From NCBI GenBank assembly GCA_964591275.1, contig CAZQAE010000015.1:2625-66624 (forward strand): a stretch of DNA of 64,000 nucleotides, read 5' to 3'. Source of the stretch: an uncultured bacterium (GTDB lineage: Bacteria; Lernaellota; Lernaellaia; JACKCT01). Positions within the stretch are counted from its first letter, which is position 1; every line of letters starts with the position of its first letter. A program made the translations under genes and the position numbers. Under the pieces are notes generated by a model. It worked only from the letters and a program-made list of their open reading frames with translations, was not told where the DNA came from and did not search any database. Below are positions 1-64,000 of this stretch, piece after piece.

Positions 1-1120
1 GGGGGATATAGACCCAGCCGCCGATCTGGGCCTGGGGCGGGAGGCGATCAATATTTTGAAGGGCTTTGGTCGACTCCTTGGGTGGATTGACGGCCGAGGC
101 ATGACGACCACTGCCCTGGTCGGCCCAGAAAAATCGCGGACGCACCGGCAGATCGGAGTTCTGGGCAAGGCTTTTGACTTTCACCAAAAGAGCCATATAG
201 CCGCCCGGCGATTCCTCCAAACCGGCTACGGAAGCCTGAAATCGATAATCAGACACTGTGATCTGATAGCGATTTTCGTACGTGGCCATCATGGGAAAAG
301 TGCGGGTCGGAGTCTCGGGATAAAGGGACTCATACTGCGGGATGTTCAGGGCCATTTCCTCGATCCATCCGGCGAGCCGGTCGTGATACAGCGCGAGATA
401 AGCAGCGCCCTGCTGCGCGATGAGCCTGACATCCTCGCCTTCTTTGATCGTTGTCCTGTAGCCGTAGGGGCCTTGTTTGAGTACAACGCTTTCGGTCGTG
501 CGGATGGTGGCGTCCACGACAGCGCCGAAAAGCGTGGCCCACTGGATTTCCATCCGCGCCACCTCTTCGGAAATCTGGTATCCCATGGGATCGTGGGCTT
601 CCAGGGAGAGAATCCCCGTGATCGTTTTCGGCTCATACTCGCGATAGATTGGGTCGAAGGCACGACCGACAACATAAAAATTCCGCCAAGTTCCCGGACG
701 CCAGGGATTGCTGCTGGTCACCGGTGGGTCGAAACCCAGTCCGCCGGAGTGCTTTTCAAATTTTGCATTTTTCCCGAAATTTACTACAAGCTTTGAGTGG
801 ACGCCCGCCCGGTGGATGATTCGTCGCGAGTTGTTGCGGATGGAGCCGCGCGTTACCATGCGGATACCGTGCTCGCGGCTTTCAGGAGCGCCGATGGGAT
901 TGATTTCGGGATCGACTAGGTAACAATTTTTAACAAAGACAGGAAAGGGGTCCTCTTTACCGGATTCGACGTCGATCACTTCCGGGATCATCGGCGTGGA
1001 AGTGCCGGGCAAGGGCATGGGAGGAGTCTGCCGTGTGTCGCCGGTCGCCGGGCGCGAGGATGCAGGCTGTTCGCGTGAACAAGCGAAACAAAGCACAAGC
1101 GAAGCGCACAGCAGCGCCAT
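1..1120 (-). CDS. Hypothetical lipoprotein, runs off the left edge (absent from ORF track because no stop in window)
   Basis: Manual translation of minus strand from ATG 1120: MALLCASLVLCFAC-SREQPASS...QNIDRLPPQAQIGGWVYIP, open to position 1; lipobox-like CFAC; start could be TTG 1138. Confidence 0.75.
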   Translation of the reverse strand, partial: MALLCASLVLCFACSREQPASSRPATGDTRQTPPMPLPGTSTPMIPEVIDVESGKEDPFPVFVKNCYLVDPEINPIGAPESREHGIRMVTRGSIRNNSRRIIHRAGVHSKLVVNFGKNAKFEKHSGGLGFDPPVTSSNPWRPGTWRNFYVVGRAFDPIYREYEPKTITGILSLEAHDPMGYQISEEVARMEIQWATLFGAVVDATIRTTESVVLKQGPYGYRTTIKEGEDVRLIAQQGAAYLALYHDRLAGWIEEMALNIPQYESLYPETPTRTFPMMATYENRYQITVSDYRFQASVAGLEESPGGYMALLVKVKSLAQNSDLPVRPRFFWADQGSGRHASAVNPPKESTKALQNIDRLPPQAQIGGWVYIP

Positions 1121-1348
1121 GATGCGAAGCCTCAGCAAAAGTCTGATCCCCTTTGTGGTCCCCCGTGAACCCGCCGGAATAATAGCAGGGAAACGCCGAA
1201 AATCAAGATTCCATTTGGCAACGGTGTTTTCAGCACTTGATTCCGGGTCCGTTGGAACTTAAAATGCGTAATTGCATTCGCCGGGCAACGTGGTAAAATC
1301 AGCGGCATGATGATTTCGCCCATCAGGCATTTGTATGCGAGGAACCCA

Positions 1349-2269
1349 ATGAATCGATACTATATCGCAATTTTAACGACCTTGTTTTTCATTTCAATGA
1401 TGGCTCAACCTGCGTGCACGGGAAATTCTTCCTCCGGCACGGCCGACGATGATGACGACGGGGAAGATATTGACGACGACGACAATGACGACGACGAATG
1501 CATCCAGTGCGAGGACATAGCGGAATGCCTTGATGCGCTCGGGCAAGGTTGGATGTGTCTGGACCATTGCTGTGTGCCCATTGGAGACGACGATCTCAAC
1601 GACGATGTGAATGATGACGCAGACGATGATGTGGATGACGATACCGATGATGATGCTGACGATGACGTCGACGACGATGCCGACGATGATGCCGATGACG
1701 ACATTGATGACGATGCCGACGATGACGTAGATGATGATGTCAACGATGATGTCGACGACGACATTGATGATGATCTGGGTGATAAGGAACTGCGGATCAC
1801 GCTGGTATGGGGATATTCCCCCAGGGATTTAGACCTGCATATGTGGGCGCCGCACACGGGCTGCGAACAGGAAAATCCCTTTCATCTCTATTATCCTGAT
1901 TCTGGAGTACACGGTCACGGCTGCTGGGAGGATTTCGCTTTAGAGCTTGATGACACGTCAAGCTACGGCCCGGAGATCATCGGAATATACGATCCGGTCC
2001 CCAATGAAGAATTTCGCCTGCTGGTCCATGACTATTCGGATATGCAGTGCTCTCCATTAGATTGCGATAATATGTCCAATTCTGATGGGCTGTCGGTTAG
2101 AGTCCGGTCCCAGGACGATTCCTGGGAATTCACAATGCCTCCCAACACGCACGCCAACCTCTGGCAGGTGTTCAACGCCGTGTACAACGGCGATCAATGG
2201 ATAGTTTGGGGAGTCGCCGACTATTGCTTCGGGCCGAGTTCGGCCAGTGTTTACGGATGCGACGGGTAA
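1349..2269 (+). CDS. Asp-rich secreted/lipoprotein with YfaP/DUF2135-like C-terminal domain
   Basis: Hydrophobic N-terminus ending QPAC; long (DDDx)n tract; LRITLVWG..DLDLH..LELDDTSSYGPE motif typical of YfaP-like domains; GAGG RBS before ATG 1349. Confidence 0.75.
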   Translation: MNRYYIAILTTLFFISMMAQPACTGNSSSGTADDDDDGEDIDDDDNDDDECIQCEDIAECLDALGQGWMCLDHCCVPIGDDDLNDDVNDDADDDVDDDTDDDADDDVDDDADDDADDDIDDDADDDVDDDVNDDVDDDIDDDLGDKELRITLVWGYSPRDLDLHMWAPHTGCEQENPFHLYYPDSGVHGHGCWEDFALELDDTSSYGPEIIGIYDPVPNEEFRLLVHDYSDMQCSPLDCDNMSNSDGLSVRVRSQDDSWEFTMPPNTHANLWQVFNAVYNGDQWIVWGVADYCFGPSSASVYGCDG

Positions 2270-2368
2270 AAGATTTAAATTTCTTCACGATATCGAAAAA
2301 CACTTCAAACATGAAGTCGATTAATAATAAATTCGTCGAATCGCACACCTGATCCGAAGGCAAATTGC

Positions 2369-3433
2369 ATGGATATCGATATTTGCGCCAAAACCATCGC
2401 CCGGGTCACAGGCTACGCGCCGCAAGAGCTTGAAGTTGTACGACTGGCGGGGGACGGCTCGGACCGGCGATACTGGCGGGCGTTTTTCAGCGATAAAAAC
2501 GACCGGCGAGCGAGCTTTGTAGTGATGGACCTGCTCAACGTGAAGAACGTGGTGTCCAGCGAGGAAGTCACCCTATATCACCCGGAAGACGACGAACTGC
2601 CTTTTCTGAATATCCATCGCTTTCTGGGGCGGTTGGGCGCGCCGCTGCCGCAGGTGCACATTTATGACCGGGAAAACGGCCTTCTTCTGCTTGAAGATTT
2701 GGGCGACATGCTGCTTCTCAACGCAGCGTGCGAAAATCCGGCGCAGATGCGGGTGCTCTACGAGCAGGCAATCGACATCCTTGTCGAGATACATGTGCAG
2801 GGAATGCGCCAGCGGGATGCGTCGTGCGTGGCCTTCAAGCAATCTTTTGAACTGCCTTTGCTCATGTGGGAGATGCGACATTTTACGGAGTACGGCATCG
2901 AGAAGCGACCGGGGCGCGAGCGGCAGGTGGCCAAAGAGGACCTAGCCGTCATCGAAGCGGGCTATGAATTCATCTGCACGCATTTACAAAGCCTTCCGCT
3001 GGTTTTCACGCACCGCGACTACCATTCGCGGAATCTGATCGTTAACGATGGTCGGATATTCGTTATTGATTTCCAGGATGCGCTACTCGGCCCGGCGGCC
3101 TACGATCTGGCAAGTTTGCTGCGCGACAGTTATATCGACATTGGCGACGAGCTGGTGGACGCGATGATCGCGCGTTATATCGAGAGACGAGAAAAGGCGG
3201 GCGACGGGCCTGTTGACGCCAGGGCCTTTAGGCGGGATTTCGATTTTCAATCCATCCAGCGCAATCTCAAGGCGGCGGGGCGCTTCGTGTTTTTCAACGT
3301 GGTCAAAGGCAATCCCAACTTCCTGGGCGACATTCCCCGCACGCTGGAATACGTGAAAAAAAACATGAGCAAGTATCCGAAACTTCATCCCCTGCGCGAC
3401 GCAATGGCGAAGTACGTGCCGGAGCTGCGCTGA
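2369..3433 (+). CDS. amgK: Aminoglycoside phosphotransferase family kinase, AmgK-like (MurNAc/GlcNAc anomeric kinase)
   Basis: LAGDGSDRRYWR, LLLLEDLGD, HRDYHSRNL, IDFQDA, QRNLKAAGRF motifs. Confidence 0.75.
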   Translation: MDIDICAKTIARVTGYAPQELEVVRLAGDGSDRRYWRAFFSDKNDRRASFVVMDLLNVKNVVSSEEVTLYHPEDDELPFLNIHRFLGRLGAPLPQVHIYDRENGLLLLEDLGDMLLLNAACENPAQMRVLYEQAIDILVEIHVQGMRQRDASCVAFKQSFELPLLMWEMRHFTEYGIEKRPGRERQVAKEDLAVIEAGYEFICTHLQSLPLVFTHRDYHSRNLIVNDGRIFVIDFQDALLGPAAYDLASLLRDSYIDIGDELVDAMIARYIERREKAGDGPVDARAFRRDFDFQSIQRNLKAAGRFVFFNVVKGNPNFLGDIPRTLEYVKKNMSKYPKLHPLRDAMAKYVPELR

Positions 3434-3532
3434 TTAAGCCGCCTTGTGTTCAAACCTCATGCCGCTCCCGACGGAGCCATGCCTGCCCTGGCGTTGTGTT
3501 GATGGAAACCGTCTCATTTCTTTTGCATGAAC

Positions 3533-3570
3533 AAAAAGCGAAGGGGACAACTTTCCAAGTTGCCCCCTTC
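3533..3570 (-). terminator. Intrinsic terminator of the DUF5610-like gene
   Basis: Minus strand GAAGGGGGCAACTTGGAAAGTTGTCCCCTTC hairpin followed by GCTTTTT, about 60 nt past the stop at 3630. Confidence 0.7.
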
Positions 3571-3629
3571 CAATCCGAACCGCCGGTCCGATGGCAGGAC
3601 GAAAACTGTAAATAACTCTATCTCAAATG

Positions 3630-4187
3630 CTACTCCTCCGTCGGAATCTCCGTCTGCGTCTGCATCTGCGTCAATTCTTCCCGCATGGTGTTGAAGAAGT
3701 TGTCGAGTTTTTTGAATGTCATGTTGATGGTGTCTTGCGCGGTATCGAGAATATTTTGATCGTTGACTCCCAACCCCGAGAGCACATGCAGAGCTTCCTG
3801 ATATCCTGAATTGACGGCGCCTTTTATCAGGCTTTCATATTCCACCAGCGCCTCTTCTTCACCCATGTCCGGATTTTGCTGCTTGTACAGCCCGAAGAGA
3901 CCGATGGCGAAGTCGGCGATGCGACTCGAAGTGCCCTCTGCGGATGTATCTAGTGCGCCAAGGTTGTTCAAATCATAACCCAGAGCCTGTGCGGCGAATT
4001 GGGTCATGTCCATGATTTTTTGGAGCGACTTGTCGGCAAGGATCTGCATCATCTTGCCCTGATCGACCTGGGACAAGCTGACACTTCCACCGTGCATATT
4101 CTTCGAGGATTTTACGCTTTGCGTAGACTTGTTTTTAGCCGCAATGCTCTGTTTGGCCGCAGGGCCTGTCAATCCGTTGACATTCAT
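3630..4187 (-). CDS. DUF5610-like helical protein
   Basis: SAEGTSSRIADFAIGLFGLYKQQNP..EEAL..GYQEA..LSGLGV pattern matches my recollection of DUF5610. Confidence 0.6.
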   Translation of the reverse strand: MNVNGLTGPAAKQSIAAKNKSTQSVKSSKNMHGGSVSLSQVDQGKMMQILADKSLQKIMDMTQFAAQALGYDLNNLGALDTSAEGTSSRIADFAIGLFGLYKQQNPDMGEEEALVEYESLIKGAVNSGYQEALHVLSGLGVNDQNILDTAQDTINMTFKKLDNFFNTMREELTQMQTQTEIPTEE

Positions 4188-4385
4188 GGGTTGCCTCGTT
4201 CCTTCGAGTCAATCTGCCTTGACTCAGTAATCGGTAAAATATCCTGAAAACTTTAATAAAAAAATCAGAAATTTGTAAATAGAGTTCAATTTTTTTCAAA
4301 GCACCACGGGAAAAGCGACTACTCGCTGGCGATTCGCTCTTGTGATTTCCAAGAAAATGGTCATATTGTGCGCTAGGAGGCTCGC

Positions 4386-4556
4386 ATGGAGACGCTACTT
4401 TTAAGTTTCGTAATTTTTCTCCTGGCGGCGCTGGGGCTTGGCGTCGGCATGCTGGTGAAGGGCAAACCGCTCAAAGGTCATTGCGGCGGCGGTGAGAATT
4501 CCTGCCAATGTGAAAATGACGAAGCGAAGAAATACAGCAAATTGGAAAGATTATAA
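4386..4556 (+). CDS. nqrM: NqrM/DUF539-like small membrane protein (56 aa, not in ORF track)
   Basis: AGGAGG RBS; METLLLSFVIFLLAALGLGVGMLVKGKPLKGHCGGGENSCQCENDEAKKYSKLERL: TM helix plus KGxCGG..CxC; lies next to apbE. Confidence 0.7.
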   Translation: METLLLSFVIFLLAALGLGVGMLVKGKPLKGHCGGGENSCQCENDEAKKYSKLERL

Positions 4557-4617
4557 CACTCGGTTCATGAGCCGCCGCCCCGCCATTCCGCTGATCACAA
4601 AAATCCTTTGATCCAAA

Positions 4618-5745
4618 TTAGTTTTTTTTCAGATATTTTGCGAAGCCGCTCGTCATACTCACTTCAAAGCTTTTTTCATTTACGCGTGTGATAAAGTAGG
4701 CCTGCGCGTCAGGAATGCTTTCAATGAGTTTTTTGCCCTCGGCGGCGCCAAGAACGTTGGCGGCGGTGGCCAGGGCGTCCGCGTCCAGACAGTTTGACGA
4801 TATAACCGTCACCGAGGCCAGATTGTGACGAATGGGACCTTTCAGCCTGGGGTCGATTGTGTGGGAGACGCGCTGTCCGCCCACGGAGCGAAAGTTCCTA
4901 TAATCTCCGCTCGTGGCGACGGCTTCGCCGGAAAGATGCACCACGGTTTGCAATTCCTCCCCCGGCCCTTTGTCGAAGCGGGGCTTGTCGATTCCGATGC
5001 GCCAGGGCATCCCCGTGATGTTCTTGCCTTTGGTTCTAACTTCACCGCCGATTTCAATCATAAAATCCGTATAGCCCCAGGAATCCAGCGCCTCCCAAAC
5101 GCGGTCCACCGCGTATCCTTTGGCGATGGACGCCAAATCCAGGCTGATGCCCTCGCGGGTTTTGACTAAAGTCTCGTTTTGCTTGTCCACAATCATGGCA
5201 CGGTAATCCACGAGTTCGGCGGCCTTTTCAATTTGAGCCTTCGTCGGGACATTGTCTCCAACTTTATTGTCGCCGAAGCCCCAGAGCCTGACGAGAGGCC
5301 AGACAGTGGGATCGAAAGCGCCGCTCGTCAATTTGGCAATTTGCAGAGCCTTGGAAACCACGTTCAGCGTTCCAGGGCTAACCTTGACGGGAATATTTGC
5401 CCCAGACTTATTGAACACGGAAAGCTCAGAATCCGGAATGAAGGTGGACATCGCGCCTTCCACTTCCTGGATGACGTCTTTGATTTTTTTCTCAATCTGA
5501 TCGGCTTGATCCTCGCTGATCTTTGCGTGGGAGATAGTCGCGCGCCATGTCGTCCCCATCGCGGCGCCCTGGAAGTTCCTGTGTGAAAGCTGCGTCTCCC
5601 CCGCCGGATTTTGCGTCTTTGACGATTCGGAAGGAACGACCACCTGCCGGTCGCAGCCAAGCGAGGCGGCGCAAAGTGCGAAAATCAGAATAGCGACGCA
5701 TGAAGCGCGCATGCAGGATTGATAAATTCGGTAAGGCAAATTCAT
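4618..5745 (-). CDS. apbE: FAD:protein FMN transferase ApbE (lipoprotein)
   Basis: Lipobox LGC; MGT, GAFDPTV, DLASIAKGYAVD, EIGGE, ATSGDYRNF, SHTIDP, ADALATA motifs. Confidence 0.95.
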   Translation of the reverse strand: MNLPYRIYQSCMRASCVAILIFALCAASLGCDRQVVVPSESSKTQNPAGETQLSHRNFQGAAMGTTWRATISHAKISEDQADQIEKKIKDVIQEVEGAMSTFIPDSELSVFNKSGANIPVKVSPGTLNVVSKALQIAKLTSGAFDPTVWPLVRLWGFGDNKVGDNVPTKAQIEKAAELVDYRAMIVDKQNETLVKTREGISLDLASIAKGYAVDRVWEALDSWGYTDFMIEIGGEVRTKGKNITGMPWRIGIDKPRFDKGPGEELQTVVHLSGEAVATSGDYRNFRSVGGQRVSHTIDPRLKGPIRHNLASVTVISSNCLDADALATAANVLGAAEGKKLIESIPDAQAYFITRVNEKSFEVSMTSGFAKYLKKN

Positions 5746-5926
5746 AGCCGCATTTTATGCACGCAACTTTAATTATTCAATACATCCCTCGCGGAGCATT
5801 GGTCGCAACGCACTGGCTACTGTCTAAAGACTCTTGCCCGGCACTGTCCAGAAAACCTGTTTCCGTGTTATCTTTACGCAGGTTGTAATTGATTTTTTTT
5901 GTGCGGCGACAACGAAGGAAAGATTT

Positions 5927-6700
5927 TTGCGCATCTCGATTTTCATCCCAGCTTTAGCCTTGGCGCTTGTTTTTTGCGCTGGACTGTCCTTTGCCGCCGG
6001 GGAAAACGATGAGATAAGCCAGGGCGATTCCTTTATTGTCGATGAAGGTGATTTCGACGGCGAGTATCCGTCAAGGCCGCAATTCGAGCGTGAAAAAAAG
6101 CAGCGGGATCCGGAGTTTTACGTCATAGCCCGGGGCGGCGTGGCCCACGGCGATTCCTTCGCCAATTTCCATTACAAAACGAGGCCCTACAACTACAACG
6201 AAAGTGAAGTGGAATCGCAATCCCCCTCGGCTTGGCAGGCCAACGCCGGCGCCGAAGCCCTGTATTATCCCGGGCGAGTCCCCGGAACGCTTTTGTGTGC
6301 TTCGCTTTTGACCAACGTCGGCTCCATGTCCATCCATCTGGAAAACGACACTGTTCCGGATCTGGAAGGAAAGAAACTGCTGTATTACTCCCAAGGGCTT
6401 CTCGGCGGCGCGGGACTGCGTCGCAAGGGTGCTTTCACGCATTTGAAGGGCGGGCCGGTGTGGGGCCGCGTGGAGATTGACGGCCAGGACCCGGTGAAAG
6501 CCTCGGGCTGGATCGTTGAGCTGGGCGTGGGGATGGTTTTCAAACTCAATCCCAGCCTCGTGATCGGACCGGCGCTGGATATGCATTATTGGCAACTCAA
6601 TACGGACGACATCAACGTCGGCGACGGAGGCGTCGGCCGCCTCTCGGTAGGCTCATCCATGTGGCAGCTCAGCGTGAGATTGGGATTGGTGATTAACTAG
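5927..6700 (+). CDS. Hypothetical exported protein, possible outer-membrane beta-barrel
   Basis: Signal peptide ending SFA; alternating amphipathic strands, C-terminal WQLSVRLGLVIN; start uncertain (5834-5927). Confidence 0.55.
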   Translation: MRISIFIPALALALVFCAGLSFAAGENDEISQGDSFIVDEGDFDGEYPSRPQFEREKKQRDPEFYVIARGGVAHGDSFANFHYKTRPYNYNESEVESQSPSAWQANAGAEALYYPGRVPGTLLCASLLTNVGSMSIHLENDTVPDLEGKKLLYYSQGLLGGAGLRRKGAFTHLKGGPVWGRVEIDGQDPVKASGWIVELGVGMVFKLNPSLVIGPALDMHYWQLNTDDINVGDGGVGRLSVGSSMWQLSVRLGLVIN

Positions 6701-6782
6701 TGTCAGTCCAGAATGACGCTAAGAAAAAATTCCAAGTGTTTAAGCATATTTCATTAGTGTTAGGGAGGGCGTCAGGTAAATC

Positions 6783-6928
6783 GCGGGTGGCATGGACAAG
6801 ACGCTGGTGAGCGTCAGCGATCCAGCGCTGTCCGTGTCTCATTATATCTTAAAACAATTCACTCCCACATCGAACACGGACAAGCGCCCTCGCAAGCTCG
6901 GGCCGAGAAGCTTATCCATGCCACCCGC
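6783..6928. repeat. Nested inverted-repeat element (REP/REPIN- or MITE-like)
   Basis: Outer IR GCGGGTGGCATGGACAAG / CTTATCCATGCCACCCGC; inner IR GCGCTGTCCGTGT / ACACGGACAAGCGC; between convergent genes. Confidence 0.75.
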
Positions 6929-7013
6929 AAAATTTGCGGAAACCAAGAGGCGCTTTTTTGAAAAAATTCGCTTGGGAGCAGTACGCCTAAAGTTTATCTT
7001 TGCGCCATTCGTG

Positions 7014-8390
7014 TCAGTCCACCGGCTCGAATTCGGCGATGAAGTGCTTTAGGTGCTTGGGCGCGTAAGTCATCTTATAACCACGGATTTGTGTTGCGTC
7101 GCCGCATAAATCAATAACCGTTTCGGCGACGAAGTCCATGTGCCGGTCGGTATATACGCGCCGGGGAATCGCCAGGCGGACCAAGTCTTTTTCCGGATAG
7201 GTGATCTTGCCCGTTTCCGGGTCCTGTTTCATAAACATCACCGATCCGATTTCGACGCCCCGGATGCCGCCGCGAACATAAAGCTCGTTGGTTAGCGACC
7301 AGCCACGGAAATGCTCCACGGGCATATGCGGCAAAATTGCATTGGCGTCCAGGTAAACGGCGTGACCTCCTGAAGGATTGATCATCGGCACGCCGCCTTT
7401 TTTCAGTTTCGCATGCAGACGACCGACCTGTTCTACGCGCTGCCGCATATAACTTACGTCAAGAGCCTCCATGAGGCCCACGGCCATGGCGTCCATGTCG
7501 CGGCCCGCCAGTCCTCCGTATGTAACGAATCCTTCCACAACGACCATCAGTTCACGGACACGGCCAAAGAGCTTTTCGTCGTCGGTGGCAAACCAGCCGC
7601 CGATGTTGACGAAGCCGTCCTTTTTGGCGCTCATTAGCGCGCCGTTGCATAGCGAGAACATCTCATTGGCAATTTCTATCAGGCTTTTGTCGGCATATCC
7701 CGGTTCGCGGGTTTTGATGAAATAGCAGTTTTCGGCATATCGCGCCGAATCGAAATACAGGGGCGTTTCGTATTTATCGCAAAGCGCCCGGACGCTCCGA
7801 AGGTTCGCCATGCTGACCGGCTGACCGCCGCCGGTGTTGTTGGTCACGGTCATAAGCACGACAGGAACATGGTTTGCCGGATCACTGAGCACTTTGTCCA
7901 GCGCGGTCGGATCGATGTTTCCCTTGAAAGGGTCCTCGCTGGATAAATCCCGAGACTCGGCGCACGGCAGATTTAATGCGCGTCCGCCCGCAGACTCGAT
8001 GTTGGCCTGCGTCGTGTCGAAATGTGCGTTGTTGGGAATGAGGTCGCCGGGTTTCATGAGGGCCGAAAAGAAAAGATGCTCCGCACTGCGGCCCTGATGC
8101 GTGGGGACGAGATACTTTTTCCCGGTGATTTTTTTCACCGTTTCTTCAAAGCGAAAAAAGCTTTCGCTGCCGGCGTAGGATTCATCGCCGCTGAGCAGAG
8201 CGGACCACTGTCGGTCGCTCATCGCCCCGGTGCCCGAATCGGTGAGCAGGTCGATAGTCACTTCGCGGGCTTTGAGGCGGAAAGGATTATAGCGAGCATC
8301 CGAGATCGCTTGGATGCGACGTTCTTTTGTCAGAACCGGAATCTTTTCCACAGCTTTAATTTTAAATGGTTCAAAGGGGAGATTTTTCAT
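7014..8390 (-). CDS. tnaA: Tryptophanase (beta-eliminating lyase)
   Basis: DLLTDSGT, THQGR, GGQPVS, SAKKD PLP lysine; HFDTT, VEIGS and LKHF residues favour TnaA over tyrosine phenol-lyase. Confidence 0.85.
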   Translation of the reverse strand: MKNLPFEPFKIKAVEKIPVLTKERRIQAISDARYNPFRLKAREVTIDLLTDSGTGAMSDRQWSALLSGDESYAGSESFFRFEETVKKITGKKYLVPTHQGRSAEHLFFSALMKPGDLIPNNAHFDTTQANIESAGGRALNLPCAESRDLSSEDPFKGNIDPTALDKVLSDPANHVPVVLMTVTNNTGGGQPVSMANLRSVRALCDKYETPLYFDSARYAENCYFIKTREPGYADKSLIEIANEMFSLCNGALMSAKKDGFVNIGGWFATDDEKLFGRVRELMVVVEGFVTYGGLAGRDMDAMAVGLMEALDVSYMRQRVEQVGRLHAKLKKGGVPMINPSGGHAVYLDANAILPHMPVEHFRGWSLTNELYVRGGIRGVEIGSVMFMKQDPETGKITYPEKDLVRLAIPRRVYTDRHMDFVAETVIDLCGDATQIRGYKMTYAPKHLKHFIAEFEPVD

Positions 8391-8513
8391 GGAATTCCTC
8401 ATGCGTTAAGCGCAAGTTTTCTGCCAACTCAAACATAATGGAAATGGCGTGGCCGTCAAGGCGAAAAGATTCAGTTGGCTTTTCGCAACAGGTATAAATC
8501 GCGAAAGCAAGCG

Positions 8514-9011
8514 CTACAGGCCTCCCAATGAATCGAGGAGTCCCCCGGCGATGACGAAGACCATTGCGATAACAAAGAAAACGAGCGCAATCCAATTGAT
8601 GATGATCCCCGCAGTCGCCGCGCCCCGTCCCGCATATGCGCCCGGGTTGTTGTCGATCATGGACCGGGCCTTGTACCCCAGAATTAATCCGGGGATCGAC
8701 ATGAATATTCCGCAGCACATGAACGACAAGATGCCGAGGATGATGGACGCCACCGCATGTCCCGGCGTCGGCAAAGCGCCGCTTATTGATGGAGCGCCGT
8801 AACTCGGCTGATATGGCGGCTGCGTCTCTGCCGGAGAGTACGGCGGAATATCCGACGACATTGAACCGCCCGGTCCGATGGGAGGCGGCGGGGCAGGCTG
8901 CGCCGTTTGCGGCACGCGAAACGACTGTCCACACTCGCACTCGACAACGGAATCGGGCGCCATGCCTGTCACATCCCTAACTTGCGAGCATTTGGGACAA
9001 ATAACTTTCAT
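8514..9011 (-). CDS. DUF4190-like membrane protein with N-terminal zinc ribbon and Pro-rich linker
   Basis: CPKC..CECG, Pro-rich segment, AVASIILGILS..GLILG..GRGAATAGII. Confidence 0.75.
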   Translation of the reverse strand: MKVICPKCSQVRDVTGMAPDSVVECECGQSFRVPQTAQPAPPPPIGPGGSMSSDIPPYSPAETQPPYQPSYGAPSISGALPTPGHAVASIILGILSFMCCGIFMSIPGLILGYKARSMIDNNPGAYAGRGAATAGIIINWIALVFFVIAMVFVIAGGLLDSLGGL

Positions 9012-9236
9012 GCGAGCCTCGTGATTTCATTGTTGCTTGAAAGCGTTCCTTGGGTTTCTTTATAGACGAATAATAAGAAAAGTGGAACATTTCGTCTGTT
9101 TTGTCGAAGTGAAACCGAATGCTGGTCGCCGCTCTCCAGTCCCTGCACTTTATTAGTCATCCCTCATCCTTTACCTCAATCGCCTGCCTCGCTATAAGCT
9201 ATGTTCACGACAAGCCATTTAACCAATGGAGAACTC

Positions 9237-9770
9237 ATGGCGTTATATAGATTTGAAGATCGCGTTCCGACTGTCGGCGTCGACACCTTCGTTGCCGAAA
9301 GCGCGTTGGTGATCGGAGACGTGCGTATTGGAAAACAATGCTACATCGGCCACGGTGCGATACTGCGCGGAGACTATGGAACAATCATCATAGGCGACGG
9401 CACGGCTATCGAGGAGGGCGTTATTGTACACGCCAGGCCCGACGACAAAACCGTCTTCGGCCAGCGTGTCACCGTGGGACACGGCGCCATGATCCACAAT
9501 GCGCGTATTGACGACGACGCAGTGATTGGCATGCGCGCCACCGTCTCGGATTACTCCAGGGTCGGCGCCTGGGCGATTGTCGGCGAAATGACGCTGGTCA
9601 AAAACAGCCAGGAGATTCCCGAGGGGAAAATCGCCGTTGGCGTTCCGGCCGTGATCAAAGGCGAGGTTCGCGACAAGCACAGGGCCATCTGGGGATTTGG
9701 GAAACAGCTATATATTGATATGGCCAATCGCTATAACGCTCCAGGGGCATTTGAACTTATCGAACTATAA
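9237..9770 (+). CDS. Gamma-carbonic anhydrase family protein (CaiE/PaaY/YrdA-like)
   Basis: IGDVRIG, LRGDYG, VHA, VGHGAMIH hexapeptide/His motifs. Confidence 0.9.
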   Translation: MALYRFEDRVPTVGVDTFVAESALVIGDVRIGKQCYIGHGAILRGDYGTIIIGDGTAIEEGVIVHARPDDKTVFGQRVTVGHGAMIHNARIDDDAVIGMRATVSDYSRVGAWAIVGEMTLVKNSQEIPEGKIAVGVPAVIKGEVRDKHRAIWGFGKQLYIDMANRYNAPGAFELIEL

Positions 9771-9975
9771 TCACCGGACGGTGAAGCGATCCCGTGAAGT
9801 AATTGTCGGGAGAGGCAGTCCTTTCGGTAATGACATAAATTATACCGTTATTGACTTTGTTGTCTTGCACTGCCAAGCTGTCCAATGTCGTTGGGTGTGC
9901 GGCACAAAAGTGGGTTTAATAAGAATCCCTTGAAAAAATGCGAGGAATTTGTAGTACATCATGGCAAAGTATGTT

Positions 9976-10185
9976 GCCCGTCAGGGCAAAGCAGAAATAG
10001 CTCACAGCGTGAGCTGTGGGGAAGCGGAATATCTTAAGACAAAAAAAGCCCATGAAATGGGCGAAGGAATTGTGTTACGACTCGTTTTTGTGCGTCGCCC
10101 ATTTCATGGGCTAAAATTATTTTGCGGTCCCTGATTTCCACAGCTTGCGCTGTGGGCTATTGCCGCATCGCCTGTTTCACAGGCT
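9976..10185. repeat. Composite palindromic REP/BIME-like element
   Basis: AGCCCATGAAATGGGCGA (10047) / TCGCCCATTTCATGGGCT (10095) perfect IR; ATAGCTCACAGCGTGAGCTGTGG / CCACAGCTTGCGCTGTGGGCTAT outer IR; terminal small hairpins. Confidence 0.8.
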
Positions 10186-10278
10186 GATAATGAGGTTATT
10201 GTTTTGATTCCACAATTTGAAGAAAATGAAAAACTCACTTGCAGTGACGTACACCCATCGTTGTTGATTGCTTAAAGG

Positions 10279-11151
10279 ATGACAAGTTCAATGTCCGATT
10301 CCGATGATCGTTTTCTTCGTATTGCAAAACTGGGCAAGCGCTTTGGCGACGGGCAAAATCTCGTGCAGGCTTTCGAAGACCTGGACCTTGATGTCCACAA
10401 GGGCGAGTTCCTGTGTCTGGTCGGCCCTTCGGGCTGCGGCAAGACGACCTTGCTGCGCACGCTGGCCGGCGTGGAGAAGGCGAGCACGGGAAATTTCTCG
10501 GTTGACTGGAGCGACAAAGACAAAACGACGCCCCTGTCGATGGTCTTTCAGCAGCCCGGTCTCTATCCCTGGATGAGCGTCGAGGGCAATCTTCGCTTTG
10601 TGCTCAATGCAAGCCCCATCGAAACCGAACGCCACGATGAGATCATTGCGAGCTTCATCGAGCGCGTGGGTCTGACAAAGTTTCGCAGCTTCCATCCTCA
10701 TCAGCTTTCCGGCGGAATGAAGCAGCGCGTTTCGCTGATACGAGCTTTTTGCGTTTATCCGCAATTGCTGCTGATGGACGAACCTTTCGTTTTTCTCGAC
10801 TACCAAAACCGCATGATACTGCATCAACTTCTTCTCGAACTCTGGCAGGACCAGCGCCAGACCATCATCTTCGTCACGCACAACATCAACGAAGCGGTGA
10901 CGTTGGGCGACCGCGTGATGGTGATGACAGCTAGTCCGGGACGTTTTAAGCGAGAAGTTGTTTGTGATTTCCCGCGACCGCGCGACGTGGTGGAGCTTCG
11001 TAAAAACGCCGATTTCGGCCAGACCGTCGTGGAGATCACGGAGGATTTGAAAGAGGAAATCGAGCGAGCGCAGGCCATGGAAATCGCTGGGCGCGCTGAT
11101 CCTTTCCATATAGACGGCGCCTCGCCCCGCGCGCGTGGATTGGATGTCTGA
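10279..11151 (+). CDS. ABC transporter ATP-binding protein, NitT/TauB/SsuB family
   Basis: GPSGCGKT, LSGGMKQR, LLMDEPF, FVTHN. Confidence 0.93.
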   Translation: MTSSMSDSDDRFLRIAKLGKRFGDGQNLVQAFEDLDLDVHKGEFLCLVGPSGCGKTTLLRTLAGVEKASTGNFSVDWSDKDKTTPLSMVFQQPGLYPWMSVEGNLRFVLNASPIETERHDEIIASFIERVGLTKFRSFHPHQLSGGMKQRVSLIRAFCVYPQLLLMDEPFVFLDYQNRMILHQLLLELWQDQRQTIIFVTHNINEAVTLGDRVMVMTASPGRFKREVVCDFPRPRDVVELRKNADFGQTVVEITEDLKEEIERAQAMEIAGRADPFHIDGASPRARGLDV

Positions 11152-11923
11152 AATGCCGACGTTGCCAAGACGGATAAAAGAACTGCGCTATAAAATCATC
11201 TACGTCGCCAGCCCCATTTTCCTGTTGGCGTTATGGGAATTCAGCGCCCGCATTGGCCTCATCGATGCGCGGTTTTTTCCACCGCCCTCGTTGATCATCG
11301 CGCAGTTCGGCCCGCTTTTTCTGGAAGAAAATTTTCACGTCGATATCGGCTCCTCGATGTGGCGAATCACTGCGGGAGTCGCTCTGGGTTTTATTCCCGG
11401 CGCCATCCTGGGCATGATCATGGGTTTTTCGCGCCTGGCCCAGGCGTTTTTTTCGCCGATTGTGGCGCTCACGTACCCGATTCCCAAAATCGCCATTTTG
11501 CCCCTGCTTTTGATCATCTTTGGCTTAGGCAATATGTCCAACATCATGGTGGTGGCCATCGGTGTTTTCTTTTTGTCGCTCATCAACACGAAAGCCGGCG
11601 TCGCGCAGATCCCGAAAATCCACTTTGAGGTGGCCCGCGTTTTTCGAGTCAGTCGTTCGCAAATATTTCTGCGCATTGTACTGCCCGCCAGCCTCCCCGG
11701 AATTTTTACCGGCTTGAAGCTGGGCGTGGGCTATGGCCTGATCCTCATTGTCGCCGCGGAGATGGTGGCCGCCAACTCGGGGATCGGCTACCGCATTTGG
11801 TTGAGTTGGGAACTCTACTTGATAAAAGACATCTACGCCTGCCTGATCACCATTTCCATCATCGGCATCCTCCTTTCCGTCAGCCTGGACAAGCTCGAAG
11901 AAAAGATCGTCCACTGGAAATAG
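11144..11923 (+). CDS. ABC transporter permease, TauC/SsuC family
   Basis: PPPS, PIPKIAILP, VLPASLPGIFTGLKLG, VAAEM motifs; overlaps upstream stop. Confidence 0.92.
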   Translation: MSEMPTLPRRIKELRYKIIYVASPIFLLALWEFSARIGLIDARFFPPPSLIIAQFGPLFLEENFHVDIGSSMWRITAGVALGFIPGAILGMIMGFSRLAQAFFSPIVALTYPIPKIAILPLLLIIFGLGNMSNIMVVAIGVFFLSLINTKAGVAQIPKIHFEVARVFRVSRSQIFLRIVLPASLPGIFTGLKLGVGYGLILIVAAEMVAANSGIGYRIWLSWELYLIKDIYACLITISIIGILLSVSLDKLEEKIVHWK

Positions 11924-11944
11924 CCATATCGCGTCCCGGCAGTT

Positions 11945-12038
11945 GGTGACTGACATCCATTTGCGGCAAATGGTGTCTGTCATCCAGCCTAATAAAATGG
12001 GATGACAGGCACGCCCGAAGCGGACGATGCCAGTCACT
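11945..12038. repeat. Nested inverted-repeat element (GGTG-C/A-C-T/A-G-T/G-CAC-type REP-like)
   Basis: GTGACTGACATC / GATGCCAGTCAC outer IR; GTGTCTGTCATCC / GGATGACAGGCAC inner IR; CATTTGCGGCAAATG side hairpin. Confidence 0.7.
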
Positions 12039-12162
12039 ATTTTCCGCGCGCCTTTTCACGCATTGTCCGCGCATCGATAATTGTGATATTATCAATCGTT
12101 CGATAATTGGGGCTTTTTGTGTGCGGGATTGTATATTCAATGATCTTGCTTCGGAGGTAATA

Positions 12163-13767
12163 ATGCGCCGCTTATCTTTGATGAAAATTGCACTGGTCGC
12201 TTTGGTGTCCATCCTTTTCGCTTTGCCGCTTTCCTGCGGCGATGATGACGATTCTGCGGATTCCGAGGACAGCGACGCAGACGATGACATTGATGATGAT
12301 ATAAACGACAACTCGGATGACGATGCAAATGACGATTTGAACGATGACATGGATGACGATGTGGACGACGACATGAATGACGATGCAGACGATGACCTAA
12401 ACGACGATTTGAACGATGACGCAGACGACGATGTGGATGACGACACCGACGATGACGCCGATGATGATACACAAGAGTGCATCGATGAGGACGGCGACAC
12501 GTATGGAGAAAATTGCCACGCCGGTCCAGATTGCGACGACACGGATTTTCTAATCCACCCCGGCGCTCCGGAATTGCCCGACGATGGCATTGATCAAAAT
12601 TGCGATGACTTCGATCTGTTGCTAGGAGATGACACAGGTGTATTTGTTGCGAAAACGGGTAATGATGCGAATCTCGGCACCATGGTCGCTCCCAAGTTAA
12701 CGATCAATGCAGGCACGACTCTTGCTGCACAAACGAGCAAATCAGCCTTCATCGCCGAAGGGGATTATTCTGAAGATGTGGAAACACAAGTCTCACTCTT
12801 CGGAGGTTATGAGTCTGCAGGCTGGACAAGGGATATTGAAAACAACGTTACATTGATAAACGCTTTGTTGTCCGCAGCCGTATCAGTGAGCGAGAACCCG
12901 AACCAGGATCGATGTGACAACTCGGATGGTAGTAGGGATGATGTGAAGGCAGATAATCCAATCCACGTAGCTATTCAAGGGTTTACCATCGACGGCGGAT
13001 CACCAAATGGATACTACACTGCCAGCGTAGGCTTGGCCAACCAAGGAGCGGCAATGCTGGCTAATAATACAATAAATGGCGGATCAGGAGGTGCTAATAG
13101 TTACGGTGTATTCAATGATGGTTATTTGACATTTCTTAACAATCGCATTAACGGCGGATCCGGAGACTGGAGCCAAGGTGTGTTTAGTATACGGGGCACA
13201 ATGGTTTTAGTGAATAATATAATCGACGGCGGATCTGGAATCTCATCTAGCTGCGGTGTGAGCAACTCCGATACTTTAATATTGGCGAATAATTTCATCA
13301 ACGGCGGCTCGGGAAGCATTGTCAGTATCGGTATTATGAACATCTTAGGCGTTGCCACACTGACAAATAACATTATAAGCGGCGGATCGGGAAACACTAG
13401 CTACGGCATTAATAACGGCTGGCCCGACTCGGTTGAGCTAGTGAATAACAATATCTGGGGAGAACAACAGGACTATCTAATGCTCAGCGATTCGACATAC
13501 ATCACATTGCTCGCAGAAATAAATAATTGCGCCTGGGCCGGTTGCGCCGTGGCGTCGAGTAACATCAGCGAAAATCCGCTCTTTATAGATCCGGCCAGCG
13601 ATGATTTTCATCTTCAGAATTCAAGCCCATGCATCGATACCGGCATTGATCCGGTGGCTTACATCAATAATTCGAGTTATTTACACATCGATTTCGAAGG
13701 CGATCCCCGCCCCCTTGGCGCCGGTTGGGACATCGGCCCAGATGAGTGGTGGCCGGCAAGCGAGTGA
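12163..13767 (+). CDS. Asp-rich lipoprotein with MopE-like metal-binding motif and parallel beta-helix
   Basis: GGAGGT RBS; lipobox PLSC; (DDDx)n; [21 protein letters not shown]; [10 protein letters not shown]; NNxIxGGSG repeats; C-terminal [22 protein letters not shown]. Confidence 0.85.
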
Positions 13768-13787
13768 TGAATGATGAATGCTGAGTT

Positions 13788-13903
13788 GTAGGAGCGGCTT
13801 CCAGCCGCGATTAGCCCTTTAGGGCGAAACAGTAATAGCCCTGTGCGTCAGCGCGGGGGAAAGATGATCCGCAACAATTTTCAAAGCCCGTTTTAACGGG
13901 CGA
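13788..13903 (+). repeat. GTAG-type REP followed by a half copy of the 9976-10185 element
   Basis: GTAGGAGCGGCTTCCAGCCGCGAT, then AGCCCTTTAGGGCGA, AATAGCCCTGTGCGTCAGCGCGGG, AAAGCCCGTTTTAACGGGCGA in the same order as 9976-10064. Confidence 0.7.
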
Positions 13904-13926
13904 CAGATTGCAGCGCGCTTCACGAA

Positions 13927-15177
13927 TCATAGAAACAAAGACACGATATATGCCACGGATAGCACCGTGAGAAATGCCACCGTCGTCACGCAGAAGTAAT
14001 TATAAATCCTGCCATTCGTATGCGTACCCATGATCTTCGAGTCGTTGACCAGAATCAGAATGAAGACAAGGACGATCGGCAGGAGGATGCCGTTGACCAC
14101 CTGCGAGACGATGATCATGTCGATAAACGAACGTCCGGGCAAAAGCACGAAGAATGCGCCGAGGATAATTGATGCGACGTAGAGGAAATAAAACTGCGGC
14201 GCCTCGCCGTAGCGTTTGTTCACGCCGCGTTCCCAGCCCATCGCCTCGCAGATCGTGTACGCTGTGGCCAGCGGCAAAACGCACGCGGCGTACATGGAGG
14301 CGTTGAACAGGCCGAAGGCGAAAAGATGCCGCGCCCAGTTTCCCATCAGCGGCGCCAGCGCCGTGGCGGCTTCGCCGGCGTTGTTGACCTCGATGCCCGC
14401 GGGATGCAGCGTCATGGCGCAGGTGATGACAATGCACAGGGCCACGAAGTTGACGAAGACGCTGCCGAATATTGTATCCGCCCTGGAATACGCCGCGTCC
14501 TCTATATCTATTCCCTTTTCCACGACGCTCGACTGCTGAAAGAAGGCCATCCACGGTGCGGTCGTCGTGCCGAACAGGGCCAGCACGATGAGGATGTATG
14601 CTTTGGAGGGAATCCATTTGGGAATCAGCAGGGCCTTTGCAACCTCGACGGGATCGGGCTTGACCATGTATCCGGCGACCAGGTACGTGATGTAGAAAAA
14701 AGCCGCGACCAAAAAGACTTTTTCGACGGATTTATAATCCCAGCGCAGCACCAGGCCGATCACCGCCGCCGCGCATATCGGCACGACCAATAGCGGCGGC
14801 GCGCCCACCAGTTCAGCGGAAGCCGCAACGCCGGCGAACTCGGCCATGATTGTGCGGAAGTTGACGAAGAGCAGCGCCATCATCAGGTAGAAAGTGGTTT
14901 TGACGCCGAAGCGTTCGCGGATCATGGACGACAGGCCGTCGCCGGTGACCACGCCCATGCGGTTGGCCATTTCCTGCACCATGATCAGGATGATTGTCAG
15001 CGGCACAAATATCCACAAAATGTCGAAGCCGAACAGCGCCCCGGCGCGGCTGTACGTGGCTAGGCCGCCGGCGTCGTTGCCCACGCTCAAGGTGATGATG
15101 CCCGGACCCAGAACCGCCGCGAACACGGCGAGCCGGGCGTAGAGGGATTTCACCGATTTTTTCTTTTCATTCGACAT
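13927..15177 (-). CDS. NRAMP-family divalent metal transporter (likely Mg2+-type branch)
   Basis: GPGII..NDAGGLATYS, QEMANRMGVVTG, GTTTAPW; DAGG rather than DPGN; operonic with an MgtE-N/CBS protein. Confidence 0.88.
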   Translation of the reverse strand: MSNEKKKSVKSLYARLAVFAAVLGPGIITLSVGNDAGGLATYSRAGALFGFDILWIFVPLTIILIMVQEMANRMGVVTGDGLSSMIRERFGVKTTFYLMMALLFVNFRTIMAEFAGVAASAELVGAPPLLVVPICAAAVIGLVLRWDYKSVEKVFLVAAFFYITYLVAGYMVKPDPVEVAKALLIPKWIPSKAYILIVLALFGTTTAPWMAFFQQSSVVEKGIDIEDAAYSRADTIFGSVFVNFVALCIVITCAMTLHPAGIEVNNAGEAATALAPLMGNWARHLFAFGLFNASMYAACVLPLATAYTICEAMGWERGVNKRYGEAPQFYFLYVASIILGAFFVLLPGRSFIDMIIVSQVVNGILLPIVLVFILILVNDSKIMGTHTNGRIYNYFCVTTVAFLTVLSVAYIVSLFL

Positions 15178-15252
15178 GACAAACCGTTTTTCAAAGGCTA
15201 AGGGCTGAGTCGGCCTGGCGTTTTGTCTCACCCTGAACCCTAGACCCTGAAT

Positions 15253-16542
15253 CTACGCCGCTTCCTTGTGGTAGAAGGGGATCAACTCGTCGAAGCTATG
15301 CTGGAACGTGATGATGCCTTGCACTTTACTGTCTTCATCCAAGACGGGAAGCGCGAGGAAGTTGTATTTATGAAACTGCCTGGCCACTTCAACCCACTCG
15401 TCATCCAGTTGCACCGAGATCAGCCGATCTCCCGCCAATTCGTTCAAAGGCGTTTCCGGTTTGGAGATGATAAGACTGCGTAGCGAGACCACGCCCTGTA
15501 GATGATCGCTTCCATCCACCAGGAAGGCATAGTGGATAAGTTCGACGGTTTCCGATGAGGCGCGGATCAGTCGCAGGGCGTCGGCAACGGTGGCTGTTGG
15601 CGAGAGCGCAATGTAGTCCGTTGTCATCAGGGCGCCGGCGGTTTCTTTTTCGCTGAAGGTCTGGAGTTTTTCCAGTTCCTCTCTTTCTTCTTCCACCATG
15701 CGGGATTTGATGATTTCCTGCTGCTTCTCGGGTATGTCCTCTAAGATGTCCGCAGCGACGGAAGGCTCGATCTCTTCCATGATATCCGCAGCGACTTCGG
15801 GGTCGAGGTCCTGCATGATGGCCGCGCCCAACTCGGGCTCGACTTCTTCGAGCGCCTCGGCGGCGGCCTCAATGTCCAGCGAGTGCAGCAGCGCCACACG
15901 CTCGTCTTTGTCCAGGTCCTCAAGAATGTCGGCCATCTCGCCGGGATGCAAAGACTTCAATTCCGCATGATCGACGCGCAATCGTACGGGACCGGGTCCG
16001 CCGCCTTCCTCCAGGGTCTGAACGTGCTTCCAGGATATCATGTCGTCGGCAAGCGATTTTCCGAAAATCCCTGCAACGCCGCGAGCGACGCCCGCAAATC
16101 CCAGTCGGCGCAAAAGACCAGTAAAACCCACATCAACGTGCACAACGTAGGTACGCCCCTGAAGGACTAGAAGCTGGACATCGTTGATGCGCTCGACTTT
16201 CGCGCCCTGCGTGTCAACGACCTGCTTGTCCATCAAAACGTCCTTGAGGCTGAAGCGGCTGTCGTTGCCGAACGCGTACTCTGTTTCAGGCAAAGGAAGC
16301 GAAACTCGGCCCTTGGGCATTTTATCCCAGTCCCCGATCTGCATCATGGGCGCGTAATAATCCCGCTTGTTTCTACGAACAACAAGGCCTTCGACTTCTG
16401 GATAGGGCTCGGCGCGTGTAACGATAAGATCCTTGATTCTGCCGCCTTTTTTCCCATCGGATCTCACGGCGCGGCCTATGAGCTGCGATGCAAAGCCGAA
16501 TCTGTAGCCGTGCCCGTTTTCGTGCATAATTGTTTGGGCCAT
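15253..16542 (-). CDS. PRC-barrel + MgtE N-terminal + CBS-pair protein (soluble, no MgtE TM domain)
   Basis: DKQVVDTQGAKVERINDV, LHPGEMADILEDL, TAGALMTTDY, CBS pair; no hydrophobic C-terminal domain. Confidence 0.88.
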   Translation of the reverse strand: MAQTIMHENGHGYRFGFASQLIGRAVRSDGKKGGRIKDLIVTRAEPYPEVEGLVVRRNKRDYYAPMMQIGDWDKMPKGRVSLPLPETEYAFGNDSRFSLKDVLMDKQVVDTQGAKVERINDVQLLVLQGRTYVVHVDVGFTGLLRRLGFAGVARGVAGIFGKSLADDMISWKHVQTLEEGGGPGPVRLRVDHAELKSLHPGEMADILEDLDKDERVALLHSLDIEAAAEALEEVEPELGAAIMQDLDPEVAADIMEEIEPSVAADILEDIPEKQQEIIKSRMVEEEREELEKLQTFSEKETAGALMTTDYIALSPTATVADALRLIRASSETVELIHYAFLVDGSDHLQGVVSLRSLIISKPETPLNELAGDRLISVQLDDEWVEVARQFHKYNFLALPVLDEDSKVQGIITFQHSFDELIPFYHKEAA

Positions 16543-16732
16543 TATATGCCTCCCCGGCGGCGCGAGGCTTTTAGTATCCTCGCTGTTTCCGCCTTTGAAA
16601 ACCGTTAATTTTTCACGGTCGAATGCAAAGATCGACCAGGCGAAAAAAACGCATTTCGACGCCTGTGACCAAGCAAAACGGCAATGGCGCTGGTAGATGG
16701 CGGACCAGGAAAGTTAGGGGGAGGAGGATGCG

Positions 16733-16822
16733 TTATCGAAGTGAATAATCCCCACGTTCGAAAACGAGTCCGACCAAGCCCCTACCTGGAGGCTGGTCAC
16801 TGCTACTTGCGCCTTCGTCCAT
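16733..16822 (-). promoter_or_regulatory. Candidate leader peptide / structured leader of the Mg/Mn transport operon
   Basis: GGAGA RBS, MDEGASSSDQPPGRGLVGLVFERGDYSLR*; hairpin AGTGACCAGCCTCCAGGTAGGGGCTTGGTCGGACT at 16767-16801. Confidence 0.5.
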
Positions 16823-16885
16823 GGAATTCTCCACAATGGGTTTAATCCAAAACGCTACGCAAGGCGCGGCGCATCCAACAAGAGC

Positions 16886-16914
16886 ATTTAAGCGCCAATG
16901 TGAAGGCCTGTCAA
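16886..16914 (-). promoter_or_regulatory. Sigma70-like promoter for the MgtE-N/NRAMP operon
   Basis: TTGACA-17 nt-TTAAAT on minus strand. Confidence 0.5.
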
Positions 16915-16996
16915 TCAGCGAAAGCGAGTGCGGAAGTCGCCCCTGATTTGTTGACAATTATTCCAGTATAACTATATTCCTATTAGGCAATAACCG

Positions 16997-17311
16997 TTGG
17001 AGGCGATTGCAGTGCCGAAAAACCTGATGAAACCGTTTACTGAGGAGCAGTCGAAAGAGATTGCCGAGATTCTCAAGGCCGTCGGGCATCCCGTGCGCCT
17101 TAGAATCATCGATGCCCTTTCCATAGAGGAGATCTGCGTCGGGCAATTGGCTGAAATGCTGGAGCAGAAGCAGGCTGTCGTTTCTCAGCAGCTAAAGACT
17201 CTTCGGCTCGTTGGCTTGGTGAAATCGAAGAGGCGTTGCGGCAAATCATACTATAGCCTGAACAACCCGCATCTTCTGGAACTTTTGAAATGCATGCGTC
17301 GGTGCACCTGA
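16997..17311 (+). CDS. ArsR/SmtB family transcriptional regulator
   Basis: LKAVGHPVRLRII, ICVGQLAE, VSQQLKTLR..GLV. Confidence 0.92.
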   Translation: MEAIAVPKNLMKPFTEEQSKEIAEILKAVGHPVRLRIIDALSIEEICVGQLAEMLEQKQAVVSQQLKTLRLVGLVKSKRRCGKSYYSLNNPHLLELLKCMRRCT

Positions 17312-17566
17312 GCGGATATATTATGATTGGCAAAGCAAAAGCGCACTATTTGCCGGATGAAAAAACCGGCGGCACAATTTGGCGAAAGTGGAGTGAATTA
17401 TGGAAATTTTAATGATTGGCGTATTTTTACTTGGCTGGCTGCTGTTGCAGCTTGTGATACTGCCGCGTTTGGGTGTATCCACCTGAATGCGCCCCGATTG
17501 CCGCCCGTCGGGCGGACAAAAAAACAACGGCGGCGACGATTACGAAAAAAATAAGGACAGCAAATA

Positions 17567-17767
17567 ATGCCTATGTATGTTTATAAATGCAAAGACTGCG
17601 GACAGGTTTTCGAGAAGTTGGTTGCCGTGTCCTCGGCTCACGAAACTCAGCCCTGCAAGCACTGCTCATCCAAGAATACGGAAAAGCAAATCGCTTCGCT
17701 CAGCTCTTTTTCTAAAAAAGGTGGCGATTCGGGCGGCGGATGCGCCCCGAGCAGCGGCTTCAGTTGA
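17567..17767 (+). CDS. FmdB-family zinc ribbon protein
   Basis: MPMYVYKCKDCG..FE..CKHCSS; AAGGA RBS. Confidence 0.88.
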   Translation: MPMYVYKCKDCGQVFEKLVAVSSAHETQPCKHCSSKNTEKQIASLSSFSKKGGDSGGGCAPSSGFS

Positions 17768-17902
17768 GCATGACGCTAAGTTCGCCGTGCGCGAATGGCC
17801 GATTTTAGCGAGATCCCAATTCATTGAAACGCTGGATTTTTCAATAGTTCAATGTAGTATCGTTTTTGTATGCGCGTATGACCACGATTCGCGAGGATAC
17901 AA

Positions 17903-18253
17903 ATGATTTTTTCGCCAGCTCGTTTCAGGAATATTTTTAGGATGCTCAGTCTGATTTTATCAATCACCGCCCTTGCCGTATGTTTCTGGTTTTCGCTGTC
18001 ATGCGACGATGACGACGATGATGATGACAACGACGATGGCGACGATGACGACGATGACGACGACGTTTCCGCCGAGGACAAAGCGGAAATCGCCTGCCGA
18101 AAAATTGACGAGTGTGGATTCACCGGCGATCTCGGGATAAGCGATTGCGAAGATTATGCCGATGGCCTCAGTGATTGGCTCATGCAGTGCGCACTAGGCG
18201 CCAAGGGCTGCGGTGATCTGGCCGAGTGCTTCAACATCCCCGAAGGGCAGTGA
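17903..18253 (+). CDS. Small Asp-rich lipoprotein with Cys-rich domain
   Basis: Lipobox SLSC followed by a poly-Asp run, then a 6-Cys domain; start may be 17942. Confidence 0.75.
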   Translation: MIFSPARFRNIFRMLSLILSITALAVCFWFSLSCDDDDDDDDNDDGDDDDDDDDVSAEDKAEIACRKIDECGFTGDLGISDCEDYADGLSDWLMQCALGAKGCGDLAECFNIPEGQ

Positions 18254-18445
18254 AACCCCTGCCAAAAGATATTTGAAAACCCCAAACCCACTTTTGTGAC
18301 GCAGACCCTCAAATCGGCAAGTCATTCCACGCATCTTGGGGAAAAGTGTTATTGTGTCTTTTGGCAGTGAGAGATGTTTTTTCAAAACAGACCTTCCCTA
18401 AAGCGCCAGTCGCGAATATCCCCATTCACAGGACTTTTTTAAGCC

Positions 18446-19912
18446 ATGAAATATTTGAAATTTAACGCGACCCTGATTTGCACTATTCTGATTTTCTTTA
18501 CTGCTGCAGCGCAGTCCGCAATGCTTTCCACGTCCCCGGAGACACTGGTTGAAAGCGCCGATGTCATCGTGCGCGGCTTTGTCGTCGCCACGCGAACCGC
18601 GCCGGGCGAGCGCGTGGGCGACATCGAAACGCTTGTGGATGTCCACATTGCCGAAAGCATCAAAGGGCAGGCTCCGCCGGATTTCACGCTGACTGTTCCG
18701 GGCGGCGCTTTGGACGGGGAATTTTATTTCATCACCAATTATCCCGACTTCGAACAGGGCCAGGAGGTCGTTCTTTTTCTGAACGAATCCCTGGAAAAGC
18801 TTGTCGGTCAAATAATGGGAAAAGCAACGCTGGAATCCGGCATGGTCGCGGAAACGATGCTCGGCGCCGAAGAGTATGTCAAATCGCTCAAGCGCATGGC
18901 CAGAGGCCAGGCGCCGATTGTGGATATTGATGCGCATTTTGCGCCGTCCTCCTCCATTGACGGATATGTCCGACGACTGGGCGGAAAATTTGCCTACGAT
19001 GGTCTGCATTGGGATTCCCACAGCGTCCAAATCTATATCAACGAAAACTGCTCTGACACTTCAGGAGAAGGCGACGCCATCCGCCGGTCGATGAGCACAT
19101 GGAATTCCACCCCCGCTGATTTTCGTTTCATAGACAACGGTACGCATTCCCGCAATCAGACCGAGCTTAATAACCGCAACGAAGTGATGTGGGGTTCGGG
19201 TGATTCCGAACAGGCTATCGCGTACACGGCTATTTGGGGTTACGACGACAACACCATCGCTGAATGCGACATGCTGTTTTTGGACTCTTATAACTGGTCG
19301 GCGCAGGGAAATCCCGGATACAACGAGATGGACGTTCAAAACATCGCCACGCACGAATTTGGGCACTATCTTTGTCTCCTGGACCTCTATAATAACTGGG
19401 ATTCGGAAAAGACCATGTATGGCTATGGCCAGACGGGCGAAACGCAAAGCCGCACTTTGCATCAGGACGACATCGATGGCATCGTTCATATCTACGGTTC
19501 AGGCCCATCCACCGATGATGATTCCGACGACGACGATTCCGACGACGACAGCGATGACGACAGCGACGATGATTGGTGGTCGGATGACGATGACGATGAC
19601 GATGACGACGATGCGTGGTCGCCGGATGACGATAGCGAAACCGACTGCGGATCCATCCTCTCGCTTTTATACGAGGACTGCGGATATTACATCGTCGCAT
19701 CAGGCAACCAGTGGACCGGTGCCGAGGCCATGGACGCCTGCGAGCAGGGAAACAGTTCATGGGATTGCGTCATGGAATGTTCGACCAACGACAACGTGAG
19801 CAATTGTTCGACTTTCACTCAATGCTTCGAAAGCGTTTGCGGCGTCATCACAGCTAACGGCGATAGCTCAGGCGATGATGACACCGCAGGCCAGGGCAGT
19901 TGCGGTTGTTGA
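18446..19912 (+). CDS. Secreted matrixin-like (metzincin) metalloprotease with Asp-rich linker and terminal CGC
   Basis: SPI-type signal; DVQNIATHEFGHYLCLLD; Met-turn KTMYG; LHQDDIDG; ends GDDDTAGQGSCGC*. Confidence 0.85.
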   Translation: MKYLKFNATLICTILIFFTAAAQSAMLSTSPETLVESADVIVRGFVVATRTAPGERVGDIETLVDVHIAESIKGQAPPDFTLTVPGGALDGEFYFITNYPDFEQGQEVVLFLNESLEKLVGQIMGKATLESGMVAETMLGAEEYVKSLKRMARGQAPIVDIDAHFAPSSSIDGYVRRLGGKFAYDGLHWDSHSVQIYINENCSDTSGEGDAIRRSMSTWNSTPADFRFIDNGTHSRNQTELNNRNEVMWGSGDSEQAIAYTAIWGYDDNTIAECDMLFLDSYNWSAQGNPGYNEMDVQNIATHEFGHYLCLLDLYNNWDSEKTMYGYGQTGETQSRTLHQDDIDGIVHIYGSGPSTDDDSDDDDSDDDSDDDSDDDWWSDDDDDDDDDDAWSPDDDSETDCGSILSLLYEDCGYYIVASGNQWTGAEAMDACEQGNSSWDCVMECSTNDNVSNCSTFTQCFESVCGVITANGDSSGDDDTAGQGSCGC

Positions 19913-20066
19913 GATAAGTTCAGAATTTAAACGATAGAATTTAGACATTTGAAGTTTGATCTTAAAAATCAAACCCGCCGCTGAAATCCGCTTGACGCCA
20001 TTTGCGGCGTCCTCCTACACTTATTACGCGCAATCGGCTTGTAATTAGTGCTGTGATGGAGGCGCG

Positions 20067-21566
20067 ATGCACCTGGCGATAGTCTATATGGGGCGCGAAA
20101 GCGTCGAACTCGAATATATATCCGCAACGCTCAAGCGCGCGGGCCATTTAATAAGTTTTGCTTACGATCCGGGCGCATACACCGCCATCGACAACGTGGC
20201 GAACATTCCTTTTCTCGCCGAAAAAATGTCGCGGAAGTCGGCTCTAATCTCCCGGATCGTTGCCGACAATCCCGATGCTCTGTTTTTTTTCACCGACAGC
20301 GATACCTATCAATGGTCCCTCGACATCGCGCGGCAGGTTCGGCGGCATCTCATTGCGCCGATCATCTTTGGCGGGCGTCATCCGACCTTCGCGGCCCATG
20401 CGGTTATGAAGCATTCCCTTGTGGACTATATCGTGGTCGGCGAGGCCGAGGAAACGCTTCCAGAGTTGTTGGACTTGATCGCCGGGCGAAGGAAAGCGGA
20501 ATCCGTGCGCGGCATCTATTATCGGGACGGCCAAAAGGTTTTGGAAACCGGATTGCGCCCGCCTCTGGCGAACCTGGACGAACTTCCCTTGCCGGACAAG
20601 GAACTTTTCGCCGCGGAAATCAACATTCGAGACGATTATATGCTCCTGGTCGGACGCGGCTGCCCCGGCTCATGCACATACTGCCGGGAGGGAACGCTTC
20701 GGCGAATGTTCGGCGGCAAATACATTCGACGCAGAAGCGTTGAGTCGGTCCTGCGTGAACTTGAAGTCATGAAAAACCGCTACGATTTTTCTTTTGTGAT
20801 GATCAATGACCCCGTTTTCTTTACCTCAAAGAAATGGACCCTGGAACTTCTGCGCGGCTACAAAAAGCGCATTGGCCTGCCCTTTCGCTGCTACGGCCAG
20901 ATCAAATACCTGGACGTCGAGCTTGTGCTGGCCTTAAAAAACGCGGGCTGTTACGGCGTGGAGTTCGGTTTGCAGACGACCAACGACGAGATGCGCCGCG
21001 ATATCCTCAACCGCCCGGAAACTCTCGAAGAAGCGAAAAAAGCCTTTGCCCTCTGCGACCGGTGGAGACTTCATTACGACGTCGATCACATTTTCGGGCT
21101 TCCCGGCGAGACGGACAAGGATTGCGTTGACGCCGCGCGCTTCTATGCCGACTGTGCGTTTCTCAACCGGGTGAAGGTCCATATGCTGGTGCATTTTCCC
21201 GGCGCGCCGATCATAGACATCGCCGAAAAGATGGGATTGGCGAGCGGCGAAGACAGGCGGCGAGCCGAGGAGGGCGAGGTTGGCGACATCTGCCGGACCG
21301 GCAGCGTCAATCGCCCGGATGTGCGGCGGCATGTTTTCGAGTGGAAAAATTTCTACAAGCTCATGCCTCTTTTCCCCAAAAGATTGTCGGGCTTCATAAT
21401 CGATCGGGGCGCAAACCGTCTGCTAGGAAATATTCCGCATTATTTTATGATCACGTTGCAAATTCTCGTGGCGATTCATGGTGGCGACTGGCGATTCTGG
21501 ATTTACATCAAGTATCATATTTTCCGTTTTCGCAGACATCGCCGATTTAAAGAAGGCCACGGATGA
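20067..21566 (+). CDS. B12-binding domain radical SAM protein
   Basis: IIFGGRHPT, VGEAEE, GRGCPGSCTYC, IFGLPGET. Confidence 0.9.
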   Translation: MHLAIVYMGRESVELEYISATLKRAGHLISFAYDPGAYTAIDNVANIPFLAEKMSRKSALISRIVADNPDALFFFTDSDTYQWSLDIARQVRRHLIAPIIFGGRHPTFAAHAVMKHSLVDYIVVGEAEETLPELLDLIAGRRKAESVRGIYYRDGQKVLETGLRPPLANLDELPLPDKELFAAEINIRDDYMLLVGRGCPGSCTYCREGTLRRMFGGKYIRRRSVESVLRELEVMKNRYDFSFVMINDPVFFTSKKWTLELLRGYKKRIGLPFRCYGQIKYLDVELVLALKNAGCYGVEFGLQTTNDEMRRDILNRPETLEEAKKAFALCDRWRLHYDVDHIFGLPGETDKDCVDAARFYADCAFLNRVKVHMLVHFPGAPIIDIAEKMGLASGEDRRRAEEGEVGDICRTGSVNRPDVRRHVFEWKNFYKLMPLFPKRLSGFIIDRGANRLLGNIPHYFMITLQILVAIHGGDWRFWIYIKYHIFRFRRHRRFKEGHG

Positions 21567-21680
21567 GTCAATTGCATCGGGCGCGTGATTGGGCGTATAA
21601 TTTGAGCAGCCGGAGAAAACAATGATTGAGAAGGATCCATCTGAGTTGGTTGGCAATCGGCCATATTTAAGGAGAGCGGA

Positions 21681-22394
21681 ATGACAAAACGCCGTGAAGA
21701 AAGAGTGAAGAAATTTTTCCTGGCCAAGATTGTGCTGACTTCAGGAGAGATCTTCGCCTACACGCAGAACCTTTCAATCAGCGGCGTGTGTTTTTTCAGT
21801 AATCATGAAATCCGCATCGGCGAGCAAGCCGACGTAATGCTCAGCGCGTCCGGCCTGTCGGGCATGCGTGTCAAAGGTCCCGTGGTTTGGAAAACAGACC
21901 TGCCCGCAACCTTCAAGGCGAAATACAAATATGGAATCGCTCTCGAAGAAGTTACGGAGGATTACAAGGAATACGTTGAAAAGACCATTGAACACACCAA
22001 AGAACGGGAGCGTAGAAAAAATCCCCGATTCGGCGATGTCCTCGTCATCGAAAATAAGGATGTCCTGGACCTGTTGGGCGCTAGCACTTTAAATATCTCC
22101 GCCGATGGCCTGTATATTAAAACGGCGAAAAAACTCAAGCAGGGCGATAAATACAATCTTCGTCTCGTCGGCCCGCAATTGGAACAACCTATAACCTGCG
22201 TGGGGCAGGTGGTCACGGTTTTCGACGCTCCCGATAATGACGAGGAAGCATTTTTCGGCGCCGGTTTGCGCCTGATGTCATTTGATGGAAAGTGCCGCGA
22301 GCATTTTGCCGATTATATCAAGGGACTGGAGGAATTACACCGCTTCCACTGGCCGCCGGAACTTGTGCCTTCCAAAAGGGATGAGGAATCCTGA
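21681..22394 (+). CDS. Tandem PilZ domain protein
   Basis: RREER..NLSISG and RRKNPR..NISADG c-di-GMP motifs; AAGGAG RBS. Confidence 0.85.
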   Translation: MTKRREERVKKFFLAKIVLTSGEIFAYTQNLSISGVCFFSNHEIRIGEQADVMLSASGLSGMRVKGPVVWKTDLPATFKAKYKYGIALEEVTEDYKEYVEKTIEHTKERERRKNPRFGDVLVIENKDVLDLLGASTLNISADGLYIKTAKKLKQGDKYNLRLVGPQLEQPITCVGQVVTVFDAPDNDEEAFFGAGLRLMSFDGKCREHFADYIKGLEELHRFHWPPELVPSKRDEES

Positions 22395-22489
22395 AACAAA
22401 AAGGCCTGGGGCAGCTCGACGTGGCGCGCCCGTCTATAAGACCTAATGGTCCGACGCCGCCCGTCGCCCGCAAGCCACTTCCTGTTTGG

Positions 22490-23569
22490 TTATTGGCAAT
22501 CCGCGCTTAGCTCGAAAAGCCCTGCGTCCATGGGGATGCTTCTCTTGCCGTCAACGACGACATAATAATTGCCAAAGGGCAGGCTTCCCAGCGAAAGTTC
22601 GTCGTGGCCCGGTTCATCAACGCCGTCCTCGGTTGACGAAAGCACGCACGATGCGGAACTCGCGTAGTCAGTCACAATCAGGATGTCCAGATCAATGGCC
22701 AGCGGTCCCGGCGTCCATGTCAGGGACAAGGTCATGTTATTGTCCCAGACCTCGAAAAAGTAGACGCTGTCGGGTGCGTCGTGGAGCCACTTTCCCCACC
22801 ACCAGGTTGTTATGCATGAATAATCCTCCAGAACATTTTGCTGCCAGAGGTTGTTGCCGCTTAAGGTTTCGCCGCAATACAAAACATCAAGGGCGCCATC
22901 CGGGCTGGCGACGCATTCATCGGTGTTTTCCAGACACATTCCCCAGAGGCCGCAGGGATAGCCGTCCGGGTCGCAGTGATTGAGCTGCTCGTTGCATTCG
23001 CCGCCGTCGCAATACAATCCGTTTGTACTCGGGCAGTCCGGCTCGTTGCGGCGCATGCACGAATCTGTTAGCTCGTCGCAATATTCCTCGCCGTTGCAAT
23101 AGGCGTCGTCATTGGGGCAGGGATCGTCCCCGTGCCGGCAGGTTCCGCCCTGACAGGCATCGGCGCCGTTGCACCACAACCCATCTTCGCACGAAGCGCC
23201 GTCGTCGTTGGTCCACGAGATTTCGGACAGACTAACATCGCAGACTTTGCAGGCGTTGCCGGGATTCACTTCACCGTCGTCAAAGCAGGTGTTGTTGATC
23301 AGGCAGCCCTCGCAGCCGGTGTTGTCGTCGTCTGCATCATCGTTAACATCGTCGTTGACGTCATCGTTCGCATCATCGTCCCAAAGATCGTCGTCGCCGT
23401 CATCACCCGCGTCGTCGTCCGGCAATGTCAGGTCATCGTCGGTCGCGGTGTCGTTGTCGTCGTTATCGTCGTCATCGTCGTCGCCTCCGCCGCAGGCGAC
23501 CGCGATTACGCCGACCGCCAGAATGAGGCAAAGGAGCATTGTGAGAACCCAACCATTAATCTTCATCAT
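22490..23569 (-). CDS. Asp-rich lipoprotein with Cys-rich repeats and PPC-like C-terminal domain
   Basis: Lipobox AVAC-GGGDDDD; C.DG.WCNG...C repeats; DLDILI..GNYYVVVDG. Confidence 0.8.
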   Translation of the reverse strand: MMKINGWVLTMLLCLILAVGVIAVACGGGDDDDDDNDDNDTATDDDLTLPDDDAGDDGDDDLWDDDANDDVNDDVNDDADDDNTGCEGCLINNTCFDDGEVNPGNACKVCDVSLSEISWTNDDGASCEDGLWCNGADACQGGTCRHGDDPCPNDDAYCNGEEYCDELTDSCMRRNEPDCPSTNGLYCDGGECNEQLNHCDPDGYPCGLWGMCLENTDECVASPDGALDVLYCGETLSGNNLWQQNVLEDYSCITTWWWGKWLHDAPDSVYFFEVWDNNMTLSLTWTPGPLAIDLDILIVTDYASSASCVLSSTEDGVDEPGHDELSLGSLPFGNYYVVVDGKRSIPMDAGLFELSADCQ

Positions 23570-23863
23570 TGATCACCTCTAAAAAGTCGGCGAACCGGGT
23601 CGCGAAAAATAAAACGCCACTATTTTTTACCATTGTTAGGGATGAAAATGAAGTCTTTAAAAAAATCAACAAAAAGTAAAAAACCGATCCCTCTGTGTCA
23701 ATAACAGTGAGACAAATTGTACAGGTGAATTTAGTGTATAATTCGAGGGCGTGAAGGAGAACTCGAATGAAGCCGGGCAATCCCCTCCGTTCGCCGATTC
23801 TCCCTGGGAGATTATCGGAATCTCTTAGGTAGCTCTAATGCCTCACGCGATGTCAAATCTCAG

Positions 23864-23892
23864 TTGACAAGGGGGGTGCGCCGGGGTATTGT
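23864..23892 (+). promoter_or_regulatory. Sigma70-like promoter
   Basis: TTGACA-17 nt-TATTGT. Confidence 0.6.
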
Positions 23893-23897
23893 CTGAG

Positions 23898-23993
23898 AGT
23901 GGCCTAGGGATAATCCTCATTACTCCTCGCAACCACAACCTGATTGCTACCCTCCCTCTGAGAAGCCAGGAAATTATGGCTTCTCCTTTTTTT
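23898..23993 (+). ncRNA. Candidate small regulatory RNA (~95 nt)
   Basis: Bounded by consensus promoter and intrinsic terminator; no ATG inside before the terminator; CU-rich anti-SD motifs CATTACTCCTC and ACCCTCCCTC. Confidence 0.5.
23960..23993 (+). terminator. Intrinsic terminator
   Basis: GAGAAGCCA-GGAAATTA-TGGCTTCTC then CTTTTTTT. Confidence 0.75.
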
Positions 23994-24072
23994 ATGCAAA
24001 ATTTGCCAATGAAGCTTCGTCTTTGGAACATAGGGCTTTCATCATCTGGTGCAATTGTTTAGTGTTGCGCCG

Positions 24073-25044
24073 ATGGAAGATGTGAATCAAAATAGCAAGA
24101 CGCCTGCAGGCGAAGCGCAAAGCAAAACCACCGGCCTGGCATACCGCTGGCTTCGCGCCGTCGGATTTTTTCGCGGCTTTCTTCTCGTCAGCCTGATCCC
24201 CGTGACCGCCGGTTCGGTCGCGGCGACGCATGGAAGCGGGCGACCTTTGGACTGGGGTCTGATGTTCGGCGCTCTTTTCGGCGCATGGTGCTACCATGCC
24301 GGCGCCAATCTTCTCAACGACTACTACGATCACCTTTCCGGCGCCGACGATATCAACGAAGTCCGTACCCCATTTTCCGGGGGCACCCGCGTCATTCAGG
24401 AAGGACTGCTTCCGGCCCGCTCTTTGCGTAATGCCGCGTGGATGGCCTACGGGCTGGGAAGCATCGTCATATGGATTCTCGCTTCGCGTATCGGCCCCGG
24501 CATTTACCTGCTGGCCGCCGTGGGCGTCGTGTCGGGCATATCCTATAGCCTTCGTCCTGTGTGGCTGGCGTACCGGGGCCTCGGGGAGATCGTGCTGGGC
24601 CTGAATTTCGGACCGATCCTGACCGCATACGGCGCCTACGCGCAAGTCGGACATGTCCCCATTTCGGTCCTGTGGATCGGAACGGCTCTTGGTTTATGGT
24701 CCGCGGCCATCATCACCGTCAACGAGATACCGGATTTCGTGGCCGACAAAGCCGCCGGGAAGCTGAACTTCGTGGCGCGCCACGGACGCAGCGCCGGTAT
24801 CAGGCTTTGGGCGACGCTGTTATTTGTCGCCGTGATGGTCATTGTCGTCGGCGCCGGAGCGGGGGTTATCGGTCGCTCGGGCTTTTTCGCCGTCGCCTTT
24901 TTGCCGATCATCTATCTCAGAAGCCGCGCGCCGGAATCCTGGACTCAGGATTTGGACCGCGTGGTGGTCGCCTGCCGTTTTACAATCATCGGGCACGCGG
25001 TCCTATGGATATTACTGTTGCTTATGTTTATAACGGCTTCGTAG
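24073..25044 (+). CDS. menA: UbiA-family prenyltransferase, MenA-like
   Basis: NLLNDYYDHLSGAD, FSGGTRV, YRGLGE, VNEIPDFVADKAAGK. Confidence 0.75.
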   Translation: MEDVNQNSKTPAGEAQSKTTGLAYRWLRAVGFFRGFLLVSLIPVTAGSVAATHGSGRPLDWGLMFGALFGAWCYHAGANLLNDYYDHLSGADDINEVRTPFSGGTRVIQEGLLPARSLRNAAWMAYGLGSIVIWILASRIGPGIYLLAAVGVVSGISYSLRPVWLAYRGLGEIVLGLNFGPILTAYGAYAQVGHVPISVLWIGTALGLWSAAIITVNEIPDFVADKAAGKLNFVARHGRSAGIRLWATLLFVAVMVIVVGAGAGVIGRSGFFAVAFLPIIYLRSRAPESWTQDLDRVVVACRFTIIGHAVLWILLLLMFITAS

Positions 25045-25103
25045 CGACGGGGAAAAACAAAAAAACAAAGGTTTCCATCGTGAAAAGTCCCAAGCGTCCG
25101 CGA

Positions 25104-26333
25104 ATGAAAATCCCGAAGATTGTCCCTGACGGAGCGATGGAAAAAGTCGCCCTGGGAACGCTCTTGATGAGAGATCCGCTTTTGCTGGGCCTTTTGTGCA
25201 TCTGGGTGCTCGCGACCAATTTTGCCTATTACGTCACGTTGGTCCCCTTTGGCCTCTTGCACCACATGCGCGATTCCGTCGGCATGTCCGAAGTGGCGAT
25301 GAGGCTCCCTCTGATCGCGCTGACGCTGTCGGGGATCGTTGCGGCCTTGATCTCTGGCCTTGTTTTCGACCGGGTTAAAAACACGAAGATTCGATTCGCC
25401 GTCATCGCCGTCATCGCCGCCCTGCTGGCTTTTATTGCCAAATTCAGCTTCGCGCTTAAAAGTCATTTTACAATTCTGTTCGCTGTCCTGGGCTTTTTGC
25501 TCGGAGTGCAAATCGTTTTAATCCTCGGTGTATTCGCCACGAACGTCCCCAGCCGCTTCAAGGGAATTTTCGGCGGCGCCGCAGCGGGACTGGCCTATCT
25601 GATAGCGAATATGGCTGTAGCTTTCAGCAGCGGCCCGGCAGGTTTGGGCGGGGTCAACATGGGTCTGGCGGCGTCGTGCGCGGCGGCGATTTTCCTTTTC
25701 TCCGGCATTATTAAGGCGCCCTACGAAGAGCCGCCCGGCGTCCCGGACGGAACCCTATTGAAGGCCCTCGTGGCGACCTTGCCGCTGGCTTTTCTGATAG
25801 CGGCGGACTCCTTCACCTTTTTGCCTCTGGGGCAAAGCGATTACGGTCCCAACCCTATCTTTTTCGGACCGGCGGCCTGGATGACCAACGGCATGTACCA
25901 TCTCCTGTTTTCGGTAGTGTGCGGATTGTATTATTACCGGTGGGGAAGACACAAAGTCGTCGCGGTTGCCGCTTTGGCGCTTCTGGTCTCGGCCATTGCC
26001 CTGTATCTCAACCTCGACAAGGATATGACGAAAGTTATACATCCTCTGTATTCCATGTCCGTTGGCTGCTACACCGTTGCGCTTTTCGCCATGTTCGATG
26101 AGATCGTTCCGGCAAAGCGTCCCATGCTGGGCATCGCCCTTTGCATGATTTTGGCGGGGTGGATCGCCAATCCCTTTGGCGTCGGCCTTTCGCAGTGGGT
26201 GTCGTCGACATACGGCCTGCGCACATTGCATATCGTTGCCATCATCGCGGCGGCGCCCGTGTTTCTGGCGACGCTGGTGCCGATTGTGCTCGCGATGAAA
26301 GCTAAAAGATTGGATGTCGGCGCGACGGATTAA
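25104..26333 (+). CDS. MFS-like multi-pass membrane protein
   Basis: About 12 hydrophobic segments, GLVFDRV motif; true start after the menA stop (25104 or 25137). Confidence 0.7.
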   Translation: MKIPKIVPDGAMEKVALGTLLMRDPLLLGLLCIWVLATNFAYYVTLVPFGLLHHMRDSVGMSEVAMRLPLIALTLSGIVAALISGLVFDRVKNTKIRFAVIAVIAALLAFIAKFSFALKSHFTILFAVLGFLLGVQIVLILGVFATNVPSRFKGIFGGAAAGLAYLIANMAVAFSSGPAGLGGVNMGLAASCAAAIFLFSGIIKAPYEEPPGVPDGTLLKALVATLPLAFLIAADSFTFLPLGQSDYGPNPIFFGPAAWMTNGMYHLLFSVVCGLYYYRWGRHKVVAVAALALLVSAIALYLNLDKDMTKVIHPLYSMSVGCYTVALFAMFDEIVPAKRPMLGIALCMILAGWIANPFGVGLSQWVSSTYGLRTLHIVAIIAAAPVFLATLVPIVLAMKAKRLDVGATD

Positions 26334-26370
26334 AAAGCTTTAGTCCTTGGCGAACGAGACACGCGCGCAT

Positions 26371-27354
26371 TCAATACTTATAGGGCTTTCTCGGACGGGG
26401 CGCCGGGTGTTTGTCTTTCGGCTCGCCTTCGGGGCGTGTTTTCCAGCGGCGGTGCATCCAGACCCATTGATCGGGGTGCAGCCGGATGTGATCGCAAAGC
26501 GATTCGTTCATCATTTCCGTATATTTTTGTATATCGGCTTTCATGTCGCCGCTCTGGGGCCTTATGAGGGGAGGGTGAATGTGCACGACGAATTTGCCGT
26601 CAGGCCTGCGGTAATTGAAGCAGGGGTGAATGTCTTTTTGCGCCATCAGGGCCAGGTATGCGACGCCGGAAGGCGTTTTGGCCGGGACACCGAAAAAGTT
26701 GGCGAACACGCTGCGCACTCTGGTGTCCTGATCAATCAGCAGGCCCAGGAGTTCGTTTTTGGCAAAGACGTTGGCGATATCCGCCACCAGTTCATCCCCA
26801 CCACGAGTCATGGGCACGTAGCCATTTTTCAGTCGATGATCGTTTAGCAGCTTGTCCAGCCGAGGGTCGTAAAGGTTGCGCACGACGGTGTTGCACTTAA
26901 ATCCGCACTTGCTGACCGTGGCCACCATCAGCTCCCAGTTGCCGATATGCCCGGTAAAGGCCATGGCGCCGGTCCCCTCGTTTTTCACCGCATTCTCAAA
27001 ATGCTCGATGCCTATCACCTCAATGTAGGAGTCGGCGCGGCCCAGGGTGGCGAAGATGTCGTCGAAGTGAAAGATTTCAAAAAATCCGCGCCCCAGGCTC
27101 CGAAGGGATTCTTTGCCGATGGCCAGAAGTTCCTTATCCGACTTTTCCGGAAAGGCAAGCTTTAAATGGACCATCGCGCAATTGCGCTCGTAGGGCAAAA
27201 GATGCCAGGCCGCGCCGCCAATGGCCGCGCCGATTTTCAGGCCGATGTTCAGCGGGATGCTTTTGGCGATAAACATCGTGGCTCTTGCGGCATAAAAAAT
27301 GATGTTGTTTTTCACCTTTTGCAGCGACTTGGACTTCTTTGCTTTTTTCCCCAT
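26371..27354 (-). CDS. LpxL/HtrB-family lipid A (lysophospholipid) acyltransferase
   Basis: HIGNWE, LIDQD, FFGVPA, HPDQWVWMHRRWK. Confidence 0.92.
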   Translation of the reverse strand: MGKKAKKSKSLQKVKNNIIFYAARATMFIAKSIPLNIGLKIGAAIGGAAWHLLPYERNCAMVHLKLAFPEKSDKELLAIGKESLRSLGRGFFEIFHFDDIFATLGRADSYIEVIGIEHFENAVKNEGTGAMAFTGHIGNWELMVATVSKCGFKCNTVVRNLYDPRLDKLLNDHRLKNGYVPMTRGGDELVADIANVFAKNELLGLLIDQDTRVRSVFANFFGVPAKTPSGVAYLALMAQKDIHPCFNYRRPDGKFVVHIHPPLIRPQSGDMKADIQKYTEMMNESLCDHIRLHPDQWVWMHRRWKTRPEGEPKDKHPAPRPRKPYKY

Positions 27355-27570
27355 GGGTCTCCCAATTTTTCTTTAGTTCTTAATGAAGCTTTTTTCTTCC
27401 GCGCTTCTGGCGCTCTCCATTACGCAGAATAGGGATGATCCGGCAGATTCGCAATATCACAAATGATACGGCCTGCCCACAAAAAGAGCATTTCGAGGAG
27501 AAAAACGCCGCTCAAAACCGCTATCTATGAGAAGAGATTGTGTGCAAGCGCAGAAGCGGATTACAAGCAA

Positions 27571-28848
27571 CTAACGAACGCAGCTCACCCGAAGATCAAG
27601 TGCTTCATCCACGTTCACGATCTCACCGGAACTAAATTCGAGGGCCCATATTTTGCCGGGAAGGTCTGAAACACCAGACAATGACCAATACCAATCCTTG
27701 TAGCCCGACATTTCTTGAGGCCAGTATCGCCCTCCCGAACCCGGACCCTCCTGAAACGGGCATCCGTCACATGCGGAGTCTCGGCAATTTCCAAGTTGCA
27801 GACATTCATCGGTCACGCCGCATTCGCCACCCGTCTCTGCGGCGGGACATCCACGCACAAGGCTGCGCAATTCCGAAATCGTGGGAAGCCGCCAATTAGA
27901 ATAACCGTCCCAATCCAGAATTTGACAGTAAAGCTGAGCGTCCGAGTGATTATATGATTCCGTTCCGACTGATAAACCGGTCATCCATGTAAATCCCGAT
28001 TCTGAATCGATCCAACGGTCAATGGGGCACCCCCTGACAGCATTAGTCGTATTTGCGTAGCAATACCTGTCAACGGGATTAAACTCCCACCAACTCCCAT
28101 TAAACCGGGCCGCAAAAACATCCCACTGCGTCGCGGAAGTGCCGACGGGCATGTGAAACTCCCGGTAAGTATCTGACGTCGTCGCCACCACTTTTAAATT
28201 CGCAGAATTGGACATCTGATAACAGGGGGGATTGCAACTCATATGGTTCGAATAATCATGAACAAGGATATGATAATCGAGATCGATCATCGGCTCCCAA
28301 ATCATAATGGTTTCCGGTCCATAGCTCGACGTATCGTCCAGCGTCAAAGCGAATTGGTTATAACAGCCATGTCCGATGCCTACGTCGGGATAAAAAAGGT
28401 GAAATGGATTTTGATCTTCGCAACCATCGTGAGGCGCCCACATGTGGAGATCGAGATCAGAAGGAGAAGCTCCCCATGTCAGATCGATACGCATGACGCC
28501 CGGAGGCACTGAGGCCGTACTCGTCGTGGTCGACGTTGATGTCGTGGTCGTCGTAGTTGATGTTGTAGCAGGTGTAGTACTGGTGGTTGTGGTGGGAGGA
28601 ATGGAATCGTCGTCGTCCACATCGTCGTCGTCCACATCGTCGTCCACATCGTCATCGTCCACATCATCATCAACGTCGTCATCGTTCACATCATCATCAA
28701 CGTCGTCATCGTTCACATCATCATTCACATCGTCGTTAGCGTTGTCATCGCTCTGCTCTGATTTTGTCGAAGGGGCATCACCGCACGCCGTGACAAATCC
28801 CAGCGAAATAATGAAAACTGAAATTAACACCCATTTCCAAATTTTCAT
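27571..28848 (-). CDS. Asp/Thr-rich lipoprotein with YfaP-like and DUF1566 (Lcl C-terminal) domains
   Basis: Lipobox VTAC; Asp and Thr tracts; DLDLH..DDTSSYGPE; WRLPTISELRSL..YWS..VSCVR. Confidence 0.82.
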   Translation of the reverse strand: MKIWKWVLISVFIISLGFVTACGDAPSTKSEQSDDNANDDVNDDVNDDDVDDDVNDDDVDDDVDDDDVDDDVDDDDVDDDDSIPPTTTTSTTPATTSTTTTTTSTSTTTSTASVPPGVMRIDLTWGASPSDLDLHMWAPHDGCEDQNPFHLFYPDVGIGHGCYNQFALTLDDTSSYGPETIMIWEPMIDLDYHILVHDYSNHMSCNPPCYQMSNSANLKVVATTSDTYREFHMPVGTSATQWDVFAARFNGSWWEFNPVDRYCYANTTNAVRGCPIDRWIDSESGFTWMTGLSVGTESYNHSDAQLYCQILDWDGYSNWRLPTISELRSLVRGCPAAETGGECGVTDECLQLGNCRDSACDGCPFQEGPGSGGRYWPQEMSGYKDWYWSLSGVSDLPGKIWALEFSSGEIVNVDEALDLRVSCVR

Positions 28849-29253
28849 GGATTCCTCCATTTATAATCTTATGCATTATACCAGGATTATTTGGCGAAGG
28901 GAAACGCCTGGTGAGCCGCTTTTCTTTTGGGAGCGTATCAGGGCACAAGGGCCGGGGCCTGATAACGGTCGCCGTCAAACGTAACGTGAGCATTGTCGCG
29001 AAATGCGATGCCCTTTCTTGCTATTGGCTGTTTGTCCTTTTAATATCTCTTCTGCAGGTGTCGGCTCAAAAGTGAAGCGGTCGGCGGCAAGTCCGAAACC
29101 GTTCAAAATGTGCGACACTCAATGGAAATTTCCCGTCTTGCGGCCAGGAGGCTTTAAGCCGGGAGAAAAGTGCGCCGGATTAGAAAAAAAAGGATTATAT
29201 TAATTCAAAATTCGCCGGAATTTGAACCGGCCATGCGGCGCGAGGGGTTCTTG

Positions 29254-31746
29254 ATGAAAATAACGATACGGTCGTCTCGTCCATCCGCCGTCGCGATTGT
29301 TTGTTTCGCCGCGTTTATCTTGGCGGCTTCTCAAGGCCTCGCCGCTTCTGTGATCTATTATGAAAGCCCTGACGACGCCGGGGTCGGCGTCATGGAAGCC
29401 AACATGCTTCTGAATCTGGTTGGGCATTTCGACGCATCCATCACGCAGCGAAATATCCGCGACTATCAAGCCGGGGATCTGGCACATTTCGATCAGGGAT
29501 ATTTCATTGGCACGGGCAACGGCGATTCCATCCCCGCCGCTTTCTTCGACGACCTGGTTATCGGCGCGCGTCCCTTTATGTGGATCGGCGCGAACTTTGA
29601 TCGCCTGACGACTTACGTGGGCGGTAGCGGGCCCTTCGGTTTTGAGTTGCTCAACTGGACATCAGGCGACGGATTCGATCTTGTCCGCTACAAGGGGCTG
29701 TCGATCCCGCGCATTTCCGACCTGTCTTTTTATGAAACGGCCATCACCGGCGCGCCGACCGTGCACGCCCTGATCGCCTCAACAACTGGAGATGACACAT
29801 TCCCCTATTTCCTTTGTGGCCAAAACCTTTGCTATCTGGCCGACGATCCGATGTACTTTTACGGGACCGACGACCGTCCCTATGTCCTCGCCGATCTTTT
29901 GCATATCTTCAACAATACCGGCATCGGTGAGGTGAAGCAGGCCATGGTGCGTTTCGAGGATGTGGCGCCCGTCGTCAATGATTCGGTCGTCTTGCAAACA
30001 TTCGCGCAGACTTTCGCGGACCGGAATATTCCCTTTTCCGTGGGCGTCATTTCCATTTATAAGGACCCCCTGGGGCAATATTTCCCCCCGGATTCGGAAT
30101 TTCATTTTTCCGACGACCCGGCCTTCGTTGCATTTCTGAACAATATGCAAACCCAGGGCGGCACTCTCATCATGCACGGCGTCACGCACCAGCACGACAA
30201 CGGCATTACGGGCAGCGATTGGGAGTTCGTGCAGGACTACTGGGCCGCCCCGCTGCCCTATGATTCAGAGGAATGGGTCCGAAACAAAGTGGAAACGGGC
30301 TTCGATGAATTTAACGGCCAGGGCTGGAGCCCCTGGATATGGGAAACGCCGCATTACGCCGCCTCCCACGGCGACTACCTGATCATTTCAGATTATTTCG
30401 ATGTATGTTTTGAGTTTCCGTTGGTATTTCCGGTGCGGGTTGACGCGGCGCCGATCTTTGTCACGGACCTTTCGCCCACAAGCCAGATCGTCCCCTTTTT
30501 CACGGCCACGGGTTCGTCGAACATGGCCATTTTGCCCATGACCCTGGGTTACATCGACAACAGCACGCCCACGCAAACACCCGAGGCCCTTCTGGAAATG
30601 GCTGATCACCTAGCCATCGTTCGCGACGGCGTGGCATCGTTTTTCTTCCACCATCTTGAAGTCTCTGTTGAGGACGTGATGACCATCGTGAACGGTCTTG
30701 AGGACAGGGGTTATGTCTTCGTCGGACCGGAGGCCTTCATCGACGCGCCGACCACAACCACCACGACTTCGACAACGACCACCAGCACTACCACGACGAG
30801 CACAACAACAACTTTGCCGCCGACAACAACTTCAACAACGACAACAGTTGCTCCGCCTACGACAACATCTACCAGCGTCACTCCGACGACGACCAGCACG
30901 ACGACGACGACTACAACGACAATTACGACACCGACAACGACGAGCAGCACGACGACGAGCAGCACGACGACGACGACCGGCGTCGAGCCGACGGATCCCG
31001 TTGTGACCGTCACCTCTCCTGATTGCATCGAACCTGGAGAACCGGCACATCTCACAGTGCGCGTGGATTACTTCGTCCCGGACGATCAGGCCCTCATTGC
31101 GGTGCAGTTCCAACTGGGCTGGAGTTGGACATTAATTCAGGCCTATCTTCCTCCGACCGGCAGTATCCCCGGCGCATGGAGCGCCAATAATCCCCATAGC
31201 GACATCGTCAACTGGGTTTTCAACGCGACGAGCGAGTTCGGCGGCGGCACAGTGAACGGCGAGACGGTCACCTTCGAGTTGGACGTCCTGGTCGGGACCG
31301 ATGTCGGCGACACGAACGTTCTTGTCGCCTTATACGGAGACGAGAACGGGGCACCGCCTTACGATTGGGGCCCCATTACATTCAACTTCGACCTGTGCAT
31401 CCCGACGACAACGACCTCCACGACTTCAACGACAACAACAACTTCAACAACAACGACTCAGCCGCCTACAACAACCACAATCGGGACAACGACAACAACG
31501 ATTTTCGCGGACGACGACGTTGACGACGACGCGGACGATGATCTGAATGACGATATGGACGACGACGTTGACGATGACGCAGACGATGACGCAGACGATG
31601 ACGCGGATGATGATCTAAACGACGATTTTGATGACGATGCTGATGATGATTTTGCTGATGATGACTCAGATGATGACAGCTCAACAATCCCGGATGATGT
31701 TGAAGGCGACGATGACGATGATTCAGGACCTTGTTGCGGCGGGTGA
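29254..31746 (+). CDS. Secreted DUF2334/polysaccharide-deacetylase-like protein with Thr- and Asp-rich tracts and terminal CCGG
   Basis: SPI signal; VRFEDV, MHGVTHQ, WETPHYAAS, VRDGVASFFFH; ends DDDDDSGPCCGG*. Confidence 0.82.
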   Translation: MKITIRSSRPSAVAIVCFAAFILAASQGLAASVIYYESPDDAGVGVMEANMLLNLVGHFDASITQRNIRDYQAGDLAHFDQGYFIGTGNGDSIPAAFFDDLVIGARPFMWIGANFDRLTTYVGGSGPFGFELLNWTSGDGFDLVRYKGLSIPRISDLSFYETAITGAPTVHALIASTTGDDTFPYFLCGQNLCYLADDPMYFYGTDDRPYVLADLLHIFNNTGIGEVKQAMVRFEDVAPVVNDSVVLQTFAQTFADRNIPFSVGVISIYKDPLGQYFPPDSEFHFSDDPAFVAFLNNMQTQGGTLIMHGVTHQHDNGITGSDWEFVQDYWAAPLPYDSEEWVRNKVETGFDEFNGQGWSPWIWETPHYAASHGDYLIISDYFDVCFEFPLVFPVRVDAAPIFVTDLSPTSQIVPFFTATGSSNMAILPMTLGYIDNSTPTQTPEALLEMADHLAIVRDGVASFFFHHLEVSVEDVMTIVNGLEDRGYVFVGPEAFIDAPTTTTTTSTTTTSTTTTSTTTTLPPTTTSTTTTVAPPTTTSTSVTPTTTSTTTTTTTTITTPTTTSSTTTSSTTTTTGVEPTDPVVTVTSPDCIEPGEPAHLTVRVDYFVPDDQALIAVQFQLGWSWTLIQAYLPPTGSIPGAWSANNPHSDIVNWVFNATSEFGGGTVNGETVTFELDVLVGTDVGDTNVLVALYGDENGAPPYDWGPITFNFDLCIPTTTTSTTSTTTTTSTTTTQPPTTTTIGTTTTTIFADDDVDDDADDDLNDDMDDDVDDDADDDADDDADDDLNDDFDDDADDDFADDDSDDDSSTIPDDVEGDDDDDSGPCCGG

Positions 31747-31764
31747 TGCTACATCCGCTTCGAT

Positions 31765-32676
31765 TTATTCCTCCAGAATCTCTTCTGAGCCGAACTGCTC
31801 AATTTTAAGATGCGGGTAGATGTCGTTTAGTTCCTTGATGAAAATATCGGCAATAACCTGGTGGCCAAATTCCGTGGCGTGGAGAAAATCGAGTCTGATC
31901 ACGTCGAAAAACCCAATCTTTACTCCATCGTAGAAAACCCGCCCGCCCAGCAGCGCGTCCATATAATAATCAAAATCGATCAACCGAGCGCCGGGGCGTT
32001 TGTCAATCTCTTCCTGCATAATCTCCAGCACCCTGTCTTTGTCGCCAAAAAACCCGGCCATGTTCATGAGCATTTTGGGGATGTTGCCGCCAATGAAGGT
32101 TTCCCCTTCTTCCAGGCCGGTTTCGCCATAGATGTTGTCCAGGTAATCTGAAAATTTCCCCCGGATGACTTCCTCGGAAGAAGTAAATGACAACGACCAG
32201 AAAAATGCGTCTATTGCCAGAGAAATCGTCGTATCGGCAGTGATCCTGTCGGATTCGTCATCCCAGTAGATCCAAAACTCCGGCTCGTAATCAACGCACT
32301 GCCCCAAATTTATCCATGCCCGCTCAATAGCTTTGGCATAGTAAAATTCGGCGGTTTGCTCCATCCCAAAGGGCGGAGAACCGGAAGTCGGGTTGCTGTA
32401 GCTTGCGCCGGCGATGAAGACCTTTTTGAACAGATTCATTTCCACATCCGTCAGGTCATCGCAGGAAAAGGGTCCATCGTCATCGGAATCGTCGTTTAGG
32501 TCATCATCTGCGTCATCGTCATCAGACGCGTTGTCGTCATCATCGTCGCTGGTATCGTCGTCTTCGGTTGCGTTGCCGGAATCATCATCATCGTCTTCGC
32601 CTGATGAACAGGATAAGAACAGGGAGGAGAAAAGAAGCAACACGATGCTTATTGCGAAAAAAGTTTTTGCGCTCAT
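31765..32676 (-). CDS. Asp-rich lipoprotein with divergent SGNH-like hydrolase domain
   Basis: Lipobox FLSC; GASYS block I and DFLHATEFGHQVIA block V. Confidence 0.6.
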   Translation of the reverse strand: MSAKTFFAISIVLLLFSSLFLSCSSGEDDDDDSGNATEDDDTSDDDDDNASDDDDADDDLNDDSDDDGPFSCDDLTDVEMNLFKKVFIAGASYSNPTSGSPPFGMEQTAEFYYAKAIERAWINLGQCVDYEPEFWIYWDDESDRITADTTISLAIDAFFWSLSFTSSEEVIRGKFSDYLDNIYGETGLEEGETFIGGNIPKMLMNMAGFFGDKDRVLEIMQEEIDKRPGARLIDFDYYMDALLGGRVFYDGVKIGFFDVIRLDFLHATEFGHQVIADIFIKELNDIYPHLKIEQFGSEEILEE

Positions 32677-32859
32677 GAAGCTCCCCAATATGAGTGATTC
32701 TCATTTTAATCCAAAAACGACCCTTAAAAACAGTAGCCAAGCCACAAGGGAAAAGCAAATTACCAGAGACCGACAGGATCATGAAGATATAGTGTCCCAG
32801 GTGTTTTGCAACCAGGTCATCCGGCATCTATCAAAACATTATTCTTGGCCTGTACGGTT

Positions 32860-34326
32860 CTAAGCTGTTTTTGAAACTGGCTTCAGACCATCGAGCAACT
32901 TGCGGGATAAAACCAAGTTTCGCTCAATGGCGCACATCAGTCCAGACTGCTTCTTTTGGCTTTTCGCCAGTCGCTTGCGGTGGCGGCTAAGTTTCGCGAG
33001 ATATGAGCGTAGTTGTCTAAAAGCTCTCGCGTGCGCCGCGCCCACTGACTCGTTATAGTCACGCACCGTTTCCTGGATACGATCATGCAGATCGCTGATT
33101 TCCTGTTCCAAATCCTGGCGCCCGGCTTGCGAGACCTCGTCGGCGCTGTGATAAGCATCGGCCAGATTTTCGAGTTCCCGCACAATCGGTTTCAGAAAAT
33201 CCATAAGCTCAGAGCGTTCAAATTCAAACGATGCCGCCCTGGCGCCTTTTCTTCCGGGATCAATGTACGATGCGTCCCCGCGCTCCCTTTGAACCATTTC
33301 GTTTTGCGTGAGCAGTCGCGCCGAGTGAATTTGTGTCAACGGCGAGTCAGCACTGACGATTGGCGAAAAGGGCGCCGGACTGTTGACGTCCACGACCCGG
33401 CTGAAATACTGCGCCCACGCATTATCCTCGCCATAAGCGGTGTCGCTAATGCCCACGGTTTCCACTTTGGGATCCAAAATGTCCGGGAAACGTTCAAGCA
33501 GATGCGTAATTTTCATGTACGAAGAGTTTTGCTTGAACTTGTCCGGCGGGGAAATCCTCTTGGGTTTCCAATACAGAAAAAAGAATCTGTAAATGAAATG
33601 CGGCGAGCTGAGAAAACCATCCTGTTCCTCAATTGAGGTATAGATGACATCGTCAATGCCGAGCTGCTCGCGCGCCGTTTCTAATATAGGCTGCGGAGAT
33701 GCACTGCTGATAATGATCTTCAATTTTGGGAATTTTTTCCGCAAGGCTTCAAAATCCTCGCGGAAAAACACTTGGTCGCCGGCATGACGGAGCCACAGCC
33801 TCCGACTCATTTTGCGTAAGACTTCAAGCGGAAACTCCGTCAGGTGATGCATCAGGGCCAGACGAGGTATCTCCTGCACAACGGCCACCGGATGCGTTCC
33901 GAATATCTTGTAGATCAGCCTGTTGCTCCAGGCGAAACGTCCGGCCAACTTGCCGAAAAACAAATAAAAAAGACCGGGATACGCCCATAGCCTCGCGCCG
34001 CGCAGCATATATTTCAGCGTGGCGATCGGTCTGTTTTTGTCAAATAGAAAGCGGCTTTTTGTTCGCTTGTGTTCAACGAGGGCCAGGTAATCTTCCCCGT
34101 AACAAGAGCCGGCGGACAGTTCCCAACCGAGCAATTCACCGAGGTTGCGCCCGAAATGAAAAGTTCTGTCCAGGTCCATGACAAGGTATTTTGTTTTGGC
34201 CGTTATCACCTGATTGAGCAGATCGCTGCCACGCAAATAATCGCCGTGGATAGTGATGTTGTCGACAACGCGCGTGTATTTTCCGTCCGTACTGCGACTG
34301 GAGCCAATAAACTGTTTCGAAATCAT
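32860..34326 (-). CDS. HAD-superfamily-like protein with C-terminal coiled coil
   Basis: VMDLDRT motif I, IISSAS motif II, GISDT..ED motif IV-like. Confidence 0.55.
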   Translation of the reverse strand: MISKQFIGSSRSTDGKYTRVVDNITIHGDYLRGSDLLNQVITAKTKYLVMDLDRTFHFGRNLGELLGWELSAGSCYGEDYLALVEHKRTKSRFLFDKNRPIATLKYMLRGARLWAYPGLFYLFFGKLAGRFAWSNRLIYKIFGTHPVAVVQEIPRLALMHHLTEFPLEVLRKMSRRLWLRHAGDQVFFREDFEALRKKFPKLKIIISSASPQPILETAREQLGIDDVIYTSIEEQDGFLSSPHFIYRFFFLYWKPKRISPPDKFKQNSSYMKITHLLERFPDILDPKVETVGISDTAYGEDNAWAQYFSRVVDVNSPAPFSPIVSADSPLTQIHSARLLTQNEMVQRERGDASYIDPGRKGARAASFEFERSELMDFLKPIVRELENLADAYHSADEVSQAGRQDLEQEISDLHDRIQETVRDYNESVGAAHARAFRQLRSYLAKLSRHRKRLAKSQKKQSGLMCAIERNLVLSRKLLDGLKPVSKTA

Positions 34327-34685
34327 GGTTTTCCTTTCTCTTCACAGTCAGGCTCGACGAAACCTCTCGGCTTCAATGAAATCAACAACTTCCAAGCATT
34401 CCAAAATAAGCCCAATCCTGTCAACACCATGTTGTTTTTGGGTGTGCGACCTAAAAGGCGATAATTCACCCAGCTCACATCCAGGTCCACGGGACGGCGC
34501 ATCCACAATTTTCCTGCAATCGTTTGTGCCGCTCTTCGGGTCGCAAATTATCCGCATCCTGACTTTGCCACGAAGCTTTGCTTTTCTTTCATCTCCAAGC
34601 GCCCTATTATGCGCTTTGAGTAAGGTCAATTCTTTTTCAAATAATCGGGTTTTTTTTCAATCCCGAAATTTTGGAGTTTGAAAAT

Positions 34686-36977
34686 ATGTATCGTCTGTTC
34701 ATTGCAACACCGATATTGCTTATCGCAATTTTATGTTCCGGCCTGCTTGTCCCCAAAGCAGCCTTTTGCGACGGCGTCGTGACGGGAATGGTTAGCGATC
34801 AGCAGCTTCTCATTCCCATCTCCGGCATAGAGATCGTTGTCGAGGGAACGGATATCTCCACGCTTACTGACGATGAGGGACGCTTCGCGCTGCCCGCCCT
34901 GGCGGACGGTGACTATAAGATTGTGCTTCAATCTTCTCAGCATGAGCGAACCGTGAAAGAGGTTGTGATCAGCGGGAAAAATGTCGAGCTGGACATCGAA
35001 CTGATTGCCGCGAAGGGCGCTGTCGTATTAAGGGAAGTCTCCGTTTCGGCCAAGCGCGAAGTCGTGGCGACGGCCAAGCAATCTCTGAAACGCGAGGAGA
35101 TCATGACCGCGCCCGGCGCGGGCAACGATGCGGTGCGCGTGGTGCAGTCGCTGCCGGGCGTTGCGAATCTTGGGATTCAGAGTTATGGCGCCGGCGGTTT
35201 GGTCATTCGCGGCACCGGCGCGGAAGACAGCGGCTACTACCTGGACGGTTTTTTTCTACCCCAGTTATTTCACTTCGGCGGTTTGCAGACCGTGGTCAAT
35301 TCCGAATGGATCGAGTCGCTGGATTACTACGCCGGCGGATATTCGGTCATGTACGGCGAAGCCATGGGCGGCATCGTCGAGATCAACACGCGCATGCCCG
35401 AAGCCGAGGATTTCGCCGGTGTTGTCGATTTGACCAATTACTCCAGCTTCGCTTTGGTCGAAGGACCTTTTGGCAAAGACAGCGACTGGAGCGGCGGCGC
35501 CTCGGTTCGCCGCAGCTTCATCGATTTCATTTTGCCGGAGTTTCTCCCTGATGATCAGGCGGAGTTTACGATGGTCCCCCGCTTCTATGATTATCAGGCC
35601 ATTGTGGCATACAAGCCCAACACACATCATACATTCAAATTTTTTGCTTTCGGCAGCGACGACCGTATGGGCCTTGCCAGCGAGAGAGCCGATGAGGAAA
35701 GTCCAACAGCAAATATGTCCTTTGACATGGAACTTTGGTTTCATCGCCCCATTCTGTCATGGACATACACGCCGAATCCGCGCATCAACAACCGCCTGGG
35801 AATTTCTCCCCGGCTCCAAAAATTGTACTTCAAGGTTTTCGCGGACAAGTATATCGAGTTCACCATCAAGGACATGGAGCTTCGCGAGGATTTCACCATC
35901 GATTTGGCGGATTGGAATACGCTGTCGCTCGGCCTTGTTCTGGACGCCTATCAATTCGACATAGAAGCCGACGTCGTGCAGCCTCCCAAAGAAGGCGATC
36001 CTTCCGGCGCTGATCTTTTTAACGACGTGGGAGTCGTGTTCAAGGAAACGATATTCACCGAGATTCTCATCGGCTATATCGAAGACACATTCGATATCGG
36101 ACCTTTCAGCCTGACGCCGGGTCTGCGGGCTTCAACGGCTATTTATCAATATGAGGACGGCAGCGTCGAAGGCGATATGAGCGCTCTTGACCCACGCTTT
36201 TTCGCCCGCTGGCGAATCACGGATTCGGCGACGCTTAAAGGTTCGGCGGGGATGTATCACCAGTACCCGCAGGGCGATGAGATGGTGGAGCCCTTCGGCA
36301 CGCCGAAAATTGAGCCCGAAGTCGCCAACTCCTACGGAGGCGGCGTGGAATACGATTTCGGCGAGGGGTACGCGATGGACGCGCAGGGCTACTACAAGCA
36401 AATGCTCAACCTGGTGTCGGGCACGGAGTCGGGCGCCGACGAGCCTTATGACAACGAGGGCATCGGACACGTATACGGCGCGGAACTTCTGGTGAGAAAG
36501 GCATTGACGGACAGACTTTACGGTTGGCTGTCTTACACGTACTCGGTCAGCGAGAGGCGAAACCGACCGGGCGGCGACTGGCGCTATTTCGACCAGGATC
36601 AGCGACACAACTTCATTCTCCTGGGTTCATATCGCATTGGTGACGCGTGGCGCGTGGGAGGCAAGTTCTCCTACGGAACCGGCACGCCTTTTACAGAAAT
36701 CGATACGGCGATATACAATACCGACACCGACTCCTACATCCCGATTTATTCTGAGGACATCAACGTCGAGCGGCAGGATGACGTTCATCAATTGGACCTG
36801 CGCGTGGATAAGGTGTGGCAGTACACGAATTGGGAACTGCTGACCTATTTGGACGTGCAAAACGTCTATTTTGAAAAGCAGCCGATTGGCTACATGTATA
36901 ATTACGACTATACGGAAAAAGAAGCCGTGTCCTTCCCGTCGTTTTATCCGACGTTGGGAGTATCCGCACGGTGGTAA
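34686..36977 (+). CDS. TonB-dependent receptor with carboxypeptidase-regulatory-like N-domain
   Basis: TDDEGRF, VVQSLPGV, IRG, GGIVEI plug motifs; beta-barrel ending GVSARW. Confidence 0.9.
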   Translation: MYRLFIATPILLIAILCSGLLVPKAAFCDGVVTGMVSDQQLLIPISGIEIVVEGTDISTLTDDEGRFALPALADGDYKIVLQSSQHERTVKEVVISGKNVELDIELIAAKGAVVLREVSVSAKREVVATAKQSLKREEIMTAPGAGNDAVRVVQSLPGVANLGIQSYGAGGLVIRGTGAEDSGYYLDGFFLPQLFHFGGLQTVVNSEWIESLDYYAGGYSVMYGEAMGGIVEINTRMPEAEDFAGVVDLTNYSSFALVEGPFGKDSDWSGGASVRRSFIDFILPEFLPDDQAEFTMVPRFYDYQAIVAYKPNTHHTFKFFAFGSDDRMGLASERADEESPTANMSFDMELWFHRPILSWTYTPNPRINNRLGISPRLQKLYFKVFADKYIEFTIKDMELREDFTIDLADWNTLSLGLVLDAYQFDIEADVVQPPKEGDPSGADLFNDVGVVFKETIFTEILIGYIEDTFDIGPFSLTPGLRASTAIYQYEDGSVEGDMSALDPRFFARWRITDSATLKGSAGMYHQYPQGDEMVEPFGTPKIEPEVANSYGGGVEYDFGEGYAMDAQGYYKQMLNLVSGTESGADEPYDNEGIGHVYGAELLVRKALTDRLYGWLSYTYSVSERRNRPGGDWRYFDQDQRHNFILLGSYRIGDAWRVGGKFSYGTGTPFTEIDTAIYNTDTDSYIPIYSEDINVERQDDVHQLDLRVDKVWQYTNWELLTYLDVQNVYFEKQPIGYMYNYDYTEKEAVSFPSFYPTLGVSARW

Positions 36978-36992
36978 TCAATGGAGCAATAG

Positions 36993-37853
36993 ATGAAATA
37001 TAGATTTAACACGGCCATCGCGGTTTCGGCGCTTGGCCTTTTCGGAATTGCCCTGGTTCTTTCGTTATCGTGCGACATACCCGATTTTGACGCGCCCAGC
37101 CGCATCACGAGTTTGCGGGTCCTGGCGATCAAGTCGGAACCCCGGGAAGTCAGTCCGGGCGATGAGGTGGTCATTTCCGGTCTGGCCGTCAACAAAGATG
37201 GAACGCCGTACATGGTTCCGATGGTGTGGTTTCTTGGAGGCGTGATCGCGCTGTCTGGCGCTGATCGCTCAAGCGACTTGCCCGATGGCCTGACGCATAT
37301 TCAGATGAGCGAAGACGATCCCTTTGTTCTGACAATCCCGACGGGTGATGAGTATGAGGCGATCTTCGGCGAATACAATCCTGACGGGACGGTGCTGACC
37401 ATCGGCATGGGCGTCGGCGATCTGGAAGACCCAACCCTGTCCATCAAAACGATGATGGTGCGCGACAACAATTCTTTTGAGAATCCGGTTTTCCACGGCA
37501 TCGATTTCATGGTCGAGGGCCGTTATGTACTGCCCGACGAGGAAGGGATATACGATGTGGGAAACACGAAAGCGATCAAGGTCATCGCCAACGTCGATTT
37601 TCCCACCGGCGACGAAAAAACTTTTCACTGGTACACTGCCACGAAAGGTCTCAAGGAATTTTCGGTGGACAAGGCCGTCGAGTGGAGCTTGCCCAAGGAC
37701 CAGGGGGTCTATGACATTTATTGTGTGGCGCGGGAAAATTCGGGCACCGAGTTCGGCGACGGTGAATACAATGTCAAAAGCGCCGGCGTCGATTGGGGCT
37801 CCGCGCGTATTCGGGTATCCGCAGATATGACTTTGGTGAACTGGGCTAATTAA
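36993..37853 (+). CDS. Lipoprotein partner of TonB-dependent receptor
   Basis: Lipobox SLSC; RITSLRVLAIKSEP; 15 nt after the receptor stop. Confidence 0.75.
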   Translation: MKYRFNTAIAVSALGLFGIALVLSLSCDIPDFDAPSRITSLRVLAIKSEPREVSPGDEVVISGLAVNKDGTPYMVPMVWFLGGVIALSGADRSSDLPDGLTHIQMSEDDPFVLTIPTGDEYEAIFGEYNPDGTVLTIGMGVGDLEDPTLSIKTMMVRDNNSFENPVFHGIDFMVEGRYVLPDEEGIYDVGNTKAIKVIANVDFPTGDEKTFHWYTATKGLKEFSVDKAVEWSLPKDQGVYDIYCVARENSGTEFGDGEYNVKSAGVDWGSARIRVSADMTLVNWAN

Positions 37854-37875
37854 ACGCGAAACATGGGGAGGCGAA

Positions 37876-38322
37876 ATGAGCATTTCAAAGAAACCTGTTA
37901 GCGCAAAAAGCACGCTGAACGAAGCTTACGATTACGACAATCCTGTGCCCTTCTCGCGGGCTTTTCGCGTGGATGTCAATGGCATCACGCAATTGTTCAT
38001 CTCCGGGACAGCCTCCGTGGATGAGAACGGCGATACGGTTTATGCGGGCGATCTGGAAAAACAGGTGAAACGCATGTTTCAAAACGTGACGCTTTTGCTT
38101 GAAGCCGAGGGCGCCTCCTGGCAGGACGTGGTGAAAACAGTTTTCTATCATCGGGACATCGACCGGGATTATATCGACATCAGCCGCTTTCGAACGGAGT
38201 TTTTCAACGAAGTCGGCCTGAAACAATATCCCGCCAGCGTGGGTATCGAAGCCCGCCTGTGCCGAGCGGACCTTCTTATCGAAATGGAAGCTTTGGCGAT
38301 ATACGAAACGCCGGTGAAATAA
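37876..38322 (+). CDS. RidA/YjgF family protein
   Basis: FSRA, LFISGTAS, LCRADLLIEMEALA. Confidence 0.88.
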   Translation: MSISKKPVSAKSTLNEAYDYDNPVPFSRAFRVDVNGITQLFISGTASVDENGDTVYAGDLEKQVKRMFQNVTLLLEAEGASWQDVVKTVFYHRDIDRDYIDISRFRTEFFNEVGLKQYPASVGIEARLCRADLLIEMEALAIYETPVK

Positions 38323-38403
38323 GACGACCGCCTAAAAAGCGGTCCCCATTTTATTGCCGCCTTCGGCAAGGAATTCGTAAAATAACTCAAAGAGCCTGAG
38401 AAA

Positions 38404-39951
38404 ATGCGTGCTGTCCGATTAGAAAATCTTTGGCATATATCACTGATTTTCATGGCGCTGTCGTCGACACTCTTTGCTTGCCTGCTTTCCTGCGGCGATA
38501 TGGAAGGCAAGGAGGAAAACCTATTTCCCGCGTCGGATTTCATGATCGATCAATCCGATCTGCGCCAAGTCTATGATCTCGATACCGGCGAATCAATACG
38601 TATCTATGCAGGAGAATCTTCGCAAATCACACTGCTGGGCATCGAAACGCAGTTCGATCAGGTTCGCGGCGCCGTCCGAAGCACCAGTGTGCTCGTCGAT
38701 GTAAACGGCGAGCAAATCCGGATTGAGACAGGCAACTACAACCTGCCGCGAACCATCGGGAATCTACGGATCGACTGCCCCACAACTCGCGATTACTACA
38801 TAAATACGGACGAAGACCAATGGGGCCTGGACAAAGACGCGCGCCTTCGCATCTGGCCTTTGGAGGGAACGCTTTTCGGTGAGCAAACGCTCGTTTATCC
38901 CGTTGCCAAGCAGCGGTGGATGGCCAATCGCACGCAGGCCGGCAACGAGCCCACCGACGATTACCTGCCCTTTCTGACCTCGATCTACTATCATTGCGGC
39001 GTGGATTTCGGCGGGACCGACGGCGTGGACGAGGTGGTGGCCGCAGCCGGCGGCACGATCATTTCAGCCGGCGGCGAAATCTTGGCCGGTTACGGCGATA
39101 CACCCGCACAATTGCAATATATGTTCATCGCCAAAAGGACCGATGTGCTCTATATCCTGGATGATCGGGGATGGTATTATCGATACAGCCACCTGCACAG
39201 CATCGACCCGTCGATAAGCGTTGGCGAACGCGTTGAAGCGGGTGATGTCATCGGCCTACTGGGCAACGAAGGGCATAGCGGCGGCTGGGCTCATCTTCAT
39301 TTTGAGATACTCATCAAACAGCCTTCCGGCAGATGGGGGGCGGAGCCGGCCTTCCCATATCTGTGGGAGGGATACGTTGAGCGCGAGAAACCGAAAATCA
39401 TTGCACTCGCACGTCCCCACCGTTTCGCCCAAGCGGGTGATGCCGTTGCGCTGGATGGATCAAAGTCAATGAGCTTTGACGGAGAAATCGTCAGCTACAA
39501 ATGGATTTTCACTGACGGCGACGTGTCCGAAGGTGAGACAGTCGAACACATTTACGAGCATCCCGGCTTTTACACGGAAATTCTTAAGGTGACTGACAAG
39601 GCGGGTAACGTGGCCTACGACTTTCCCATCGTGCAGGTCGTGCATGCCGATGACCAGAAACTTTTCTACACGTACATGCACGCTTCAAATACGCCGTCGA
39701 AGAACATTCACATCGGCGATGAAGTTCTATTCAAAGCCCGAACTTTCGGCTTCGGCGGCGGCGAGGAGCAATGGGACTTCGGCGATGGGAGTTCTTTGCA
39801 TACAACGCAATCTGGCAACGGACCCCTGGGAGATTATGCCTCGCTCACGCACACGTACGCCGCCTCCGGCGACTATCTCGTCAATATCAGTCGCACCAAT
39901 CATCGCGGCGAACCCGCCAACACGAGGTTGTGGGTACAGGTCTCTGAGTGA
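38404..39951 (+). CDS. M23 peptidase lipoprotein with PKD domains
   Basis: Lipobox LLSC; HCGVD, YSHL, HLHFE; WDFGDG PKD. Confidence 0.85.
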   Translation: MRAVRLENLWHISLIFMALSSTLFACLLSCGDMEGKEENLFPASDFMIDQSDLRQVYDLDTGESIRIYAGESSQITLLGIETQFDQVRGAVRSTSVLVDVNGEQIRIETGNYNLPRTIGNLRIDCPTTRDYYINTDEDQWGLDKDARLRIWPLEGTLFGEQTLVYPVAKQRWMANRTQAGNEPTDDYLPFLTSIYYHCGVDFGGTDGVDEVVAAAGGTIISAGGEILAGYGDTPAQLQYMFIAKRTDVLYILDDRGWYYRYSHLHSIDPSISVGERVEAGDVIGLLGNEGHSGGWAHLHFEILIKQPSGRWGAEPAFPYLWEGYVEREKPKIIALARPHRFAQAGDAVALDGSKSMSFDGEIVSYKWIFTDGDVSEGETVEHIYEHPGFYTEILKVTDKAGNVAYDFPIVQVVHADDQKLFYTYMHASNTPSKNIHIGDEVLFKARTFGFGGGEEQWDFGDGSSLHTTQSGNGPLGDYASLTHTYAASGDYLVNISRTNHRGEPANTRLWVQVSE

Positions 39952-40042
39952 GTGCTTGAAGCATTGACTCACTACCGACGATTTGCATTTCCCTAAATTT
40001 CGTGCCAGTTAGATTTGCTGAGGAATTTGACGGGAGCATCAC

Positions 40043-41068
40043 GTGGAACCGACAGCGCAAACGAAAAGCGACGACGCCGGCAAGGACACTCCGGAATTTC
40101 CGTGGACTTTTGACAGGGTCAAAGAGTACACGCGTCAAAACACGCGCGTGGTCGAAATCAAGGGGCAATATTTCCTTCGCTTTGTCGTCTGGGCAATAAC
40201 CAGGCTGACCCAACTTCTTTCCTGGGATTTGGCTTATCGCATGGGTGCGGGAATAGGCCGCGTGCTTCACTTATTGAAAGTCCGGCGTGCTGTGGCCATG
40301 ACCAATCTGGACATCGTTTACGGCGACAGCAAAACGAGCCGGGAAAAAGACGAAATATACAAGGCGTCTCTTATCAATTTCGGTCGCCAGACCGTGAACT
40401 ATATGCGCATCCCGCTGATGGATGAAGATTTCTGGAACAATGATTTCCAGCTTGAAAACGAGCACATTCTCCGCGACGCCTACAATCAGGGAAAGGGCGT
40501 CATCATGCTGTACATGCACTACGGACCCTGGGAACTGCCCGGCGGCAAGATCGCCCACAGCGGCTACCCGCTGGCCGTTGTGGCTAAAGCAATCAAAAAC
40601 AAAGTAGTGGACAAGTTCGTCGTCGACGCCAGAAGCGCCATGACCCTGGGAAGCATCAAGCACCGGGACGCCATGGGACGCATCAGGGAAGGGCTGAATA
40701 ACGGCGAAGGGATCATCATGGTCATCGACCAGAACATGAAACGCAGCCAGGGCGTCTTTGTCGAATGGATGGGACGCATGGCCTCCGCCGTCCGATCCGT
40801 GGCATGGCTTGCAAGAGAAACCGGCGCGCCCGTGATTACGGGGTACGCTCGGCAGTTGGGGCCGAAAAGTTTTCAAATGACGATGACCGAGCATTTGCCC
40901 TGGGAGACGCATGAGGATTCCGATGAGGAACTTCTTGTCAACACGCGCAACTACATCAAAGCCGTCGAGAAGCACATATATGAAGCTCCGCACGAGTGGT
41001 TTTGGCTACACCGTCGCTGGAAGATTCAGCCCGAAGGCGTCCCCAACCCCTACACGGCAAGGCCGTGA
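40043..41068 (+). CDS. Second LpxL/HtrB-family acyltransferase
   Basis: HYGPWE, IDQN, PHEWFWLHRRWK. Confidence 0.88.
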   Translation: MEPTAQTKSDDAGKDTPEFPWTFDRVKEYTRQNTRVVEIKGQYFLRFVVWAITRLTQLLSWDLAYRMGAGIGRVLHLLKVRRAVAMTNLDIVYGDSKTSREKDEIYKASLINFGRQTVNYMRIPLMDEDFWNNDFQLENEHILRDAYNQGKGVIMLYMHYGPWELPGGKIAHSGYPLAVVAKAIKNKVVDKFVVDARSAMTLGSIKHRDAMGRIREGLNNGEGIIMVIDQNMKRSQGVFVEWMGRMASAVRSVAWLARETGAPVITGYARQLGPKSFQMTMTEHLPWETHEDSDEELLVNTRNYIKAVEKHIYEAPHEWFWLHRRWKIQPEGVPNPYTARP

Positions 41069-41634
41069 GCTGATGACTTCTCACCCGCTCCCCTCGGCCA
41101 TATGGCAATGAGAAGAGTTTTTCCTCCGAAAGCCAGACAAGCTGTGAGCTTGACCAGATAAATTATTGCGCGTCTTCCTCGGCGTTAATGGCATCGGAAA
41201 GGGTTGAAACCTTCGAAAGCGAGACATGGCTGTGAGCAGATTACACGGCATGGACGTGAGTAGATTATTTGCCTTTCGAACCCGCCCGAAATATGAGCTT
41301 GATCGAGACGTTTGTGCTTATACCAAGGAGACCGAGATAAAGAACGAACCGAGCAGTGCATAAATTATATCCAATAATAACAAATATATGTGATAGCATC
41401 CGTATAACCTCCACATTTAAAAAAGACGCCTCATCCGCAAGTATTTTCCGCAAAGAAAACATGAGCACCCTGCTTTGATAACCATTGTGCAGTGACGATA
41501 CTCAAGGATTTCAACATGATTTAAATCTCTTTTCGTCGCCGGATATTCTTTTAAATGAAAAAAAAGCATGTATACTGTTTGTGCAAATCGGAAAGAATTC
41601 CGCGCTTCCCAAGCGCCCGGAGGATCAAACGGCT

Positions 41635-44600
41635 TTGAAAAGTTATTGGCTGGTAGTTATTTCATTCTTGGTGATCGGAGGATTTTTACAATCGCCCGAT
41701 TTATTGGCGGAAAGCCACCAGGATAACAAGGCGCAAACCATCGCCCTGAGCGCCGAGGAATTAAGCTGGATCGCCGATCACCCGGTGATCACGGTCGGCG
41801 CCTCCAAGGACTGGGCTCCGATGGATTTCACCGACGACGAAGGACGGCATGCGGGCATCAGCGCCGATTACCTGCGTTTGATCGAAGAGCGGTCGGGGCT
41901 TGCCTTCAAACCGGTGACGGATCTCAATTGGAACGACGCCCTGGAAAAAACGAAGGCCCATAAACTCGACGGCATGATCTCCATTTCCTATACGGCGAAG
42001 CGCGACCGTTACCTCAACTTCTCCGACCCCTATTTCGCCATCGGCAAGGTCATCATCGTCCGCAAGGAAACAAACGACGTTAATGGTATAGACGACCTCA
42101 AAGGCAGGACCGTCGCGGTGGAAGAGGGTTATCTGATCCAAGATCAACTGGCTCAAGATTATCCCGACATCGTTACCATCGGAAAAGCTACTACATTGGA
42201 CGCCCTGCTGGCAGTAATCAAAAAGGAGGCGGACGCCTATCTCGGAAACATGGCGGTGGTCAACCGTTTGATGGAAACCCATCAACTGGTCACTCTAAAA
42301 GTTTCCGGCATGGGACCTTACGAGCCCGCAAAATTAAGAATCGCGCTCAGGCAGGACTGGTCCGATACCCCGCTACAGATCGTCAACAAGGCTCTGGCGG
42401 CCGTCACCGAGGAAGAACATCGTGAAATCCTGGAAAGATGGGTTAGCATTTCCAGCGATATTTCGTCTTACCAAATTCGGAAAGACGTCACGTTTTCGGA
42501 CAAGGAAAAGGAATGGATTAAAGACAACCCGGTGATAAGTATCGGCGCGGTGAAGGATTGTCCCCCCTTCGATTTCACCGATGAAAAGGGAATCCACAGC
42601 GGCATCTCCGCCGATTATCTGAATCTACTTAAGCGCCTGACCGGCCTTCGATTTGAAGTCGTTACGGACCTGTCATGGAATCAGGTAATCCAAAAAGCCC
42701 GAAGAAGGGAACTGGACGGAGTTGCAACTGTCTATCGAACGGCGGAGCGTGAAAACTATCTGTATTTCAGCGAGGCATATTTCATGTGTCCGGAAGCCAT
42801 CGTCATCAACAAAGATGTGGCTGACATTCGAAACATCAATGACCTGAGCAACAAAACCGTTGTGGTGGAAAAGGGCTATTTTTTGGAAAACCAACTTAGA
42901 AGCGCTTACCCTTCCATCAAAATACTCAATGTCGCCGATACGCTAGCGGCTTTGTTGGCCGTCTCCAACCGGGAAGCGCACGCTTATATCGGAAATACCG
43001 CCGTCGTGTTTTACATCATGGAAAAACACCAGTTGACCAACCTGAAAATCGGCGGTCTTTCGCCTTTCAAACCGATGAGGATTCGCATTGCTCTACGCAA
43101 TGACTGGCCCCCGGAAGCCATCGGTATTATCAATAAAGGGCTGGCGGCGATCGATCCGGAAACAAAGCGTAAAATTCAGCGAAAATGGATTGGGATCAAC
43201 TTTGAGGACTTCGTATCGGACGAGCAAATCGTCGAATTGAGCGAACGGGAAGAAGCATGGCTTGCCGCCCACAAAAATATCCGGCTAGGCGTCGATCCCT
43301 CCTGGCCCCCCTTCGAGTTCGTCGACCAGACCAAGACATATAAGGGGATTTCCTCCGACTACGTAAATATCCTGTCTGAAAAGCTGAAGGTGGAGATGAC
43401 GCCGGCCCCCGGCCTGAGCTGGCAGCAGGTTATTGACGGAGCCAAAGAGGGTCGGATCGACGTCCTTCCGTGCGTGGCCGAAACTCCCGAGCGTTCCCGC
43501 TTTCTCAATTTCACCAAACCCTACATCATCCAGCCCATGGTGATCATGACCAGAAACGACGCCCCTTTCGTGGGCGACATCGACGAGATTCTCGGCGAAA
43601 ATATCGCCGTCATAAATGATCACATAACCCACGAGTATCTCCGCCGCGATTATCCGGACATCGATCTGTATTTGGTCAGCGACATCGAAGAGGCCGTCGA
43701 AGCGGTGGCCGAAAAAAAGGCCTACGCTCTGGTGGACAACCTAGCCGCCATCGAATTCGCCGTGCGCAGGCTCGGCGTCACGAACCTGAAGGTCTCGGGG
43801 CATACGAAGTACAACTTCGAGTTGTCCATGGGCGTGCGCAAGGACTGGCCCGAGCTGGTCGAGATTTTCGACAAGCAGCTGGCCGCCGTTCCCCGGCAGC
43901 GCAAATCGAACATCAACTCTTCATGGATCAACGTTCACGTGGAAAGACGAACCGACTGGGCCCAGGTCAAAAAACACGCTCAGCAATTCGCGCTGATCGC
44001 CGCCGTGATCGTCCTCATGTTTCTTTTTTGGAACCGGCGTTTGGACCGCACGGTCCGGCGCCGGACGGCTGAGCTCAGGGCCAGCGAGGAGCAATACCGC
44101 CTCCTTTTCGACAGCGGCAACGACGCCCTGTTCGTTCATGCCTTGAGCGAAGACGGGCGGCCCGGCCCCTTTATTCAGGTCAACGAAGTCGCCTGCAAAC
44201 GCCTGGGCTATGACCGGGACGAGCTCGCCGAACTTCGGCCCGCGGACATCGAGCCCGCTGAATTCGACGAGGCCGGAGCCGCGGTGTTCAGGGAATTGAT
44301 GATCGACAAGCAGGCCGTGTTCGAGACGGTCCACAAAACCAAAGACGGACGGAAGATCCCGGTGGAGATCAGTTCCCGTCTGTTTCAGATGCACGGCGAT
44401 AACTTCGTTCTTTCCATCGCCCGGAACATCACCGAGCGCAAAAAGGCCGAGGAGGAATTGATAAAGCATCGGGATCATCTGGAGGATCTGGTTGCCGAAA
44501 GAACCACAACCATCGCCGAAAGCGAAGCCCGATTCCGGGGATATTATGAAAACTCTTCGGACCCCCATTTGATTTACAGCGACGAGGGAATCCTCGACTG

Positions 44601-45042
44601 CAACGACGCCATGGTCCGACTCCTGGGCTGCAAGGACAAAAAGGAACTTTTGCGCAGGCGCCCGGCGGAGTTTTCTCCGGAGTATCAGCCGGACCGCAAG
44701 GCCTCGGGCGAAAAATCCGCCGAGATGGACGCCATCGCTTACCGGCGCGGTTTTTATCGTTTCGACTGGATTTTCACCAGGACCGACGACGAGCCGCTTC
44801 CCGTGGAGGTGACCTTGACCCCCGTCACCCAGGGGGGGGGGAAGCCCGTTCTTCTGGCGGTGTGGCACGACTTGACCGAAAGAAAAAAGGCCGAGAAAAA
44901 GCTGCGGCAAAACATGGAGGATCTGGAGCGCTTCAACCGCCTGGCCGCAGGGCGCGAGGAGAAGATGATACAACTGAAAACAAAGATCAACAAGTTGCTC
45001 GTCCAGTGCGGAGAACCGGAAAAATACAAAATCGTCAAGTGA
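41635..45042 (+). CDS. Membrane sensor with three periplasmic PBP (BvgS-like) domains, TM and two PAS domains; no kinase domain
   Basis: Three W.P(M/F).F..GISADY repeats, FWNRRL TM end, PAS..RNITERK, PAS..HDLTERK; ends RFNRLAAGREEKMIQLK..; GGAGG RBS before TTG 41635. Confidence 0.88.
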   Translation: MKSYWLVVISFLVIGGFLQSPDLLAESHQDNKAQTIALSAEELSWIADHPVITVGASKDWAPMDFTDDEGRHAGISADYLRLIEERSGLAFKPVTDLNWNDALEKTKAHKLDGMISISYTAKRDRYLNFSDPYFAIGKVIIVRKETNDVNGIDDLKGRTVAVEEGYLIQDQLAQDYPDIVTIGKATTLDALLAVIKKEADAYLGNMAVVNRLMETHQLVTLKVSGMGPYEPAKLRIALRQDWSDTPLQIVNKALAAVTEEEHREILERWVSISSDISSYQIRKDVTFSDKEKEWIKDNPVISIGAVKDCPPFDFTDEKGIHSGISADYLNLLKRLTGLRFEVVTDLSWNQVIQKARRRELDGVATVYRTAERENYLYFSEAYFMCPEAIVINKDVADIRNINDLSNKTVVVEKGYFLENQLRSAYPSIKILNVADTLAALLAVSNREAHAYIGNTAVVFYIMEKHQLTNLKIGGLSPFKPMRIRIALRNDWPPEAIGIINKGLAAIDPETKRKIQRKWIGINFEDFVSDEQIVELSEREEAWLAAHKNIRLGVDPSWPPFEFVDQTKTYKGISSDYVNILSEKLKVEMTPAPGLSWQQVIDGAKEGRIDVLPCVAETPERSRFLNFTKPYIIQPMVIMTRNDAPFVGDIDEILGENIAVINDHITHEYLRRDYPDIDLYLVSDIEEAVEAVAEKKAYALVDNLAAIEFAVRRLGVTNLKVSGHTKYNFELSMGVRKDWPELVEIFDKQLAAVPRQRKSNINSSWINVHVERRTDWAQVKKHAQQFALIAAVIVLMFLFWNRRLDRTVRRRTAELRASEEQYRLLFDSGNDALFVHALSEDGRPGPFIQVNEVACKRLGYDRDELAELRPADIEPAEFDEAGAAVFRELMIDKQAVFETVHKTKDGRKIPVEISSRLFQMHGDNFVLSIARNITERKKAEEELIKHRDHLEDLVAERTTTIAESEARFRGYYENSSDPHLIYSDEGILDCNDAMVRLLGCKDKKELLRRRPAEFSPEYQPDRKASGEKSAEMDAIAYRRGFYRFDWIFTRTDDEPLPVEVTLTPVTQGGGKPVLLAVWHDLTERKKAEKKLRQNMEDLERFNRLAAGREEKMIQLKTKINKLLVQCGEPEKYKIVK

Positions 45043-45061
45043 ATCCCAACGAATACGGGGT

Positions 45062-45304
45062 ATGTCCATGTTTCAAGAAGAACGCGAAGAACTTTTGTTC
45101 GACTGGAAAATGATCGGCGATGTGGGCGAGGACCGCCCCAACCCGGAAGCCGAGATGAAGGTCGCCGTCTGCCGGCTGATGCAATTCACTTTGCGGGACG
45201 TGCCGATGGAATACACCGGCAAGGACTTCCAGGTCCGCGAGGTCGACTGCTGGTGCACGGGCGAGCGGATCTGCCGCTTCGAAATCACCCTGAAACGGGA
45301 TTGA
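45062..45304 (+). pseudogene. V4R-domain gene with large in-frame internal deletion
   Basis: N-terminal MFQEER..RPN..RLMQFTLRDV joined directly to C-terminal YTGKDFQVREVDCW..GERICRF; the central AEDLDCSGLP/DEGFIAG region I expect in this family is absent. Confidence 0.65.
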
Positions 45305-45308
45305 TACG

Positions 45309-48083
45309 ATGATTCAAGTCAAGGAAGAGCACATCGACAAAATCACCGAGGCCTTTCAAAAAATCCTCAAGGGGAAAGAGCCTTCTTTAATCCCGCTGCC
45401 CGACGACCACCCGGAAGATGAAATCCGGCAGGCGGTGAGTTATATCAACCAATTCATCGGCGAATACAATGAAGTTGCGCGGACTCTCGCGAAGCTGTCT
45501 CAAGGAACGATCGACGCCAAAATCCCGCAAAGCTCCTTGAGCTTTGTGTCCTTTTTAAAAAACCTGCAATCCAGTCTGAACCATCTGACATGGGTCACCC
45601 AGCAGATCGCCAAAGGGAGTTTTGATCATGAAGTAAATTTCATGGGCGATTTCTCCGAGGCCTTCAATTCCATGACAAAGCAGTTGCAGGAATTTTTCAC
45701 CGAGCGAAAACGGTCGACGGAAAAGCTGACGACCCGTCTCGATCAGATGGCCAGCGCCCGGCGGGCCATGCTGAACATCGCCGAGGATCTGGAAGAGGCC
45801 AGAAAGGAGGCTGAGGACGCCACGAAGGCCAAAAGCGAATTTCTGGCGAACATGAGCCACGAAATCCGCACCCCCATGAACGCCATCATGGGAATGAGCC
45901 AGCTGGCCTTGCAGACGAAACTGACGCCCAAGCAGCGCGACTACGTGGAAAAGATCGACCGGGCCTCGAAATCGCTGCTGCGCATCATCAACGACATCCT
46001 GGATTTCTCCAAGATCGAGGCGGGCAAGCTGGAGATGGAATCCGTCGAGTTCGACCTCCAGGAGGTTTTGGACAACCTGGCCAATATTTCCACCATCAAG
46101 GCGGAGGAGAAGGGATTGGAACTGCTGTTTCGGCTGCACGAGGACGTGCCGACGAACCTGGTGGGCGACCCCTTGAGGCTGGGCCAGATTCTGCTCAATC
46201 TGGTGTCCAACGCCGTCAAATTCACCGCCAAAGGAGAGATCGTCGTCCAGGTGGAAGTCCTGGAACAAAGCGGGGACGAGGTCCGGCTGAAGTTCGCCGT
46301 TCACGACACGGGCATCGGCATGACCAAAGAGCAGCAGGCGAAGCTTTTCGAGTCCTTTTCTCAGGCCGATTCTTCCACCACGCGAAAATTCGGCGGCACG
46401 GGCCTGGGTCTGGCCATCAGCAAAAAGCTCACGAAGATGATGGGCGGCGATATCGAGGTGGAAAGCGAGGCGGGCAAAGGCAGTTCCTTCCTTTTCAGCG
46501 TTGAATTCGGTCTGCATGAACACAGGCGCAAAAGCCGCATGGTGCTGTCCGAGGATTTGCGGGGTATGAAGGTCCTGGTGGTGGACGACAACAGGACTTC
46601 CCGGGAGATTTTGCACGGCCTGCTCGACACCTTCGGTTTCGACGTCACCCTGGCCGCCTCGGGACCGGAAGGCGTCAACGAGCTGGAGAGCGCCGCCCAC
46701 GGGCAGCCCTTCGAACTGGTGCTCATGGACTGGAGAATGCCCGGCGTCAACGGGATTCAGGCCGCACGAATGATCAAAGGCCATAAAGCTCTCGCCAAGA
46801 TCCCCACCGTCATTATGATCACCGCCTATGGTCGCCAGGAAATCATTCAACAGGCCCAGGACCTGGGACTCGAAGGATTTTTGATCAAACCGATCAGTCC
46901 GTCCATCCTTTTCAATACGGTCATGGAAATTTTCGGCAAGGAAACCGAACACCAGGCCCGCGCCTACGAGTCCGACGATCTCCTGCAAAAGATATCGTCC
47001 ATCAGCGGCGCGAATGTATTGCTGGCCGAAGACAACGAGATCAATCAGCAGGTGGCCGGAGAGCTTTTGACGAGCTGGGGCCTTTCGGTGGATATCGCCA
47101 AAAACGGAAAAGAGGCGGTGGCCAAAGCCAAGACTCGCAAATACGACGCCGTCCTGATGGATATCCAGATGCCCGAGATGGACGGATTCGAAGCCACGGC
47201 GCGTATCCGAAAGCTCGCCCCGGATTATCCCTTCCTTCGCGATCTGCCCATCCTCGCCATGACCGCCCACGCCATGAGCGGCGACAGGGAAAAGAGCCTC
47301 GCCGGGGGGATGAACGACCATCTCACCAAGCCCGTCGACCCGAAGGAAATGGCTGAAACCCTCATGAAATGGATTCGGCCCAAGGCGGCGACCGGCACGG
47401 GGCCGACGTTCGGCACGGGGCCGGCGACCGGCGTCAAGGCGTCGCCGGAAACCCCTCCGGCCTCAGCCCCGCTCTCAAGGCTCTTTCTTCCGGGGATCGA
47501 CACCCGGGCGGGAGTGGCCAGGGTCGGGGGAAACGAAAAGTTGTACAGGAAACTTCTGCTGAGGTTGCGCGACGACTACGGCGCTTACGCCGACGCCGTG
47601 CTCAAGGACTTGTCCGACGATGATTTTGTGAGCGCGCGGATCAAGGCCCACACCCTCAAGGGCGTAGCCGCGAACATCGGCGCGACGGACCTGCAGGAGG
47701 CGGCGGGAAACCTGGAGACCTCCCTGAAAAACGAAGACGAGGGGGCCTTGAAGCAACATTTTATCCTTTTCAAAAACACCCTGACACAGGTCCTGGGCGT
47801 CCTGGAAACCCTGGACCCGAAAGTCCCGGAGGCGCCGGATGCGGACAAAATGAAAACGCCCTCCAACCCGGAAAGCCTGCTGGACGCGCTCAAGAAACTG
47901 GGGCCGGCGGTGGACTCGCGAAAGCCGAAAAACTGTGCGCCCTTCCTTGCGGAAATTGAGACCCTTAGTTGGCCCGAATCCCTGTCGGCCAGGGCCCAAA
48001 GCCTTGTGGCCGAGGTGAATAAATACAAATTCAAGGACGCACGATCGATCATCGATGAAATGATAAAGACTTTGGAAGATTAA
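45309..48083 (+). CDS. Cytoplasmic hybrid histidine kinase (HAMP-like, HisKA, HATPase, 2xREC, Hpt)
   Basis: [50 protein letters not shown]. Confidence 0.95.
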
Positions 48084-48093
48084 GGGGACCGCC

Positions 48094-49218
48094 ATGATTA
48101 AAAAATTATCCGAGTGCTCGGTTCTCGTCGTAGACGACACGGCGACGAACATCGACATCATCGTCGAAGCCGTGGGCGAACAGTACGATCTTTCGGTGGC
48201 GACGGACGGGGCGACGGCTCTGGAGCTGGCCGAGGCGACCCGGCCCGACCTCATCCTGCTGGACATCATGATGCCGGACCTGGACGGATACGACGTGATA
48301 CGCCGGCTCAAGGCCAATCCCGCCACCGCGCATATCCCGGTGATTTTCCTGACCGCGCTGCGGGAGATCGAAAGCAAAACCAAGGGATTCGAGCTCGGCG
48401 CCGTGGATTACATCACCAAGCCTTTCGATATTGCGGAAGTCAAAGCCCGGCTCGGACTCCACCTCAATTTGAGCCTGGCCAAACAGGAACTGGCCCGGCA
48501 AAACGAAATTTTGGAAATCAAAGTTCAGGAAAGAACGGCGGAACTGGTGTGCACGCAAGACGTGACCATTCACTGCATGGCGGTGCTGGCCGAATTCCGG
48601 GATCCCGAGACCGGCGGCCACATCATGCGAACCCAAAACTACGTCAAAGCCCTGGCGGACCGCTTGCACAAGATTCACAAACACCGGGAAGTTTTGACGC
48701 CGGAAAACAACACCCTGCTGTACAAAAGCGCTCCCTTGCACGACATCGGAAAAATAGGAATCTCCGACAAGGTTCTTTTAAAGCCGGGAAAACTCGACGA
48801 CGAAGAATGGACGGCGATGAAAAAACATCCCGTATTGGGTTTCGAAGCGATTCAGTCAGCGCAAGAACGCCTCGGGAAAAACTGCTTTCTGCATTTTGCA
48901 GGGGAAATCGCCCGATGGCACCATGAGAAGTGGGACGGCTCCGGTTATCCCGACGGCCTTTCGGGAGAACAAATACCCCTGGCCGCCCGTCTGATGGCCC
49001 TGGCGGACGTTTACGACGCCCTGGTCAGCAAGCGCGTTTATAAACCCGCCTTTCCCCACTCAAAGGCGGTGGACATCATCGGCGAAGGTAAGGGTTCGCA
49101 CTTCGATCCGGATATCGCCGACGCCTTTATGGATATTCACGAGGATTTCCGCCATATCGCCATCAAATTCGCCGACCAGGACAAAAGCCTTGGCTGCTCG
49201 GTCAACAACCATCTATGA
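48094..49218 (+). CDS. REC + HD-GYP response regulator (RpfG-like c-di-GMP phosphodiesterase)
   Basis: LLDIMMP, HDIGKIG, HHEKWDGSGYP, DVYDAL. Confidence 0.95.
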   Translation: MIKKLSECSVLVVDDTATNIDIIVEAVGEQYDLSVATDGATALELAEATRPDLILLDIMMPDLDGYDVIRRLKANPATAHIPVIFLTALREIESKTKGFELGAVDYITKPFDIAEVKARLGLHLNLSLAKQELARQNEILEIKVQERTAELVCTQDVTIHCMAVLAEFRDPETGGHIMRTQNYVKALADRLHKIHKHREVLTPENNTLLYKSAPLHDIGKIGISDKVLLKPGKLDDEEWTAMKKHPVLGFEAIQSAQERLGKNCFLHFAGEIARWHHEKWDGSGYPDGLSGEQIPLAARLMALADVYDALVSKRVYKPAFPHSKAVDIIGEGKGSHFDPDIADAFMDIHEDFRHIAIKFADQDKSLGCSVNNHL

Positions 49219-49249
49219 AATCTAGGCATGGCCTTGCCGTGCGCGTTTA

Positions 49250-50788
49250 TTAATTCAAAAAAAAGCGCAGATACTGCGTGATTCCCGTAACGGCGACTTC
49301 CACTTCGCCATTTTCCGAAATGCCGCTTTCGATCTCATCGCCGCTTTGATCGAATAAGGTCCATGAACCATCGGTGCCCGCCGGAAGCGGAACGACGATG
49401 TTTTTCTCTTCCCAAATGGCCGGTCCGCCCCGCCACAGAGCAACAGTCCACATTCCTTGGTCGTCAGCGAAAACCAGGGCGTACACGTTGGTGTCCAGGT
49501 ACAACGCCGGGCGTAAATCGCCGGCGTAGCGAGAGTCGCCAAGCAGGCGATGCGCGCCACGAAGAGCCAGAAAGGACTCCTTGGCTTCTGTGTCTTGCGT
49601 GTCGCCCGGATAAGTGAACAATCCAAAATAATCTTCGGTCGGCAAAGACGCGCCGCCGGAGCCGTCCCAGAATGTGTACCAATCATAAATCTCAATGTCG
49701 TTAGCCAATGCCATCATCATGCTGTGCGCCAGGTATGCCGCCTGCCGCTGGTCGCCGATAATGAGGCTCGGCCAACCCATCTCCGTGAACTGCAGGCGCT
49801 TGTCCGGGCAGCCGATGTCGGCCAGCGTTGATCGGGCCAGATCAATGAAACCGACCGTCGTCGGAAAATGGTAGATGCCCAGGTCCAGGTCAAACTCCGG
49901 GCTGGGCTGCTGTAAGAAGGTGTAGGGATGGATGGACAAGACGTCGAAATAATCGCAAATGTCCGGATGAAATTCATGCACGCGATGAATGAAATTCCAG
50001 ATGCCTCGTGGATCGAAAAAGTTCACTTCCAGAGGCGACAATCCGCCAAAGATCACGCTCGCGTCGGGATCATTGTCGTGAACCGATTCATATACGGCTT
50101 TAAGCAATTCGCCGTACTTATCAGGATTCGGTTCCGGCTTCCAGAATCGCGTCGTGTTCTGCTCGTTCCAGAATTCGTAGTGATCAATCCGATCCGCAAA
50201 ATGCTCGGCGACCTTGCCTGTGTAGTCGGCGTATTGCGCCGGATCGATTTCATCGGCGGTCCCACCGGGCGTCGCCCAGTCCGGGCTTCCCAGGAAGATG
50301 GCGGTGACATCCAGCCCGGAGGCGAGGCACAAATCCGTCATGGTGTCGAGGCCGTCAAAGTTCCATACATCGTCTTCGGGCTCGATGCTGTACCAGTGAA
50401 AATCGGTTCGTACCATTTTCACACCGGCTTCCACCAGTTTTTCAATCTCGAATTCCCTCTTCCAATTATACGCCGCCCCACGGCTCATATGGCTGGAGAT
50501 GCCGAGGATTTCATCAAGCGTTCCGCCACCGGGAGTCATTTCGGCATAAGGATCGACAGGCGCAGTATCGTCATCATCGACATCGTCGTTGAGATCATCG
50601 TTCACGTCATCATCGTTGTCATCGTTTAGATCGTCATCGACATCGTCATTTACGTCGTCATCATTCGGGACATCGTCGCTATCATCATTATCATCGTCGT
50701 CATCCCCACATCCGACGACGGGAAAAACGAAAACCAAAAGCACAAAAATTGAAGCGAAAATGTGCCAGCAACTTGCGTCTCGTGTCAT
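49250..50788 (-). CDS. Asp-rich lipoprotein, clan GH-A glycoside hydrolase (GH39/GH5-like)
   Basis: Lipobox VVGC; (DDDx)n; EFWNEQN acid/base, SIHPY, TEMGWP nucleophile. Confidence 0.82.
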   Translation of the reverse strand: MTRDASCWHIFASIFVLLVFVFPVVGCGDDDDDNDDSDDVPNDDDVNDDVDDDLNDDNDDDVNDDLNDDVDDDDTAPVDPYAEMTPGGGTLDEILGISSHMSRGAAYNWKREFEIEKLVEAGVKMVRTDFHWYSIEPEDDVWNFDGLDTMTDLCLASGLDVTAIFLGSPDWATPGGTADEIDPAQYADYTGKVAEHFADRIDHYEFWNEQNTTRFWKPEPNPDKYGELLKAVYESVHDNDPDASVIFGGLSPLEVNFFDPRGIWNFIHRVHEFHPDICDYFDVLSIHPYTFLQQPSPEFDLDLGIYHFPTTVGFIDLARSTLADIGCPDKRLQFTEMGWPSLIIGDQRQAAYLAHSMMMALANDIEIYDWYTFWDGSGGASLPTEDYFGLFTYPGDTQDTEAKESFLALRGAHRLLGDSRYAGDLRPALYLDTNVYALVFADDQGMWTVALWRGGPAIWEEKNIVVPLPAGTDGSWTLFDQSGDEIESGISENGEVEVAVTGITQYLRFFLN

Positions 50789-50945
50789 CTCACTCTCCTC
50801 ACGGGGATTATGAAAGATTAGGGGTTGCGAAGGAAAGCATTTTAGCGGATTTCGATTCCACGCCGACCTTTGCTCCGAGCACAGCTCACGCCGCCGCTGA
50901 ACGATTCAGTCGGAAGGCGCAACGAATCTCCATGATGGCTAAAAA

Positions 50946-51929
50946 TCAGCTAATTTCAACCGATGCCTTTTCCCGCGCTGAAAGAAACAGAGCGTCAATG
51001 ACTTTCATATTCGCCACGGCATCGCCGACTGATCGGGCAGGCTTGGTTTCGCCGTTGGCGACGGCGACGAATTCCTCCACTTCCAATTGATAGGAATTTG
51101 CCGGTGGGACAATAATCGTTTCTGGCGAACGGCCATCGCGGTGAAGTAAAATTGTGGCTGCTTCGTCACCGGGAATCCAGGGACTCAAAAGTTCTATGGC
51201 GCCTTTGGTCCCCGCGATTTCCGCGCGATGGCGCTCGAAATTATCAATGCTGGTCTCAAAATTCGCCAGGACGCCGTTCGGAAACTCCAGCAACCCGAGC
51301 ATCGTTTCGTCAACGTTTTTTCGTTTTTCCATAGCGCTCACGCGCACCGGTTCACATCCCGCAATCATACGTGAAAAATCAACGCAGTAGCAGCCGACAT
51401 CCATCAATGCGCCGCCTCCAAGTTTGGCGGAAAAGGGATTCGCTGCGGGATCATCGAGCAAGAAAGTGAACTGGCTATGTAGCGTGGAGACATCGCCGAT
51501 GGCGCCGCTTTTGATCAACTCAAGTACACGAATCCACTGGGGATGAAATCGATACATCATGGCTTCAGCAAGATGCATCCCGCTGCGTTTGGCGGCGGCG
51601 GCAACCGCCTCGGCCTCCGCAGCGCTCGTGCTGATCGGTTTTTCACACAACACGCAATTCCCCGCTTCCAAAGCCTTGATCGACCACGGAACATGCAGGC
51701 TGTTTGGAAGCGGTATGTAGACCATGTCCACTTCATCGCTACGCAGTAGGTCTTCGTAAGAACCATAGGCCAGGGGAATACCGTGTATGCATGCCCAATC
51801 ATTTGCCTTGTCGATATCGCGGCTGGCGATGGCCTGAAGCTCGCCGCAATCGCCCAATTGAATCGCCTTAATAATTTCCAGGGCGATCTCCGCTGTGCCC
51901 AAAATCCCCCATCGGTAACGCTTGCCCAT
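50946..51929 (-). CDS. Gfo/Idh/MocA family oxidoreductase
   Basis: WGILGTAEIA, LPNSLH, LCEKP, GGGALMDVGCY. Confidence 0.92.
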   Translation of the reverse strand: MGKRYRWGILGTAEIALEIIKAIQLGDCGELQAIASRDIDKANDWACIHGIPLAYGSYEDLLRSDEVDMVYIPLPNSLHVPWSIKALEAGNCVLCEKPISTSAAEAEAVAAAAKRSGMHLAEAMMYRFHPQWIRVLELIKSGAIGDVSTLHSQFTFLLDDPAANPFSAKLGGGALMDVGCYCVDFSRMIAGCEPVRVSAMEKRKNVDETMLGLLEFPNGVLANFETSIDNFERHRAEIAGTKGAIELLSPWIPGDEAATILLHRDGRSPETIIVPPANSYQLEVEEFVAVANGETKPARSVGDAVANMKVIDALFLSAREKASVEIS

Positions 51930-51983
51930 TCATCGCCTCCAGTTTTTTTTCATCGAGAAAATTGGATTTCCCATCGGATCAGA

Positions 51984-52664
51984 TCATTGAAATCTGAATA
52001 CGCCATCAAGCAATGCGCCTGCGACCATCCCCTGGTGATTGTCGGGATCACCGATGGAAAACAGGGGCGTTGCGTAGGGATGCAGACCCAACTGGAAGTT
52101 AAAGCTCTTGCCCGGTCGTTTGAAATCCAGCCCCACGTAAGCGCCGATGGAAGGTCCCATGGCAAAGAACGACGGTTTTCTGCCCTCGCCGGATTGTTCA
52201 GATTGAAAGTCAGGTCCGTAGTGAAACGACGCCCCGAGGGTGGGGCCCAGGATGGTGTCTATGCCGCTATCGCCTTTAATTCGATATAGCAGACTAAAGT
52301 CGGGTTCGTATTGCAGCATCTCAAAGGCTGCGCCGAAAAGTATTGGCCGAAATACCGGCAGATCAGCCGCAAAGCTCCAATTATTTTCATAAGCGTATTC
52401 CACGTAAAATGAAATGTCGGCCGCCGTACCTCCCTTGACGCCGGGGTCGGTGGCCACGCACATCCTGACATTGTCATAGCGCCCGCCGATCCTGGTCTTG
52501 AATCCCATGACAACCTTGTCATTGTCCTGCGCGGGTTCGGTTTGGGCGTGCGCGGAAGGAAGGCAAAAAACGGCCAGCGAAGTCAGGCCAAGGATGAAAG
52601 CCATGAATCCAATCAAGCTTTTCGTAGCGCAGTGCAAACTCATTATTCTCCAGACAATTTTCAA
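51984..52664 (-). CDS. Hypothetical exported protein (possible beta-barrel)
   Basis: Signal peptide ending AHA; aromatic amphipathic strands, ends FRFQ; start uncertain. Confidence 0.6.
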   Translation of the reverse strand: MKIVWRIMSLHCATKSLIGFMAFILGLTSLAVFCLPSAHAQTEPAQDNDKVVMGFKTRIGGRYDNVRMCVATDPGVKGGTAADISFYVEYAYENNWSFAADLPVFRPILFGAAFEMLQYEPDFSLLYRIKGDSGIDTILGPTLGASFHYGPDFQSEQSGEGRKPSFFAMGPSIGAYVGLDFKRPGKSFNFQLGLHPYATPLFSIGDPDNHQGMVAGALLDGVFRFQ

Positions 52665-52719
52665 GGTATTGAAATTCTTCTCGGTTTAGAAAAGGACCCG
52701 AAGAATTTTTGCGTTGAAG

Positions 52720-53937
52720 CTATTTTTTAAAAGGCAAAGTCCCGGCGGCAATATCTTTTAGCCGCTGCGCGATTTGCAGTCCCTGGGCACGGCATTTTTC
52801 CAAATCGGCGCTCGTGGGAACGTATTGGACATTTAAACCGCCACAGACTTTCTCGATTTTCATCGCGTCGAAAAATTCCTCTATCTGTTTGACGCCTTCG
52901 CCGCTCCAGCCGTAGGAGCCGAAGGCCGCGCCAATGATATTCCTGGGCTTCAAGCCTTTCAGATAGGTCAGGACATCAGCTACGGGTGGGAAAATATTGT
53001 TGTTCATTGTCGGCGAACCAACAATAAGCGCCCCCGCATCGAGTATCTCGGCGGCCACATCGCTTCGGTGGCCGGCGTCAAGAGGAATGACTTTCGTTTC
53101 AGCGCCTCCTTCCACCAGTCCATCGCAGATGGCGGCAGCCATTTTGGCGGTGCTTTGCCACATGGTGTCGAATACGATGACAGCTTTTGTCGTCGGGTCC
53201 TGTCTGGCCCATTTGGCGTAAAGCCCGATAATTCTATCAAGATCTTTTCGGAAGATGGGACCGTGGTCCGGCGCGATGATTTCAATGGGTAGGTTCATTT
53301 TGGAGACTTTAGCGAGAAGTCCGGTCACCATGGGAGAAAAAGGCAGCAATATGTTTGCGTAGTATTTCGCCGCCTCGCTTTCCCAGTCTCCCACCTCATC
53401 AATAAAGCGCTTGCCGGAGGCCAGGTGCATGCCGAAAGCATCCTGGGAAAATAATATTTTATCTTCTTCAAGATACGTGAACATGCTGTCGGGCCAGTGC
53501 AGCATCCTGGTTTCCGTGAAAGTCAGGTTCAGGTTCCCGAGACTTAAGGTTTGTCCGTCGGCGACAGCCTCAATTTCCTTCAGACCGAAATGCTGCAAAA
53601 GAGCTTTTGCGCCCATTTTCGAGGCAAAGACCTTTTCCGGTTTTAAAGTATGGATGAAACCCGGCAGGCATCCCGTATGATCCATTTCCGAGTGGTTGGA
53701 CACAATGTAATCAATCTTATTTGGATCAATCACCGACGAAATACGCGAAAGGAGTTCGTCTTTGAAAGGGGCTTTCACCGTATCGATCAGCGTAATCTTA
53801 TCCCCAATAATCAGGAAGGCATTGTAAGTCGTTCCTTGGGAAGTTTTATAGCCGTGAAAATTTCGTATCGCCCAGTCAATCGCACCCACCCAATACACGT
53901 GCTCGGTAATCCGAACCGCTTTCAGCGCCTCAGTCAT
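52720..53937 (-). CDS. fprA: Flavodiiron protein FprA (rubredoxin:oxygen/NO oxidoreductase)
   Basis: [36 protein letters not shown]. Confidence 0.95.
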
Positions 53938-53970
53938 TGGTTCAACCTATCCTTTGAAAAATCGTGTCTT

Positions 53971-54129
53971 TTATTCTTCCGGCGAAAAATCATCTTTGCT
54001 CGCGCCGCAAACCGGGCATACCCAATCCTTGGGCACATCTTTGAACTCGGTCCCCGCGGCGACGTCGTTGTCGGGATCGCCCTCGGCCGGATCATAGACA
54101 TAACCGCAAAGGTCGCATACGTATTTCAT
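53971..54129 (-). CDS. rub: Rubredoxin (52 aa, not in ORF track)
   Basis: AAGGAG RBS; [52 protein letters not shown]. Confidence 0.96.
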
Positions 54130-54147
54130 GATTCACTCCTTTTGTTT

Positions 54148-55167
54148 TTAGTAAATGAGATCATTTTCCTTCACTTTGCCGCTGAAGGTTTTGTAAACAA
54201 ACCAAGTATAGCCCACCACGATCGGCATTCCTACCGCCGCAACGATCAACATAACTTTTAATGTCAACGGCGACGAGGAAGCGCCGGCGACGGTCAGGCC
54301 CCAGGCGGGATTATTGATCGCGGGAAGAAGGTTGGGGAAAATGGTCGCGCCCGCCAGAGCCATGAGAGACGCGATGGATACTGAAGAGCTGATAAAGGCC
54401 GCTTTTTCATCACTGCGCGCATTATAAACGCCAATCATTACGATAGAGATGATTGTCGCCGCCGGAATAATCCACAGAACAGGTTGGGCCAGGAAGTTTT
54501 CCAGCAGGCGCCTTTCAAAGATGAATGTATATATAGTGGCGAGGCCAAAAAGGACCATGTACACCTTCCAGGCTTTATAAGCCCATCCCCTGACCATTTC
54601 GCCAAGTTCCCCTTCGGTTTTCAAGGCGAGGTACAGCGCGCCGTGCGTGGCGAACATGGCAAATCCGAGCAATCCTGTTATCAGGGCAAAGGGATTCAGC
54701 AATCCGAAGAAGGAGCCTGCGAACTGCCCCGATGCATCCAGTGGAACTCCGCGTATGATGTTGCCGAGAGCTACGCCGAATAAAAATGCGGGAAGCATGC
54801 TGCCCACCGCGAAGGCGGCGTCCCACTTGCGCCTCCAATTTTCATCATCAACCATGCCGCGAAACTCAATCGAGACGGCGCGAAATATCAGGCCGAACAG
54901 TACCAGCATCATGGCCAGATAGAAGCCGGAAAATACGGTCGCGTAAACCATTGGGAAGGCTGCGAAGAGCGCCCCGGCACCGGTTAGAAGCCAGACTTCA
55001 TTGCCGTCCCATACCGGACCGATGGCGTTCAAAAAGATTCTCCGGTGCTTGTCCTTTTTGGCAAACAGGTGCCAGATGCCGACGCCCAGGTCGAAACCGT
55101 CGAGGATGGCATAGCCTGTGAGCAAAGCCCCAATGAGGAAAAACCATGTGACTTGTAAAATACTCAT
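54148..55167 (-). CDS. cydB: Cytochrome bd ubiquinol oxidase subunit II
   Basis: LDGFDLGVG, GPVWDGNEVWL. Confidence 0.96.
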   Translation of the reverse strand: MSILQVTWFFLIGALLTGYAILDGFDLGVGIWHLFAKKDKHRRIFLNAIGPVWDGNEVWLLTGAGALFAAFPMVYATVFSGFYLAMMLVLFGLIFRAVSIEFRGMVDDENWRRKWDAAFAVGSMLPAFLFGVALGNIIRGVPLDASGQFAGSFFGLLNPFALITGLLGFAMFATHGALYLALKTEGELGEMVRGWAYKAWKVYMVLFGLATIYTFIFERRLLENFLAQPVLWIIPAATIISIVMIGVYNARSDEKAAFISSSVSIASLMALAGATIFPNLLPAINNPAWGLTVAGASSSPLTLKVMLIVAAVGMPIVVGYTWFVYKTFSGKVKENDLIY

Positions 55168-56501
55168 GATGGCCTCCCTTCGATCTCCACGTCGCCCATT
55201 GGCTCAGGCCCCTCTTTGATTTTCTTAAACAGGGTAAAGAAGAAGGCGTAGCCGATCAGAGCGTATATGCCCATGAATATTAGCACGGTAAATCCGACAT
55301 GATACCAGGGCACCGTGACGGAAACTCCCTCAGATGTTTTGAGGAGGCCATAGACGACCCAGGGCTGCCTGCCGACCTCCGCGGCGACCCATCCGAAGTG
55401 ATTGGCCAAAGTGGGATAGAGAAATCCCGGAATAAAAGCGTACAAAAGCAGTTTGAAATCGAACAGTTTTCCGATTTTCAGCAGGAACGCGGCCAGCGTA
55501 GTCAATCCGATCATCAACATTCCCAGTCCGACCATTCCGTGATAGGCCATGAATGTAATGAAGAGCGGCGGCCATTCATCCTTCGGAAATTCCTTGAGTC
55601 CCATGACCTCAGTGTCTTTCGATCCTGCCAGCAAAACACTCAGCATTCCGGGCATTCGCACATCCAAATAAATTTTTTCAGCGCTGGCGCTCGGCAGGCC
55701 GAAAACAGAGAGGCCGACATTCGTCTCGGTTTCAAACTGTCCTTCAAAGGCAGCCAATTTCGCCGGCTGCGTCTTCCAAACCTGCACCGAATGCATATGC
55801 CCGGTGAATAGCTGCCCCCACGAACCAATTAAGCCCAAGACCAGGGCGATCTTGAAAGACTGCCTGGCGAATGGTTCATGCCGATTTTTCACCAGGTAGA
55901 AGGCGGAAATGGCCAGCACGACAAAAGCGCCTGTAGCCAGGGCGCTAACGACAACGTGAGAGAAACGTTCCAACGTGGAAGGATTGAAAGCCGCCGCCCA
56001 GAAGTCCGTGAGCACCGCACGACCGCCGACCACCTTATATCCCGCCGGAGTTTGCTGCCAGGAATTGGCGACAATAATCCAGAACGCCGACATCGTGGAC
56101 CCGATAGCAACCATCAGTGATGAGAACCAATGGGTTTTCACCGACAGTTTTTTCCAGCCGAAGACCAACATTCCTAAAAATGAAGATTCCAAAAAGAAGG
56201 CCAGAATTCCTTCCGCGGCCAGAGGGGCGCCGAAAATGTCGCCGACGAATCGAGAGTATTCGGACCAGTTGGTCCCGAACTGAAACTCCATCGTAATGCC
56301 GGTGGCCACGCCCACGATAAATATGAGGGCAAAAATATTGATCCAGAACCTGGCCATGACCTCATAGAGTTTGTCGCCGGTATTCTTGTATTTGGTCATG
56401 ATGAAGAAAATAATCCAGGCGAGTCCAATGCTGACCGGCGGCCACAGATAATGAAATCCAATGGTGAAATAAAACTGGAACCGGGCCATGTGCTCAGCCA
56501 T
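55164..56501 (-). CDS. cydA: Cytochrome bd ubiquinol oxidase subunit I (short Q-loop)
   Basis: RFQF..FH, EFQFGTNW, QPAKLAAFEG, EVGRQPW. Confidence 0.96.
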   Translation of the reverse strand: MAEHMARFQFYFTIGFHYLWPPVSIGLAWIIFFIMTKYKNTGDKLYEVMARFWINIFALIFIVGVATGITMEFQFGTNWSEYSRFVGDIFGAPLAAEGILAFFLESSFLGMLVFGWKKLSVKTHWFSSLMVAIGSTMSAFWIIVANSWQQTPAGYKVVGGRAVLTDFWAAAFNPSTLERFSHVVVSALATGAFVVLAISAFYLVKNRHEPFARQSFKIALVLGLIGSWGQLFTGHMHSVQVWKTQPAKLAAFEGQFETETNVGLSVFGLPSASAEKIYLDVRMPGMLSVLLAGSKDTEVMGLKEFPKDEWPPLFITFMAYHGMVGLGMLMIGLTTLAAFLLKIGKLFDFKLLLYAFIPGFLYPTLANHFGWVAAEVGRQPWVVYGLLKTSEGVSVTVPWYHVGFTVLIFMGIYALIGYAFFFTLFKKIKEGPEPMGDVEIEGRPS

Positions 56502-57208
56502 CAGCCAACCTTCCTGTCCATGTGAAGGCTTTGATTATTCAAAGCATGTGTTTCGTCGTCGAGAATTCGAGAGGCTGCTTCAGACACGGTGCGCCGAACC
56601 AGTTGCCCGCCGTGAATGTCGTACTCCGTGAAATCGGCGTCATCATTTTGCGTCCGACGGGTGGCATCCTTCAGATTTTTATAACCCAGGATATGGAGAA
56701 TACGCAGCGCATAAGCCCGCGTGGCCGGGTCGGAATCCGTCAGGCTGCCATGAAGGTTTTGAATCACATCAGGGTGTGAAAAGAGCGCCTCATTGAGCGG
56801 CGCAAGATGGGTTAATGCGCAGTGCGTTCCACGCTCAAAAGGTTCTTCCACCAAAAAGGACGCCCGAATGCGCCCGTATTCCTCCAGCAAAGAAGGAAGC
56901 TCGCGAAGTATCGCGGCAATCAACTCCGGGCCGTTCCATAAAATCCCGTCCGATTCATCATTCATCAGCCATAGTGCTTTGCGAATGATCCTGCGTACGT
57001 CTTCCAAATCCGACTTGGCCAAATGCCCGGCGAAGATCGCATGAGCCTCAATCGCACGCCATTGAAGCAAAGGATCAGGATCGAAGAGTGCGCCAAGCAG
57101 GTGTCTGTCAGGACTGCGCCGTTCATCAAAAAGGGTTTTCAACTGATCCCAATCACGATCTCGAAGAATTGTTTTCATCAGTTGTTTTCTTTGCGCCCGT
57201 TTCTCCAA
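56501..57208 (-). CDS. DVU0298-like HEAT-repeat protein
   Basis: LWLMNDESDGILWNGPE motif; TGATG coupling to cydA. Confidence 0.65.
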   Translation of the reverse strand: MEKRAQRKQLMKTILRDRDWDQLKTLFDERRSPDRHLLGALFDPDPLLQWRAIEAHAIFAGHLAKSDLEDVRRIIRKALWLMNDESDGILWNGPELIAAILRELPSLLEEYGRIRASFLVEEPFERGTHCALTHLAPLNEALFSHPDVIQNLHGSLTDSDPATRAYALRILHILGYKNLKDATRRTQNDDADFTEYDIHGGQLVRRTVSEAASRILDDETHALNNQSLHMDRKVG

Positions 57209-57281
57209 CTTTCGAATCCCTCTCCCTTTTCTCCCTTGAAATATTCATGATAGGCGTTTGTCGCCGCTTCACAAGTTTCCG

Positions 57282-58073
57282 TCAGCCCAAACCAACATCC
57301 AGCAGCATCATAACGACAAAGCCGATCATCACGCCGAGGGTGGCCACCTTCTCATGGCCATTTCGGTGGGATTCGGGAATGATTTCATCGCTGATGACAA
57401 AAAGCATCGCTCCGGCGGCAAAGGCGAGGCCCCACGGCAAAAGAGGCGCCGACACGCTCACGATGCCTGCCCCAAGTAAGCCTCCGACCGGTTCGACCAG
57501 CCCCGTTAAAAGTGCGATGCCCAGCGCCTGTCCCATCGGGTATTTTAAACTGAGCAGGGCCAGCGCCACGACCAATCCTTCCGGCATATTTTGCAAACCG
57601 ATGCCGATGGCCAGCGACAGGCCGTTTTCGATGTCGCCGCCGCCGAACCCGACGCCGACGGCCAGCCCTTCAGGAAAATTGTGCAGGGTGATGGCGATGA
57701 TGAACAGCCATGTGCGTTTAAGATTTCCCGCACTCGCACCCTCGGGTCCTTTAATAAAATGTTCGTGCGGAGAATACTTATCGCTGATCCAGAGGAAAAG
57801 GCCGCCCAACAACATGCCGGCAGCCACGACAAAGGCGCCGGACCAGCCGCCGCCCTTCGCCTCCACTGCGGGAATGATCAATGAAAACGATGTCGCCGCC
57901 AGCATGACGCCTGCGCCGAAGCCCATCATTATGTCTTGCGTGCGTTGGGAAATATTGCGGGTCAGTAGCACCGGGAGTGCGCCGACGCCAGTAGCCAGCC
58001 CGGCCAGCAGGCTCGCCAGGCCGCCGAGATACAGGACGGGCCAGGAAGATATCGCCTCAATCCACGGTGTCAT
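57282..58073 (-). CDS. ZIP (GufA/ZupT) family metal transporter
   Basis: HNFPEGLAVG, QNMPEG, AAGAMLFVISDEIIPE. Confidence 0.93.
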   Translation of the reverse strand: MTPWIEAISSWPVLYLGGLASLLAGLATGVGALPVLLTRNISQRTQDIMMGFGAGVMLAATSFSLIIPAVEAKGGGWSGAFVVAAGMLLGGLFLWISDKYSPHEHFIKGPEGASAGNLKRTWLFIIAITLHNFPEGLAVGVGFGGGDIENGLSLAIGIGLQNMPEGLVVALALLSLKYPMGQALGIALLTGLVEPVGGLLGAGIVSVSAPLLPWGLAFAAGAMLFVISDEIIPESHRNGHEKVATLGVMIGFVVMMLLDVGLG

Positions 58074-58651
58074 TGAACCTCCTGGGCTGCGCGAAATACA
58101 TCCAGGTTCGCATCCACGAATTTTGGCGGCGCCAAGGATTTCAGCACTTTCTCGATCACCTTTGAACCCAATCCCTTGATCAATTCCATCGCCGCGAGTT
58201 TCCCAAGCACAGCGACATTCTGCATGCGTGGGTCGGGCAGGTTTTCCAGAAGTACCGGAATCGCCCTGGCGCCGATCATTTTCGCGGCTTTTTGAAGTTC
58301 ATCATTCGTCGGGTATTTGTCTTGATTTGCGCGAACCGTGATCGGCTGCTGAACCGTATCGTAATAAAGCAAAGCGCCGCCCGGCTTGAGCATTTTCAGC
58401 AGACCACGCAGTCCTTCAATCCGCTCCAATGCGATGACGATATCAACTTCGCCTTTCGGGACCAGTGGTGTGAAAACACCATCGCCGATTCTCAAATGTG
58501 AAACGACGGTCCCGCCGCGTTGGGCCAGCCCGTGCGTATCCGCGCCGAAAACCGTGTAGCCCGCATCCATGGCGGAACGAATCATTACCTCGGATAACAG
58601 GCCGATTCCCTGGCCGCCGACGCCGCAAAGATATATATTCACTTTATCCAC
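58070..58651 (-). CDS. iorB: Indolepyruvate ferredoxin oxidoreductase beta subunit
   Basis: GVGGQG, HGLAQRGGTVVSHLRIG; GTG start overlaps the iorA remnant stop. Confidence 0.85.
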   Translation of the reverse strand: MDKVNIYLCGVGGQGIGLLSEVMIRSAMDAGYTVFGADTHGLAQRGGTVVSHLRIGDGVFTPLVPKGEVDIVIALERIEGLRGLLKMLKPGGALLYYDTVQQPITVRANQDKYPTNDELQKAAKMIGARAIPVLLENLPDPRMQNVAVLGKLAAMELIKGLGSKVIEKVLKSLAPPKFVDANLDVFRAAQEVQ

Positions 58652-59017
58652 GGCTGACTCCTTTTTCCTCAAGGAATTTCAGAGCGTCCACAGGACATGT
58701 CGTCATGCATGAACCGTCTCCGATGCCACGTTCAGTCCCACGGATTTAAAAAATACGCACGAAAGTCGCCCGTTGACCGCGGCGCCGAAAGCCACTTCGA
58801 GAGCAACTTTTTCGTTGGTTGCGTACTGGAAAACCATTGGCCGCTGCTCTTCTTCCACCGAAAGGATCGCCGAGGCGATTTCCGGCGTCGGCGAACCGGG
58901 ATAAGTTGTGGCGACTTTGACGCCGGATTCGAACATGGCCCGAACGAGTGCGTGGTTGCCCATGACCAAGCCCGACCAGGGGGCTTGCTGCGTCAGTTGA
59001 TCCGATAGTCGCTGCAT
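58644..59017 (-). pseudogene. iorA: iorA with large internal deletion and frameshift
   Basis: N-terminus MGNHA..YPGSPTPEI..NEKVALE..KSVGLNVAS fused out of frame to C-terminal ferredoxin remnant IGDGSCMTTCPVDALK..RG*. Confidence 0.85.
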
Positions 59018-59086
59018 TTCAGTGATTCCTGTATTAAATGACAGTGGCTATGAAAACCCGCTTGCATGGTTCAACGTTTTTCGGAA

Positions 59087-59620
59087 CTAGGCTCCGTCCA
59101 GGCCGATATGTTCCATCTCCTCAAACCATGATTCCGGATTGCTCAGATACTGGTGCATGTCGGTCAGGGCGTGGTGATGGTCTTTTTCTTCCAGGATCAT
59201 CTTTTGGGCGAATTCGCGCTCCATGGGGTCGGTCGCCTTTGCCAGATACTCTTGATAGAATTTGACGGCGGCGGCTTCTAGCTCAATTCCGATGCCCAGG
59301 GCCTCCAAATCCTCGGCGTCCACCTGGACTTCCGGTCCATTTTTTACGGCGATGGCGCGGAACATGGCCCCGAGTTCATCATGGTCGGGATTGAGGGCTT
59401 TCCAAGCCTCGCTCCAATTCTCGCCGCCTTTAATTTCGGCGTAGATAACTTTTATCCGGTCAACGTGGATAAGCTCATCATCGCGAAGCTTTGTGAAGAT
59501 ATCCTTCCCCAGGCTGTTTTTGCATTCAGCGATAGCCTTTTCGTAAAATGATTTGCCTTTGTTTTCCATACTCAAAGCGACGGAAAGCATTTCTAGCACC
59601 CTGTCAGTTTCTGGCGTCAT
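59087..59620 (-). CDS. Rubrerythrin-like ferritin-fold protein
   Basis: ENKGKSFY, DELIH, EEKDH ExxH motifs. Confidence 0.85.
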   Translation of the reverse strand: MTPETDRVLEMLSVALSMENKGKSFYEKAIAECKNSLGKDIFTKLRDDELIHVDRIKVIYAEIKGGENWSEAWKALNPDHDELGAMFRAIAVKNGPEVQVDAEDLEALGIGIELEAAAVKFYQEYLAKATDPMEREFAQKMILEEKDHHHALTDMHQYLSNPESWFEEMEHIGLDGA

Positions 59621-59673
59621 TGTTTTAGCCTCCCTTTATTGGCTGTCTGGTTCATTAATTGCGGCTTTATACT

Positions 59674-60171
59674 TCACGCAAGTTCGCCACGCAACTTGGC
59701 GAGCTCTTTGCTGAGCAAAGCAATGTGCCCCATCTCTTCTTTGATGATCACGTCGATTTTGCTTTGGCCCAGCTTCACCGGTACGGCTTCTTTTATACCC
59801 AGGTAGTAGATGACCGATTCTTTTTCCAACACGAGGGCCGTTTCGAGAATTTCTTCGATGCTTTCCTGGCCGCTGAGCTTTTCTGAGGGGTCTGCCGTGA
59901 CATCGAAAACATAACCGCCGGCCAAAGCTTGCAGGTACAAGGTTCCCTGGTCATCGGGGCCGGTGGAGTCGGCCTGACTCAAATCACGTCGCATGTCGGC
60001 AAAGATTTCTTCATGATTGTCCTCAATCGCCGCCAGATTGAGCAGGAGCTCTTTTTTTCTGCCGATTTCAAATCCATCTGCGGCCTGACGATAGAATTTG
60101 GCCCCGTTTCTTTCGATCTGCTCGGCAATAGCCAATACTTCGTCCGCACTCATAATTGATTTCATCGCCAC
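59674..60171 (-). CDS. Rubrerythrin-like ferritin-fold protein
   Basis: IERNGAKFY, EDNH, EKESVIYY, EEMGH. Confidence 0.87.
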   Translation of the reverse strand: MAMKSIMSADEVLAIAEQIERNGAKFYRQAADGFEIGRKKELLLNLAAIEDNHEEIFADMRRDLSQADSTGPDDQGTLYLQALAGGYVFDVTADPSEKLSGQESIEEILETALVLEKESVIYYLGIKEAVPVKLGQSKIDVIIKEEMGHIALLSKELAKLRGELA

Positions 60172-60252
60172 TCCTTAAGCTGTCACGAGCACTGTGAAAA
60201 CTCTTTTGCAAAAGTTCCCAAAGCGAACATCAACAGCATCAATCAGGCAGTA

Positions 60253-60969
60253 TTATTCGCCCGGCTTCCAAACTTCCCAGACTTTGCCCACCAATTCGGG
60301 GCCGACTTTCAATGTGGGTTTGCCCGGTTCCCAGCCGGCTGGGCATGCCTCTGCGCCTTTCGTCGCGCGCACGAGTTGGAAGGCCTGAACTTGCCGAATC
60401 GACTCTTTGACCTGACGACCAACGGGAGGAGTCAGAATCTCAATGGCTTGCACAATTCCGTCCGGGTCAATGATGAATCGCCCTCGAACATCCACTCCCG
60501 ACGCTTCGTCGTAGACTCCGTAAACAGATCCGATCCGTCCGCCGGCATCCGTCAACATGGGAAAGGGGAATCCGCCCTCAACCATTTTTGACAGCTCATT
60601 CGCTTGCCACATTTTGTGTACGAAACGGCTATCCATGCTGCACGCCAGAACTTGCACACCCAGTTCTTCAAACTTATCAGCCTTGTCGGCGACCGCCGAC
60701 AGTTCGGTCGGTCAAACGAAAGTAAAATCACCCGGATAGAAACACAGGAAGACCCATTTGCCTCGGAAATCCGACAACTTGATGTTTTTGAAGCCGCCTT
60801 CGTAATACGCCGACGCACCGAAATCCGGCGCTTCATGTCCTACCATGACTTGCATTTTTACCCCCTTTGTTGAATTGGATGAAGCATTATCAGATTGTTC
60901 GTTTTCGACCTGCGGCGTGATCGGACCCTCTGCGGGCGTCACGCAACCTTGCGGTTGTTCATCGGCCAT
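60253..60969 (-). CDS. prxU: Selenocysteine-containing peroxiredoxin (PrxU/AhpC type); UGA at 60712-60714 read as Sec
   Basis: Two ORF-track pieces are in frame: [20 protein letters not shown] places UGA at the peroxidatic Cys; SECIS-like hairpin follows; resolving ACPAGW. Confidence 0.93.
60684..60701 (-). promoter_or_regulatory. Bacterial SECIS element
   Basis: TGTCGGCG-GT-CGCCGACA hairpin starting 10 nt 3' of the UGA. Confidence 0.8.
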
Positions 60970-61018
60970 TATCCACTCCTTTCATCAGTTTTGACGCACC
61001 ATGGCGTCGCCATCCACT

Positions 61019-61537
61019 TTATTCCGTCGTATCGGCAGCAGGCATTGTGAAAACCCGCATGCCAAGGTCTTTGTCCAACATGAACATACCCGAACCTTGC
61101 CCGTCGATGAGATGGAGTTTTTTGACAACAGCGTCCGCCGTTGCCTCTTCCTCCACCTGCTCAGCCACAAACCATTGGAGGAAATTGTCCGTTGCAAAAT
61201 CTTTTTCCTCCCGAGCCAAAGCCACCAGGTCGTTTATCATCGCCGTGACTTTCTGCTCATGGATTAAGACCTGTTCAAAAACATCCAGCGGGGAAGACCA
61301 TTCCGTTTGCGGGCCTTCAATCGGCGCCATGAGCGCCCGGCCGGAGCGTTCATTCACGTAGTTGTAGAATTTAATAGCGTGAAAAAGCTCCTCCTGGGCT
61401 TGCATTTTCATCCAGTTTTCGAAACCGGAAAGGTCGTCGGCGGCGAAATAGGCCGCCATGGAAAGGTACAGATAGGACGAGTATATTTCCGCGTTGATCT
61501 GTTTATTTATTGCGCCCAGCATTCGTTGGCTAAGCAT
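61019..61537 (-). CDS. ftnA: Non-heme ferritin
   Basis: AAGGAG RBS; QINAEIYSSYLYLSM, EELFHA, HEQKVT, QWFVAEQVEEE. Confidence 0.93.
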   Translation of the reverse strand: MLSQRMLGAINKQINAEIYSSYLYLSMAAYFAADDLSGFENWMKMQAQEELFHAIKFYNYVNERSGRALMAPIEGPQTEWSSPLDVFEQVLIHEQKVTAMINDLVALAREEKDFATDNFLQWFVAEQVEEEATADAVVKKLHLIDGQGSGMFMLDKDLGMRVFTMPAADTTE

Positions 61538-61551
61538 GAGTTTTCTCCTTC

Positions 61552-61669
61552 CAATTTCCAGTGTCCGTGCAGGTTGCAAAAAGCGCATCCGTATATATTG
61601 TCGCTGTGTAGAACACCGACGACATGGCCGCATATTCCACACTTTTGGACTGGTGATCTTTCAACCCAT
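61552..61669 (-). pseudogene. dfx: Desulfoferrodoxin (superoxide reductase) remnant with internal deletion
   Basis: N-terminal KCGICGHVVGVLH abuts C-terminal FCNLHGHWK; CCG, EKHVP and HPM..H motifs missing; apparent original start damaged (ATGGGTTGA). Confidence 0.75.
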
Positions 61670-61704
61670 GCGACCTTCTTTCTGGATTCCATATTTATCC
61701 CAAG

Positions 61705-62199
61705 TCAGGGACCGACCAGTTGAATATCCACGTGGTTCGCATACCATTTCCCATCATGAAGGTATGTTTCCAGTTCCGCCTTGAGGGTCATCTCGTGAAT
61801 GCCCTCGATTTTAGCCATGTATTCGAGCATGTTTTTCCCGGAATTGTCGGAGGCGCCTTTGGCTGCATTTGTGTAAAATTCGCGCGCCTCCACTTCCCGT
61901 TCGATGGCGAGCTTGAAAAGATCCTCGATCGAATCGATGGAAAATAAAGGCGGCGATCCTTCGGCGGTTTGAATGTCGCCAGGGATGGCTGGAGGAGGAG
62001 CCTGCTCGCCGGTGAGTTTTTTGTAGTAGTCGATGAGCATCTGCTCATGCTTGTCCTCTTCCTCCGCCAGCGCCAGGAACCTTGCGTGAACCAATTCGTT
62101 TTTGATGAGCTTGGCGAAATCCCGATAAAAAGCCGCCGCGTTTTGCTCACTTTTGACGGCCAGACCGATGATTTCAAGAATGGTTAATTCAGAATTCAT
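61705..62199 (-). CDS. Rubrerythrin-like ferritin-fold protein
   Basis: EQNAAAFY, EEDKH, EVEAREFY, EGIH. Confidence 0.85.
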   Translation of the reverse strand: MNSELTILEIIGLAVKSEQNAAAFYRDFAKLIKNELVHARFLALAEEEDKHEQMLIDYYKKLTGEQAPPPAIPGDIQTAEGSPPLFSIDSIEDLFKLAIEREVEAREFYTNAAKGASDNSGKNMLEYMAKIEGIHEMTLKAELETYLHDGKWYANHVDIQLVGP

Positions 62200-62227
62200 T
62201 GCTACCCCCAGTAAATCAAATGATAGG

Positions 62228-62734
62228 CTATTCTTCCATGGAAAATTCCTGAAAATCGAACCAGAATCCAGAACCGCTAACCGCGTCGATCTCAGCCTGG
62301 ACAATCTGCTGGTGCCCGTTTTCAATTTCGAGAAAGCGGGCGAACATTTTCTGAGCGGCGCCAGTCATCTCGCTTGTCATTTTTTTATAGAAATTGATTG
62401 TCTCAATCTCGAGGGCCAAAGCTTTTTTGAGCATGACAAGCTCATCGTCAAAGTCTTTTGCGGCCATCTGCTTTGAAATGTTCTCCAAACCCTTTTGGAT
62501 CACCTCGGAGGACGGCACTTTTGTAGGAATATTTCCCAGCTTAACATCGCCGGATTTTTCCCATTGATCCAGCTGGTCTTTCAGGTAATCGAGATGGTAT
62601 TGTTCTTCATCGGCAAGCGCCGCAAACACCTTTTTCCCCGTCTGATCACCGGACGCCTCCGCAGCGTCCTTGTACATGGCATGGATTATTGTTTCATATT
62701 TGATCGCGGTTTGGATCGCATCGCCGATGGTCAT
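62228..62734 (-). CDS. Rubrerythrin-like ferritin-fold protein
   Basis: EEQYH, EIETINFY, ENGH; ends GFWFDFQEFSMEE. Confidence 0.85.
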   Translation of the reverse strand: MTIGDAIQTAIKYETIIHAMYKDAAEASGDQTGKKVFAALADEEQYHLDYLKDQLDQWEKSGDVKLGNIPTKVPSSEVIQKGLENISKQMAAKDFDDELVMLKKALALEIETINFYKKMTSEMTGAAQKMFARFLEIENGHQQIVQAEIDAVSGSGFWFDFQEFSMEE

Positions 62735-62774
62735 AAGTTACCCCCGTTTGTCTTTTTTCGACACATGATTCAGA

Positions 62775-63200
62775 TCAAGTGTTTTTCTGGGCAAACTCCT
62801 TAAAAGCGGTTAGGGAGTTGAGGAGTCGGACATGCTTTTCCTCATCGTCCAGCAAATACTGGAATAACTCTTTGATGACGGGAAGCTTCATTTCGGCCAC
62901 CAGTTCCTTGCCCAAATCGACGGTCTTTTGTTCGAGGGCGAGGTGCTCGTTGATCATGCCGGATATTTCGCTGATCTCGCCAAAACTCAATGAGGGCGCC
63001 TTTACGGTCATTGCGGCCTTGAGAAATTCCTGGATTCTTTTGTGCTTGGCCGAGTCGGTCCGAATGATATCCATGAATATTTTTATTGTGTCGTTTTTGG
63101 TCGAAGCGCTGATCTTGTTTGTCATTGCAATGGTGTCATCTTCCGCCACCAACCATTCATCGAGAAGTTTCACCTGGGATTCAGTATCATGATGCGACAC
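62775..63200 (-). CDS. Ferritin-like four-helix protein
   Basis: AGGAGG RBS, GTG start; DSAKH, EHLALE, DEEKH. Confidence 0.7.
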   Translation of the reverse strand: MSHHDTESQVKLLDEWLVAEDDTIAMTNKISASTKNDTIKIFMDIIRTDSAKHKRIQEFLKAAMTVKAPSLSFGEISEISGMINEHLALEQKTVDLGKELVAEMKLPVIKELFQYLLDDEEKHVRLLNSLTAFKEFAQKNT

Positions 63201-63228
63201 GTCAACCTCCTTTGAATTTGGTGGTTTC

Positions 63229-63545
63229 TTAATCAAGCGATCCCATGGTTTTTCCGCAACAGAGCGGAACCTGTTGGCCCTTTTTTACAAGGAAGTATTT
63301 ATTGCACGTAGCGCAATAGACAGTGGTGTCTTTCGGAACATAGATCGGCACCTGCTCGTCAATCTCGCCTTCCACCATGAATCTGGCCATGTTCTTTTTT
63401 GAAGGAATAAATTCCCCTACAGGCACGAGTTTTTATTGAATTTCACGCAGTCGACCATAAGGTTCCATAGCAACTGCAGGCTCTTGGTTTCCGCATCGGA
63501 TTCGGGAGTGAACTCCACGAGTTGTTTGTCTCGGTCGATTTTCAT
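63229..63545 (-). pseudogene. Small protein with desulforedoxin-like C-terminus, apparently split by a 1-nt frameshift in an A5 run
   Basis: MKIDRDKQLVEFTPE..VDCVKFNK then frame change to LVPVGEFIPSKK..YCATCNK..LCCGKTM; adding one A at 63430-63434 gives one continuous ORF. Confidence 0.6.
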
Positions 63546-63599
63546 AATATCTTTTCTTCTCTTTATCGCTTTAACAAACTCCGAAACGACATTCTCTCG

Positions 63600-64000
63600 T
63601 TAGGGAGTATAAGGAACGAAATCCCCGCCTTTTGGGAGAGAAACTTCGGATCCTTCGTTTTTCTTACCTGATTTGTATTTCTTTTTTGTTTTTTCGCCCT
63701 CAGAGATGATCAGTTCGCAAACGTCATTCATGTCCTTTGCGCTTTCGTACATCTTCTTCCCCTGGGTGTAGATGGCCATCCCATCGGCTTCCATCTCCTT
63801 GTCCGCCCACATAAGACCTTGTCCGCGGATCATTTTGCCCTTGTCCATCAGCACAGTGGCTTTGGTCATCATACTTTGGCATTCCGCCTTCATTGTTTTG
63901 GCTGCCTGAACCATATCGTCGCCGCAGTTGCCGATAAGGTCACAAGCCTCATCCTTGCCCATCTTCTCCTCGGCCATCGCCCATGAGGCCATAAGAAAGA
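63600..64000 (-). CDS. Met/Lys-rich helical exported protein, N-terminus beyond window edge
   Basis: Tail of signal peptide (SWAMA); many Met and four Cys; no recognised family. Confidence 0.65.
   Translation of the reverse strand, partial: FLMASWAMAEEKMGKDEACDLIGNCGDDMVQAAKTMKAECQSMMTKATVLMDKGKMIRGQGLMWADKEMEADGMAIYTQGKKMYESAKDMNDVCELIISEGEKTKKKYKSGKKNEGSEVSLPKGGDFVPYTP

Follow-up and report, generated by a model that had tools for sequence, protein, structure and literature searches.

Two proteins with an aspartate tract and a terminal cysteine

Two predicted exported proteins encoded in the 64,000-nucleotide stretch of Lernaellota DNA analysed here (the window) end in a tract of aspartates followed by glycine and cysteine. 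Is such an ending a genuine signal, and if so, what might it do for the proteins that carry it? A preliminary description of the window had noted the order payload, Asp tract and Gly/Cys end, without a transmembrane (TM) helix, in both proteins, and the open reading frames (ORFs), together with read-through past their stops, confirm it. The features concerned are:

29254..31746, + strand: DUF2334-domain predicted exported protein (PF10096, 8.9e-41), with Thr-rich linkers leading to the Asp tract and then to the Cys tail
31507..31722, + strand: Asp-rich linker of the DUF2334 protein, with DDDx periodicity, up to GDDDDD
31723..31746, + strand: terminal motif of the DUF2334 protein, S-G-P-C-C-G-G and TGA stop, without a TM helix downstream
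18446..19912, + strand: matrixin-like (M10) metalloprotease (PF00413, 5.9e-8) with an SPI-like signal
19871..19912, + strand: terminal G-D-D-D-T-A-G-Q-G-S-C-G-C and TGA stop of the matrixin-like protein

Examination of the DUF2334 gene reveals a longest ORF from 29170, with a likely start at 29254 where the signal-peptide-like MKITIRSS... begins, and a protein end of ...DDVEGDDDDDSGPCCGG*. The matrixin-like protein contains an internal Asp tract (approximately 19505-19650), a Cys-rich module and the terminal tail, which closes with ...GDDDTAGQGSCGC*. Both proteins possess SPI-like signals without a lipobox, and both genes stop at TGA, beyond which read-through adds 13 (DUF2334) and 5 (matrixin) non-hydrophobic codons before the next stop. 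The acidic tract and terminal Cys are kept in 21 of 21 evaluable DUF2334 homologs from 11 genomes of the phylum, a count that omits L096 and L099 (not evaluable), L100 and L109 (split gene, G015), and a distant paralog group (L101 and L110-L113) in which four members are helix-ended and L112 is not evaluable. Likewise, the terminal Cys is kept by all 7 matrixin orthologs, which are 35-70% identical to the protein of the window, and the six in other genomes all have TM-less Cys tails. The linker and the exact ending vary among the homologs of both proteins (CCGG, CGFL, CGA, CGC and ICG).

The tail across the source genome

The source genome (G000; 91% complete) was represented by 4194 ORFs of at least 100 aa, which are greedy longest-ORF calls rather than gene-finder predictions. 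Between 108 and 114 of these end in poly-Asp followed by [G/S][G/S/A]-C-[C/G]-[G/C] and the stop; the genome-wide motif scan suggested in the preliminary description thus uncovers a pattern far larger than two proteins. A Cys is found among the last 6 residues of 115 of the 217 acidic-ended ORFs. The ends of 114 proteins align to D(5-8)-[DEGS]-[GS]-[GSA]-C-[GC]-[GC]-end, with the first Cys at -3 in 57 of them and G or C thereafter; the proteins stop 1-3 residues past the Cys, and 49 of 52 core motifs lie no more than 3 residues from the C-terminus. A regular expression for the motif matched 111 true ends as against 7-12 pseudo-ends obtained by cutting 10-90 residues earlier (about 10-fold more at true ends), and shuffling the last 25 residues (20 shuffles) gave a mean of 26.75 and a maximum of 36 matches. 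The pseudo-ends and shuffles, along with reversed-pattern controls of 0 and the multi-species scan described below, rule out an origin by chance or low complexity and establish the tail as a genuine C-terminal Cys signal that is tied to its position and lacks a TM helix.

The payloads are hydrolases, namely GDPD, phosphatase, S8, trypsin, neprosin, M14, M10 and DUF2334 proteins, and a crude heuristic, which also flags 48% of all other ORFs, identifies a segment resembling a signal at the N-terminus of 103 of 118 tail ORFs. None of the NCBIfam or Pfam models covers the tail. A longer 13-residue end, WPEGKVTGGCCGC(E), is common to 18 ORFs, which argues for protein-based recognition.

Distribution of the tail

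The tail is specific to the phylum Lernaellota. It is present in 17 of 17 independently assembled genomes of the phylum (reversed-pattern controls 0) and is not enriched in 24 genomes of other phyla; ends of the form GCGC-stop are also not enriched over reversed-pattern controls in 5 Myxococcota, Bradymonadia or Oligoflexales genomes (10 vs 7, 6 vs 5, 3 vs 2, 1 vs 0 and 3 vs 0). A scan of 185,579 species recovered 28 stretches, with 21 coming from four MAGs of Lernaellota and 7 being singletons elsewhere; all 7 lack a long Asp tract, and in 5 of them the 50 codons upstream include in-frame stops. Within the phylum, treating G014 as a tail-free genome proved to be wrong: the tight pattern DDD-x(0-4)-CGC gives 1 match there, but GCGC-stop ends number 36 versus 5 in the control, and the one G014 tail inspected has a looser D/N tract.

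Given that both window genes stop at TGA, the tails could conceivably be artefacts, that is, broken MYXO-CTERM genes, or genes in which a recoded stop or a frameshift conceals a downstream helix. However, the 114 tail genes use all three stops in proportions similar to those of the genome (49 TGA, 44 TAA and 21 TAG, against 1796/1497/901), and a scan of all frames over the following 165 nt found a helix with a basic stretch for 3 of 89 tail genes and 6 of 600 controls, none resembling a MYXO-CTERM signal. The recurrence of the tail across the independent assemblies and its retention in orthologs likewise speak against an artefact, which we consider hardly credible; a hidden helix or recoded stop in particular is ruled out by stop usage, read-through and the search of downstream frames.

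An N-terminal mirror form

The preliminary description had also counted seven proteins in the window with a lipobox Cys followed by an Asp tract, and seven such ORFs were located:

1307..2269, + strand: Asp-rich predicted exported protein, possible lipobox at AQPAC-TGNSS; least convincing member of the set
12121..13767, + strand: lipobox Cys, then Asp tract
17903..18253, + strand: lipobox Cys directly before poly-Asp (FSLSC-DDDDDDDD), the N-terminal mirror form
22490..23569, - strand: lipobox Cys, then Asp tract (IAVAC-GGGDDDDDD)
27571..28860, - strand: lipobox Cys (FVTAC-GDAPS...), then a long DDDV/DDDD tract
31765..32688, - strand: lipobox Cys, then Asp tract (LFLSC-SSGEDDDDD); convergent to the DUF2334 tail gene and ending 18 nt past 31746, the end of that gene
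49250..50788, - strand: lipobox Cys, then Asp tract (PVVGC-GDDDDDNDD)

The mirror-image order proposed for the two classes is borne out by their logos, with N-terminal [ASG]-C-G-D-D-D-D facing C-terminal D-D-D-D-G-G-C-[GC]-[GC], and by the matching acidic content of the adjoining 80 aa (median 29-30 acidic residues in both). In 250 lipobox-polyAsp ORFs, position -1 to the Cys is A114/S73/G63, G occupies +1 in 145, and each position from +2 to +8 has D in 123-177; in the 114 tails, -1 is G55/S15/A12 and +1 is G55/C44. The linker of the DUF2334 protein matches in composition that following the lipobox Cys of approximately 250 lipoproteins. The lipobox-Asp proteins also carry acidic residues shortly after Cys +1, in the manner of a lipoprotein export signal (LES) of the Bacteroidota type.

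Of 203 lipobox-polyAsp lipoproteins, 2 carry the tail, compared with 96 among the 1917 remaining ORFs whose N-terminus has a hydrophobic segment (odds ratio 0.19, p=0.005); removal of multi-TM proteins gives an odds ratio of 0.15 (p=0.0005) and an independent heuristic 0.20 (p=0.0016), while under a looser definition of the tail the depletion is non-significant (odds ratio 0.60, p=0.29), non-motif Cys ends making up 5 of the 6 overlaps. Thus, the earlier claim that the reverse order occurs only on non-lipoproteins stands as a depletion (odds ratio 0.15-0.20) but not as an absolute rule, as 2-3 proteins genome-wide carry both the tail and a lipobox with poly-Asp. For sixteen tail proteins, the genome also encodes a paralog of the lipobox-polyAsp type (E<1e-20).

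The cell is diderm, and its genome encodes two secretins and three Omp85-family genes. The secretins, and a cargo of degradative exoenzymes, are compatible with a tag purely for outer-membrane export, whereby a type II or other secretion machine would read the tail and release the enzyme with nothing attached. Consistent with this, M. xanthus loses TraA to the medium via the T2SS when the protein lacks its MYXO-CTERM, according to a passage of PMC11980579. However, such a tag accounts neither for the invariance of the Cys nor for the way the tail mirrors lipidated N-termini, and the depletion on lipoproteins better fits redundancy between anchors. Moreover, short linear C-terminal motifs are not known to serve as type II secretion signals, and we judge this reading unlikely.

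Relation to MYXO-CTERM and myxosortase

The tail is identical to the acidic tract and GCGC signature with which MYXO-CTERM-type signals begin, and it stops just ahead of where their helix would start. Three-part proteins of the phylum read ...DDDDDDDGCGC-AVGG...helix...RKK, ...DDNNDDSCGC-TAAP...helix...RRSRK or ...DDSGCGC-STTG...helix...RRRR, and the TM-less tails end directly after the same DDDD-G-CGC. The source genome has 4 such three-part (DDDD-GCGC-helix-basic) proteins, and there the Arg/Lys-rich end cluster is present only in these and absent from the tails. The two forms also occur among paralogs: S8 paralogs are three-part (C2:66692) or TM-less (C48:34166), and NF041905 ('myxosortase-dependent metalloprotease MXAN_2677/2678 family'), the best NCBIfam match of the matrixin-like protein (6.5e-12, below cut-off), also matches its paralog C4:126147 (GCGC + helix + RRKK). 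The preliminary description had set MYXO-CTERM aside; this view is not supported, given the identical signature, the coexistence of three-part forms in the same genomes and the presence of a myxosortase-family protease.

In profile searches, 15 of the 17 Lernaellota genomes contain a match to TIGR03901.2 (MYXO-CTERM) above its cut-off, compared with 0 of 14 controls. Against TIGR03901 (curated cut-off 20 bits) the DUF2334 and matrixin window proteins have no match at E<=1, and the three-part protein C70:8004 scores 18.4 bits as a protein and 22.6 in a six-frame search. A CPBP protease of the source genome (C42:25741-26436) matches the NF040914 myxosortase core at 100.4 bits (cut-off 100), MrtP at 6.7e-36 and MrtC at 4.2e-32, and the named records among its 80 nearest relatives outside the phylum are mostly from Myxococcota. 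NF040914 is above cut-off in 12 of 17 phylum genomes, the source genome included, and in 4 of 24 tail-free genomes of other phyla. No myxosortase homolog was detected by HMM or protein search in G002 or G006, which are 98-99% complete and have many tails alongside three-part proteins. A second CPBP protein of the source genome resembles MrtA at 60 bits, short of the 200-bit cut-off. Dependence of the tails on myxosortase is unsupported, because they are abundant in G002 and G006 and because just 7 of the 17 Lernaellota genomes have this second CPBP. The idea that genus g2 lost its three-part signals along with myxosortase was wrong, as both of its genomes keep tandem genes ending DDDD-GCGGCG-helix-SRREGK. 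The gene neighborhoods of the Lgt and CPBP genes offered nothing telling. The TM helix of three-part signals keeps the substrate in place for the processing enzyme; with no helix to remove, cleavage by myxosortase would be unnecessary for the tail.

Vicinal Cys and long Asp runs are classic metal ligands, and several payloads are metalloenzymes (M10, M14, metallophosphatase). The poly-Asp (Ca, Mg, Fe) and the thiols (Zn, Cu, Fe, Ni) might accordingly capture metals for such enzymes, or stick enzymes to mineral or polymer surfaces, without a covalent anchor. The tail is nevertheless also found on serine proteases, neprosin and DUF2334 proteins, single-Cys orthologs are common, and both the 13-residue WPEGKVTGGCCGC end and the signature held in common with three-part signals point to recognition by a protein. 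As depletion on lipoproteins would also be unexpected for a metal tag, this reading strikes us as quite improbable.

Candidate chemistry of the terminal cysteine

A terminal Cys of this kind may be lipidated or may serve in disulfide tethering. In the latter case the thiol pair of CGC, CCG or CC would tether the protein to an envelope partner or another copy, or aid folding of a Cys-rich payload by thiol-disulfide exchange. CXC peptides have been reported to mimic protein disulfide isomerase, the last 6 residues include 2 or 3 Cys in 88 of 111 tails, many payloads contain Cys-rich modules, and a VKOR-family disulfide-forming enzyme is encoded, making periplasmic disulfide chemistry possible. 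Against this, 23 of 111 tails have a single Cys, and orthologs switch between two and one (CCGG, CGFL, CGA; SCGC, ICG). A folding aid also need not sit within 3 residues of the end, adjoin poly-Asp or avoid lipoproteins, and the same motif precedes the helix in three-part sorting signals. Further, two members of the phylum live mainly in the anoxic zone of a lake according to a passage of PMC9324843, a setting in which external disulfides would be less stable. Overall, disulfide formation appears a rather unlikely function of the tail.

With regard to lipidation, all 11 genomes sampled keep each of three Lgt orthogroups; at least three Lgt matches are found in 15 of 17 genomes of the phylum, versus one in 17 of 24 genomes of other phyla. 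G014 also has three Lgt genes, suggesting that copy number follows the phylum rather than the tail. An altered active site in Lgt clades B and C was considered and rejected: the Y-GG and G-C-x3-G-C-C-Y-G variants (relative to E. coli Lgt) also occur in clade A and in 3 of 5 outgroup genomes, and hence nothing marks B and C as functionally changed. The known substrates of Lgt present their Cys at the membrane, where a signal peptide retains it, and a soluble C-terminus with D, E or G at -3 of the Cys is unlike a lipobox. For MYXO-CTERM, the relevant passages of PMC11980579 and the Haft preprint propose lipidation of the Cys by an Lgt-like enzyme and cleavage distal to it, the lipidation being called 'predicted'.

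In light of the above, we propose, at roughly even confidence, that the Asp tract with terminal [G/S]-C-[C/G]-[G/C] is a phylum-specific sorting or anchoring signal, a helix-less derivative of the MYXO-CTERM class, with a Cys that is probably S-lipidated. The proteins would first cross the inner membrane by Sec via an ordinary cleavable signal peptide, as the signal-peptide heuristic suggests. The thiol of the C-terminal Cys might then be modified in the small-residue-Cys-Gly context that resembles the lipobox of this lineage, most plausibly with a lipid from one of the three conserved Lgt-family paralogs, and possibly while the C-terminus, the last part to leave the translocon, remains at the membrane. 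The modified C-terminus would hold the protein at the envelope or cell surface, with poly-Asp as an extended spacer beside the Cys and perhaps as a determinant of surface export, like the acidic LES of Bacteroidota. A more speculative version, which we put forward only tentatively, is a periplasmic counterpart of CaaX-type lipidation, in which Lgt clades B and C would S-lipidate upwards of 100 exoproteins per genome at a free C-terminal Cys that has no helix; poly-Asp beside a lipidated Cys would be a direction-independent code for surface export (N-terminal lipobox-C-G-DDDD, C-terminal DDDD-G-G-C), derived from MYXO-CTERM by loss of the helix, with myxosortase dispensable.

The tail hints at an undescribed mode of fixing proteins to the bacterial surface; literature searches found no description of a helix-less Asp-Cys tail, in agreement with the preliminary description. 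The signature motif alone occurs on 2-3% of the proteome across a whole candidate phylum, and the myxosortase/MYXO-CTERM system is extended to a phylum beyond Myxococcota and Bradymonadales. If the tail proteins are anchored, modification of the Cys does not need the helix, which bears on which enzyme modifies the MYXO-CTERM Cys and how, and the two extra Lgt paralogs found phylum-wide are concrete candidates. A functional tail would be a minimal tag of about 10 residues usable for surface display; were the tails unmodified, a strong pattern running through the proteome of an uncultured lineage would still call for an explanation.

Comparison with known systems

Among known systems, the CaaX and Rab prenylation motifs also place a Cys at a helix-less C-terminus, with endings such as CC, CXC, CCXX and a few C-x-x-hydrophobic (CGLF, CSFL, CGMF), and an Rce1-family protease is encoded, as in CaaX trimming. 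The likeness to Rab motifs drawn in the preliminary description is however superficial: unlike these, the tail proteins have export signals, with the Cys mostly at -3 and followed by G or C rather than an aliphatic residue. As PF01239 (protein-prenyltransferase alpha repeat) has 0 matches in the 91% complete source genome, eukaryote-like prenylation is rejected; the ICMT family gives a single marginal match (25.3 bits vs a cut-off of 24).

JDVT-CTERM and kindred sorting signals likewise have an invariant Cys in a short C-terminal signature, and there are weak cross-matches, namely JDVT-CTERM at 13.7 bits on C70:8004 and the MrtJ, MrtS and MrtA models on the two CPBP proteins. Unlike the tail, these signals are all three-part with a helix in the account given in the Haft preprint. 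The N-terminal lipoprotein pathway (lipobox, Lgt, LspA) shares with the tail a small residue before the Cys and Gly after it; in contrast, the tail Cys is C-terminal, lacks a preceding hydrophobic segment and has D, E or G rather than Leu at -3. The LES of Bacteroidota places an acidic run directly beside the Cys, as does the tail, examples in a passage of PMC5080379 being C-SDDDD in B. fragilis and K-(D/E)2 in C. canimorsus. The acidic run of the Lernaellota is far longer (median about 30 acidic residues in 80), and its role in surface exposure is putative.

MYXO-CTERM (TIGR03901), with its myxosortases (MrtX, MrtC and MrtP; CPBP/Rce1-like), is known from Myxococcota and Bradymonadales. Unlike it, the Lernaellota tails have no TM helix or Arg cluster, have poly-Asp as the usual linker and persist without detectable myxosortase. 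In common with it, their Cys is invariant, often forms part of GCGC or CC and follows a disordered linker; the carriers number dozens per genome and are, or are predicted to be, surface proteins and proteases exported by Sec, and the MYXO-CTERM processing model set out in passages of PMC11980579 and the Haft preprint would leave an end much like that of the Lernaellota tails.

Cysteine-terminated tails on two proteins of the window

The window lies on contig C15 of the genome that carries it (G000; 5.34 Mb in 166 contigs) and encodes two Asp-rich proteins that end in a poly-Asp tract and a terminal Cys motif (hereafter, the tail); signal-peptide calls are heuristic here and throughout.

18446-19912, + strand: matrixin-like protease (PF00413, 5.9e-8), ending ...GDDDTAGQGSCGC, stop TGA
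20067-21566, + strand: radical-SAM-like ORF, the family being a reading of the CxxxCxxC motif in ...GRGCPGSCTYCREG...
29170-31746, + strand: DUF2334-domain protein (PF10096, 8.9e-41), signal-like start at 29254, ending ...DDVEGDDDDDSGPCCGG, stop TGA

Reading the sequence 3' of both stops revealed no hydrophobic stretch after either tail, and 18 nt separate the end of the DUF2334 ORF from that of a convergent gene. The preliminary description of the two proteins as Asp-rich, Cys-terminated and devoid of a helix is correct, as is its count of seven ORFs within the window in which a lipobox Cys precedes an Asp tract. Long Thr/Ser/Pro-rich linkers, which may be O-glycosylated spacers, lie ahead of the Asp tract (window 30778-31090 and 31402-31500) and likewise in many other tail proteins; in an ortholog from genome G005 (loci L006/L090) such a linker replaces nearly the whole Asp tract (...TTTTDEGDGGGSVCGA). 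The radical-SAM-like ORF begins 155 nt past the end of the matrixin-like gene, and a similar ORF occurs near an Lgt gene on another contig (C6:14008-15423).

A strictly terminal motif across the genome

Genome-wide counts were made on 4194 heuristically called ORFs of G000 (six frames, greedy non-overlapping, at least 100 aa, no gene finder). The Asp/Thr tracts give rise, in other frames and on the opposite strand, to spurious long Ser-, Val- or Arg-rich ORFs, which must be filtered out of such counts; three among several are:

window 28442-28984, + strand: spurious tract-derived ORF
window 30698-31006, + strand: spurious tract-derived ORF
window 30711-31055, - strand: spurious tract-derived ORF

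A Cys is found among the last six residues in 115 of the 217 acidic-ended ORFs, and alignment showed that 114 ORFs fit the consensus D(5-8)-[DEGS]-[GS]-[GSA]-C-[GC]-[GC]-end, with CGC (27), CCG (22), CG (8), CCGC (7) and CGF (5) as the most frequent endings. When defined by a regular expression, the tail occurs at 111 true ends, as against 7-12 pseudo-ends and a shuffle mean of 26.75 (maximum 36). The core [DE]3-x(0-5)-[GSA]C[CG][GC] lies at most three residues from the end in 49 of its 52 occurrences in the genome, and one of the three remaining copies precedes a helix and basic tail. The sole clearly internal copy is followed by further Asp and Thr tracts and may be a fusion or read-through relic:

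C27:30866-33361, - strand: ORF with the internal copy (...DDDDDDESSCCGCSSSSSGG...), 172 residues from its end

Stop codon usage of tail ORFs is that of the whole genome, and a helix-plus-basic stretch lies within 165 nt downstream of 3/89 tail genes compared with 6/600 controls. By a crude heuristic, 103/118 tail ORFs bear an N-terminal signal-like segment as against 1948/4076 others, with evident fragments among the 15 that lack it. The payloads are hydrolases, and the cell is a diderm that encodes secretins.

A longer conserved end, WPEGKVTGGCCGC(E), with the pattern [DE][DE]xGWPEGKVTGGCCGC(E), is common to 18 ORFs of the genome with unrelated payloads, many of them with Cys-rich GDPC/GNPC repeats; it occurs in 6 of the 17 genomes of the phylum, in families f1 and f2 only. 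Examples are:

C29:5627-7150: extended-end ORF
C65:23997-25082: extended-end ORF
C3:61280-63193: extended-end ORF
C33:1205-3046: extended-end ORF

The tail Cys could possibly act in a disulfide, and the genome encodes a VKOR homolog, which suggests periplasmic disulfide formation; the many Cys-rich exported modules agree with such chemistry.

C24:59486-59881, + strand: VKOR-family gene (56.9 bits; open frame of 390 aa)

Distribution of the tail

FEN-1099, the candidate phylum of this genome, identified with Candidatus Lernaellota in the portion of PMC9324843 available, is represented by 17 species genomes in the collection, and 24 genomes of other phyla served for comparison. DDDD-x(0-5)-CCG-stop was found in 12/17 phylum genomes and 0/24 others, and DDD-x(0-4)-CGC-stop in 17/17 phylum genomes, with no matches to reversed-pattern controls. 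The preferred ending varies, being mostly CCG in G008 and mostly CGC in family f4. G014 has a single DDD-x(0-4)-CGC-stop match, yet GCGC-stop matches there 36 times and its control 5 times; the one tail examined there has a looser D/N tract. Across 185,579 species, DDDDxxCCG-stop retrieved 28 stretches, 21 of them from four MAGs of the phylum; the seven singletons outside it look like chance. GCGC-stop enrichment was absent from the four other-phylum genomes (of 24; G017, G026, G034, G040) that score above the myxosortase-core cut-off, and from five Myxococcota, Bradymonadia or Oligoflexales genomes.

Choice between N-terminal and proposed C-terminal anchors

The N-terminal lipoprotein logo, [ASG]-C-G-D-D-D-D... 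(250 ORFs), is mirrored by the tail logo; the adjoining 80 aa contain a median of 29 and 30 acidic residues, respectively, with a D:E ratio of about 5-6 in both. A lipobox-polyAsp paralog (E<1e-20) exists for 16 tail proteins. Tails are rarer on lipobox-polyAsp lipoproteins under motif-based definitions (odds ratios 0.19, 0.15 and 0.20), and under a loose definition the depletion is non-significant (odds ratio 0.60). Within orthogroups the tail and the three-part end (acidic tract, Cys signature, helix and basic end, as in MYXO-CTERM) are each stable: all 7 orthologs of the window matrixin have a TM-less Cys tail, all 21 evaluable DUF2334 homologs, from 11 genomes, keep theirs, and orthologs of three-part S8 and metalloprotease genes are three-part as well. 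Because orthologs interchange CCGG, CGFL, CGA, CGC and ICG, the constant feature is one Cys after small residues, 1-3 residues from the end.

Candidate processing machinery

In the model of PMC11980579, as far as its available sections go, the MYXO-CTERM Cys is lipidated by an unknown Lgt-like enzyme, MrtX cuts distal to the Cys, and the T2SS exports the product. Candidate genes in G000 are:

C6:10414-11382: Lgt
C67:22351-23457: Lgt
C115:342-1226: Lgt
C6:9403-9813 and 9957-10370: two tandem LspA genes directly upstream of Lgt (10420-11265)

The last arrangement matches the lspA1-lspA2-lgt operon that a review reports for M. xanthus (PMC8689077, available portion). At least three Lgt matches occur in 15/17 phylum genomes, and a single one in 17/24 others. 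A tree of 40 Lgt domains (loci L204-L243) resolves three orthogroups, clades A, B and C, each present in 11/11 sampled genomes, with B and C as sisters (SH-aLRT 93-100, quick method); no distinctive active-site change was seen in the paralogs. At least two matches, some of them fragments, occur in 4/4 other-phylum genomes with the myxosortase core versus 2/20 of the remainder, and the five genomes from Myxococcota, Bradymonadia or Oligoflexales have 2-5. Over the whole set of genomes examined, extra Lgt copies are associated with a myxosortase-core gene, which fits the published guess of an Lgt-like enzyme acting on the MYXO-CTERM Cys; this co-occurrence is a lead only, since the genomes are kin, of unequal size and partly picked through Mrt.

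Relationship to MYXO-CTERM and myxosortase

A scan of C-terminal helix-plus-basic ends in G000 recovered four three-part proteins with an acidic tract, [GSA]C, spacer, helix and basic residues, and the genome also encodes a CPBP protease of the myxosortase family:

C2:66692-68449: three-part protein
C4:126147-127361: three-part protein
C66:9781-10359: three-part protein
C70:8004-8723: three-part protein
C42:25741-26436, - strand: CPBP protease (myxosortase core 100.4, cut-off 100; MrtP, MrtC and MrtX matches)

C70:8004 scores 18.4 bits as protein and 22.6 in six-frame search against TIGR03901.2 (MYXO-CTERM; cut-off 20), and TIGR03901 exceeds its cut-off in 15/17 phylum genomes versus 0/14 controls. 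The metalloprotease of the window has NF041905 ('myxosortase-dependent metalloprotease') as its best match, below cut-off, and the same holds for the three-part paralog C4:126147. The myxosortase-core model scores above cut-off in 12/17 phylum genomes, and, among the C42 protease's nearest relatives outside the phylum, most records that bear a name are Myxococcota. The Haft preprint, in its available part, limits MYXO-CTERM to Myxococcota and Bradymonadales and to three-part signals; both a CPBP protease of the myxosortase family and bona fide three-part signals like MYXO-CTERM occur in Lernaellota (loci L066-L077). Tail presence does not track myxosortase presence across the phylum, and no myxosortase homolog was found in G002 or G006 (genus g2, 98-99% complete). 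Genus g2 retains, despite this, tandem small three-part genes ending DDDD-GCGGCG-helix-SRREGK:

G002 C140:7800-9500 (L245): tandem three-part genes
G006 C106:8300-10100 (L244): tandem three-part genes

The C-terminal Cys signal first noticed in two window proteins is thus borne out and extends across the genome and the phylum. Our literature search found no description of a helix-less form or of a Lernaellota sorting signal, and the preliminary description holds in kind, as an undescribed helix-less Cys signal, and fails in setting it apart from MYXO-CTERM. From sequence, the most plausible reading of this putative Cys signal is a truncated variant of MYXO-CTERM that spans the phylum: in three-part ends such as ...DDDDDDDGCGC-AVGG-helix-RKK the acidic tract and GCGC are identical to those of the TM-less tails, which differ in that the chain terminates straight after GCGC.
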